Source: Mobula hypostoma
Lineage: Eukaryota
Direction of reading: 5' to 3'
DNA: 64,000 nt
Assembly: GCF_963921235.1 (NCBI RefSeq)
Contig: NC_086097.1
Location: 86,864,001-86,928,000, forward strand
The notes beneath the pieces are model-generated. The model was not told the DNA's origin, did not search any database, and was given only the letters and a program-made list of their open reading frames with translations. The position numbers and the translations under genes are program-made. Shown piece after piece: positions 1 through 64,000 of the stretch. Every line of letters starts with the position of its first letter. The first letter of the stretch is position 1.

Positions 1-1363
1 GTCTTTTGTATTTGCAGTCTGATGTCTTTTGCACATTGGTTGCTTGTCATTGATTCTTTTATGGTTATTGGATTTACTGAATCCAATGCCTGCAAGAAAA
101 CAAATCTCAGGGTTGTATGTGGTGAAATATATGTACTTTGATAATAAATTTACTTTGAATTTAATGTTGCTTTGCTCATTTGGAGCCTTACTCTTATAAT
201 AGACAATGGTGGAACAGTACCAAATGTGCACTTTAGGAATGGTTGCCAGTTTTTCTTATGACACTCAGAAAAAATCTGGTTATTACTTTGTGCATGACAT
301 TTCTGCATTGCAGTACTGGGTGATGTGCATTCACCAAAACAGTAAAACATTTACACCTTCAAAAAATTTCAAATCTCAATTCAAATACTTTAAATGACTA
401 GCATAACATTTTCAAATACAAATATGTTGTTAATAAAATGAAAATGACTGGGAACTGTTGCTGATCAGCAAGTTTTTTTCACCCTTGGAACCAGAGTTCA
501 GATTCATTCAAGGCTAATTCAATTTAAGACAGATTTTTATGAAAGGTATTAAGTATAGTAAAGGCAATTCCAATCTCATTTCTAGTGGTGTTTTGTGGCT
601 AACTTCAGGCTATAAAAAATATTGGTGCAGGAAATAACAGTGTTGAATTAAAGAGTGCCATTGTAAGATCACAATTCAGATGTATTCCAGAAATAGAATA
701 GGGAAAGTTCTTCAATGTTGTGCCGCATTGCAATGCACCATTTTATGCTTGAGTATGATATATATTGCCTGTTTGGGGAGTTTCACTTTGATCACATTTC
801 TCAACTTTTTGGATATCTTTTTCTTTAATTTTTCTACTTGGTTTGATGCTTTCATCCTTCTTGTAGCACCTAAAATTGTCTGAATCAGACTTCCATATTA
901 CCCTCAAAGATATAATCAGCAGAATTCTTTGTGTTCCAAGGGAAAAGTTATTTGCTTCTATTTCCATAGTGTTGTTTCTTCTTTACCTACCTTACTTTCT
1001 CATTGTCAAGTGCAACTTATTAAATAATGTCTTTGTTGGCTTCCATTTTACCTCAAATTCTACAGGTATCTTATTTTTCTCACGTATCATTCTCCTGTAC
1101 AGACATAATTCCACTGTTAAGGGACCGGGATAATGCACCTTTCTAGTCTCCACTCTGTACTTGCCCTATCTTTATTAATTAGAGGTGGTTATAATTCCAG
1201 AGGTAATAAATTACTCATTGAAATGTATTATTCACCAAATGACAGTAAATCCTTTCATTGGTTAACATTTTCTTTAATAAATCCTGTAATGTTTGTTTCA
1301 ATTGTTTTTCTTCCATGAATGTGTTATCTTGATAACAGTTAAGATGTCCAGGATCATTTAGAG

Positions 1364-1433
1364 CAGGGGTTCCCAACCTAGGGTTCATGGAACCCTTGCT
1401 TTATGATATTGGTCCAAAGGTTGGGAACCCCTG
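1364..1433. mobile_element. 70-bp hAT (Charlie-like) MITE
   Basis: TIR CAGGGGTTCCCAACCT / AGGTTGGGAACCCCTG. Degenerate 8-bp TSD atttagag/atctggag. Confidence 0.8.
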
Positions 1434-2436
1434 ATCTGGAGGATGTGTATTTCCTCACCTTGTGTCCTCATGAGTTGATTTCCTAATCCAAGCCATGTTA
1501 CCATTGAAGAGTTAAGGAGAATTTATCACAGTGGGCAGCTGGATGAAGTTGAGAAATGAAACTAAGAATAAGGAAAAATGTTTTAAATGCTTAGACTTTA
1601 AATACAATGCACGCGCAGCAATATCATGATTTAAAAATAAACATCTTAATAAGTTTTGAGGCAAATTTACCTGATGATTCGGCAAGAGAACAGGAAAATT
1701 ATTGTAGGGGGAGAGGAAGCAGCATTCTTCTTGGGTTTTTAAGACAAACAATATTAGCTTAGAATGTCATAGTGAACTTAGCTACTGAATAAAAATCTTT
1801 TGTGAATTCATTATATATTTAACGAGCACACATGAATGCACACTTTGCTGTATTAATTTGCTCACTCGTAAGAAATAATTCTATTTTTCTGTCTCAACAA
1901 AGGCACTTAAACAGGTTTAAGTTTCTTTGTTGAAATAGAAGGAAACATAGTCCTGGTCCTTCAGCCTTCATATCTACAATAAACTCCACTTGCTGCCAAT
2001 CTACACATCATGTCCTCTGCACTTTTTCTGTAACATCATGGCAGTAATTGAGAACCTGGATCATGGAGGTTATGGGAAGTGAATTCAATACAACTGCTTA
2101 ATGGTGAGATTGCAAGAAAAAATGTAAAAGCTTTATTTTACAAATTATCATATTTAAAACTACATTATAGCTTGAAGTCATCATTTGTATTTTCAGCTAT
2201 TTCATCATTTCTATTTCAGTCATCATTTCTATTTTCCTACATGTATCTCTGACTCCTCCACACTTCAATTTTATTTTACTGTTTATTTACATTTCTGGTA
2301 TTTGGATTGTTCCAATGTGAATTTTTTATAGACTGCTAATTAAAAAATGATATTATGCCTGGGCAGCAATGAAAGAATTGTAACTTTTTGAAGGTCTTTG
2401 AAAATCTAATTGCAGATCAGGACATGCTGCCTTTAA

Positions 2437-2727
<291 letters not shown>

Positions 2728-3463
2728 TAATTAATGAGCAAAGGACAGAGGCCTAGAAATTTTAACACATGACTCTCTTTTTCTCTCGGCACTATATGTG
2801 TGAAAATCAGTTACTTCCAGACTACCACACTGAAATGCAACTGGGCACTGACAGGTGTGAATTATGCATCGGTGACGGGTGTGAATTATGCATCGGTGAT
2901 TTCTGTGTCACACAGGCACCGAATGATATTTTTCATGCTTGAAAATTAAGCTTGTTCGCAAGTGTTTCTATTGCTGGTGCTCTCAGAATAATAATATTGT
3001 GCTGCCACCAGGTCAGATCCCTGCCAATACTAGAACACCACTCCAAGTTCTTCATGGTTTGGCACAATATAGCATCACTCTACTGCCTTTCCCACTGCCC
3101 ACCTCCCATCCCACACCAAAATTTAAACAAGATGGAACAAACCCTATGCCTGCCTCTTTCCCTCTCAACAACTTCCAATGTTCCTTATGATATGCGTCTA
3201 GCCTAATTTGAGTTCTGCTTGGGAGAGCCAGGAACAGAGTTGTTGGTGTGTCATGCAATGACCTTTTAATGTTTCTGTCATGTTGCCAATAGATTTCAAG
3301 CAATACCTACTTTCCTATCCTTGCATTTAGTGAACACTGCAATTTTGCTGTTATTCTTTAGGAGCAAATCTTTTTCAGAATAAATTTAAATTGGAAGCAA
3401 CTTTCGTTTCTCATTTTCTTTCTCTTGACTGTTCTGTGAGGCCATATTTGGGAGGCCACATCA

Positions 3464-3648
3464 TAAGAACATAGAACATAGAATAGTACAGCACAGTACA
3501 GGCCCTTCGGCCCACAATGTTGTGCCGACTCTCAAACCCTGCCTCCCATATAACACCCCCCCCCCCCCGACCTTAAATTCCTCCATATACCTGTCTGGTC
3601 GTCTCTTAAATTTCACTAGTGTATCTGCCTCCACCACTGACTCAGGCA
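3464..3648 (-). mobile_element. CR1 LINE 3' fragment (same family as 18375-21007 and 54228-55780)
   Basis: (atagaac)n tail on the + strand. Minus strand encodes MPESVVEADTLVKFKRR..DRYMEEFKV, nearly identical to the C-terminus of the 18375-21007 copy. Confidence 0.88.
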
Positions 3649-4404
3649 TCCTGTTCTGTATTGGAGAGGTGGAAGAGGGTGACATGGTGGAGCTCATTCT
3701 TGTTTCTATCTCACTCTCATTCCAACATACAACAGCACACTCCATTGGTGCCCTGGTTGAGATAATCTGACTGAATGAAAAACATGAAATCAATATTGAG
3801 ATTGTTTTATTACCTATCTGTGCTGCAATGTGCATTCCTATGGATCCTGGACAATGGATGTATCAATTCTTTCTGCTTTAGCATATCTTTGAATTGTAAA
3901 TCATCTAGAAAGAAAATTGTGTTTATGAAGAACCTTTTACATAAAGTGTGACTAAGGATAGCTATAAATTTATTAAGAGAAGTCTCCTTGGAATGCTGCC
4001 ATCAAATCTTTAACAACGACATGAAATACCAAATAAGGTCATGGCTGTTTGGTAGACCATTTCTGAAAGAGTCTGCCCTGCATTAAAGTACCAATAATTA
4101 TTATATTCTAAAGCTTCTGGTCTATGACTTGAGCTCGTCCATGTTCAAAGAGAACACTGCTACTTCAAAGCCAGGCCAAATCAGAGTGCACACTATGTCA
4201 AACAATAAATTATAAGCATGAGGGCAAAGCTACAGCTGCGGTCCTTTGAATAAACAGGACTGGCATTATATTACATAGATGAGAAGTTATCAGAAGCAAT
4301 TTCACTTTATTGCTACATGAGTTGATCTCATGAAAAGCTTATCTTGGGAAAGGAAATATTTGCCAAATTCTCTAATTGTTTATGGACAGCTTGAGAAATA
4401 GTTT

Positions 4405-4624
4405 CATACAAAAATGCTGGAAGAATTCAGCAGGCCAGGCAGCATCTATGGAAAAGAGTAGGCAGTTGATGTTTCAGGCTGAGACCCTTCATCAGGACTG
4501 ATGGAGGGTCTCAGCCCGAAACCTCAACTGTACTCTTTTCCATAGATGCGGCCTGATCTGCTGAGTTCCTCCAGCATTTTGTGTGTGTAACTTGGATTTC
4601 CAGCATTGCAGATTTTCTCATCTT
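4405..4624. repeat. Penelope-derived inverted (palindromic) pLTR repeat with two degenerate hammerhead motifs
   Basis: Arms ~4407-4495 and ~4498-4590 are reverse complements. A CTGATG..GGGTCTC.GCC.GAAA motif occurs on each strand. Same repeat as the pLTR at 50722-50860. Confidence 0.75.
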
Positions 4625-4932
4625 GAGAGTGTGTTTTTTTGGGTAGGATTGGAATAAGCTTGGGTTTGATGCCTCCTATCTAGTTAGATAGCCGGCACTG
4701 AATGTCATAAACCCATCATTATTGCTTTTGACATTTTTGGCGACTGTACAGAGACGTTAAGGGTTATTGCACGGAACACCAAAGACAACTGTGGGCTGAA
4801 CTTTGTACAGCAAAATTCAGATCAGGCCAGAAGATGTCATTGTGGAATAGAAGAAGGAGAACATTAAGGAATGACTGTTTGGGACTAAGAAACAGTCTCA
4901 AATCCTCTACCTATTTAAAAAAAATACTATGA

Positions 4933-5241
<309 letters not shown>

Positions 5242-5799
5242 TAGTATCAAATTGCATTGAACTGTTTCACCTTATGCAAGTTATAGTGGCTGCAGTAAAC
5301 CCATTTTTGGAGTAGTTTTATGGATTTTTAAATACAGTATGATGGAACACAGATTTTATATTTTCAGTGCAAGAAAAGCTTTATAAAATTGTTCTTTTCA
5401 CTTTTTCTGGTGGTGTATTAATAGGCCCACCTTTAGGTTTCATAACACTTTAGTCAGCATTTTATCTTCAATTGCCTCTTACAGGTGAAATAAATTTGAA
5501 GGTAATGGAGGCTTATCTAACTCGGTTGATTTAGCATGGTAAATTTCCCTGGGAGAATACACAGATTAACGGCACCCAATCAAACACCACTTGCATGGTG
5601 TTAAGTGTACTCTGCTTTTCTTTAGTGGTAAACAAGCTCTGTTTGGAATGGGAGAAACAGGAAGATGGGAAAAATCTAAATCACAAACACACAGTAGTGA
5701 TACAAAACACCTTCTGTGACAGAATTAACTGGCCACTTGCCATGGTGATTAGAAAGTTTGTTTGAGGTTTTGATTAGTCCTTCATAAAATAGCTGTAAT

Positions 5800-6230
5800 G
5801 AAGAGGGTAAAGTTGGAGATCTAGCCTCAAGAAAGGGAACACAGTTGCAGTTCTGTAACTGATAGTAAGTTAGAGATGTTTGGCTCTGGTACTCTATGGA
5901 GTTTAGAAGAATGAGAGGGATCTCATTGAAACCAATTGAATATTGAAATGCAGTCGTTGAGAGAATGTTTCCAATAGTAGAGGAGTCTAGGATCAGAGAG
6001 CACAACCACAGTATGCAAGGGCATCCCTTTAGAACAGAGGAGGAATTTATTTAGCCAGAGTATGGTAAATCTGTGGAACTCAGCTGTGAAGACCCAGTCA
6101 GTAGGTATGTTTCAAGCGGGCGTGCATATGTTCTTGATTAGTAACCCTTACGAAAGGTTACAGGGAGAAGGCAGGTGAATGGGGTTGAGAGGGATAATAA
6201 ATCAGCCATGATTGAGTTATGGTCTAGTTT
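5800..6230 (+). mobile_element. Old degenerate CR1 3' fragment
   Basis: Typical CR1 ORF2 end (ctctatggagtttagaagaatgagagggatctcattgaaacc...). Boundaries approximate. Confidence 0.6.
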
Positions 6231-6500
6231 ATACAGCACTAACTAAATAAGAGAACATTGCAGATGTGTGCAGTCCTTTCATTTTAAGATCTCTGATGAA
6301 AACCAGTCAGAAGCAAGGAACAATCTACTGTATCTACTTTGTCTTCTGAGCAACCTTATCCCTTCTATCCATGACAGAAAATTGCTGTACTCTTTGTGTA
6401 AATTTTTAATAATTTGACATGATCAGGGTTTTTGTGGCTAATGGAATAAATTCTACTATAATATGTTGGTTACTTCCTACAAAGTGAAACCCAATAGTAT

Positions 6501-7541
6501 GATGAACTCAACGCCTTCTATGCACGCTTTGAAAGGGAGAACACAACTACAGCTGTGAAGATCCCTGCTGCAGCTAATGACCCTGTGATCTCTGTCTCAG
6601 AAGCTGATGTTAGACTGTCTTTAAACAGAGTGAACCCTCGTAAGGCAGAAGGTCCCGTTGGAATACCTGGTAAGGCTCTGAAAACCTGTGCCAACCAACT
6701 AGCAGGAGTATTCAAGGACATTTTCAACCTTTCACTGCTATGGGCAGAAGTTCCCACTTGCTTCAAAAAGGCAACATTTATACTAATGCCAAAGAAGAAT
6801 AATGTGGACTGCCTTAATGACTATCGCCCGGTAGCACTCACATCGACAGTGATGAAATGCTTTGAGAGGTTGGTTATGACTAGACCGAACTCCTGCCTCA
6901 GCAAGGACCTGGACCCATTGCAATTTGCCTATCGTCACGATATGTCAACAGCAGATGCAATCTCCGTGGCTCTTCACATGGCTTTAGACCACCTAGGTAA
7001 CACAAACACCTATGTCAGGATGCTGTTCATCGACTATAGCTCGGCATTTAATACCATCATTGCCACAATCATAATTGAGAAGTTGCAGAACCTGGGCCTC
7101 TGTACCTCCCTCTGTAATTGGATCCTCGACTTCCTAACCAGGAGACCACAGTCTGTGCAGATTGGTGGTAACATGCCCTCTCTGCTGACGATCAACACTG
7201 GCGCACCTCAGGGGTGCGTGCTTAGCTCACTGCTCTACTCTCTGTATACATATGACTGTGTGGCTAGGCGTAGCTCAAATACCATCTACAAATTTGCTGA
7301 CAATACAACCACTGTTAGTAGAATCTCAGGTGGTGACGAGAGGGCGTATAGGAGTGAGATATGCCAGCTAGTGGAATGGTGCCACAGTAACAACCTGGCA
7401 CTCAACGTCAGGAAAACGAAAGAGCTGATTGTGGACTTCAGGAAGGGTAAGATGAAGGAACACGTACCAATCCTCAGAGGGATCAAAAGTGGAGAGAGTG
7501 AGCAGCTTCAAGTTCCTGGGTGTCAAGATCTCTGAAGATCT
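6501..7541 (+). mobile_element. Rex1/Babar-like LINE, 5'-truncated; part upstream of the L1 insertion
   Basis: RT ORF 6555-7535: [50 protein letters not shown] (degenerate FADD). Frameshift near 7480. Confidence 0.88.
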
Positions 7542-7697
7542 GGAGACTTCCGGTAGCGCTCATGGAGTGAAGTCGCGTTCTTGACTCGCTCCATTACCTC
7601 TGAGTTTTTTCTCTCTATGGTCAGCTATACTTTAATTAACTATTAAGGCATCAATTTTTACAATACTTTGAATTAAACTGAATTCTCTGACAATTGG

Positions 7698-8597
7698 ATG
7701 ATACTGAGATCGGCTATGTCTAAGAACGGGAAAGACGGCAAGGATGGTAAACCTCCGGTTAAACCGAAAGCTACGGATCTCCCTCCGACTGAATCACCGG
7801 TGACTTTGAAAGCGATATCGGAGTTAATTCAGAGGGAAATTTCAACCTCTGTTAGGGAGATGATTCGTACAGAAATTATGGGCTTTGTTAAAGACCTGAT
7901 TCATACGGAAATCTCAACTAAGTTCCAGAAAATTGCCGATTTAATTGATAAGATGCAAACATGTATTGCGGAACATCAGTCGGCTATATCTGATCTTCAA
8001 AAATCCGCGCAACAAAGTGAGCTTAAGATGGGGAAAGTCGAAGAAACAATTAATGTAATGAAGAAGAAACTTGACTTTTTGACTTTTAAAAACTCTGACT
8101 TGGAATCTAGAATGCGACGGCAGAATTTACGAATGATTGGCGTCAGGGAAGCCGTGGAAGCTAACAACCCTATGAAATATTTCTCCCAACTTTTAAAAGA
8201 TGCATTCCCTACTGTATTTCCTGACCAACCACCGTTACTGGATCGTGTTCACAGAATCCCATCATACTCGTCTAGGTCAGATAGACCGAGGCATGTTATC
8301 TTACGTTTTCATTACTTTCAAGACAAGGAGAGACTGTTTCGATTCGCTCGATCTAAAGGTTTCATTGATTTTTCGGATCTTAAGTTCCGATTCGTGGAAG
8401 ATTTCAGTAAACCAATCTGGGACCAACGGGTCCGTTACAGATCCGTGATGTCGGAATTCTATAAGATGGATTTAAGACCAGCGCTGCTGTACCCTGCACG
8501 TCTAAGGATTCGCATGTTAGATGGAGCCCTTCGTTTTTTTGATTCTCCATCGGATGCCCAGAGTTATCTGGATCAACTTTCATCTTCAACATCTTAA
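7698..8597 (+). CDS. L1 ORF1p (coiled coil, RRM, CTD), 299 aa; alternative ATG at 7716
   Basis: Heptad-like region followed by L1 ORF1 motifs RRQNLRMIGV, DRVHRI, RPRHVILRF and LLYPARLRI. Confidence 0.92.
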   Translation: MILRSAMSKNGKDGKDGKPPVKPKATDLPPTESPVTLKAISELIQREISTSVREMIRTEIMGFVKDLIHTEISTKFQKIADLIDKMQTCIAEHQSAISDLQKSAQQSELKMGKVEETINVMKKKLDFLTFKNSDLESRMRRQNLRMIGVREAVEANNPMKYFSQLLKDAFPTVFPDQPPLLDRVHRIPSYSSRSDRPRHVILRFHYFQDKERLFRFARSKGFIDFSDLKFRFVEDFSKPIWDQRVRYRSVMSEFYKMDLRPALLYPARLRIRMLDGALRFFDSPSDAQSYLDQLSSSTS

Positions 8598-9320
8598 TTG
8601 CCTTTTTTTTTAATTTTCTCCGTTGATCGGAGGCTGTGAATTGGTTGGTTTTAACTTTTCTGTGCCCTATTTGGGCAGAAAAGTTTACTTTCGATTTCTT
8701 AATATGGCTGCTAAACTTTCTTTTTAACTGCGTCATTTCTTTCTTTTCCCAGGGGATTCTGAGTGGTTACTTCCCTTTTGTCATCTTACGTATTTCCTGT
8801 GCGGCCTTAAATTTTGTAGTTTTTTTTACATTTTATTCTGTTTTGCTTTTTATAATCATTTTATGTTAATAATCCTATTTTTTTTTGTTGCTGTGTCTAT
8901 TCATGAGTTTGAGGTTTATTGTGGTTTTTTTTTAATATATACTTTCCGGCTTTTGTTCTGTTCTGTGTGTATTTTAATTGAGCTAACTTTTTTTTACTTA
9001 TTTTTTTACTGTTTTACAATTAGCTGACCCTTTTCATATTTATACCTTTTTTTTAGGGAGCGTATACCGGAAGTCATGGGGGTAGTTTTAGCGCTTGCTT
9101 CTTTCTGGCGGGTCTGCTTTAGATTTCGCCTTGGGGTCTTGGGCTGGGGGGTGGTGGGAGGGGCTTCACGTTTTAGTTTGTTTCTCTTTGGGCTATATAC
9201 ATTATTGAAGTATTGGTTGCGTCCTTTTCCCCGGTATCTTTTGTATGTTCTGTTTCCTCTCCGGGTTTGTGGGTCGCGCCTATTGTCAATCCTCCTTGTT
9301 ATGGGTTGACTTTAGGATTT

Positions 9321-12300
9321 ATGGAGTCTATTATTAATTTTGTCTCCTGGAATACTAATGGTCTTAATCATCCTATTAAAAGGAAAAAAGTTTTTAAAGT
9401 GTTCCGGAGACTTAAAGCACAAATTTTATTTTTACAAGAGACCCATGTACGGAGGGGGGACAGACTACGTTTTTTCAAATTCTGGAAGGGACAACAATTT
9501 CATTCGAACTCCAATGCTAAGATTCGAGGCGTCTCTATTTTTATAGACTCCTCAGTTACTTTTATACAACAGGATATTATCTCTGATCCGAATGGTAGAT
9601 TTTTACTGGTTAGTGGTTTACTATTTAATAAAAAAGTAGTTTTGGTTAATGTTTATGCTCCTAATATGGATTGTCCGGAATTTTATAAATCATTGTTTGA
9701 TCAGTTTCCGAATTTGAACGAGTTTTCATTGATTTGGGGCGGAGATCTTAATACCTGTTTATCTCCAGCTTTGGACCGTTCGGCTCCTTTACGGACTTTA
9801 CCTAATAAATCTGCAAATTTGATTAATTTTTTCCTTTCTGATTCTGGGTCGACGGACATTTGGCGTTTTCTGCATCCTCAGGAAAAAGATTTTTCCTTCT
9901 TTTCACATGTTCATCATTCCTATTCAAGAATTGATTATTTTTTCATTGATTCTCGTCTCATTCCTTCAGTGATTAAATGTGATTATGATTCTATAACCAT
10001 TTCGGATCATGCTCCACTTAAGCTTTCTATTAAAATTATGGCCAATATACCAAACAATAGACAATGGCGTTTTAATTCGCTGTTGCTTCAGGACTCGGAC
10101 TTTGTTAATTTTATGAATGAACAGATTGAGCTTTTTTTTACAATTAACCATACAGAAGATATTTCGGTTAACACTCTTTGGGACACTTTTAAAGCCTATA
10201 TTCGGGGTCAGATTATTTCGTATTCCGTTGCTTTGAGGAAGAAACAGAAGCAGGAGGAGATGGCAATTGTGGACAAGATTAAAGAAATTGATAAGAAATA
10301 TGTTATGGCTCCTTCTGAGGAGCTATACAAACAAAGAACTGAACTTCAAATGGAACACAGTTTACTACTCTCGTCCTCGATTGTAAACCAATTAAAGAAA
10401 ACAAGAAGTGATTTTTATGTTCACAGTGATAAAATTGGCAAGCTGCTGGCTAATCAATTGAAATCTAATTATGTTAAATCTCAAATCAATCAGATTTATA
10501 ACCAAAATGATCGATTGATATTGGATCATGTGGGGATTAATCAAACCTTTTGTGATTTTTATTCTTCTTTATATCAATCAGAGTCTCCTCGAGATTCTAA
10601 ATATATGAATGATTTTTTAGATAAGTTAGACTTCCCTCAGATTTCACAGGATATGTCTTCTTTATTAGATACTTCCATTACAATGGATGAGATTAAGAAT
10701 GTTATTTTTTCTATGAATCTGGGGAAAGCTCCTGGCCCTGATGGGTTTACCGTTGAATTTTATAAATGTTTTGCTTCTTTATTGATTCCTTGGCTCTATA
10801 AGGTTTTTGAGGCTTCTTTGAAACTTGGTAAACTTCCGGAATCTTTTAATAGAGCATCAATTTCTTTAATACTAAAGAAGGATAAAGACCCTGCTCAATG
10901 TGCATCTTATAGACCAATATCTTTATTAAATGTTGATTCTAAAGTTTTTTCTAAGTTATTAGCAAATAGACTAGAAAAAGTACTTCCTTCTATTATTTCG
11001 GAAGACCAAACGGGTTTTATTAAAGGTCGTTACTCTTTTTATAATATTCGTACATTGTTAAATATCGTTTATACTCCCTCACAAAATGTTCCTGAGTGTG
11101 TTATTTCTTTAGATGCCGAGAAAGCTTTTGATAGAGTAGAATGGCCTTATTTATTTAAGGTGCTTGAAATGTTTAATTTTAGCTTGAAATTTATATCCTG
11201 GATTAAACTGTTATATCACTCCCCTGTAGCCTCGGTTCGTACTAACTCCTTAAACTCACCTTTTTTTCCTCTCTTTCGTGGTACTCGACAAGGCTGTCCT
11301 CTTAGTCCCCTATTATTTGATATTGCATTAGAACCTCTTGCAATTGCTATTCGAGAATCTTCAAATATTACTGGGATAACTCGGGGATTAAAGTCCCATA
11401 AATTATCACTCTATGCTGATGATTTACTTTTATATATTTCTAATCCTGAGAGATCCATTCCTGCTGTTTTAGAGTTATTAGCACAATTTGGTCTTTTCTC
11501 AGGTTATAAATTAAATCTTAGTAAGAGTGAACTTTTTCCGATTAATAAACATCTTCCCTTATATTATAAATTTCCATTTAAATTGATTAATAATTACTTT
11601 TCATATCTTGGGATTAAAATTACTTGTAAACATAAAGATTTATTTAAGACTAACTTTTTACCATTAATAGACCATATTACTCAACTTTCATCTAAATGGT
11701 TTCCCTTATATTTAACTTTGATTGGTCGTATTAATGCAGTTAAGATGTTTTTTTTGCCAAAATTTTTATATGTGTTTCAGGCATTACCAATTTTCGTTCC
11801 TAAATCTTTTTTTGATAAAGTTGACTCTAAAATTTCTTCATTTATCTGGCAGAATAAGAATCCGAGACTGGGTAAAATACATTTACAGAAAGCTAAGAGA
11901 GATGGAGGTTTAGCATTACCTAACTTTAGATTTTATTATTGGGCTATTAATATTCGACATATGAAATTTTGGTTACTTGACCGGGACATACTATCTATTC
12001 CTAAATGGGTAGCATTGGAATTACAATCTGTTCAGGGTTATACACTTGGTTCTATTTTAGGTTCCTCTCTTCCTTTTGATTCGAAACGCCTTAAGCAGGT
12101 CTCTAACCCGATAGTTAAATATGCTTTGCGCATTTGGTTTCAATTCAGAAAATTTTTTGATCTTAATCAATTCGGGTTAGCGATTCCTATTTTAGGCAAC
12201 ATATTTTTTCCTCCCTCTTTTACGGATCGCGCTTTTCAAACTTGGAAGACTAAGGGTATTTTACGGTTTTTGGATTTATTTTTAGATGGTTCCCTTATGT

Positions 12301-13097
12301 CTTTTGAACAATTATCTAATAAATATAACTTATCAAGAATACATTTTTTTAGATATTTACAAGTTAGAAATTTCCTAAGTACTATACTTTCTTCCTTTCC
12401 AATGCTTCCTCCTATATATATTTTAGATTCGATAATTAACCTTAATCCATGTCAGAAAGGTGCATCGGCTATGATTTATAATATTATTATGAAACTTAGG
12501 AAAGCTCCATTTGATAAGATTAGGGTAGATTGGGAACAGGAATTGGGGCTTACCATTTCTGTGGATGATTGGGGGCAGATTTTACAATTAGTTAATACTT
12601 CCTCTATTTGTGCTAAACATTCCCTAATTCAATTTAAAGTGGTTCATAGAGCACATATGTCCAAAGATAAGTTAGCGCGTTTTTACTCGCATATTAATCC
12701 TTTCTGTGATAGATGTTCGGGGCAGATAGCCTCTTTAACTCATATGTTTTGGTCTTGCCCTACTTTGGAAACTTTTTGGAGAGATATTTTCAATATTATT
12801 TCTAAGGTATTAAATATAGATATCTCTCCTCACCCTATTACTGCTATCTTTGGACTACCTAAAATTTCTAGTAATCTTTCCCCTTCAGCCCGTAGAATGA
12901 TTGCATTTCTTACTTTAATGGCGAAAAGATGTATTTTACAACATTGGAAAGAGCTTAATGCTCCAACTACCTTTTTTTGGTTTTCTCAGACGATTTTATG
13001 TTTGAATCTGGAGAAAATTAGAAGTAACCTTTATGATTCTTCATTTAAATTTGAACAGATTTGGGGACCTTTTATTCGATATTTTCATTTAATGTAA
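9321..13097 (+). CDS. L1 ORF2p (APE endonuclease, reverse transcriptase, CCHC), 1258 aa from ATG 9321
   Basis: APE motifs SWNTNGL, FLQETH, GGDLN, SRIDY, SDH. RT motifs KAPGPDG, YRPISLLN, DAEKAFD, GTRQGCPLSP, YADD, YLG. C-terminal CDRC-x8-HMFWSC. No stops. Confidence 0.96.
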   Translation: MESIINFVSWNTNGLNHPIKRKKVFKVFRRLKAQILFLQETHVRRGDRLRFFKFWKGQQFHSNSNAKIRGVSIFIDSSVTFIQQDIISDPNGRFLLVSGLLFNKKVVLVNVYAPNMDCPEFYKSLFDQFPNLNEFSLIWGGDLNTCLSPALDRSAPLRTLPNKSANLINFFLSDSGSTDIWRFLHPQEKDFSFFSHVHHSYSRIDYFFIDSRLIPSVIKCDYDSITISDHAPLKLSIKIMANIPNNRQWRFNSLLLQDSDFVNFMNEQIELFFTINHTEDISVNTLWDTFKAYIRGQIISYSVALRKKQKQEEMAIVDKIKEIDKKYVMAPSEELYKQRTELQMEHSLLLSSSIVNQLKKTRSDFYVHSDKIGKLLANQLKSNYVKSQINQIYNQNDRLILDHVGINQTFCDFYSSLYQSESPRDSKYMNDFLDKLDFPQISQDMSSLLDTSITMDEIKNVIFSMNLGKAPGPDGFTVEFYKCFASLLIPWLYKVFEASLKLGKLPESFNRASISLILKKDKDPAQCASYRPISLLNVDSKVFSKLLANRLEKVLPSIISEDQTGFIKGRYSFYNIRTLLNIVYTPSQNVPECVISLDAEKAFDRVEWPYLFKVLEMFNFSLKFISWIKLLYHSPVASVRTNSLNSPFFPLFRGTRQGCPLSPLLFDIALEPLAIAIRESSNITGITRGLKSHKLSLYADDLLLYISNPERSIPAVLELLAQFGLFSGYKLNLSKSELFPINKHLPLYYKFPFKLINNYFSYLGIKITCKHKDLFKTNFLPLIDHITQLSSKWFPLYLTLIGRINAVKMFFLPKFLYVFQALPIFVPKSFFDKVDSKISSFIWQNKNPRLGKIHLQKAKRDGGLALPNFRFYYWAINIRHMKFWLLDRDILSIPKWVALELQSVQGYTLGSILGSSLPFDSKRLKQVSNPIVKYALRIWFQFRKFFDLNQFGLAIPILGNIFFPPSFTDRAFQTWKTKGILRFLDLFLDGSLMSFEQLSNKYNLSRIHFFRYLQVRNFLSTILSSFPMLPPIYILDSIINLNPCQKGASAMIYNIIMKLRKAPFDKIRVDWEQELGLTISVDDWGQILQLVNTSSICAKHSLIQFKVVHRAHMSKDKLARFYSHINPFCDRCSGQIASLTHMFWSCPTLETFWRDIFNIISKVLNIDISPHPITAIFGLPKISSNLSPSARRMIAFLTLMAKRCILQHWKELNAPTTFFWFSQTILCLNLEKIRSNLYDSSFKFEQIWGPFIRYFHLM

Positions 13098-13455
13098 TAT
13101 TTACCCTTCTTGTTTTTTTTTCACTGTTTTAATGGAGGTCGGGATTGAGGACGTGATTTTAAGTTTAACTCTGTTTGGTTTCAAGTTAGCCCATTGCTTT
13201 GCTTTGCTTTTAGGTAGTTGCACGGTGGGTTTTTTTTTGGGGGGTTTTTTTTTCTTTTTTTTTTCCATTGATATATATAAAATCTAGTATACTATTATGT
13301 TATCTTGGTTTCTTATGCTTAAATTACATTGTTTGTAGTATTTTCTTTTTGGTATTGTTATCTTTTGGAATTTTATTGTACTTTAACATTGTATTAATGT
13401 TTATATGGCTTACCTTTTTTGTATACTTACTCAATAAAAAGATTTAAAAAGAAAG

Positions 13456-14126
13456 AAGATCTCTGAAGATCTAACCTGGTCCCAACATATTGATATAGTC
13501 ATAAAGAAGGCAAAACAACAGCTATACTTCATTAGGAGTTTGAAGTGATTTGACATGTCAACAAATACACTCAAAAAATTCTATGGTTGTACCATGGAGA
13601 GCATTCTGACAGGCTACATCACTGTCTGGTATGGAGGGGCTACTGCACAGGACCAAAAGAAGCTGCAGAAGGTTGTAAATCTAGTCAGCTCCATCTTGGG
13701 CACTAGCCTACAAAGTACCCAGGATATTTAGGGAGCAGGGTCTCAGAAAGGCAGCGTCCATTATTAAAGACCTCCAGCACCCACGGCATGCCCTTTTCTC
13801 ACTGTTACCATCAGGTAGGAGATACAGAAGACTGAAGACACACACTCAGCGATTCAGGAACAGCTTCTTCCCCTCTGCCTTCTGATTCCTAAATGGACTT
13901 TGAAGCTTTGGACACTACCTCACTTTTTTTGATATACAGTATTTCTGTTTTTGCACATTTTTAATAATCTATTCAATATGTGTAATTGATTTACTTGTTT
14001 ATTTATTATTATGTTTTATTTTATTTATTTTTTTCTCTCTCTGCTAGATTATGTATTGCATTGAACTGCTGCTGCTAAGTTAACAAATTTCACGTCACAT
14101 GCCAGTGATAATAATTCTGATTCTGA
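13456..14126 (+). mobile_element. Same Rex1/Babar-like LINE; part downstream of the L1 insertion
   Basis: Frame resumes FLGVKISED|LTWSQHIDIVIKKAKQQLYFIRSLK, then becomes degenerate. Ends in an (attctg)n tail. Confidence 0.88.
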
Positions 14127-14889
14127 GAAGCTGGATCTTGGTCGAAGTAGTTGTCTTTTCACTCTGCATTTGGATAAGCTTTATTGGAACTGAGAGGACA
14201 AGGAGCTGACAGTAGGGATTGGCAGCAGAGTATTAAAGTTATGGAAATAATTTGTAAATTAAAGCAATAAAAATGTAATCGTACACAATGAGAGTAGACA
14301 GTGAGTATATAAGTATCTTATACAACAAGTTGAAGAATTCTGTATTTACTGAGATAAGAGGGAGCAATCAAGAATCTATCTTTATGATGTAACCATTTTC
14401 TTTGGATGTTTGCATTTTTGTTCACAAGAGAACATAATGTAAAATAGAGCATAAGAAATGAGGAAGTGAATAATCAGCAAAATTATGTCAAGAGGTAGTT
14501 ACACGGTAATTTTACTTCAGCCTTTGTTGGTTATAGTTCTTTTCATTTGGGAGTATTCAGGAGCTGAACTGTAAAATCTCGGCAACGTATTGTTAATGTG
14601 CAGTTTCGACGAGCAGCAGGATATATGTCAAGTCAGATGGACATTGCTGAGATATTTTCAGCTATACCACACCTGGGAGAGCTCAAACCACATGTATTGA
14701 AAGGTAGAACCCTTCTCAATCTGTACTTGCCATTGCTGCTGATGAGTACGCTTGGCAGGAACCTTGGTGCTGATTAGGGCAGAGCAAAACAAGGATTGTG
14801 GGAGAAAGGAAAAATAGTTTAATAAGATTAAGAGCAACAAGATGGCTAAGTATTTAGTTCTAAAAGAGATTACACGTTAATTCTTTATT

Positions 14890-15233
14890 ATGGTAAAAGT
14901 CCATTAATCCAGCACTTTTAGGAATTAGGTGGTGCTAAACTAGCAGATTTTCTGCATGAGTGAATGATGCTCCTATTACTATCCAAATGTTTTATTTCAT
15001 ATGTTATACAACTGTAATTCCAGTGAATATAAGAGGAGTGTTAAATATGTTAGTATTCCAGCTGCAGACCTACCTATATTCATGACCCCTGATGTTCCAG
15101 CATCAGCCCCGACTCCAGCTACACTCCCAGCCCAATCTAGCCATACTCTGGGCTCTCCACTCACATTCTGGATCAATGAGCAAGTTTATATGATTTCCAA
15201 ACTATTGGATGCTGGATTATCAAGGTTTTACTG
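14890..15233. mobile_element. Possible Tigger/pogo-like MITE
   Basis: Imperfect terminal inverted repeat gtaaaagtccattaatccagca / tgctggattatcaaggttttac. Confidence 0.4.
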
Positions 15234-15291
15234 TTTAGGAAGATCATTGTTATGTAGCTGTTTCTCTGTTGGAAAAGTTACAGATATATAA

Positions 15292-15624
<333 letters not shown>

Positions 15625-16471
15625 TGAATTGAATAAATACTAACAGAGATCAATTGCAAGGGAAGGAGGGAGAGGGCAGGAAGCTGACCAACTGGATTGC
15701 TCTTAAAAATTTCTGGCTGCTGATGGGATGGAAGGCTTATTTCTGTGATGTACTATGTCATGATGCTGTGATCAGCATTTCCTGGGCAAAAAGTCCTATC
15801 ATGTATGATTCTCTGGCCTTTCTTTCCACTCAATTTTTGTCTCTCCAGGTTTTTCTCAGTCAATAGAAGCACAATGATGCAGACCTTTTATTATTTAGAT
15901 GGCTATACAACTACTTAGCTGCTAGTGATGTTCCTTTTGAAAATGTTGTACTTGAGTTGCATGTGCAGTTGCTATTTGAATTCAGCTGCAATTATTAAAC
16001 AGATTTTAACTAGGATTCCAGGCTTTGTTCCTGCATGCATTGTAATAATATACCAGGAAATGCAAAGTGAAAGCTGCAAACAGCAATCTATTGACTAAAT
16101 TATGTGGCCAATGGGGAAATTATAAAACCCCTAGATATTTCCTAATCCCTTATTTGTATGGGTTTCCATGTAATGTCCAAAATAACAGGTCTTGTGTTGA
16201 AAAAGAGAAGTGTACAATAACGAGATTTAAAACTTGATAGTGGTAACTTGATGCTTTCTGGCAGATGGGTAGTAGAGTATTAGGTAACAATACAATAAAC
16301 TACATAACTTTTTAAAGTTTTTTTTTAATAACCTCATGAGGGAGTCTTGCAGGTTTTAGCATCTTGTAGCTCCATAATCGGATTTCCTGTTGAGAGACTG
16401 AACATTTTTTTCACTTTCATCTCATGCTGATATTTTTTATAATTAAAATGCACCTAGGTGGCAGTCTGTGA

Positions 16472-16717
<246 letters not shown>

Positions 16718-16999
16718 TAGTGGAGGACTGGTTGATAAGCTCCAGCTACATCAGGTTTATTGTCTAAGCCTTAGTTTGCTTCCAGATGTGGTAATTATGA
16801 GTCAAACAATATTGTGAAAAACTTAGATTTCTGATGTTAGAATAAATTGGGAAGGAGACGGTGGTGCCACAATTTGTTTTAATTCATGAGAAAAGAAATT
16901 TACTCCAGAAATCCAGCAAAGTGTTGTCCTGATTATTCAATAGATGTTTCATTTCAAGTTATTTTGAATTGTTCAGTTCAAACTGCTCAAAATACTGAC

Positions 17000-17500
17000 C
17001 AGTTGGTTTAAAGCCAACATCTGTGGAAGGAGAAGCATTTAATGTTTTACCTTCAGGAACCTTCATCAGAATTGGGGAAATAAAAATTAGTTTTCAATGG
17101 AGGAGGAATGTGTAAAATACAGGGAATATCTCTGATAGGGTGACCCAAAAGTCTTAATTGGGAACAGTTAAGCCACTTTGTGCACGTGTTGTAAGCATAC
17201 TATAGGACATGCCTGGCAGACTATACCACACAAATACAACAAGAGCTAAGCTAACATGATGACAGGCAGAAATGGCCAGTTCGGACACAAAGAAGAATAA
17301 GTGAGCTCTCTAAGATGGGGCATTCGATACTGAGTCCAGAGGACTGTAATGTGATTAAAGAGAAGATAAGGTGCTTTTTCTCGACCTTATGTTGGGCCCT
17401 TTTGTAGCAATGCCAGACAAATATGATGGTGTGGAAGTGGTATGGTAAGATGGGAATTGCACAGAGGGACCAAACTGGGTGCAATTAGAAATGTTACAGG
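17000..17500 (-). mobile_element. Old Penelope-like element 3' fragment
   Basis: Minus ORF 17251-17484 contains AQHKVEKKHLIFSLITLQSSGLSIE, resembling the GIY-YIG C-terminus of PLEs. Decayed hammerhead core ctgatgaagg near 17060-17069. Confidence 0.55.
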
Positions 17501-18374
17501 TTGACTTACTGACAAAAGAATCGAGTTCTACCTCGGGTCTGCAGTCGCAATCTTCCGTTGATCCCCATATGCTTCTGCCGATGCTGGCTGCTCCTTTCAG
17601 GAAATGTGGCTATCTTGTAGGTTCTGCCCAACTCCTACAGTATTGCTGAAAAATTGGCATACTCTAAGATTAAGTGGACATCCTACTGTATATCTAAAAA
17701 CAAATTGGAATTCCCATACTAAGTATGACTATGAGGAGCCGTTGGGATGGACTAGCTTATGTGGAAAGCAGCCAGACAGACATGAACTCTGGGCTGTAGA
17801 GGGGCTGATTAGGTCCAATTTACAGGCTGGATATGGCTCATGTCCTGAATGTTGTGCACCCCGGATCTAGGGGTTGACTGGACAAAGGTGGAAGGTGGTG
17901 TACCATACAGATCGAAACTTTTACAATTTACACTAATAATTTCTTTAGGAATTGGATGGGTGAGAAATTTTAAAATAAGTTGTACACACCAAATTGGGAT
18001 GTTACGTTAACGCAAATGAATAATGGAACAAAATTCAAATAAAAAAATAACTTGCAGAATGGTATACTAATTAGAAAATTTCAATATATTTGAAATGCTG
18101 CTTTTTTTTGTCAGTGACCCAGACTGATTGGATATTGAAACTGAACTACATGGAAGTAGTTCATGCAGTGGAGCTGGGGGAGGTGGGGGGGTATTGATGG
18201 ATACAGAGGCACAACTTGTTTAAAAATAATCAACACTGGTTAACAATTTCATTTTTTTAAAATCAGAATGTAGAGTAAGAGATTAAAAAAATAACAGTCC
18301 TTCATTTTTGTGAATTTCACTAGAAAAGATAATCAGGAAAACATATGTAGATACAAATTGCTCCTGTTTATCAT

Positions 18375-21007
18375 GTGGTCAGGGATACTATTACAGCTAC
18401 AGAAAGGGTGAGTAATGTAGCAGGATCCTCTTTTGAGTCAGTATGGGTGGAAGTCAGGAACAGGATGGTAGCAGTTACTCTATTGGGAGTATTCTATAGG
18501 CCCCCTGGTAGCAGCAGAGATACCGAGGAGCAGATTGGAAGGCAGATTTTGGAAAGGTGCAAAAATAACAGGGTTGTTATCATGGGTGACTTTAACTTCC
18601 CTAATGTTGATTGGCACCTAATTAGTTCCAATGGTTTAGATGGGGCAGAGTTTGTTAAGTGTGTCCAGGACGGACTCCTGTCACAGTATGTTGACAAGGC
18701 CGACTAGGGGAAATGCCATACTAGATCTAGTATTAGGTAACGAACCGGGTCAGGTCAAAGATCTCTCAGTGGGTGAGCATCTGGGGGACAGCGATCACCG
18801 CTCCCTGGCCTTTAGCATTATCATGGAAAAGGATAGAATCAGAGAGGACAGGAAAATTTTTAATTGGGGAAGGGCAAATTATGAGGCTATAAAGCTAGAA
18901 CTTGTGGGTGTGAATTGGGATGATGTTTTTGCAGGGAAATGTACTATGGACATGTGGTCGATGTTTAGAGATCTCTTGCGGGATGTTAGGGATAAATTTG
19001 TCCTGGTGAGGAAGATAAAGAATGGTAGGGTGAAGGAACCATGGGTGACAAGTGAGGTGGAAAATCTAGTCAGGTGGAAGAAGGCAGCATACATGAGGTT
19101 TAGGAAGCAAGCATCAGATGGGTCTATTGAGGAATATAGGGTAGCAGGAAAGGAGCTTAAGAAGGGGCTGAGAAGAGCAAGAAGGGGGCATGAGAAAGCC
19201 TTGCCGAGTAGGGTACAGGAAAACCCCAAGGCATTCTTCAATTATGTGAAGAACAAAAGGATGACAGGAGTAAAGGTAGGACCAATTAGAGATAAAGGTG
19301 GGAAGATGTACCTGGAGGCCGTGGAAGTGAGCGAGGTCCTCAATGAATACTTCTCTTCAGTATTCACCAATGAGAGGGAACTTGATGGCGGTGAGGACAA
19401 TATGAGTGAGATTGATGTTCTGGAGCATGTTGATATTAAGGGAGAAGAGGTGTTGGAATTAGGATGGATAAGTCCCCGGGGCCGGATGGAATATTCCCCA
19501 GGCTGCTCCACGAGTCAAGGGAAGAGATTGCTGAGCCTCTGGCTAAGATCTTTATGTCTTCATTGTCTACGGGAATGGTACCGGAGGATTGGAGGGAGGC
19601 GAATGTTGTCCCCTTGTTCAAAAAAGGTAGTAAGGATAGTCCGGCTAATTATAGACCAGTGAACCTTATGTCTGTGGTGGGAAAGCTGTTGGAAAAGATT
19701 CTTAGAGTAGGATCTATGGGCATTTAGAGAATCATGGTCTGATCAGGGACAGTCAGCATGGCTTTGTGAAGGGCAGATCGTGTCTAACAAGCCTGATAGA
19801 GTTGTTTGAGGAGGTGATCAGGCATGTAGATGAGGGTAGTGCAGTGGATGTGATCTACATGGATTTTAGTAAGGCATTTGACAAGGTTCCACATGGTAGG
19901 CTTATTCAGAATATCAGAAGGCATGGGATCCAGGGAAGTTTGGCCAGGTGGAGTCAGAACTGGCTTGCCTGCAGAAAGCAGAGGGTCGTGGTGGAGGGAC
20001 TACATTTGGATTGGAGAGTTGTGACTAGTGGTGTCCCACAAGGATCGGTTCTGGGACCTCTACTTTTTGTGATTTTATTATTGAACTGGATGTGGGGGTA
20101 GAAGGGTGGCTTGGCAAGTTTACAGACAACGTAAAGGTTGGTGGTGTTGTGGATAGTGTAGAGGATTGTCGAAGATTGCAGGAAGACATTGATAGGATAC
20201 AGAAGTGGGCTGAAAAGTGACAGATGGAGTTGAACCTGGACAAGTGTGAGGTGGTACACTTTGGAAGGACAAACTCCAAGAGTACAAAGTAAATGGCCAG
20301 GATACTTGGTAGTGTGGAGGAGCAGAGGGATCTGGGGGTACATGTCCACAGATCCCTGAAAGTTGCCTCACAGGTAGATAGGGTAGTTAAGAAAGCTTAT
20401 GGGGTGTTAGCTTTCATAAGTCGAGGGATAGAGGTTGAGTGGCAAGGTAGTGATGCAGCTCTATAAAATTCTGGTTAGGCCACACTTGGAATACTGTGTC
20501 CAGCTCTGGTCACCTCACTATAGGAAAGATGTGGAGGCATTGGAAAAGGTACAGAGGAGATTTACCAGGATGCTGCCTGGTTTAGAGAGTATGCATTATG
20601 ATCAGAGATTAAGGGAGCTAGGGTTTACTCTTTGGAGAGAAGGAGGATGAGAGGGGACATGATAGAGGTGTACAAGATAATAAGAGGAATAGATAGAGTG
20701 GACAGCCAGAACCTCTTCCCCAGGGCACTTCTGCTCAATACAAAAGGACATGGCTTTAAGGTAAGGGGTGGGAAGTTCAAGGGGGATATTAGAGGAAGGT
20801 TTTTTACTCAGAGAGTGGTTGGAGCGTGGAATGCACTGCCTGAGTCAATGGTGGAGGCAGATACACTAGTGAAATTTAAGAGACTACTAGACAGGTATAT
20901 GGAGGAATTTAAGGTTGGGGGTTATATGGGAGGCAGGGTTTGAGGGTCGGCACAACTTGGTGGGCCAAAGGGCCGGTACTGTGCTGTACTATTCTATGTT
21001 CTATATG
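18375..21007 (+). mobile_element. CR1 LINE, 5'-truncated, frameshifted ORF2 (partial APE plus RT)
   Basis: GVFYRPP, MGDFNFP, LDLVL, SDH, KSPGPDG, NYRPV, DFSKAFDKVPH, SGVPQGSVLGP, VRPHLEYC across several frames. (ttctatg)n tail at ~20990-21007. Confidence 0.93.
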
Positions 21008-21929
21008 CTCTTCATAAGTGTTAGAATTCCTCTAATAATTGAAATAGGGCTTGAACTGAGGTTTTGCTCTGGAGGAAATGAGATTTTACAGCAAGTCTTG
21101 CTGTGCAATCTCTCCCAAGAGAAAAATTTATGCTGAGATTTTTGGAGGGAAGATGGTACTTATTGCTGTCAGACTCCTGTATCTTTAGTTATATTTAAGA
21201 ACCCCTAAAGTACTCCTACAATTCTGACGCTAACTAAATCATACTATCTTTGTGATCATGGTCATGACAATGTTGTGTTCACTGCACACTGCCTGCTACG
21301 TTTATAAAATGTGCTTTAGAATAGATTATGTGACTACATAAATCGTTTTACCTACTGGTTTATGAAAAAATAATGGAATATAAGATAGATTAAAGCTAGA
21401 AATAGCAATGTTTTTAAAATATGAAAAGAGCAAGTATAACTAATTTAAAGTTGATAAATGCTATGAAATTCTGCTGGAATTCTGAGAGCCTATGGATGCG
21501 CATAAATATATTTGAAAATTCTAACCTGAATTTCATCTCTGCAGGTCCTAATGGATCTGCCAGCATTTTTTATGTCAGTATTCCTTTTAAGACTTGACAA
21601 AACTAGAGTAGTGCAGAGTCAGTAACCACATAATTAGTGCTAGCTATTAAATTCTCAAGAATCTTACTGACATTATATTTGCCTTTCTCATTTTACTGTT
21701 GACAATTCCCCATCTCTATACTTGTATTGATAATAGTGGATTTAGAAATCACTTCTTGGGCTTCACATTATGATGCAGATGTAATCAGGGATCGAACTGG
21801 AAGGAGGAATTTGAAATTTATTATTGAGCATCATTGTTCAAGCACAGAGCAGTGCATTTATTATGATCCTTTTGTGAAATTTATAACCATTAAGTGTAGT
21901 GCTTATTTTTTAAATGTAACAGATAATGA

Positions 21930-22130
<201 letters not shown>

Positions 22131-23829
22131 TAATTCGTGTGGCCATTGTAATCACTACAAGTTGGTTTTCTGTATCCAGGCAAATACTGTATATTCTAGG
22201 TAACCAAATACATTTTTAACTTAAATTGGACAATTGAAACTTCCTTTGATAATCAGTAAATTTAACCAATTAGCCCTTGATGGGACAAAGTTAAAGGTGG
22301 GGAGTGAGTCAATAAATTCTTTGTTGCTAAATGATCAAATGTGACAAGTCATGTACTGAACATAACTGACTACAAATTATACACTAAAGTTAAGGTCAAG
22401 TGTACACAGATTGACATGATATATAACAGAAGTTGTATTCTGATAACAAATTATGAACAAGAAAAGCAGGACAGAAAGGGCACTGATAAATGCTGAATGT
22501 TAACTGGAGTGGTAATGTGAGTCTGAGGTTATAAGTCCCTAAGAACACTCGAAGAATAATTCTATTGATTGTTCATCACTTTAATGCCTTGGAGTGCCAG
22601 TTCTTCAAATACTACTGGTTTGAACTTAAATGTGAAGCTCTCTATTCCTTCAATCATTATCGATGTTCAAATCCTGATTAGATTATACTGTATATCCTTT
22701 ACTCAACTTTGCTTTCTGTTCTTTAGCTAATTTCCAACCTATTTCCTTTAAATATTGGTAGATGGGCAAAGAGTTCTTAATAATGTAACACTTAAAGTTA
22801 CATGATCTTGTCTTTTATGATTTTGAAGCTCTATATGTTTTAATTCTTATCTGTGATCATTTTTAAAATATGTATTTGCTCAGATGATAATTTGATCTGC
22901 TAGATTCCAGGGTCCTTTTGAATTAATGCATGACAACACAGGCTTTTCATAGCAGGTTTCATTATATTTTTGTGATCTGTCATCGTGAACATTGGTAAGC
23001 AGTGCAGATTCCAGCAATGACATAGAACAAGTCATCCAAGATTAATGTTCTTGCATCTTGCAGCTTTGGTTCACAGTTTCCTGGTAGTCATTTGTGGGAA
23101 ATGCAATTGCATATAACAGTTGCAGGCTTCCTCTGGCATATATTTTGTGGCTGGTGAATATTACAAATGTCGATATAATGCTTGATTAAATAGTTTCAAA
23201 GCCCATCCAAATAATAGGCACAATCTAAAATCTACAATTTGCCACAGTAATCCTTTTGTTATGAATTTCCAGTTAGAAAACACTCATCCACTACTACCCT
23301 CTGCCTTAATCTTCTAGAATGGCCTACTGTATAAGATGTTGTTAAAAGCATTATTAAACTAATCATTCTGTCTACAGCAATCTCTGAAAAACACATGATC
23401 ACATTTATGACACATGATATCTCTTGCTGGTCACTCAGCATTTGGAAAAAGTGCCTACATGAGCACTTGAATTGCTTAGGCCTAAAAGTCTATGGATTAA
23501 GTGCTGGGAGACGGGATGCTCAGTGTTGGTGTGGTACAAATGGCTTGTTTCTATGCTGTATTATTTTATGAGTTTATAAGAACAAATATATCAAATGGCA
23601 GAACGTTTTATTCATGGTAGCTTCGATTTAAGAGCTCAAAATATAAACCCTGATAAGAGAGTAATACCTTCCTTTTACTTGGGGAGTTGTTCAGTACATC
23701 ACTGAATGGCTCCATTTATTTTTGTCTGCCCGGTAGACCTTGCTGTTCTTTAAGTGCTGGCTTCAGTGCTAACCAGTGCTTCTGGTGCTTAAGTATTTTG
23801 CTTTGAGTTCAACCTATTTGTTTGTTTAG

Positions 23830-24192
<363 letters not shown>

Positions 24193-24432
24193 TAGTACTG
24201 GAATTGTTGTGTGGATATTGGGCAATCCACAGAAGTCCCAGTAGCAACAGGTGCATTTTCAGTTTCATACCTCAAATGCATAGCAATTGCACAAGTAAGT
24301 TATAAGATCTGAATTGGTAACCCATGTATTTGAAAATAGTTTATAGCTGACATGAAATACATTTTAAATTTGGTCTTATGGCAAGAGTAACCAATTTCAG
24401 AACACATATTCTCTTTGGTAGTGTCTTTATGC

Positions 24433-24781
24433 CAGTGGCCCCCACCTCTGGGCCGCGGACCGATACATTGCTGCAAAGAATGCAGTGATGCAGCGGTAGT
24501 TGGAATGCACCCAGCACATCTTTAAGAAAGAAGCCGAAATAAACAAGCTAATTAAATAGGTGCCGCCCGGCACGTAAATGTCGGCCCAGATCAGAGGTGA
24601 TTGTCGATTGCGTCGCCTCTGATCTGGGCTAACATTTACGTGCTGGGCGGCACCTAATTAATTAGCTTGTTTATTTCGGCTTTTTTCTTAAAGGTGTGCT
24701 GGGTGTGTTCGAACTACCGCTGCATCACTGCATTCTTCGTGGCAATGTATCAGTCCGTGGCCCAGAGGTTGGGGACCACTG
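24433..24781. mobile_element. 349-bp fully palindromic hAT MITE
   Basis: CAGTGG...CCACTG ends. Perfect 8-bp TSD CTTTATGC (24425-24432, 24782-24789). ~165-bp arms are reverse-complementary around a centre near 24605. Confidence 0.93.
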
Positions 24782-26334
24782 CTTTATGCTGTCCCTCATC
24801 CAGTCTGCTGATGAGTTTCTACAAATCGTTTGAATAACAAGAAAATGCAGTGACTGCAGCCTTGTCATTCATAATTGGCCTGGCATCATCATGTTTCCAG
24901 ACTGAATCCTAGGAAGGGCTCTAAACTAAATATAAAATTATCTTATTGCCACCTCTGTTGATCCTTCTTGCACTCACTACCCAAGATTAGTTTAATGATT
25001 GCTCTTGATTTGAAAGAAGGCATTGTATATTCAAGGTTAACTGGGCAACACATGATGGCCTCAATAAGTGTAACGTGTGATGTGGACAACGCAGGTTTAT
25101 ATCAGAGTGCTATTGACAGCAGATTTCTTGTTTAACATCAGCAGTACTTCCAGCAATGTAAATGACTATTTTGGAATACTAGGCAATCATTTCATGCAGA
25201 ATTTCAATATACATGTATATTTAAACAAAAGCCAATCTCCTTTACTGTTTCAGTGCGCTCTGATAAATGATTTGCTTAGTTGTATTATTACCTTAGACTT
25301 TTGAACAGAATGTGAACTTACTTTGATGTGATCAGCAGCTGTGGAATGTGGTAATGAAGTTTTAATATTCAATCAGAGCAGCCTTTGTGCATGCTTATCT
25401 GCAAACCACAGTATCTGAGTGCCTGGCTGTTCTCATATATCAGTCAAAGTATCGAGCGAACTGCTCTTTACAAGGTCAAAGGAATTAGTCCATGTCACTT
25501 CTATTTGTTGAGAATACCTTCAGAGTAGAAATAAATGATGGCGTTTTGTTTGACAGATTATACAGTCAAAATATGTATAAACAATTAGTTCAATGCCCAT
25601 TTAAAATAGTACAGAATAGCAGTATTTTGGCTCATCTAATGTACAACATTTCAAAATGTATAACAAGATCATTTTCCACAAAAGATATTATTTTGTGGAA
25701 AACATATGTATATTACAGAGGATGTACAAAAAATTATTGAGCATCCTTTTTAAAGAACGAAGATGAAGAGATAGAGAAAAATTTGGAGAGGGCATTATAG
25801 GGGTAGAACAAGAGCTAAATATATCGCTCTCAAAGGTGGAGCAATTAAAATGAGCAACGTCTGAATTGAAGGGGTTTGCATGTCTGAAGGAGAATGAAGT
25901 TGTCAGAACTAAGGGCATGAAGAAGTTTTAAAACATGGGTGAGAATTTTAAAATCAAGGCTTTACTTATCCAGGAATGAATATGGGGTGGTGAGCAGAGG
26001 GCGATAGAAGAGCAATGGAAATTCAGATCTAGCAAAAGATCTTTTCCATACAATTTATAGAATAGAATGAGGAGTTAGAGCCATAAGAGCAATGAAATAG
26101 CTATGTCCAGAACCAACAAAGATGTGAGTAAGCAATGTATGAAGAAAGGTAGGGCTGAATTGGGCAATTTAATAGAGGTAGAATTAAGCATTTTATCACT
26201 GTGTTATCCAAAATGCACTGTAGGATCCATTTTAACATCAGTAATTGTACAGTGCAGTTTGGCCTCCTATAGTAGCCAGATGGATGGGAATGAAAAATTA
26301 TCTTTTATAGTTTCATTACTTAACTGAAGAAAAT

Positions 26335-27920
26335 TCAGATCTGCCCTGCGCAGAGTCAATGCGAGGAAAGCAGCTGGCCCAGATGGAGTCACTGGGAGGA
26401 TTCTTAAGGACTGCGCAGATCAACTAGCGGGAGTATTTACTACCATCTTCAACCTCTCGCTACTACAGTCTGTAGTCCCCACCTGCCCTAAGTCAGCCAC
26501 AATAATACCCATACCAAAGAAACGTGCAGTGAACTGCCTTAACGACTATCGCCCAGTTACTCTAACTCCTATCATCATGAAATGTTTTGAGAGACTCATA
26601 CTGTCTTATATTAAGTCTGCCATAACTGCTGACCTTGATAAATACCAGTTTGTGTATCGTGCAAACAGATCGACAGAGGATGCAGTCATCACAGCTCTCC
26701 ACACAGCCCTTACAAACCTGGAGCAGGATAACACCTATGTAAGAATGCTGTTTGTGGACTACAGCTCAGCTTTTAATACAGTCATCCCCCACAAACTGGT
26801 GCAAAGATTGAGCAACCTGGGCCTTGGCAGTTCACTGTGCTCATGGATACTGGATTTTCTGAGTAACAGACCCCAAAGTGTCAGGATGGGAGAACAGACA
26901 TCATCTACTCTCATCCTGAACACCGGTACACCACAGGGGTGTGTTCTCAGCCCCATCCTCTATTCTCTTTTCACCCATGACTGCTCTACCATTCACTCCA
27001 CCAACACCATTGTCAAATTTGCTGACGATACCACCCTAGTAGGTATCATATCAGACTATGATGAGACAGCCTATAGGGAGGAGGTAAAGCATTTGACAGA
27101 ATGGTGTTGTCACAATAACCTGGACTTGAACATCACAAAATCCAAGAAGCTGATAGTAGACTTCAGGAAATCAAAGCGCGTCGAGCACTCTGCTCTGCAC
27201 ATATACGGGAAAGAGGTGGAGAGAGTAGAGAGTTTCAAGTTCCTCGGCGTCCACATCTCGGCTGACCTCACCTGGACTGCCCATATCTCTTATCAGGTGG
27301 GGAAGGCCCAACAGAGGCTCTACTTCCTAAGGAAGCTAAAGCACGCTCTCCTCCCTCATCACCTGCTGATCAACTTCCATCGGACAACTATAGAGAGCCT
27401 CCTGACGTAATGCTGTGCAGTGTGGTTTGCCAGCTGCACAGAACAGAACAGGAGGGACTTGCAGTGGGTGGTGAGGGTAGCAGAGCGGGTTATTGGCACA
27501 ACATTACCCTCCCTCAGAGACATTTATACTGGCAGACTTCAAAAAAAGGCTACTTGTATTTCAAAGGATCCCACTCATCCTGGACATCACCTGTTTTCCC
27601 CTCTACCCTCTGGGAACATTAAGGAAGAATACAAAGGGACTCCGTAACAGCTTCTACCCACAAGCACTGAAATGTATAACTCCCCCTTCCCTTCTCCTGC
27701 CCCCCTCCTAAGACAGCGGCACCAAAATGCATCGCACTTCCAGGAATGGCAGGTGTGCAATAGTCCTACCCCCCCCCCACCCCCCCGTCTATATATTATT
27801 AATTTTGGACTGCACTCCTGAGGTTTTAGAGTTAATTTTACGTATATATTTTTTGTCATGCTGCAAAACGTTGAGCTGCTAGACTGTGTTTCATTGCACC
27901 ATAACAATGACAATAAAGAT
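26335..27920 (+). mobile_element. Second Rex1/Babar-like LINE family, 5'-truncated, nearly intact RT
   Basis: Open frame from [17 protein letters not shown] through KFADD to a TAA at 27408-27410, continuing in frame CCAVWFASC...HPGHHLFSPLPSG. AATAAA near 27912, then a pyrimidine-rich tail. Confidence 0.9.
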
Positions 27921-28069
27921 ATTCCCCTTCTTCTCCTCCTCTTCCATCTCCATCTTCTCCATCTCCATCATCAGGTGCTTTGCAATTAAGACTTTGGAGG
28001 GGAACGTAGAGTTTTGATGAAGTGAAGGTTGTAAGCAAACACATGGAAACAGAATCTTTTCTTGATATT

Positions 28070-28255
28070 AAACACAAGAAATACTGTAGATGCTGGCAAT
28101 CCAGAGTGATACACACGATATGCTGGAGAAATTTAGGAGGTCAGGCAGTATCTATGGAGAAGGATGAACAGTGGATGTCTCAAGGCGAGACTCTTCATCA
28201 GACTGGAAAGAAAGGAGGAAGAGGCCAGAGTACAAAGATGGGGGGAGGGAGGGGG
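28070..28255 (-). repeat. Degenerate Penelope pLTR fragment
   Basis: Similar to 50722-50880. Minus strand reads ctgatgaagagtctcgccttgagacatc. Confidence 0.55.
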
Positions 28256-28586
28256 CGAGAATGGATTCATTTGCAATTATGCCTTGATGCGTTTGGACAA
28301 ATCTAGAGGGATATTCAGAGAAATAGTATGACCAAATAGGTTTACAATAGAAAGATTATATTTATGCAGATATATAAGATATTATTTTGTGTATCATTTT
28401 ACTTCCAGGTATTCTGTCAAGGCTTCCATTCTAGAAATAAAGTTGTTGAGAACTTCATGTTTGAGGGGGGAGGGGAAGGTGTAAATTTGGATCTTTAATG
28501 GAGAAAGTCAGAAGTTGTACCTATGTCAGACCCTAAAGATGAAGTGACAGAATTAAAGAAATAAAACAATGTTATGGAACAAGTGA

Positions 28587-28907
<321 letters not shown>

Positions 28908-29044
28908 TAAATTTTTAACTTGTTAAAATACTTTTATTCAAGAAATAGAAACTCACTCAATGCATGTGGCCTAACTGGAAAAGTTTTTATTAATGGATAC
29001 AGGAATCAGAAAACAGAAAAGGCATCCCATTGGTGTTGACTGTA

Positions 29045-29222
29045 TTTATTTATGGAGATACAGTGTGGAATAGTCCTTTCCGGCCCTTTGAGCCACACTG
29101 CCCAGCAATCCCCGATTTAATTCAAGCCTAATCACAGGACAACTTACAATGACCAATTAATCTACCAACTGGTACGTCTTTGGACTGTGGGAGGAAACTG
29201 GAGCACCCAGATGAAACCCACG
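29045..29222 (-). mobile_element. V-SINE/HE1-like SINE fragment
   Basis: Central motif tctttggactgtgggaggaaactggagcaccc. Related pieces lie at ~30690-30960, ~59600-59770 and ~63220-63350. Confidence 0.6.
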
Positions 29223-29815
29223 TATAGTAGTAGTATGCAGCCGTCGTTCCCAGGGGTTCTTGGGTTTGTACCTCTGGTGGACTGTGTCTCTCCAGGGCGC
29301 AAGCCTCAGAAGGAAGATTTGAAGAACTGACTGTAGCTCATGCAGTGGGTTTACCATCTCTACATCACTGACGTTGGCCAAGGGAAAGGCAAGCGCTGAT
29401 ACAGTTCGGCACCAGTGTCGTCGCAGAGGTTGCCAGAGTAAAGTTGTAAACAGCATCAAACTGCTTTAGGGACCCCGGCTGCAGATTTACTCCCGAAGCC
29501 TTTCCCAAGGGTGGGCATTGCGGCAAGGCAGTGGAGGTTTAAAATCAAGTTTTCTTTCTCCTAGGCAGGCTGCTGTCCAAGCAAAGACGAGCCCCACCTG
29601 CCCAAATCAATTGGTTTTGAGTCGCCAGTGGTCCGCCTTTGCCCCTTCTCTTGTCAGTAGAAACAGTTCCACCAGGCCTAGTAGCTAAGCCACACGTGAA
29701 GGCCAAGAGTTGGACTTGGTTGTCAGAGGCTGTTGGAGTTGCAAACCACTTGGAGCACTTCATAGGTGGTGCGAGCTTATCCTCAGTACCACCCCTGGCT
29801 ATGACAACCTTAGGA
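29223..29815. mobile_element. Non-autonomous interspersed repeat, possibly RTE-related
   Basis: GC-rich segment starting with (tag)n that abruptly interrupts the SINE. Family assignment tentative. Confidence 0.35.
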
Positions 29816-30158
29816 AACTTAATATATGACATTAAAAATATGTAATACTGATGAGATAAAGTAATTACTAAACATGGAGAAAGGAAACTAGTTCTGCTGT
29901 TCATATAAACAAACATATGTATGTTTGACTTTTAAACTTAATATCATGGGAGCTTGTTTGTATGCACAGGTGCCCATAAGTTGGGTTATCTTAACTGAAA
30001 AATGGCCTGCATTGGGTTATCCACTGACTGTGACTAATTATGTTGCTCCTGTCTGCACTTACCAGTATGGTGCTTCTTGCAAATGGGTGTCATGATCTCC
30101 TTTAATAAAAATTTCAAGTAACCATAAATTCTAACACGTTTTTAACTGTTCTGTTCAG

Positions 30159-30358
30159 GCTATGGAAAGGATGTGGTGCTGGTTGTAACAGTGGTGGAAA
30201 TATTGAGGATTCTGATGTGGGAGGAGTCTCCACTGCCAGTAATAATGTGACTGCTAATGAGTCCCAAAGTAGTACTTCCCATGGAGGCTCTGGACCAGTT
30301 GGATATGGATCTGGAGCAGGTCTTCAGCCGCCAGTTACATCTAACCCTCCCGTACTGG
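30159..30358 (+). CDS. pcnx1: Pecanex-1 coding exon H
   Basis: ctgttcag|g LWKGCGAGCNSGGNIEDSDVGGVSTAS...GLQPPVTSNPPVL g|gtaag. 200 nt, phase 2/1. Matches the PCNX1-type low-complexity tail. Confidence 0.92.
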
Positions 30359-31720
30359 GTAAGGATACGGTGGTCTGTAATATATTACGCTTCTTTTAAA
30401 GTCGTTCATAATTGTAATCAAAGCCCCATCAGTAAAAGCATACGTTCAGTGAGTCCAATATTAACATTATTGACAGTGATAGGGAATTCAGTTTCCTTAT
30501 AGCCAATCGTAGATGGTTTAAGCAGGGATCTGTCAGAAGAAAGCAAACACTGGGTGTTTTTAAGGATTGTTACACTACAGTGGAATGTCAGAGGCCGATG
30601 TTACTTGACATAGTAAAAAATATCTATGGCAGAAATGAAACAGTTCTGCCTTGTTGTTCTGCTAGCTGATCCTTTAACTTATAACAACGCAGGGCACCAT
30701 TCAGCCCATCAAATCCACACAGCTCTCAGGGAAGCAATCTCATTAGTTCTGTTCCCTCTCTCCTTTATTTTGCCCTTGTATCCCTGAAAATCATTCTCTC
30801 AAACATACCCGTCAATTTCCCATTGATACTTTTCACTATTAATTACACTACGAGGGATTTAAATATGCCCACTGACATGTCTTTGAGATGTGGGGATATG
30901 CAAGCTCTGCATAGCAGCTAAGGTCAAGATTGAACCGGAGTCCCAGCAGTTGTGAGACCTTAATCAGGCGTAATGTTTTCAATGGAGACTGATTTTACTG
31001 AGCTAGGATGCTTCGCATGTTTCAAATATAACTTTTCAACTTGGGTTGTAACTCTTTGACAGCAGTCTCTACTGAGACAACCTCTTTGTAGTTCTATCAA
31101 AACCTGGGATTAGCCTAACATTTTATACTCTCGTTCCATTAAAGATTTCCAATGTTTTCTTTGGGGCAAGCAGGAAATTTGTTTCATTTTGAAAGTAAAT
31201 AAAGCCATTAAAGGCAGCCCTGTGATTACAAGAAGATTCTGTTCCTGAGAACGGTTCATAATTTTGTTTTAATGAATGGAAACAGTATGACAAGAGAATG
31301 AGCAGTCATGGGAAAAATGGGGCTGCCAGCCAACCCAAGTCAATGAGTGTGTTCAGTGCTCCCATCTTTGCTTAGTTTGACTCTCAGCCCCCAAAGTTGC
31401 AGTAGGTGGATGGAATGACACAGAAATGTCCAGGTTCCTCCTGGCAGTAGATTGCTGCGACCCTACAGAAGCAGGCAAATCCATCCCCATCCATCCTACT
31501 GGTCTACCAAATGTGTGTTTGTATGTACCGATGGCCATAAGTTTGGCATTCATAACCTGGGCAAGATGTAAATGTGATCTTCTGATCATCTATTTGGCAG
31601 CCTTATTATTATCACATTTCAGGTTATTCATAACCATACAGGAATGTGAATTAAGACACTATTCCAGCTTGAGAATTCTTTGAAGTTATTTACTTCTAGA
31701 GTACTTATGAAAGATAGTAA

Positions 31721-32308
<588 letters not shown>

Positions 32309-33199
32309 TAATTATTGTTGTGTTCTTCTGTTTGAATCTTGGAGTTCACCCATAAAACAATACTGAGTCAGTGTGAGCTGTGGAGCTTGGATCCAACTGA
32401 AAAGACTCAAAACAGTTTTGTTTAGTTTGAGTGTGTACTTACTTGTTTGTTGAGAGTCCAAAGGCTGGAAAGGGCTGTCTTTTGCATTATTAGCCTTTTA
32501 ACAAATTCAAGTTAGTACATCTATTATAACTGCAACTTGATATTAATGAGAACATATATTCAGTGTGTCCATAAAGCTCCATAAAATATCCTTTAAAAAT
32601 CTCAGAGTAAAGGTGTAAGCTATACCTAGTATAGGGTACATCAAGATCTACCTCAATATTATACTCTCTTTCTATCTCTTCTAATTTGGGTAAATTTGCA
32701 ACTTATCACAGGGCCTTCTGTGACTGAATTAGTATCTCTTCCTCTGTTTTGCTTTAGTCTAACTATTTATGCTGGAGTTTCTATCTGATTAGTTGGTGAT
32801 ATTATATGTTGGGGAGCAGAGAGAGAGAGAGAGAAAGAAAGAGCATAGCAGTATACTGAAAAGATTTGTCTAAGCTATACTGTTGGTTTAGAGTATAGGT
32901 GTACAATTTGTTTACCTATTCAGCTAAAACACTTCTTATTCTTTTACTTTCATGACTTGGGTTTTATATGTATCTCGGACTTCTTAAAAATTGTATCTGA
33001 AAGAGCTGGTTTTATTTCAGAGTATTACAAGTACATAACATACTGTAAAATGTATGGTTTGCATTAACAACCAACACAGCCTAAAAGGATGTGCTGGGAG
33101 CATCCCACAAGTGGTGCCAACACAGCATGGCCACAATTGTTCTGCAGAATAGCACAGCCAACAACAACTACCCCAACGAAACAAAATAAAACAACAGCA

Positions 33200-33323
33200 A
33201 ATAAGAGAAAATCTACAGATGCTGGAAATCCAAGCAACACACACAAAATGCTGGAGGAACTCAGCAGGCCAGGCAGCATCTATGGAAATGAGCACAGTCG
33301 ACATTTCAGCCTGAGACCCTTCC
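33200..33323 (-). repeat. Penelope pLTR fragment, truncated within the hammerhead
   Basis: agaaaatctacagatgctggaaatcc...cagtcgacatttcagcctgagacccttc, matching the 4405 and 50722 copies. Confidence 0.7.
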
Positions 33324-33999
33324 TACAGTTGACATTTCAATTCCTTGAAATGATCTCTAATTGATATTATGCTACATTTTACAATGTAGACAAACACTTG
33401 AAACTGAATCATGTCTTAAAGCAGATACAATTTGGATGGTATAATGGTTTATTCATTTTTATGTAAACTTTGTAAAATATCAGGGAAACAAACCTTAACT
33501 GTTTGTGAAAGAGTCAGAATTAAATTCATAAATGGAGTGTATTACTTGTGACTGGACTCTGAACTATTCTTAAATCAATCAGCTCCTATAGAGCTCATTG
33601 TGAATCATTGCCAAAATTTAAATTCCCAAGGCTTCATTCATTATTTTGTTGAACTTGTATCAAATAATTACTAAAAGAAGCAGAAGATAGCCTCTCAAAG
33701 TAATAGGTCTGTGTTCTGTCTGGTACCCCTTTCAGCCATTTCCGTAGACGGGAACTGTTGTTTGATGGTGAACCATAGAAGTTTTTCTACTGAGAGCTGC
33801 TGCAACTGGATTCAACAGTGGGATAAAGTTAAAAAGCTACTTTTATTTTAATCAAGTCCAAGAATCCCTGCCAGCAGCAGGGTCTCTTCATTTTTTTTTG
33901 CCATTTGAACATTGTACTAAAAGTGGAATCTGGCAGCCAGTGTCCTACAAGGTCACGTCCAGCACTCATCTGTACATTGTGCAACCCAGTTAAAGTAAA

Positions 34000-34182
34000 G
34001 GTGGCAAAGTGGTGCAGCTAGTTAAGCAGCTGCCTCACAGCAGGAGTACTATCCTGGCCTTGGGTGCTGTCTGTGGGGTTTGTACATTCATCCTTAGGCC
34101 ATGTTGTTAGACCACTGTGTTCTTCCCATATCCCAAAGATGTGCAAGTTGGTAGGTTAATTAGCCACTTTAAATTGTTCCTC
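34000..34182 (+). mobile_element. tRNA-derived V-SINE/HE1-like SINE, degenerate
   Basis: Head gtggtgcagctagtt..gctgcctcacag and core ttcttcccatatcccaaagatgtgcaagttggtaggttaattagcc. Confidence 0.6.
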
Positions 34183-34187
34183 ATGAC

Positions 34188-34422
34188 TGAATCAGAATCA
34201 GGTTTATTATCACTGGCTTGTGACCTGAAATTTGTTAACTTAGCAGCAGCAGTTCAATGCAATGCATAATATAGAAGAGAAAATAATAATAATAAATAAA
34301 ATTGAAATAATAATTAATAAGTAATTCAATTACAGTATGCGTATATTGAATAGATTTTAAAAGTGCAAAAATACAGAAATACTGTATATTTAAAAAGCGA
34401 GATAGTGTCCAAGGGTTCAATG
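34188..34422 (-). mobile_element. Rex1-like 3' UTR fragment, same family as 13456-14126
   Basis: Reverse complement of 13890-14126 (ttgaactgctgctgctaagttaacaaatttca...ctgattctga). Confidence 0.8.
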
Positions 34423-35457
34423 GAGAATAAAAATAATTAATATAGAATAAGTGTATTTGGGTGGTTGATGGTTGGCACAAACTTGGTGAGATGAAGTTCC
34501 CATTTCTGTGCTGCATGAGTATGTGACTTTGTCACTTTCCACCTGCTGCCCACCAGTTTAGTTCTCATCTGGTGATTTCATGCATCATGGACGTGAATTC
34601 CTGGATGAGGGTTCTAGAGTGTTTAGACGTTGTATGCTGTCTTCCCACATTTTCTAATTGCAAGCAGATCTATCCTTCAGATAATTTCAAGCTAGCCATA
34701 CTAAGGTCCAAAACCAGCATAAGCCTTTTCTTATGTCCCATGAACAGCATAATGCTCTTGAGTGAGTTGATTTGTCATGAGATAAAGTATATCACACACA
34801 AGTCTTATGTTTTGTAACTCCAAAGGGTAAAATGAGTCTACCTTGTTTTTACTTTTTAGCGAGGCATGCATGGTGACATAATGACATATGCCAATCACAT
34901 ACTTTTACATATAACCCCATAATGATCTATGTAAACAACATAGAATGCTTAATCAAACCATATATTTACAGTATTACTCAAATATTACTGAAATATTAAA
35001 TACATAAAAACAAGCAATATTTTGTCCACTGCATCCAGGAAAATATTAAATTCTGGTGAATTGTCAATAGTCATTAAATTAAATCTTATGAATTGTAGAT
35101 TTTGTGAAGTTTAATTCTGTTGACATTGATTTGTTTTACTTCCAAGAAAATTGTTTTATATTTCACACATCACAAATCATAATTGCGTAGCACAGAGAGC
35201 TGCTGAGCTGCATTCTGTGCCGTAGTCATTGGGTAGTGTGTCTTAATGATTTAAAACACAGTATGCTTTGGAATTTTAGTGAACAAAGTAAATACTAACA
35301 AAATGCATATCTGTGCTGACGGCTGGAAACCACAGCAAATATTAAAATTTAGCCTATTCGAAATCAGCATAAAATTTAGAATGAAATATTCTCATGAATA
35401 CATACTCAGTGAAATCCTAAATGCTATGAAGCCACTTACAATGGAAGATCCTAATAA

Positions 35458-35778
<321 letters not shown>

Positions 35779-35984
35779 TGAAGCACCAAGATTGCAATCA
35801 CAGTCAGAGGCCAGAATGAATATTTTTTGAAAGATTTAGTACAGAGCAGGACAGTGAGGTTGAGATATAATCTGACATTTGTAGAAAGGCTGAGGCAGCA
35901 GTCTAGTATAGCTAAATAAGAATGGGCAATTACTAATAAAAAGATTTGAGACTTTATTGGAACAATACATCGTGGAACCAACTG

Positions 35985-36826
35985 AAGGTTCAAAGGAACA
36001 TCTAAACAAGCCTTGATGCATTTTGGAAACAAGTTCTTGGACTGATGAAGTTAAAATAGAACTTTTTGGCTGCAGTGAGCAAAGGTATGTTTGAAGAAAA
36101 AAGGATGCAGAATTTCATGAAAAGAACCCCTCTCCAACTGTTAAGCACCGGGGTTTTTCGATCATGCTTTGGGCTTGTGTTGCAGCCAGTGGCATGGGAA
36201 ACATTTCACTGGTAGAGCGAAGAATGAATTCAATTAAATACCAGCAAATTCTGGAAGCAAACATCACACCATCTGTAAAAAAAAAGCCGAAGATGAAAAG
36301 AGGATGGCTTCTACAACAGCATAATGAACCTAAACACACCTCAAAATCCACAATGGACTACCTCAAGAGGCGCAAGCTGAAGGTTTTGCCATGGCCCTCA
36401 CAGCCCCCTGACCTAAACATCATCGAGAATCTGTTGATAGACCTCAAAAGAGCAGTGCATGCAAGACGGCCCAAGAATCTCACAGAACTAGAAGCCTTTT
36501 GCAAGGAAGAATGGGCAAAGATCCTCCAAACAAGAATTGAAAGACTCTTAGCTGGCTACAGAAAGCATTTGCAAGCTGTGATACTTGCTAAAGGGGGTGT
36601 TACTAAGTACTGACCATGCAGGGTACCCAAATATTTGCTTTGGGCCCTTTTCCTTTTTTGTTATTTTGAAACTGTAAAAGATGGAAATAAAGAAGTTTTC
36701 TTGCTTAAAATATTGAAGAAATGTGTCAGCTTTAACTTTATGCCCTTTGGAAATCAGGTCATCTTTTACTCACTTAGCTATTCACAGTAACAGAAATTTT
36801 GACAGAAACTTTCGTATGGCACTCTG
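35985..36826 (+). mobile_element. Tc1 transposon, 5'-truncated, defective
   Basis: WTDEVKIELFG and ORF 36164-36613 with QQHNEPKH...WPSQPPDLNIIE (34-residue spacing, second D mutated to H). Right TIR remnant ~36620-36826 followed by (TG)n. Confidence 0.88.
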
Positions 36827-39245
36827 TGTGTGTGTGTGTGTGTGTATTTATATATTGCTTCAAAGAAAAAAAAAATTCATGACATATGCCAGTGATATTA
36901 AATGATATTCTGATTCTGGAACAGTGTTAGATGACTAAAGGACAATAAATTTAAGATTACTATTGAAAAACAGGATGATAGAAAACTGAAAATGATAGAT
37001 GTTACATTCAAAGCAGTTGTAAAGATAATGTTGCAATCTATAAGTACAAGTACAGAGTACATTTATTATCACAGTACATATGCAGATAACATCCCTGGGA
37101 TTCGTCTTCCCACAGATGGCCATGAAACAAAGAAAGACCATGGAATCTATTCAAAGAAAACATCAAAAACCAATGTGCAGAAAAAAGCAACAGATCATGC
37201 AAACAGCAAAAAATGAGCCCAAAAAAACGCAATATAAAACATCAAACCACAAAGTCTTTGAAACAGTTCAGTTCAATTTAGTGCTGTGTCATCATTGACT
37301 GCAGGTTGCAGAGCCAGGCCGCCATGATCAAAACGCACAAAATAGCAATTTAAAAGAAGGAGTAATTAGAAACACATCATAACATGAACTACAGAGACCA
37401 ATCAACAAACTGCATCGATTAAACCATCAAGTGAGAGGCAGTGTGAGACCGGTCAAACACAAACATCTTCCACCGGGAGCAGTGAGCTAGAGCGAGAGAG
37501 AAGACCAATCAAATGCAGACATGCGGCACTCTACCCCTGCTCGCCTTCTACTCTCGTCCATGTAGACTTCATTCTTGCTCAACACTTTCAGCGGTGAGAT
37601 TGGTGAGAAATGGAGTTTTTCATGGGCCCACACCCCATCTCTAGGCTTCTTGGCCTCCAAGCTGCACACTCTGCTCGAAACCTCACTGAACTCTCTCAGA
37701 GGCAGCAAAGCGCCTGATTGCTCAGTCGGACCAAAAACACACCGTCAAAATGTAAATCACAGGTTCCAATAGTAACAGAATCATATTTGAAAGAAGTAAA
37801 AGAAGTAGTTTTGTGAATTGTCTTCAGCATCCAGCAGCGTCATCTAGAAATCATTCTTAGTGTCTGTAGAAAGAATATTGAGATTAACAAGATTAAATCA
37901 TTTTTGAGGAGATTATCATCAGATGTAGTGCAATTGGATTTTCAAAAGCATTTGATAGAGGTTTTCAAAAATGGTTGGGATCATTTATAGACTTTCTGAT
38001 AATAAATAATTGAAAAAAATTAAGTGTAAAGAAGGTACAATATCTACAAAGATTAAGGAAGCAGCCAAGAAGCTATCATATGGTATCTAATAATAAGGAT
38101 ACTAACTTTGCAGGAAGAAAAAGCTATTTTTCTGTGATGGGAAACTAGCAAATGTAATTGTACATGGGTTCCCACTTAGTGCTACCATTAAGCAATGGTT
38201 AATTACAGTGCTCTTCATCCTCTCATCTGAACAGTCACAGATACATGTCCCCATACACTTTTAACAAAGGGCATCCACTGGATTTGCATGCTATAGTTTA
38301 ATCTGTCATAATCGCTGCCCTCTGCTACCACTCTCCTGCCAAGTATTACCCACACTTAGTGTGAAGTAATGTTGGGTCAGCTGGGGTGAGTGGCTGCTCA
38401 GATGCATGGTGAATACAGACCACCCAGATCCTACAGTCCAACTGTTTTGTTGGAAATCAGTTTCATTTTCTATGGCTGGCAATTTCTCTTTGGTAACTAG
38501 TTCAATGGAGAGGAAGAGATAGCAGCTTCCATCACATGCAATAAAATGGTCTGGGCACACAGTCACAAGTCTTCACTGGGAGCCGTTTCACACACAACTC
38601 ATTGTTGGGAGAACACAAGCACATACAGACATTCGCATCATGTTTCTGGTAGGTAGCAAGAAAGTCAGCCTCTTCACATTAAACAGTGGCTGATTTGTTA
38701 TTGTAGGAGCACCAATTGAAGGCAATGGTTCACACTGTATTTAAAAAAAGCTGCTGCAATAGCCCCATTGTATTGATTCCATTAGCACCATCATCCCACA
38801 AATGTATTCTGCATGCTAACTGAGATACCAGAATGTAGGGCATTTAAATTGCTGAAAGAAAATTTGTAGAAACAGCAAGCATTTAGTAAATATTTGTTTC
38901 TGTAAGGCACAAATAGAAACAGGTGTAGGCTTCCTAGCCCTACAGCCTGCTGAACCTCTGCCTCAAATCCACTTTCCCAGCTAATGCCCTCGATTTACAA
39001 AACTCTTGCAATTTCAGCCTTGAAATGTACTAAAATGCTGAATAACTGCAACCTGCTAAGGTAGCATATTCCAGAGGTTTACAATCCTTACGGAGAAGAA
39101 ATTTCTCCTTGCCTCAGTGCTAATTGAATCACTCATTATTCTGAATGAAGCTAGGCCCATTCAATACTCTCCAGTTAGAAGAGACAACAACCTGGAACCT
39201 ACCCTATCAGGCCTTCTCAAATAATGATTGTTTATTCTTTTACAG

Positions 39246-39325
39246 CAAGGGTTCCCAACCTGGGGTCCACGGAACCCTTGCTTAATGGTATTGGTCCATG
39301 TCATAAAAAAGGTTGGGAGCCCCTG
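39246..39325. mobile_element. 80-bp hAT MITE (family of 1364-1433)
   Basis: TIR caagggttcccaacct / aggttgggagcccctg. TSD ttttacag/ttctacag. Confidence 0.82.
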
Positions 39326-39383
39326 TTCTACAGTATGAATAAGCCAATGAATTGACAACTGGATTCTATTTCTGCTCCTAGAA

Positions 39384-39505
39384 CAGGGGTTCCCAAACCT
39401 TTTTATGCCATGGACCCCTACCATTAAATGAGGGATCCATGGTGTCAATTGATCTTTCATTTAATGGTAGTGGGTCCATAACATAAAAAAGGTTGGGAAC
39501 CCCTG
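39384..39505. mobile_element. 122-bp palindromic hAT MITE variant
   Basis: TIR caggggttccca / tgggaacccctg. Perfect TSD TCCTAGAA (39376-39383, 39506-39513). The two halves are reverse complements. Confidence 0.88.
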
Positions 39506-40555
39506 TCCTAGAATATCCTCCCCATTTCCTTAATATTACACTGATGTACCAGCATTGAAACTTTTCCAGAACAGGATTAGAAATCAATCTTGTGATTCCA
39601 AAATAAGTATTTCTATTGACCTGTTGAGTTGTGGGTTTCCAACCTCAGGTGGTAGATAAATGAGAGCAAATCTCCCTGAACTGTCTTATCAATGCTGCCA
39701 GCATTTAGACCTGATTATTTTAAAAACTCACTGCAATCTCTTTTGTTAGAAGTTTCATTCCTGTGATTTTTCAGATTTAGGGTTGTTTCTTATGATTTGT
39801 CCCTCTTTCTGTTAATTCAAAATCACTTGACGGATACCTGCCAACTTTGATAACTTAAGAACACGGGACATTGTATGGTGAAAATTGGCTGCTCTAGCAT
39901 GTGCAGGTTTTTCCACTGAGCTTCAATTTGTGTCACTATTATTTACATCTCCTCATTTCTGCAATCATACTGCAAGTACTTACTAGAAGAGAGTATACAA
40001 TAACTGAGCCACTGTAGAAGGAGATGATAGGTCAGGATTACAAAGGTTCCCTGGGATGTTGTTTTGTTGCACAATATAGGTCAGATTAATTCTGAAGCCT
40101 GTGCCTTGATCTAGGTCTAAGTGTTAATGCTTATGTAAGAAAAACTATTGAGCATTAAACATCTAGTAACGTTTTCATGATGAGAAAGAAAAGAAATGAT
40201 TTGATTTTCTGTTAAGTCTACGGCTAATTTCAAAGTGGGCGCAATAGGATAGTTGTCCATCATCATCATCATCGTTATATTATGTGGACGTTCATGGTCT
40301 ATGACCATGATTGTTCTTGGCAAATTTTTCTACAGAAGGGGTTTGCCATTGCTTTCTCCTAGGCAGTGTCTTTACAAGACGGCTGTGACCCCAGCCATTA
40401 TCAATACTCTTCAGAGATTGTCTGCCTGACGTCAGTGATAACCAGGACTTGTGATATACACCAGTTGTTCATATGACCATCTACCATCTGCTCCCTTGGC
40501 TTCACATGACCCAAAACCAGGTTGGGGGTGCGGGGGAGGCTAAGCAGGTGCTACA

Positions 40556-40964
40556 GGTCTTTATTCTTTGGAGCGCAGAAGGTTGAGGGGGGACTTGATA
40601 GAGGTGTTTAAAATTATGAGGGGGATTGATGGAGTTGATGTGGATAGGCTTTTTCCATTGAGAATGGGGGAAGATTTAAACAAGAGGACATGAGTTGAGA
40701 GTTAAAGGGCAAAAGTTTAGGAGTAACATGAGGGGGAATTTCTTTACTCAGTGAGTGGTAGCTGTGTGGAACGAGCTTCCAGCAGAAGTGGTTGAGGCAG
40801 GTTTGATGTTGTCGTTTAAAGTTAAATTGGATACGTATATGGACAGGAAAGGAATGGAGGGTTATGGGCTGAGTGCAAGTCGGTGGGACTAGGTGAGAGT
40901 AAGAGTTCGGCACGGACTAGAAGGGCCGAGATGGCCTGTTTCCGTGCTGTAATGGTTATATGGT
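40556..40964 (+). mobile_element. CR1 3' fragment nested in a minus-strand SINE-like repeat (~40257-41050)
   Basis: LYSLERRRLRGDLIEVFKIMRG... with a (tggtta)n-type tail. Host reads gctaagcaggtgctaca|...|ccttgtccaagggtgacc, with taca on both sides. Host has a (cat)n tail at 40258-40272. Confidence 0.75.
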
Positions 40965-41218
40965 TACACCTTGTCCAAGGGTGACCAACAGGCTAGCAGA
41001 GAGGAGTGCCTTACATGTCCTTTTGTAGAGACGTTATTTCCACTCCACCATCCTGATAGATGTCCACTGATTATTGAAAAAGCACAACATGGAGAAGTAG
41101 AAAAAAATCTAAACATGGTCTTCAATTGTATATTGAATTAATAAAGTATATTATAGAAATAAAAAACATTGCATTGTATTGATTTTTATGAAATGTTTAC
41201 TATTTCATATTTTCTTAA

Positions 41219-41386
<168 letters not shown>

Positions 41387-42470
41387 AATACTTGCACGTG
41401 ATGGAGACCAGAGTAAATCTCACCATGCTGACCTGTGTTCCAAATATATTTCTGCAACAGCTGGAGGTGGGAAAGATGATTCATAACCTAATTCCTTGCA
41501 GTCAAAAGCTTTGAAGGATGTTGCTTTGTCACATCTCAAATGAAGTGAAAGGAAAACTGCATTGAAGCAGAACTCTTGATTCAAAAATATAATTTGTCTT
41601 TTTTAAATTAAACATTTTAAAAATTCTATGCATCTCATATGCTTTAAAGAACATGTTATAAGTTGTAAGTAGATTTTATTGAATATTTTGTTTGTATTTA
41701 TTTATTTGCCAATACTGAGAATGCCATAGTTTCATACAGTGCACGTTTAAACTCTTTAAAGAAGTTTTTTGAGGTTATTGATGGGTTATACTTCTGTTGA
41801 CCATACAAAAGAACTATCATTTCACTACTATCTCATTCCTTCTGAGTCATGACTGTGTTAAAGACAACTGCACTAATTAACAACAAATGCACTAAATATT
41901 CTGAGGTTACTCAGAGCTTTTTATTTATATAAATGCCATTATATTTTAAAATGCCTTTCAGGATGAGAACTTTAATCATCGACTCATGTCATGCTACAAT
42001 CTCACCTCTTTTTTTTCTTTTGACTTGAAATTTTTATTTGTTTTCAATAGAACCTGTAAACAGTTGTATAATTTTTTGATATTTATTACTGTGAACTTTT
42101 TGCGTTATATAATCTTTCGTTTCTGTGTATTCAGGGAAAGAAATTTTAAGATAAAGTTAAGTGGGTTCAGCAGTAGTTTTGCTGGACTGATTTGCAAAAT
42201 GACTGGATACAGTTAACTGTTTCCTCGCAGGCCGTGCAATTTAAACCCCTCCCCTCTGTATCAAAGCAACAGCCACAACAAAACATATATGAAAGGGGTT
42301 GGGTGCTTGTATGTATACACAAAACTTGTAAATAATGTAGTTGATGTTTAAATAAAGATGACAGAAACATAAGTGATTTTTTTGAAGTGTACTGCATCTG
42401 AAACTAAATACAGTATTGAAATTATGGTCAATGAACGCAATTTTATAATAAAGCAATTCCTTCTTGATGC
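41387..42470 (+). other. pcnx1: Probable PCNX1 3' UTR
   Basis: AU-rich stretch after the stop with no recognisable repeat. AATAAA at 42351-42356 and 42447-42452. The 3' end is approximate. Confidence 0.7.
42351..42452 (+). terminator. Two candidate polyadenylation signals
   Basis: AATAAA at 42351 and 42447, each followed by T-rich sequence. Confidence 0.55.
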
Positions 42471-44145
42471 AAGAATTTTGCCTCCTATTTAAGCTGCATT
42501 TGTTTCTTTTCCTCCAGTCCTAACATTGGGTCATTCTCAGCCAATCATATCTTTAAAGAATACTTATTAGCAATATCACTTAAAATAATTGAAATATTTG
42601 CCTCTATTATAATAGTAATATTAGTTAAATGGCTAAATATTGGCAATGACAGTCTCTTATTACAACTTTGGTCTGAACAGCTTTATATCAGAAGTGAAAT
42701 GAGGCCTAAAGCTATGTGGTCTTAGTGAAACTGCAGCTGATCAGTATCAAACAAGTCAATGGAAAATAAGTATTATTTCAATGGTTCAAATTAATGTGAG
42801 AGAATGTATACAGTATAAAACCTGAAATCCTTGCTCTTTGCAGACATCCACAAAACAAAGAGGGGGAAAAAAACCCTGAAGAATGAATGACAGACAACAT
42901 TAGAACCCCACCCAAAGCCCCCTCCCCCTCCCTCACAGAAGCTGCAGCAAAGCATCAACCCTCCACCCTCTCCCCTCACTTACTCTTGAAGAAAGCATCA
43001 GCACCCCCCACCACCATCCACCATGCAGGTAATAGCAAGCCCCCAGAGACCATGATCCATAGTCCATCAAAAACTACTGTTCATCTCAACACCTTCAGCA
43101 TCCCACAGGTCCTCTCTCTCACTAACGAGGGAGAGAGAGATATCTCTCCTGCAAAAACGAGGGGGGAGGCTAACTCCTCGCTGTTTCGATGTTTCAGTCT
43201 GCAGTTTCGCTTATGTCAAGATCCGCTGACTCGAGAATCAGCAGCAAACTAATTCTCTTCATAGAGAGAGCGTGATCGCTCGAGTGGTGAGGCCTCCAAC
43301 AGCCTCAGCTGTCCCAATGTTCCGGTCTCCCAAGAGGCTTCAGTTGGCGATATTGGTGAGGAACCGGGTCGTCCACCAGGCCGCACCCCGAAGGCGCACA
43401 TCTTCCAAGCTGCTCCTGGAGATCCCAAAACACAGGCTGCTCAGCGGGTTCTGAAGAGTTAAAACCCACCATCCGTAAAGAACACATATCATAGTCCTGG
43501 CAGCAATACCTTCTGTGTGATTGTGATGACTAAGAATAAACTGATGGAGCAATGACTCTCTGGATCAGATATGTCCCTTTTTTATGGACTAGACAAATCT
43601 AAGAACTGGCCACTCAGCAATTCTGGATAAAGATAATTGCTAAGTGTGTTAGTATGGACACTGATAGGCTGCAAAACTGGGCTGAGAAGTGGCAGATGGA
43701 GTTAAACTCAGATAGGTGTGAGGTGGTTCTATTTTGGTAGGTAAAATATGATGGCAGAATATAGTATTAATGGTAAGACTCCTGGCAGTGTGGAGGATCA
43801 GAGAGATCTTGGGATCTGAGTCCATAGGACACTCAAAGCTGCTGCACAGTTTGACTCTGTGGTTAAGAAAGCATATGGTGCATTGGCCTTCATTAATTGT
43901 GGGATTGAGTTTGGGAGCCGATAAGTGGTGTTGTGGCTGTATGGGAACCTGGTCAGACCCCACTTAGAGTGCTGTGCTCGGTTCTGGTTGCCTCACTACA
44001 GGAAGGATGTGGAAACCATAGAAAGGGTGCAGAGGAGATTTACAAGGATATTGCCTGGACTGGGGAGTATGCCTTATGAGAATAGGTTGAGTGAACTCCG
44101 CCTTTTCTCCTTGGAGTGACGGAGGATGAGAGGTGACTGATAGAG

Positions 44146-44185
<40 letters not shown>

Positions 44186-44213
44186 ATATATATATATATA
44201 TATACATACATAC
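44146..44213. repeat. Compound microsatellite (TG)n(TATG)n(TA)n(CATA)n
   Basis: Read directly. Lies at the junction of the nested CR1 insertion. Confidence 0.95.
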
Positions 44214-46190
44214 AATATAATAGGTAATAGACAATATAGATAATAGGTGCAGGATTAGGCCATTTGGCCGAGCCAGCACCGCCATTCACTGTGATCATGG
44301 CTGATCATCCACAATCGGTATCCAGTTCCTGCCTTATTCCCATAATCTTTGATTCCACTATCTTTAAGAGCTCTATCCATCTCTTTCTTGAAAGCATCCA
44401 GAGCCTTGGCCTCCACAGCCTTCTGGGGCAGAACATTCCATATATTCACCACTCTCTGGGTGAAAAAGTTTTTCTTCAACTCCGTTTTAAATGGCCTACC
44501 CCTTAACTGTGACCTCTGGTTCTGGACTCACCCATCAACGGGAACATGCTTTCTGCCTCCAGCGTGTCCAATCCCTTAATAATCTTATATGTTTCAATAA
44601 GATCCCCTCTCAGCCTTCTAAATTCCAGAGTATACAAGCGCAGAAGCTCCAATCTTTCGACATATGGTTGTCCCGCCATCCTGGGAATTAACCTTGTGAA
44701 CCTGCGCTGCACTTCCTCAATAGCAAGAATGTCCTTCCTCAAATTTGGAGACCAAATCTGCACACAGTACTCCAGGTGTGGTCTCACCAGGGCCCTGTAC
44801 AGCTGCAGAAGGACCTCTTTGCTCTTATACTCAATTCCCCTTGTTATGAAGGCCAGCATGCTATTAGCTTTTTTCACTGCCTGCTGTACTTGCATGCTTG
44901 CTTTCAGTGACTGATGTACAAGAACACCTAGATCTCATTGTACTTCCCCTTTTCCTAACTTGACTCCATTTAGCTAATAATCTGCCTTCCTGTCCTTACT
45001 ACCAAAGTGGATAACCTCACATTTATCCACATTAAACTGCATCTGCCATGCATCTGCCCACTCACCCAGCCTGTCCAAGTCACCCTGCATTCTCATAACA
45101 TCCTCCTCACATTTCACACTGCCACCCAGCTTTGTGTCACCGGCAAATTTGCTAATGTTACTTTTAATTCCCTCATCTAAATCATTAATATATATTGTAA
45201 ACAGCTGCGGTCCCAGCACTGAACCCTGCGGTACCCCGCTGGTCACCGCCTGCCTTCCATTAATCGCTACTCTTTGTTTTCTGTCAGCCAACCAATTTTC
45301 AATCCATGTCAGTACTCTGCCCCCAATACCATGTGCCCTAAGTTTGCCCACTAATCTCCTATGTGGGACTTTATCAAAGGCTTTCTGAAAGTCCAGGTAC
45401 ACTACATCCACTGGCTCTCCCTTGTCCATTTTCATAGTTACATCCTCAAAAAATTCCAGAAGATTAATCAAGCACGATTTCCTCTTCATAAATCCATACT
45501 GACTCAGACCGATCCTGTTACTGCTATCCAGATGTGTCGTAATTTCATCTTTTATATTTGACTCCAGCATCTTTCCCACCACTGACGTCAGGTTAACTGG
45601 TCTATAATTCCCTGTTTTCTCTCTTCCCTCCTTCTTGAAGGGAGGGACAACATTAGCCACCCTCCAATCCACAGGAACTGATCCTGAATCTATAGAACAT
45701 TGGAAAATGATTACCAATGCGTCCACGATTTCTAAAACCACCTCCTTAAGTACCCTGGGATGCAGACCATCAGGTCCCGGGGACTTACCAGCCTTCAGAC
45801 TCAACAGTCTATCCAACATCATTTCCTGCCTAATATAAATTTCCTTCAGTTCATCCATTACCCTAGGTCCTTTGGCCACTATTATATCTGGGAAATTGTT
45901 TGTATCTTCCCTAATGAAGACAGATCCAAAGTACCTGTTCAACTCGTCTGCCATTTCCTTGTTCACCATCATAAATTCACCCATTACTGTCTTCAAGGGC
46001 CCAATTTTGGTCTTAACTATTTTTTTCCTTTTCACATACCTAAAGAAGCTTTTACTATCCTCCTTTATATTCTTGGCTAGTTTACCTTCGTACCTCATTT
46101 TTTCTCCGCGTATTGCCTTTTTAGATACCTTCTGTTGCTCTTTAAAAGTTTCCCAGTCCTCCGGCTTCCCACTCGTCTTTGCTATGTTAT
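44214..46190 (-). mobile_element. CR1 LINE (second family), 5'-truncated, RT largely open
   Basis: Minus ORFs 44974-46098 (KSPGPDG, NYRPV, DFQKAFDKVPH, SGVPQGSVLGP, KFAGDTKLGG) and 44503-44895. Confidence 0.92.
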
Positions 46191-46988
46191 ATGAAGATGA
46201 GAGGCATTTATTCTGTGGATAGTCAGAGGTTTTTTCCCAGGGCTGAAATGGCTAGCACGGGGGGAGCCAAGTTTTAGGGTGCTTGGGAGTAGGTACAGAG
46301 GGGATGTCAGGGGTAAGTTTTTAACGCAGAGAGTGGTGAGTGCATGGAATGGGCTTCCGGCGATGGTGGTGGAGGCGGATACAATAGGGTCTTTTAAAAG
46401 ACTCCTGGACAGGTACATGGACGGGGAGAAATTGTACAATCGGTTGAAGGAAGAGATTCTCAAGCAAAGCTTTGTGTTAAAAATCAGGAACAAGAAAGCC
46501 ATAAAGTAGACAAACACAAGGATAAGAATTATTGATTCATGCTGTGTCAGGACATTAGTAAACACAATGATGGATGAGTGTAAAATTCCACGTAACAGAA
46601 TTTAGATAAACCCAAAATTGATGAAGTTGGAGATAAGGTCAGAAGAGCTTTCAAATATTCAGCCTTTCAGGGATTGAGACATGATGGATTAGTGTTGGGG
46701 ATTGTAATTTCCATGTGGACCATGATAACAGTTCCTTGGTCAGGGTTGCTGAGGGACATCATATCCATGAAAAGGGCCTAAGATTGTGATTCTTGATCAA
46801 TCTAGGTGCAAGAATAAATACAATTGCAGGAAACACTCTACTATGAATGGGAGTAATGCAGAAAATTTCTTCAAACAGTACAATAGATAAAAGAGACGCT
46901 TGAAGTCTGTTTAGTAAATGGTATTAAAAACAAGGGGTTTGGAAAATGAATAAAGCAAGCTCACTACATATATAAGTAGGAAGTGCTG

Positions 46989-48687
46989 CAGTGGGTATAG
47001 AAAGTTTGCGAACCTTGTAGAATTTTCTCTATTTCTGCAGAAATATGACCTAAAATGTGATCAGATCTTCACTCAAGTCCCAAAGCTAGATAGAGAACCC
47101 AATTAATAACACAAAAAAACATTATACTTGTTCATTTATTTATTGAGAAAAATGATCCAATATTACATGTACTTGTTGGAAAAAGTACATGAACCTCTGG
47201 GGTAATGCTTTCTAAAAACAACAATTTGGAGTCAGGTGTTCCAATCAGTGAGATGAAATTGGAGGTGTGGGTTGTGGAGGTGCCCTGCCCTAGAGTTACA
47301 GAATACACGTGGACTAAGATGTTAGCTGTCCTGTGCTATCACCAGTGGGATCATCAGTTGATCTGCCACCTGTCTTCAGGAGTTTCGGCCCGCTTATGAT
47401 CAACACTCCCTCAAGGTGGTGGGCCAGCAGTGCTAAAGCACCACCTCCCACTGGTGAGCTTAAAAACTTGGCATCTGCCTCTGTCAGAGTTGTTGGTTGT
47501 TTCCATCCAACAGATAGTCTGCTCAGGTTACTTTCAGAGGACCTTGGAAGAAGAATTGCACAGGTGCATAGAAACTGGAAAAGGCTACAAATGTATTTCT
47601 AAAGACCTGAGTGATTGTCAGTCTACAGTAAGAGAAGTTGTCTACAAATGGAGGAAATTCAGTACTGTTGCTGCTCTCTCTAGCAGGTGGGCATCCTGCA
47701 AAGATCACTCCAAGAGCACAACATGCAATGCTGAAGGAGGTGAAAAAGAACCAACGGGTAACAGCAAAAGACCTGCAGAGATCTCTAGAACTTGCTAAAG
47801 TCTCTGTTTATGTCTCCACTATAAGAAAAACATTGAATAAGAATGGTGTTCATGGAAGGATACCATGGAGGAAACCACTCCTCTCCAAACAAAATCATTG
47901 CTGCACATCTCAAGTTTGCAAAAGACCACCTGGATGTTCTACAATGCTTCTGGGACAACGTTCTGTGGACAGATGAGACAAAAGTTGAACTTATTGGCAG
48001 AACTGCACATTGCTATGTTTGGAGGGTGGAGGGAAAAGGGCACAGTACTCCAACACCAAAACTTCATTCCAACTGTGAAGCACGGTGGAAGGAGCATTGT
48101 GGTTTGGGGCTGCTTTGCTTCCTCGGGGCCTGGATAACTTGCAATCATTGAGGAAACAATGACTTCAAACTTGTATCAAGGAGAATGTCAGGGTAGCAAT
48201 CCATCACCTGAAGCTTAATAGAAGTTGACAATGAACCGAAAAGCGTAAATCAACAACAGAATGGTTTAAAAAGAAGAAAATTCATATTTTGGAATGGCCA
48301 AGAGAAGGTCCTGAGGCAAGTAGTTCCTGCAAGAAACAGCCCAGAGTTTAAGCAGTTTTGTAAGGAGGAATGGCTAAAATTCCTCTAAGCCAATGTGCAG
48401 GACTGATCAACAGTAAACAGAAGTGTCTAGTTGAAGTTATTGCTGTACAAGGGGGTCACACCAGTTACTGAAAACAAGGGTTCACATACTTTTTCCAACA
48501 AATACATGCAATATGGGAACATTTTTCTCAATAAATAAATGTATTAATATATTGTTTTGTGTTATTTATTTAATAGGGTTCTCTATGTAGTTTTAGGACT
48601 TGCGTGAAGATCTGATCACATTTTAGGTCATATTTATGCAGAAACAGAGAAAATTCTACAGGATTCACAAACTTTCTAAAAACACTG
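46989..48687 (+). mobile_element. Tc1 transposon with long (~205 bp) IR/DR-type TIRs, defective transposase
   Basis: CAGTG...CACTG|TA ends. Left TIR ~46989-47195 is the reverse complement of ~48479-48687. Transposase pieces GKGYKCISKDL, GHPAKIT, NVLWTDETK, PTVKHGGRSIVVWGCF are broken by frameshifts and deletions. Confidence 0.92.
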
Positions 48688-49639
48688 TATTTGTGGCTTT
48701 GAAGAATGCATTTTGATACAATGGAAAACCTGTTTCAAAAAATCAAATGACATTGTGGGAAAACAGACATGTATTTAAGAGGCTTTAACATAATGAAGAA
48801 ATAAAAACAACAGTTGAAATACTCTGCTGGACGGAGAACACAAGTAGAAAGGTTGAGAGGATTACTCCTTCACTTCAAGCATCCTCGCTAGAACTATCAT
48901 TGGAAAAATACTATAAGGAAGAGAATCTTGAGCAAAGGATGAGGATAACACAAACCTTTTATGATTAATGGAATAAAAGTGAAGTAACATAAGCAATAAT
49001 ACAACAAAAATTCCAGGTTCTGGAAAGATAGGGCAGGATTGGTGAGGGCAGAACAACATAAAATATCTGGCAAGAAGGGAATCTGCAGCAGCCCATGACT
49101 ATGGAAGGACAAGACAGATGGATAAAATCTGAGAGGAAATCAAATAAAATTACAAATCTGAAAAAGCAAAACAAAAACACAAAGTGCTGGACAAACTCAA
49201 TAGGTCAAGCAGCATTTGTGGAAAGAGAAACAGTTAATGTTTCAGCCCCACTTTTCCCAGTTCTAATGGAGCATGCCAGAGGCAAAATCTTAATTGCTTC
49301 ACCCTCCACACCTGCTAACTCTTTCCAGCATTTTGTATTTTTGGTTAACATACCAAGTTATTAAAGACAACATTACAACAAAAACTAATAAAATTGCTTA
49401 TAGAAATGTTGTTACATCCCATTGAACCTCAATGGAGCAGAATAAGTGAAAACATTTTCCAGGAATTTGACCCATATGATGAAAGGAACTTTCTATCCAG
49501 TGAAGTGGAATCCTTTACCTGATAGAAAGTTCCTTGAAATAACGCGTTCTCATTTCTGGTAGCAAAGTCAGCATACTGATAGAATTTAGGCAGGATTTGG
49601 GACTGTTTTTAAGTTAGCATGCTTGAAGTCACCAGCAAC

Positions 49640-49990
49640 AATAAAGAAACCGTCGGGGTGTGTGTGGCTTGGAGGTCACTGATGATGCCATAGAGTCACA
49701 CAGGGCTTCCCCAACATTAGCACAAGGGAATGTATACCGCCACAATCACAATGCTAGTGAACTCCCTTGGTAAGCAGAAGGGTCTGCATTTCGGTGTTAA
49801 AAACACTACCAGGGGCAAACAGTGGCGTGTCACTACTGACGTGTTCATGCACCAGTTCTTATGAGCATGGATGCACACTCCTCCTCTGCGTATCTTACTG
49901 GAGATCACGGGAAGAGATCTCGCTGGATGGCTACTTGAGGGGTAGTATCCTAGAGCCATGTTTCCGTCAGAACAAGCACACACCAGTCCT
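49640..49990 (-). mobile_element. Rex1-like APE endonuclease fragment
   Basis: RGGVCIHAHKNWC...KCRPFCLPREFTSIVIVAVYIP, typical of the Rex1/Babar-type endonuclease. Confidence 0.65.
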
Positions 49991-50721
49991 TTATCTCATG
50001 CTGATTCAGTCATAGAAGCAGGTAATCTGATTTATTTTCTAGTGATCAAACGTTTGAAAGCAGAACCGATGGGAGAGTCAGCCTGCAGGATTTTGCATTT
50101 AGTCTCACATGACTACCAGCCCATTTACCATGCTCCTGTTTCCTCACACATCACCTCCAGTACCTTCCTGCTGTAGCAGGCAAAAATACAGTATGCAATA
50201 AGCCCACGCAATGCAGTTCCTCTACTGTCCCACACCTCGCTAGCCAGGGGGGCTTGCAGTACTCGGTGTTCTTAATATCCAGCAGTTTCTTGCAATCATA
50301 AGAAGGATGTAAAGGGTGAACAATTACACCAATATTTGGAGCCGGAGTGGCTGCTGCAACCTGGCACACTGCCATCTTGTGATGCTATGTTACAATGCTC
50401 CAAGTGCAGTCTTACCAGCATTTTGTACAGTTGCATACAATGCCCTAACTCCTATACTAAGTGGCATGATGATGAAGACCAGCATTCCACATGACATCTT
50501 CACCACCCTCTCTTCCTATGACACCACTTTCAGCAAACTATATACTTCTACTCCTAGGCCCCTCTGTTTCACACTTCATAGGGCTTGAATATTGGTTTCC
50601 CAGAATGCAACACTTTGTGCTTAGCTGAATTGAATGCCATTTTGCCAATCCTTGGCCCACTTGCCTAGCTCATCAAAATCCCTCTAGAATTTTTGATAAC
50701 CTTCTTCAATTCCGGAAGCAC

Positions 50722-51204
50722 GAGGAAATCTGCAGATGCTGGAATTTCAAGCAACACATAAAAATTGCTGGCGAACACAGCAGGCCAGTCAGCATCTATA
50801 GGAAGAGGTACAGTCGACATTTCAGGCCGAGACCCTTCGTTAGGACTAACTGAAAGAAGAGATAGTAAGAGATTTGAAAGTTGGAGGGGGAGGAGGAGAT
50901 CCAAAATGATAGGAGAAGACAGGAGGGGGAGGGATGGACCTAAGAGCTGGAAAGTTGATTGGCAAAAGGGATATAAGAGGATCATGGGACAGAAGGCCAA
51001 GGGAGAAAGAAAAGGGGGAGGGGGGAAGCCCAGAGGATGGGCAAGGAGTATAGTGAGAGGGACAGGGGGAGAAAAGGGAGAGAGAAAAAAAAAAAATAAT
51101 TAATTAATTAATTAGTAACGGATAGGGTAAGAAGGGGAGGTGGGGCATTAACAGAAGTTAGAGAAGTCAATGTTCATGCCATCAGGTTGGAGGCTACCCA
51201 GACC
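50722..51204 (-). mobile_element. Penelope-like element 3' end with pLTR and hammerhead motif
   Basis: Minus strand 51201-51148 encodes LGSLQPDGMNIDFSNFC* (PLE GIY-YIG C-terminus), then a pyrimidine-rich UTR and a hammerhead motif at 50811-50847. Flanked by a 15-bp direct repeat. Confidence 0.82.
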
Positions 51205-51219
51205 CAATTCAGGAAGCAC

Positions 51220-51480
51220 TCAGTGACTCAGGAATAGCTTCTTCCCCTCTGCCATCAGATTTCTGAATGGACATTGAACCCATAGACACTACCTCATTAC
51301 ATTTCTATTTGTGTTATTTTGCACTAATAATTTTAACATAACTTTTTAATGCACATATATACATACTTAATGTAACTCAGTTTTTTCTCTATATTTATTT
51401 ATCATGAATTTTATTGTACTGCTGCCTGTAAAGTTAGCAAATTTCACAACATATGCCAGTGCTATTAATTCTGATTCTGA
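51220..51480 (+). mobile_element. Rex1-like 3' end
   Basis: tcaggaatagcttcttcccctctgccatcaga... and an attctgattctga tail, as at 13850-14126. Confidence 0.75.
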
Positions 51481-52549
51481 CTCATAGTTTATGATACCAC
51501 CTATTTTGGTATCATCTCCAAACTTACTAACCATGCCTTGTACATTTATGTCAAATGTTTATGTAAATTATTAACAGTCTGAGAAATAACCTGTGATTGA
51601 TACTTCCTGCAAACAGAAACAGAGCTAATTATGAATTCAATTAGAATTCATAAGAGAATACAATTCTCTTCCTAGATCCCATGTGATCTGACCTTGCAAA
51701 TTAGCCTGCTGTCTGGGACCTTGTTGTAGTCCCTGCTAAAGTTCATAAGAAAAATATCCATTTCCCTGCCCTCATCTAGTCAGAGAAGGATTATATGAAG
51801 CTAAAGGAGAGATGGCAGTAGGGAGCAAATTTAATGAAAATCTCCTGCGTAGGCACCAACAGTGGTCTATTGTTCGGAGAGATCGGAGACCAGAGAGTGG
51901 TTGTGTGGGAAGGTAAGAGACCATTTAACACTGGGGCAAAGAATGTTCAAAGTATTCCCCAGGGAAAAAAAAAGTTACAGAAAAATAGAAGACATACCAG
52001 CCAGGAAAAGGAAGGATGATGGGTAATAATTCACATCTCAAAGAGGAAACAAGCTGTACTCAGATTACATTGGTGTGGTTAGCAGCATTGAGTGACTGAT
52101 CATCAGGTGAAAGGAGGTGTTCAAGACCAACTGGTTAAACAGGCAGAGGCTACTGTGGTTATGAACAGTTGGGAACCGGAAAAGGGTTTTTAAAAATTGA
52201 TTTGTTTTAAAAATAAGCTCATTCTGCGGAAAAGGCCATTTCAGAATTAGAGATTGAAATTGATGGGAAAAGATTGGAAAGGATAGGAAATTTTCAGGGA
52301 AGATGATGACTTGCTCTTCAATATTTGGGCCATTGTCCCAGGAGAGAGAGTAAATGTCAGGATTTGGCACTAAATTCATTGAAGGATACAAAAAAATGGA
52401 CCCAGTTTGCCAGGGTTATGAAGGAATGGATAGAAGATAGAACAAGGCAAAGCAGGAAAAGGTAAGTGATTTATCTTGATAAGCAAGGAAAAAGGGACAA
52501 ATGAAGTACACTTAACTAGGTAAAGTGATTAAGATTTCTACTGATACGG

Positions 52550-53218
52550 TGTGAGGTATTTCATCTTAGTGGTTTTCTGTAAAAGCTGTGTGTCCTGTGG
52601 GTAGAATGTATTAGTTTCAGCTAAAGATGAGGAACCCTGTTGTCTAATGTTGTGTCAGCCAATCAGGATGGTGGGAAAGTTCTAGAGAGAGCTGGGCCGA
52701 GGGAGATTTGTGACGGACAGTGGTCTTTTGGCGAGAGATGCGGAGGAGTGAAGACGCCTGACGATTCGATCCAATGAGAAGACACTATTGCAAGTCAAAG
52801 GCATCCAAGATGGGAAGTTCTATCGGTGATTGGTGATGAGAATTCAGCGCTGTGAGTAATGATTATACCCAGTTTTTGGAACAACTGAGCTCCACGGTCA
52901 TGTGCACAGTTAGACTAGTCTAACTGTGACAGGCCACTTTATTTCTTTTTTTCTTTTCTTTCTCTTTGTAACTATTTGATAAAGCTGAAATTGGTAAATA
53001 TACTTGCTTTATAATTTTACACTGGTGTATGATTTGTCATTTCTATTGGGGCAGTATCTACACAACAATTAATCAGGCCATCCCAACTTTCCTGTTTGGT
53101 CGAACCCCAAATCACATACATTGTTAGAAAGTTGGCTTTCTCACCATTAAGTCACATGGCTGTTAGCAGAGTTAGCTATTGAGCCAAGTTTGCATATGAG
53201 CACAAGGAGAAGGTTACA
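52550..53218 (+). mobile_element. Possible solo LTR
   Basis: TG...GTTACA ends, CCAAT box (agccaatcagg ~52657), GC-rich core. No clear TSD and the 5' edge is uncertain. Confidence 0.35.
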
Positions 53219-54227
53219 CCAGTTTATAGGGCTAATATACTATGGCAAGGAGGGGAAGCCCTATCCCCCTCAAAGATTATCTTGATGTCACCATTATGAG
53301 CTAAGGTTCTCTCATAATCAGGAAGTCTGTAATCCTACTACAAAAGGTCATGGATGGTAAGTGCTTTGTTCACAGATAAGGTCAATGTCTGTTGGTCAAT
53401 GATATAAATAATGCATTTCACTGTATGTTTTCCTGTTTCAATGAATATATGACAAATAAAGCTATTTATCTTTAATCTTTTCTTTGAGTAAGTGGGATGA
53501 GGAATGAGATCATAAAACCATAAGACATTGGAGCAGAATTGAGCTATTCAGCCAATCGAGTCTGCTCCACCGTTCTATCATTGCTGATTCATTATCCCTC
53601 TCAGCCGCATTCTCCTACTTTCTCCCCGTAACCTTTGACACTGTGATTAATCAAGAGCCTGTCAACCTCCGTCTTAAATATACCCAGTGACTTGGCCTGC
53701 ACAGCTGTCTGTGGCAATAAATTCCACAGATTCTCTGGCTAAAGAAATTTTTACTCATCTCTGTTCTAAATGGACGTCCTTCAATTCTGAGGCTGCACCT
53801 TCTGGTCTATACTCACCAACTACAGGAAATATCCTCTCCACATCCACTCCATCTAAGCCTTTCAGTATTCAATAGATGTAAATGAGATGCCCCTCATTCT
53901 TCTAAACTACAGCAAATACAGGCCCAGTACCATCGAGTGCTCCTAGTATATTAATCCTTTGATTCCAGGGATCATTCTCTTGAACCTTCTCTGGATGCTC
54001 TCCTAGGCCAGCACATCTTTAGATAAGGGACCCAAACCTGCTCATGATACTCCAAATGTGGTCTGACCAATGCCTTATAAAGCCTTAGCTTTATATCCTT
54101 GATTTTGTATTCTATTCCTCTCAAAATTAATGCTAACATTGCACTTGCCTTCTTTACCACTGACTCAGCCTGCAAGTTAACCTTTAGGTAATCCTGCACA
54201 AGGACTCCCACTTCACTTTGTACCTTT

Positions 54228-55780
54228 ATAGAACATAGAACATAGCATAGTACAGGCCCTTCGGCCCACAATGTTGTGCCAACCCTTAAACCCTACCTCC
54301 CATATAACCCCACCCCCTCCCCGACCTCCATATACCTGTCTAGCAGTCTCTTAATTTTCACTAGTGTATCTGCCTCCACCACTGACTCAGGCATTGCATT
54401 CCACGCACCAACCACTCTCTGAGTAAAAAACCTTCCTCTAATATCCCCCTTGAACTTCCCACAGTGGTGCACTGGGGACGAGGCGCTGGCTGTCCACTCT
54501 AACTATTCCTCTTAATATCTTGTATACCTCTATCCTATCTCCTCTCATCCTCCTTCTCTCCAAAGAGTAAAGCCCTAGCTCCTTTAATCTCTGATCATAA
54601 TGCATACTTTCTAAACCAGGCAGCATCCTGGTAAATCTCCTCTGTACCTTTTCCAATGCTTCCACATCCTTCCTATAGTGAGGGAACCAGAACTGGACAC
54701 AGTACTCCAAGTGTGGCCTAACCAGAGTTTTATAGAGCTGCATCATTACCCCATGACTCTTAAACTCTATCTCTCGACTTATGAAAGCTAACACTCCATA
54801 AGCTTTCTTAACTACCCTATCTACCTGTGAGACAACTTTCAGGGATCTATGGACATGTACCCCCAGATCCCTCCGCTCCTCCACAATACCAAGTATCCTG
54901 CCATTTACTTTGTACTCTGCCTTGGAGTTTGTCCTTCCAAAGTGTACCACCTCACACTTCTCTGGGTTGAACTCCATCTGCCACTTCTCAGCCCACTTCT
55001 GCATCGTATCAATGTCTCTCCGCAATCTTTGACAATCCTCTACACTGTCCACAACACCACCAACCTTTGTGTCGTCTGCAAACTTGCCAACCCACCCTTC
55101 TACCCTGACATCCAGCTCGTTAATAAAAATCACGAGAAGCAGAGGTCCCAGAACCTATCCTTGTGGGACACCACTAGGCACAAACCTTCACCACGACCCT
55201 CTGCTTCCTGCAGGCAAGCCAATTCTGAATCCACCTGGCCAAACTTCCCTGGATCCCATGCCTTCTGACTTTCTGAATAAGCCTGCCGTGTGGAACCTTG
55301 TCAAATGCCTTACTAAAATCCATGTAGATCATATCCACTGCACTACCCTCATCTATATTCTTGGTCACCTCCTCAAAGAACTCTATCAGGCTTGTTAGAC
55401 ATGATCTGCCCTTCACAAAGCCATGCTGACTGTTCCTGATCAGACCATGATTCTCTAAATGTCTATAGATTCTACCTCTAAGAATCTTTTCCAAAAACTT
55501 TCCCACCACATTCGTAAGGCTTACTGGTCTATAATTACCTGGACTACCCCTACTACCTTTTTTGAACAAGGGGACAACATTTGCCTCTCTCCAATCTTCC
55601 GGTACCAGTCCCATGAACGAAGAGGACATGAATATCCTAGACAGAGGCTCAGCAATCTCTTCCCTTGCCTCACGGAGCAGCCTGGGGAATATTCCATCAA
55701 GCCCGGGGACTTATCCGTCCTAATGTATTTTAACAACTCCAACACCTCCTCTCCCTTAATATCAACATGATCCAGAACAT
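54228..55780 (-). mobile_element. Young CR1 (family of 18375-21007), 5'-truncated, nested
   Basis: (atagaac)n tail. Minus ORFs 55174-55629 and 54438-55133 (KFADDTKVGG) are near-identical to the 18375-21007 copy. Confidence 0.92.
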
Positions 55781-57028
55781 TGATTTTTGATTTTTTTCCC
55801 CAAATTTAGGATATGGTCTGCACTCTTATTCCTTCTACCAAGGTGTATGACCTTACACTTCCCTACACTATATTCTATTTGTCACTTTTTTGCCCTTTCC
55901 CTTATCTGGTGAAGTGCTTCTGCAGACTCTCTCCTTCCTCAACACTACATATCCACCACCTTATCCTTGCATCATCTGCAAACTTGGCCACAAAGCCATC
56001 AATTCCTTCATCCAAATCATTTCCATATAATGTGAAAAGAAGTGGTCCCAACATCGACCCCTGCGGCACAACACTAGTCACCGGCAGCCAGCCAGAGAAG
56101 GCCCCCTTTATTCCCATTCTTTGCCTCCTGCCAATCAGCCAATATTTTATCCATGCTAGTATCTTTCCTGTAATACCCATAGGCTCTTATCTTGTTAAGC
56201 AGCTCATGTGTGGCACCCTGTCAAAGTGCTTCTGAAAACAAGAAAAATCCACTAACTCTTCTTTGTCTATCCTGCCTGTTATTTCCTCAAAGAATTCTAA
56301 AAGATTTGTTAGGGAAGATTTCCCCTTTAGAAAACCATGCTAACTTTGGCCTATTTTCATGTGCCTCCAAGTACCCTGAAACCTCATCCTTAATAATAGA
56401 CTCCAATCTCTAACTGCATCACAAGATCATCTACCTTATTCCGTATATTACGTACATTCAGATATAAGCCTTTCAATCCTGTATTCATCACCCTTTTTGA
56501 TTTTGTTCCCCTGTTATACTTTAACTCATCCCATTTAGTGCGACTTTGCTCTATCATCAGCATGTCCTTCCTGACTGTCTCACTATTTCTAGTTGTATAC
56601 ACTACACTACATCTGCACTATGCACTACATCTAGTTGTATACTAACTGCCCTATCCTCAGCCACTCTCACTCCGGTTCCCATCCTCCTGCCTAATTGGTT
56701 GAAAACCTTTCCCACAGCTTTGGCAAACAGCAAGCATATTGGTTCCCCTCAGGTTCAGGTGTAACCTATCCTTTTTGTACAGGCTATACCTTCCCCAGAA
56801 AATATCCCAATGATCCAGAAATCTGAAAGCCTGTCCCCTGCACTAATTCTTCAGCCACACATTCATCTACCTGATTCTTACCCTCATATCATGCACAGAC
56901 AGCAATCCAAAGATTACTACCCTGGAGATTTTAGCTTTCTACCTAACTCACTATATTCCTTCTTTAGGACCTCCTCCCTATTCCTACCTACTATGTCATT
57001 GGTACCAAGATATACCATGACCTCTGGC

Positions 57029-57344
57029 TGTTCCCTCTAATTTGTGATCTCATGCTGTGCAATTTTTTGCCCAGTGACAACAGCATGTGCGCACTGAATA
57101 ATTTCTTCAATAAAAACAGTATAAATAAGTCAGTTCTAAAATCTGCAGAAAAATCATCACAAATTCCAAGTTGTCAACACTGTCTGCATCAGAAACCAGA
57201 AAAGGAAATGTGATTATGTACGATCGTGAAATATATGTAACTTACCATCGAGGTCGAGGGTGACAACCTTTTGTGCACAGTTTAAATTCCTTTGTGCACT
57301 AGTAGCAAAAGATATGTGCATGCACACACACCTTACAGGGAACA
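57029..57344. mobile_element. Probable hAT-type MITE interrupting CR1 ORF1
   Basis: Inverted ends tgttccctctaa (57029-57040) / ttacagggaaca (57333-57344). CR1 ORF1 sequence resumes on both sides. Confidence 0.55.
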
Positions 57345-58659
57345 ATGTTGCTCACCATCCCCCATCCCCAATGCTGTGGACCCAATCCAAGGCACCTTTG
57401 ACCCTGGAAATATACCATACATTGTCTCTCTCATGTCCACAGAATATGCATTCTGCTCTTCTAATAATGGAATCCCCTGTCGCTGTTGCTGCTGCACTCT
57501 TCTTCTCCCCCTTCCGTCTGAACCACAGAGCCAGACTCAATGCCAGAGATCTGGTCACTGTGAGATATAGTATTTGAGGCAGGTACAATAACAACTTTTG
57601 AAGGACAGTTGGACAGGTCCATGGATTGGAAAGTTGGCCAGGTACAGGACAAACTGGACTGTCAGACAGGTACAGGTACATGGATAGGAACAGATAAGAA
57701 GTTTATGAGTCAAATTCTGGCAAATGGGACTAGCCTGGTTAGGGCAACTTAGATGGCACTACTTAGGAAATGGCACGTTAACTGAATTCATACTTTGAAA
57801 ATACAAGTAAGAATATTTAGGGAAAATGAAATAATGTGTATATGAAACTGGATGGTATGTGTTTGGATGGGGGCTGGAAAAACTTGGGTGTTTTTCTTAA
57901 ATTGCTTCCAAACATGTAAAACTAATGATTGCCGTGCCCTAAGCTACTCAGTGTTAATTAAAATTACTAAATCTCCCAATTTTAAAAGCTTTTCTTTTTT
58001 CAGGCCCCGTGAACATGATAAAACATCTCAATCTTGCGTAACGTGCAATTTTTCAAACAAAATTTGACACCAAGCCTTGTAAGGAAATAATAAGTGAAAA
58101 TAGTAAAAGAAGTTTCTCAAGGAAAGAGAATAGTAAAGGCACAGAGGCTCTGGGGAGGAGTTTTAGGGCAAGGGCACTTGTAGCTGAAGGCATGGTTACC
58201 AATGGTGAAGCAACTAAGTACAGTGCAAAGATCTTAGGCAAATATATACAGGTAGGATGCCAAATACTTTTGCACAGTACTGTATTCGTCAACATGGAGA
58301 GGAGAATGAGTTTGTAATCTGGAGGGAGCAAGGGATGTTGGTAATGCCTGGGGTGGAGCAGATGGGAGGAGTGTCAATCAGGTGGCAAGGGAGGAGTGCC
58401 AGAGGCCTGTGGTGCCTTGAGACACCAGACAAAGTTATTTCAAACAATTGGTCTATTTATCATTGCAGAATGTCTCATTGGTGCTTTCCGCTCCTTCCCC
58501 TCGCCATTTCCCTTTCCCCAACCATGGTTCCCCTCTCCCTGCTCCTTTCCCACTCTTAGTCCACAATAGAGACCCATATCAAAATCAGGTTTATCATCAC
58601 TTACATATGTTATGAAATTTGTTTTTTTTTGAGGCAGCAGTACATGCATAAAATTACTG

Positions 58660-58726
58660 CAGTACTGTGCAAAAGTCTTAGGCACCCTAGCTGTATTAAT
58701 GTGCCTAAGAATTTTGCACAGTACTG
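58660..58726. mobile_element. 67-bp Tc1/mariner-type MITE (degenerate second copy ~58218-58282)
   Basis: 26-bp TIRs cagtactgtgcaaaagtcttaggcac / gtgcctaagaattttgcacagtactg. Confidence 0.8.
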
Positions 58727-60639
58727 TGCATATATTCAGGCATGGTGAATTAGGTAGAAGTTGAAGACAGCTGATACCTTGGAGACCTGTGGAAGTACAG
58801 TATTACGTATGTACACAATGTCATTGTGACTCATTTGCTGCAGCATATCAGAGTTTCTACTTTACAGTGAACATCAGTAAGTCAGAGCCCTCTAACAAAC
58901 TGTATCACCACATGAAATTGCTATCCAGCCTGTCCCCAACTTCCATAAACTTTAATAGCTCAGTAAAGTATGGATTACTTTCCACGTATGAAGAGCCACC
59001 TCTTAGCAAAGGCAAGCATCAATGGCAAAATTCGTAACACTTGGCGACATAACAAAAAGACTGTTCAAGTTATCAAGAATATAAGCCCAGAAATAAGTTG
59101 ATGGTCAAGCAGGCAGCAGTGGTTCTTGCCCTTCTGTATGCTTTGCTATTTGCTGTAGGTAGACCACGCCAGTGAAAGCATTGGAGAGATACTGGACACA
59201 AAGATTTAAAATCAACTTATCCACCTGTCCTGTCAAGCACCTCCTATACCAATGCAAAAAAAAGTCTGCTGTTTATCTACATCTTGCTATCCAGTGCTAG
59301 AAATTCAATATATTGTGCTACTGCAGTTACTCCCACATATGGGGTATCTAACATGCCAACTATGGGAGATGATAAACCTACTGGTCGCTTAGGTTCCTCT
59401 CTAGACGGAGATTTCATCAAGGCTACTTCTTCCAGTATCATATATTTTCCTCGGATTTACCAGAGTAACTTAATCTAGATTAGCTTTATTTGTCACGGGT
59501 ACGTTGAAACATACAGTCAAATGCTGCATTTCCGTCAAATCAAACCAGCGAAGTTTGTGCTGGGCAGGTTGCAGTGCCAACATAACACGCCCACAGCCCT
59601 CTAACCCTAACCTATACCTCTTTGGAATGTAGAAGGACACCCGAACATCCGAAGGAAACCCACACAGTCACAGGAGAATGAGCAAGCTCCTCACAGACAG
59701 GGCAGGAATTGAACACCGATTTTACAGCTGGTGCTGAAGCGGCATTAAGCTATCTTCTAAGCAACCATACCACCATCACTCCTTGTGCTTCCCCTCTCTT
59801 CCCAAAGATAGCTTAATTCTATCCTGCACAAGTGGCCTGCTCACTTGTTTTGCCTCCATCAAGTACAACTAAAAGGCGTTCAGAGATGTTTGGACGGGTG
59901 CATGGAAAGGAAAGCTTTAGAGAAATGTATTGTGTGTCAAATGCAGGCAAATAGGACTAACTTGGCACTTTGGTCAGCATGGACGGGCTGGGCCAAAGGA
60001 CGCCTTTAAGTGCAGTATGACTCTATGACAATCAGTCACAGGGTTAGTTCCGCTGCACCCCGACTCCTCTCCATCACTATTCCCTAATCCCATATAACCA
60101 TGAATTAGGCTATTTGGGCCATTGCATCTGCTCCGCCATTCTATCATGGCTGATTCATTATCCCTCTCAGCCCTGTTCTCCTGCCTTCTCCCAGTAACCT
60201 TTGATGACTGGACTAACCAAGAACCTATCAATCTCCTCTTTAAATATACCCAATGACTTGGTCCCCACATCTGTCTGTGGCTGTGAATTCCACCACCAGA
60301 AGATTCACAACCTTCTGGCTAAAGAGATTGCTCCTCATCTCTGCCCTAATGGGACATCCTTCTATTCTGAGTTTGTGCTCAGAAGTATCAGGTCCCTGGG
60401 TCCGTTTACTCATACCACTATCAAGCATTTTGCTGAACTGATGAATGGATGGTGTACTTGCCCTTCTCCACTCTACTCCTATACTCACTTCCTCATAACC
60501 ATCTGGACCATAGCTGCACCAGCATCCAGGTAGATGCAAGAGTAGGGTTAGTTACATGGGTCTGTGTTGAGGGAGGTCTCAGCAGCCTTTGCTGTTGCCG
60601 AACAGTTCCTAACTAGTGTCAGACATGAGCACTTGTGTG

Positions 60640-61256
60640 ACCATTAGACACTACACCATGCATGGAGCGGAAGATTTTTAAATAGCATTAATTACATGTG
60701 CTTCTGTTCAGAAAGCAGTTGTTCTTTTTGTCTCTGACAGTTGCCGAGAAATAACCAGTAAGACAATTCAGAACTGTTTTGCTCACTGGGATTTCAAGCA
60801 TTCAGGTTTGGAGATGACAGAAACGGTCTGGAGTGAAAGTGAAACGATTTCACTACTTCAACAAGTTAGGAGCTGTGAAGAATTAGAAGGTATCAACAAT
60901 CATCTTGAACATTACAATGAAAACTGGAGGATGCAATCATCGATAGCATTGTATAAAGGTCCGCCATTATCTGCACTACATGTTTGCACTGGATTTGTTC
61001 GTTAACAGTCAATTAAAGGAACGTGGTATGCTCCTTCGATAACTGTCAGGAACTAATACCCAGTTTTATAGTACTGTAGTAATATTGGTAGTGTTCTAAT
61101 TTGTTCTGTATTTAATTTTTTACTCAGCTCAATGGCAGATTGTCTTTCTTTACACCTTTTTAACTATTTCCATGAAACATTGGCTAATAGAAGCATCCGC
61201 TTAATTGGGCCAAAATACACTGGTCCTAATATGCCCTAATTTACCAGAATCCACTG
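60640..61256 (+). mobile_element. Tigger/pogo-like DNA transposon remnant (3' part)
   Basis: Ends ...ccagaatccactg|TA. 5' boundary uncertain. Confidence 0.4.
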
Positions 61257-62699
61257 TATTATGATCATTCTACTTGCATAGAAAAGTATATAACTCATAG
61301 TCACACAGACTTTCATGTCAGCAACAGCTTTTAGTTTTCAGTAGATCAGACAGTATCTTTGGAGAGAAATCGTTAATATTTAAGTTGTCACATTTCATCA
61401 GAATGTTCTGTCCATTATTTATCCATCTCCAAATATACATTCATGTATTTATACATCTCCCTTTTGAAAGTTATCATTGAATCTGCTGCTCCCATTCTAT
61501 TAAATGCTAATCCTAATCACATTTAGCATCTAAAAAGTTCTTGACATTTCTACCTGCTAGTTTTCAACCTTTCAGTAATAAATATTCTCATTTTAAAGTT
61601 CAAAGTTCAAAGCCCAAACTTGTTATGTTTTCAAAGTGCATATACTATCCTGAGATTCATTTTCTTGCTCAATTTTAAGCATCTTTAGCAACACTCTAAA
61701 TTTCAGTGCTTGGAAGGAGACTGAACAAAGCTTCCTCGTCTATCTACAGATGAAAGGTTAATCCAAAACATTAAATCTGCTTCTCTCATCCATTTACTAA
61801 TTCCAATATTTTGTGGTTTTATATCAGATTTTCAGCACCTGTAGGTTTTAGCTACTGTAAGGTTCTATATAGATTTGCTGGACAATAAGATTTTATGCTC
61901 CATGAGGCCTAGGGTGCCTAATAAATTATTGTTGGTGTTAACTAACAATCATTGCAAAAGATATTTCACCATATTTAAAGTTGCACCCATTTGATTTCTC
62001 TCCTTGTTTCAAAACAAAACATATGCATGATTTAATGCATGAGGAACTTGCATTTTTTATGGTAGCCACTGCCCTTTTAAATCCATTGCTACTCCCTTTC
62101 TTATTATTTAGTAGCCTTCCTAGCTCTTTGTTTAAAAGGAATTTCAGAATTGTGCTCTCCAAGTTGAAGACAGAGGTGATCCTGCATGAAAATTAGGGAA
62201 TATCATGGTATGGACTGAGGGATTTTACATTGCGGCATGCATTTTTTGTTTGCAAGATCCACTTATTTTAAAAGAAGCCACTTGCTTTTTGAGTCAGTGG
62301 CAGTTCTGAAAGAGCATCCATCACTCCCAATCTCGCACTCATTCCCACCCCCTGTAATCCATTCCTTATATCAACTATGTCCTTTTGCACACTACCGCCA
62401 CCCTCTCTGATAGTGAGACTTGTATCTACCCTCAACAGATGCAGAAAATAAAATATTCTAAGTATTCTAAGTTTGTAAAGAATTAGGGTTAACATGCAGA
62501 TTTAGGCAGAATACCCACTAGGTTTTAAGTTAAATCCTTACCTAGATCTGGATGAACCTTCTGCTTACAGCTGAACTTTGAAGAATGACTAAGTTAATAC
62601 ATATAAGCTAAAGCAAGGATCAGAAAGGTTGCACCTCACTTTGAACAAAGACAGGCAGTTTGTGATTTGCAACTTGTTTGAGGAAATATCAGATTTGTA

Positions 62700-63217
62700 A
62701 CTGTGCCTGTTTCATGTGGGCTTTTTGTGTAGGTTTGCAAAAGTTACGCAGATCTGTTTCTTTGAGCCACTATCAGCAAAAAAATGTAGCTGTTTTTCTT
62801 TCTGTTTCTTTATATCATACAGTGTGGAAGAGCCAATGTTGTAACACTCGCACAAGCTTTTCACCGATACACCACTGTCCAGTTTTTTCAAGAGTTCAAC
62901 CGTATCTTTAATGGATAATGTGCGGTGTTTTCGCTTCACAGCACGAGGTGCATTTCCTTTACTCACTGGGGTCGTGATTGGGGCTGAAAAAGAGTCAATG
63001 ATATTAATAAATGCAGGAAAACAAGCAGGCATCGCCTCTCTGTGCTTACAAGAGTGTGCCAACATATGAACAGATCTAGCACAACCAAAACAATGTGCAG
63101 CAGATTGGTATGGTAGCCTGGGAAATTTGAAATTACAGTTGTGTGAAAAATTTGAAATCAGTGCCAGATTATCGAAGGAACCGGATTACAGGTAGTCGGA
63201 TTAGTGAAGGTCGACTG
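62700..63217 (-). mobile_element. Tigger/pogo transposon 5' fragment with CENP-B-type HTH
   Basis: Minus ORF contains VKRKHRTLSIKDTVELLKKLDSGVSVKSLCECYNIGSSTLYDIKKQKEK. Terminal TA|cagtcgaccttcactaatccg at 63217. Confidence 0.8.
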
Positions 63218-63504
63218 TACTGGGTAAATTAATTGGTCATTGTAAATTCCCTCGTGATTAGGTTAGGGTTAAACCGGAGATGTCGGGGGTTGCGGGTCAG
63301 TGCAGCTGGAAGAATTGGAGGGCCTATTCTGTGCAGTACCTCTGAAGAAATAAACAAAAGCATCTCAGGTAGTTTCCATTTGAGAGTCATCTGATTTCTG
63401 TGTGCAACAGCAAGCGTTCAAACTGTTCATCATTCCCAATACAAAGCCCTTGAAATAGTTGAGAACTGAGAGCACTGGACCTAGTTTCTCACTGTGATAA
63501 AGGT

Positions 63505-64000
63505 TCAAAGGTTCATTTTATTGTCAAAGTATGCACGTACAATACAACTCGGATACCTGTCTTCTCCAGATAGCCATGAAATACAGAAAGACCTTGGAAG
63601 TTGTTGAAAGAAAAGACATCAACTCCCCCCTCTCCCAGCATGAAAAAGAAAGAGAAACAAAACTCGCAAACCCCCAAATTCCCTCACCCCCCCAGCAGAA
63701 AGAAACCAGCAACAATAGCATAAAATCCCCATCCCTCCCCGCAGAAAAACAGCAACAAAAGCAACAAATCCCCAACCCACCCTGCAGAAGAAAATAGCAA
63801 CAATAACAATCCCTGACCCCTCAGTCTCAGAAAAAAAAGCGACAGTAGCATCAAAATTCCCAACCCCTCCCCACATGCAAAAAAAACTAACAGATCACCC
63901 ACCCACTCACAAGAAAGAAAATGCCAAAAATCTGGACGAGACCAATATAAAGTGCAATCCAAAATCATATAAATCTCAGAATATCAAAGACATCTTTCCA
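63505..64000 (-). repeat. Non-autonomous retroposon-like repeat with (tttgaac)n-type tail (related copies ~1-160, ~37050-37850, ~42780-43400)
   Basis: Shared end ttcaaaggttcattttattgtcaaagtatgcacgtacaatacaactc... followed by CA-rich sequence. No coding motifs. Confidence 0.45.

Follow-up and report, generated by a model that had tools for sequence, protein, structure and literature searches.

Within the window, the whole 64,000-nucleotide stretch of Mobula hypostoma DNA that was analysed, two consecutive pecanex-1 exons flank an L1 retrotransposon that sits in sense orientation within an intron of the transcribed PCNX1 gene. One of these exons found its top match in Callorhinchus milii (90%), and named tetrapod and teleost matches were pecanex-1 at ~77–82%. 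PCNX1 exon contig depths on the two sides were 51.7 and 61.7, a measure that cannot rank parts of the gene. The coordinates of all features are collected in Table 1.

Table 1. Positions of the L1 element, its host LINE and the adjoining PCNX1 exons in the window (TSD, target-site duplication)
Feature	Position	Strand	Remarks
PCNX1 exon upstream of intron	4952..5205	+	AG/GT ends; spliced RNA contig
Host LINE, part before L1	6482..7524	+	5'-truncated RT; start approximate; frameshift near 7475
5' TSD copy	7525..7541	+	17 bp, original host-LINE sequence
Whole L1 element	7542..13455	+	5,914 bp; both ORFs on + strand
L1 5' UTR	7542..7715	+	156 nt to first ATG; 174 nt to likely start
ORF1	7698..8597	+	299 aa, uninterrupted; type II (coiled coil, RRM, CTD)
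Inter-ORF region	8598..9320	+	723 nt; T content 48%; ATG occurs six times before ORF2
ORF2	9321..13097	+	1,258 aa, uninterrupted; APE endonuclease, RT, C-terminal cysteine/histidine motif
3' UTR	13098..13455	+	51% T; AATAAA at 13433–13438; A-rich end ~13446–13455
3' TSD copy	13456..13472	+	17 bp
Host LINE, part after L1	13473..14130	+	stops plus frameshift; end approximate
PCNX1 exon downstream of intron	15337..15567	+	AG/GT ends; protein matches; spliced RNA contig

The L1 is nested within an older, broken LINE, the coding sequence of which is split at the TSD: host-LINE proteins aligned on either side of the L1 and met at the TSD with all three queries, reading FKFLGVKISED up to the 5' copy and ISEDLTW onward at the 3' copy. 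This host belongs to a family with RT and PF09004 domains that is common in teleosts, and which may be Rex1/Babar; no hit among its protein matches carried the name Rex1, and a search for a TSD around the host itself yielded no repeat longer than 8 nt. The two copies of the L1 TSD are identical at 17/17 nucleotides, the bases immediately outside them differ on either side, and the computed chance of such a repeat joining both ends of the element is ~2e-6. In the uninterrupted host-LINE family the TSD sequence is present once, as indicated by loose ends at 7541 and 13456, and the insertion site fits a relaxed L1 cut.

A preliminary description of this DNA had reported an element at 7525..13472 within a PCNX1 intron, flanked by a perfect 17-bp TSD at a target resembling a relaxed L1 endonuclease site. 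The element is real and each of these particulars was borne out, but its nesting within an older LINE had been overlooked. The primer positions put forward there (~7400 and ~13600) fall within the host repeat, so that many loci would be amplified; unique DNA is found at ~6300–6450 and ~14200–14400. The accompanying statement that every other LINE in the window is broken agrees with the longest other ORFs, which extend to 374, 340, 277 and 249 aa among the 18 listed. Equally upheld were the claims of two uninterrupted ORFs of 299 and 1258 aa and of a full set of APE, RT and CCHC motifs, subject to the qualifications on the ORF1 start and the zf-RVT score given below.

ORF1 matched the Pfam family Transposase_22 (E 8e-10) and, in the PDB, LINE-1 ORF1p (E 2e-15). 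Because the column corresponding to residue 7 is methionine in 95% of 135 relatives, the true start is probably Met7 (ATG at 7716), which would give a protein of 293 aa. Val245, aligned with a human residue that we number Arg262, was considered as a lesion and rejected, the column containing 63 Ala, 23 Lys and 19 Arg among the same 135 relatives.

ORF2 aligned with human ORF2p across residues 4–1231 (E 3e-185) and retains the endonuclease motifs N11, E40, D142/N144, D205 and H230, together with those of the reverse transcriptase (DAEKAFD at 598, QGCPLSP at 657 and YADD at 698). The C-terminal motif, scored by Pfam as zf-RVT at 26.1 bits, slightly below the cut-off of 27.5, was read directly as CDRC at 1129 and HMFWSC at 1141. 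The protein departs from consensus at 11/492 class-conserved columns, relative to a median of 5 among its relatives; three of these departures, S177, V328 and A935, do not occur in the nearest relative and are possible lesions. The type II ORF1, the ORF2 with EN, RT and C-terminal cysteine motif, and the TSD together identify the element as an L1. As had been proposed, it is full-length, has a cartilaginous-fish host and shows no visible inactivating lesion.

The 5' UTR, which opens with GGAGACTTCCGGT, resembles the 5' ends of zebrafish and lizard L1s as presented in PMC5381506, and presumably holds an internal promoter. RNA structure beyond that of shuffled sequences was found neither in the 5' UTR (z -0.96) nor in the last 290 nt of the inter-ORF region (z 0.43), and Rfam returned no matches over the 64-kb window. 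Sites resembling splice acceptors lie at 8752, 9969, 12895 and 12989. The A-rich tail is some 10 nt in length and interrupted by G, with no long poly(A); fresh mammalian L1 insertions would be expected to carry a longer A tail than this.

Comparison with zebrafish L1s, using the ranges in Table 2 of PMC5381506, placed 6/6 lengths and 5/6 GC values within the fish ranges: 5,914 bp for the element (5,380–7,293), 156–174 nt for the 5' UTR (113–267), 882–900 nt for ORF1 (780–1,059), 723 nt for the inter-ORF region (311–730), 3,777 nt for ORF2 (3,516–3,837) and 358 nt for the 3' UTR (167–2,157). According to the same source, a GACTTCCGG 5' end, a T-rich spacer and 3' UTR, and an AATAAA near the end are also common to both. 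The differences are an ORF2 GC content of 32.4%, slightly below the fish range of 33.3–38.6, an ORF2 in which T (38.6%) exceeds A (29.0%), a very short A-rich tail and a cartilaginous-fish host. Recent horizontal transfer from teleosts was considered and found to be unsupported, since the best named teleost ORF2 proteins are only 45–47% identical and fall outside the branch of this element on a quick RT tree of 40 rows.

With human L1 (ORF2p, PDB 8sxt; ORF1p, 2ykp) the element has in common the two-ORF plan, the type II ORF1, the TSD, the EN–RT–C-terminal order of ORF2 and the catalytic residues, but it differs in its short AT-rich 5' UTR devoid of a CpG island, in the lack of a long poly(A), in a spacer of 723 nt as opposed to ~40 nt, and in a sense strand that is T-rich rather than A-rich. 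The sister of this L1 on the same quick 40-row tree is an element in ENA (P0391 for ORF2; P0001; P0241 for ORF1), with an ORF2 that is 65–66% identical and of equal length and domain content, although the two ORF1s are only 35% identical. As P0391 and P0241 each lie on 6,071-bp contigs, a single full-length element is suggested. Of 94 pattern matches to ORF2 relatives in metagenome contigs, none was confirmed as a locus.

The L1 family is high-copy in public contigs of organism A, for which the stretch was covered by one DNA sample. In the contig set X1, the summed contig depth, which is not equivalent to copy number, rose about six-fold from 128,000 to 785,000 in the 5' to 3' direction (Spearman 0.96 over 15 bins), relative to ~15 in the unique flanks. 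In vertebrate L1 families most copies are 5'-truncated, and the gradient is, indirectly, the pattern that such truncation predicts. Division by 31 for contig overlap gave a rough, depth-based floor of ~270–350 copies at the 5' end, or ~50–110 at the two thinnest single 5' sites, and of ~1,400–1,650 copies at the 3' end. In the two long RNA contig pieces listed for organism A, 444/445 bases matched this copy, a difference of 1/445 (95% interval 0.006–1.2%). PMC5381506 regards an L1 family as recently active when its full-length copies are <2% apart.

Organism B, a close relative represented by the contig set X9, differed from the window at 47 positions in 3,607 bp of unique flank (1.3%) and has both host-LINE ends in common with it. 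No near-identical L1 copy was found in the ~84% of X9 that was read, and the four organism B L1 pieces listed, each of 96–117 aligned bases, carried 6–9 differences apiece. At 9/11 listed L1 sites organism B had only the letter other than that of this copy; X9 gave no cover at position 8288. Relative to unique DNA, the depth of the L1 in organism A was 11–59 times that in organism B, against only 1.2–1.8 times for the host LINE. A near-identical copy is thus probably absent from organism B, a conclusion that falls short of proof given the ~84% share of X9 examined and the loss of rare variants from contigs.

The description of the element as young was sustained by a CpG observed/expected ratio of 0.80, as against 0.25 in the remaining window, and by the lack of a near-identical copy in a relative whose flanks are only 1.3% apart; the open frames limit the divergence of this copy itself to less than ~0.4–0.8% (P 0.05). 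In sequence terms, therefore, the insertion is young, but 'very young' need not signify recent in years, given that a mutation rate of 7e-10 per generation was measured in a shark (PMC10587355). Contig joints resembling an empty site, with short sides of 22–28 letters, were rejected as proof of polymorphism, since every one seen can be explained by other host-LINE copies; the contig comparisons drew on 15 listed joints from 1,064 and 40 listed difference rows from 222, as selected by the program.

The reading preferred here, with a probability of roughly 0.75, is that of an ordinary fish-type full-length L1 belonging to a subfamily with many near-identical copies, which underwent expansion in this species after the split from the close relative. 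Nicking and target-primed reverse transcription are established L1 biology; the nick site, steps and order of events at this locus are those that we infer. Full-length RNA of some other copy would have been translated to yield an ORF1p chaperone and an ORF2p with endonuclease and RT activities, ORF2p would have cut the bottom strand at 5'-TCTT/GA within the dead LINE in the PCNX1 intron, and the short A/G-rich tail may have paired with the nicked TCTT end. Reverse transcription would then have proceeded through to the 5' end of the RNA, with a second nick 17 nt away giving rise to the TSD.

It seems unlikely that this copy instead acts as the principal active source for its family and is polymorphic in the population. 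Such a role would suit two open frames, intact catalytic residues, a complete 5' end, retained CpG, the low divergence permitted by the open frames and a location in a transcribed gene, and as regards polymorphism, full-length L1s are scarce and seldom fixed in stickleback and anole (PMC5381506). However, X5, a single RNA run of unspecified tissue and individual, possibly another individual, and assembled into contigs that drop minor forms, carried only the other letter at both 8288 (2618.9/2618.9 of counted depth) and 10264 (3113.6/3113.6), the two sites among the 11 L1 sites listed at which it differs from this copy. X5, the record of which does not label it as RNA, was taken as such because two long contigs match exons only and end at exon edges. 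In X1, too, the other letter made up 98.6% of the depth at 8288. The letters of this copy thus do not dominate the family transcripts at 8288 and 10264, as judged from X5 only. Furthermore, the RNA:DNA depth ratio over 15 L1 bins (0.009–0.056) was no higher than over three bins of the dead host LINE (0.022–0.043), so the L1 RNA may be passive read-through or DNA. The 'source element' reading of the preliminary description, set against a high-copy family, is consequently not supported, although the copy may, judged by its frames and motifs, be able to jump.

It is very unlikely that assembly produced the intact frames by placing a collapsed or majority-polished version of a many-copy sequence at this position. 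The family is indeed high-copy and near-identical, and none of the contigs listed spans either L1 junction, but an exact TSD joins the two halves of the host reading frame, the unique flanks are identical to X1 at 3,341/3,341 bases (with the reservation that X1 could itself be the source sample), and the minority letter at 8288 would have been lost by majority polishing.

Equally improbable is a preference of this L1 family for the host-LINE site, akin to the fixed repeat targets of the Tx1 group. The insertion does lie in a repeat that is very abundant in public contigs, and the EN and RT of ORF2, the TSD and insertion within another repeat are features common to that group. By way of contrast, Pfam identified only Transposase_22 in ORF1 and found no type I arrangement of RRM and zf-CCHC, the form linked to Tx1, the type II form being defined by coiled coil, RRM and CTD (PMC5203782). 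Apart from the fit to a relaxed L1 cut, L2/CR1/Rex elements account for 12.5–22% of five batoid genomes in a batoid preprint, and chance nesting is therefore common. Neither the public contigs nor the metagenome scan yielded a second insertion site for the family.

As to novelty, the exact ORF1 and ORF2 sequences were absent from the protein collection searched, and protein searches found no proteins >66% identical to those of this element. 'Shark' gave 0 matches in the accessible parts of PMC5381506 and PMC5203782, and no paper on the L1 families of cartilaginous fishes was found in the literature searched, which lay mostly outside subscription journals. The L1 type itself is already known, and this copy is an additional member rather than a proven master copy. 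A single insertion matters little, intact young L1 copies being expected wherever L1 is active, but the element does provide a clean full-length example of L1 from a lineage unsampled in the main comparative L1 papers.

More tentatively, and as a possibility still to be doubted, a species-specific L1 burst may have combined a teleost-like build with mammal-like accumulation, such that near-identical copies with 5' ends would have come to number in the hundreds or higher since the 1.3% split, unlike in teleosts, and would be tolerated even in sense orientation inside expressed genes. Such a burst, if true, would mean that fish-type L1 anatomy need not go with a scarcity of full-length progenitors. 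If confirmed, this accumulation of full-length copies would test the idea that tolerance of many full-length L1 progenitors is confined to mammals, and would supply presence/absence markers specific to the lineage in a group that mutates slowly.

Exon comparison confirmed the location claimed in the preliminary description, the two flanking exons being consecutive stretches of pecanex-1 with AG/GT ends, and placed the L1 (7542–13455) in sense orientation within a PCNX1 intron that measures 10.1 kb with the element and 4.2 kb without it. A cartilaginous-fish host, as had also been proposed, is supported because the downstream exon had Callorhinchus milii as its top match (90%).

Coordinates of the PCNX1 exons flanking the L1 and of its two open frames
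Feature	Position	Strand	Remarks
PCNX1 exon, upstream	4952–5205		AG/GT ends; matches pecanex-1
PCNX1 exon, downstream	15337–15567		AG/GT ends; pecanex-1 stretch consecutive with upstream exon
ORF1	7698–8597	+	open frame, 299 aa
ORF2	9321–13097	+	open frame, 1,258 aa

The element was further found to be nested in an older LINE (6482–7524 and 13473–14130) overlooked in that description: all three homologous LINE proteins aligned as far as FKFLGVKISED before the L1 and restarted at ISEDLTW after it. This host LINE is 5'-truncated, contains stops and two frameshifts, and has decayed CpG values (observed/expected 0.40 and 0.16 in its two parts versus 0.80 in the L1); the 17-mer duplicated around the L1 is single in the unbroken host LINE, as confirmed by empty-site joints. 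A second, related copy of host type at 26300–27500, 60% identical to the first at the amino-acid level, has the FKFLG..DLTW stretch unbroken. The host LINE, presumably a Rex1/Babar element, belongs to an RT + PF09004 family that teleosts commonly carry, and its RT is 60–70% identical to many teleost proteins, versus only 45–47% for the L1 compared with teleost L1s. Among the species it sampled, PMC13343379 reports the highest Rex1 abundance in rays, along with numerous ray–teleost transfers of Rex1. Because L2/CR1/Rex elements cover 12.5–22% of five batoid genomes (bioRxiv 10.64898/2026.10.27.761883), the nesting is most simply ascribed to chance.

Other repeats in the window comprised a Tc1-like transposase fragment (36164–36613; 149-aa ORF, Pfam DDE_3, E 2e-8) and self-complementary MITE-like elements at 24433–24781 (88% inverted identity), 4400–4592 (86%; further copies of this family near 28100, 33250 and 50780) and 39267–39511 (74–83%). 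Three long broken LINEs, which we take to be of CR1 type, lie at 18400–21005, 44500–46100 and 54227–56400; the first and last, oppositely oriented, share 86% identity across a 1.6-kb stretch.

The exact 17-nt direct repeats (7525–7541 and 13456–13472) delimit 5,914 bp, and the chance of a comparable match near both ends of the L1 is ~2e-6; the perfect target duplication, the two uninterrupted frames and the intact ORF2 motifs previously reported were all upheld. The next longest of the window's 18 ORFs of at least 120 aa were 374, 340, 277 and 249 aa. ORF1 matched Pfam Transposase_22 (E 8e-10) and the solved human ORF1p (E 2e-15), and its translation likely starts at Met7, a column with Met in 95% of 135 relatives (length-filtered from 150 hits). 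ORF2, which aligned with human ORF2p across residues 4–1231 (E 3e-185), retains the EN, RT and C-terminal motifs. Six ATGs precede it; internal entry has been proposed from prediction programs (PMC5381506), and comparison of the last 290 nt of the spacer with shuffles revealed no unusual folding. The spacer also repeats, in reverse orientation (9067–9074), the ACTTCCGG motif of the L1 5' end, which may be a coincidence or may mark a promoter, either antisense or internal. Four splice-acceptor-like AG sites (8752, 9969, 12895 and 12989) occur on the sense strand, and the T-rich L1 brings 18 AATAAA/ATTAAA signals into the PCNX1 intron.

Of the 207 columns with 95% or higher invariance among 120 relatives, ORF2 deviates at five (relatives' median 2, 90th percentile 5), three of the five being shared by its nearest relative, the ENA protein P0001. 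At residue-class-conserved columns it deviates at 11/492 (relatives' median 5), eight of them shared by the ENA sister protein P0391, which leaves S177, V328 and A935, changes that may be private to this copy or family-wide. ORF1 deviates at five of 30 conserved columns, mostly conservatively. Judged from the sequence, no clear lesion is visible in either ORF, and the element may be retrotransposition-competent.

Following established L1 biology, ORF1p and ORF2p would have bound a full-length transcript and the endonuclease would have nicked the bottom strand; the predicted cleavage site, 5'-TCTT/GA, is a relaxed version of TTTT/AA. The A/G-rich terminus of the L1, only about 10 nt long, may have base-paired with the TCTT end exposed by this cut; reverse transcription would then have proceeded to the 5' end of the transcript, and the target duplication would result from another nick, 17 nt from the first.

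All six lengths measured for the L1 fall within zebrafish L1 ranges (PMC5381506). Its GC values fit in five cases out of six, that of ORF2 (32.4%) being slightly below. Zebrafish L1 is described there with the same GACTTCCGG start and with a spacer and 3' UTR that are likewise rich in T. The Transposase_22 ORF1 corresponds to type II, in contrast to the RRM and zinc-knuckle forms accompanying Tx1 (PMC5203782). The protein homology search found nothing more than 66% identical to the L1 proteins. A quick RT tree of 40 rows, comprising the L1 itself plus 39 of the 120 relatives, placed the L1 as sister to P0001 within an 11-row group without a named member, all six named ray-finned-fish proteins lying outside it. 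P0391 (ORF2, 66% identical) and P0241 (ORF1, 35%) are both on 6,071-bp ENA contigs and probably represent a full-length sister element of another host. LINE1 is reported in every vertebrate lineage sampled (PMC4350176), and old L2 and CR1 are described as dominating the single chondrichthyan of a 2017 review (PMC5381603); no paper on cartilaginous-fish L1 families was found in the part of the literature covered.

Public sequencing contigs were compared for four of 23 listed runs (X1, X5, X9 and X13). Four DNA runs of one organism A sample contained 82–84% of the words of 4950–14900, four runs guessed to be RNA 57–62%, and four other organisms 7–33%. The DNA run X1 matched the unique flanks at 3,341/3,341 bases and therefore may be the source sample, hence non-independent. 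In X9, from the close relative organism B, the flanks differed at 47/3,607 bases (1.3%) and contigs extended into both host LINE ends. Cover was zero at 8288; the four L1 pieces listed, of about 100 bases, carried 6–9 differences apiece, and only the other letter occurred at 9/11 listed L1 sites (40 tool-selected of 222 difference rows; 84% of X9 read, contigs losing rare variants). At seven of those nine, organism A RNA contigs mostly carried the window's letter. An orthologous copy should be represented, as the flanks are, by long contigs of near-identical sequence; the insertion is therefore probably younger than the A–B split. At 92% likeness, the L1 5' half (7542–9320) is far more depleted than ORF2 in organisms B and C, against host introns in B differing by only 1.3%; in this lineage, turnover of the 5' UTR, ORF1 and spacer may be rapid.

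Independently, and under three assumed indel rates, the two open frames bound the element's own divergence at about 0.4–0.8% (P 0.05), and two long RNA contigs differ from it at 1/445 bases (interval 0.006–1.2%). The epaulette shark mutation rate is 7e-10 per generation (interval 1.4–14.1e-10; PMC10587355). At that rate, private differences amounting to as little as 0.2% would have taken more than a million generations to accumulate, whereas differences already present in the parent copy would allow any younger age. The description 'very young' is supported at the level of sequence, which does not by itself imply a recent date in years.

The proposed role as a source element fared less well. 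X5, in which two contigs (2,451 and 3,004 bases) match exons alone at depths of 51.7 and 61.7 (intron 4–7), behaves as spliced RNA, and its L1 contigs reach depths of 2,077–2,345. However, RNA:DNA depth is similar for the L1 (0.009–0.056) and the dead host LINE (0.022–0.043), so that passive read-through or DNA can explain the signal; X5 also has the other letter exclusively at both 8288 (a silent difference in ORF1) and 10264 (ORF2 residue 315), and the dominant RNA at those sites therefore comes from another copy. As X5 is one run of unspecified tissue and individual, the source role is made less likely rather than refuted. Empty-site joints present in all four runs were rejected as proof of polymorphism, since their short sides (22–28 letters) and the variation of their loose ends (61 and 35 contigs in X1, agreement about 0.7) fit other host-LINE copies.

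Family size was gauged by summed contig depth at 92% likeness or more. In X1 this was ~15 in unique DNA and increased across the L1 from 128,000 to 785,000 (Spearman 0.96, 15 bins), as a large family with 5' truncation would show. Summed depth is not copy number, and was divided by 31 because the 30-base overlap of contigs counts a base up to 31 times; the resulting rough floor, which takes in every copy at least 92% alike, intact or not, would be 270–350 copies for the 5' end, 1,400–1,650 for the 3' end and about 50–110 for the two thinnest listed sites (8603, 8288). The A:B depth ratio was 11–59 over the L1 versus 1.2–1.8 over the host LINE, a difference perhaps partly attributable to L1s of B below the 92% threshold. 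The L1 is a further member of a known element type, and the lead lies in its accumulation pattern: an apparent species-specific build-up of 5'-bearing copies, in contrast to fish and reptiles, in which full-length progenitors are described as 'very small' in number (PMC5381506, section 16).
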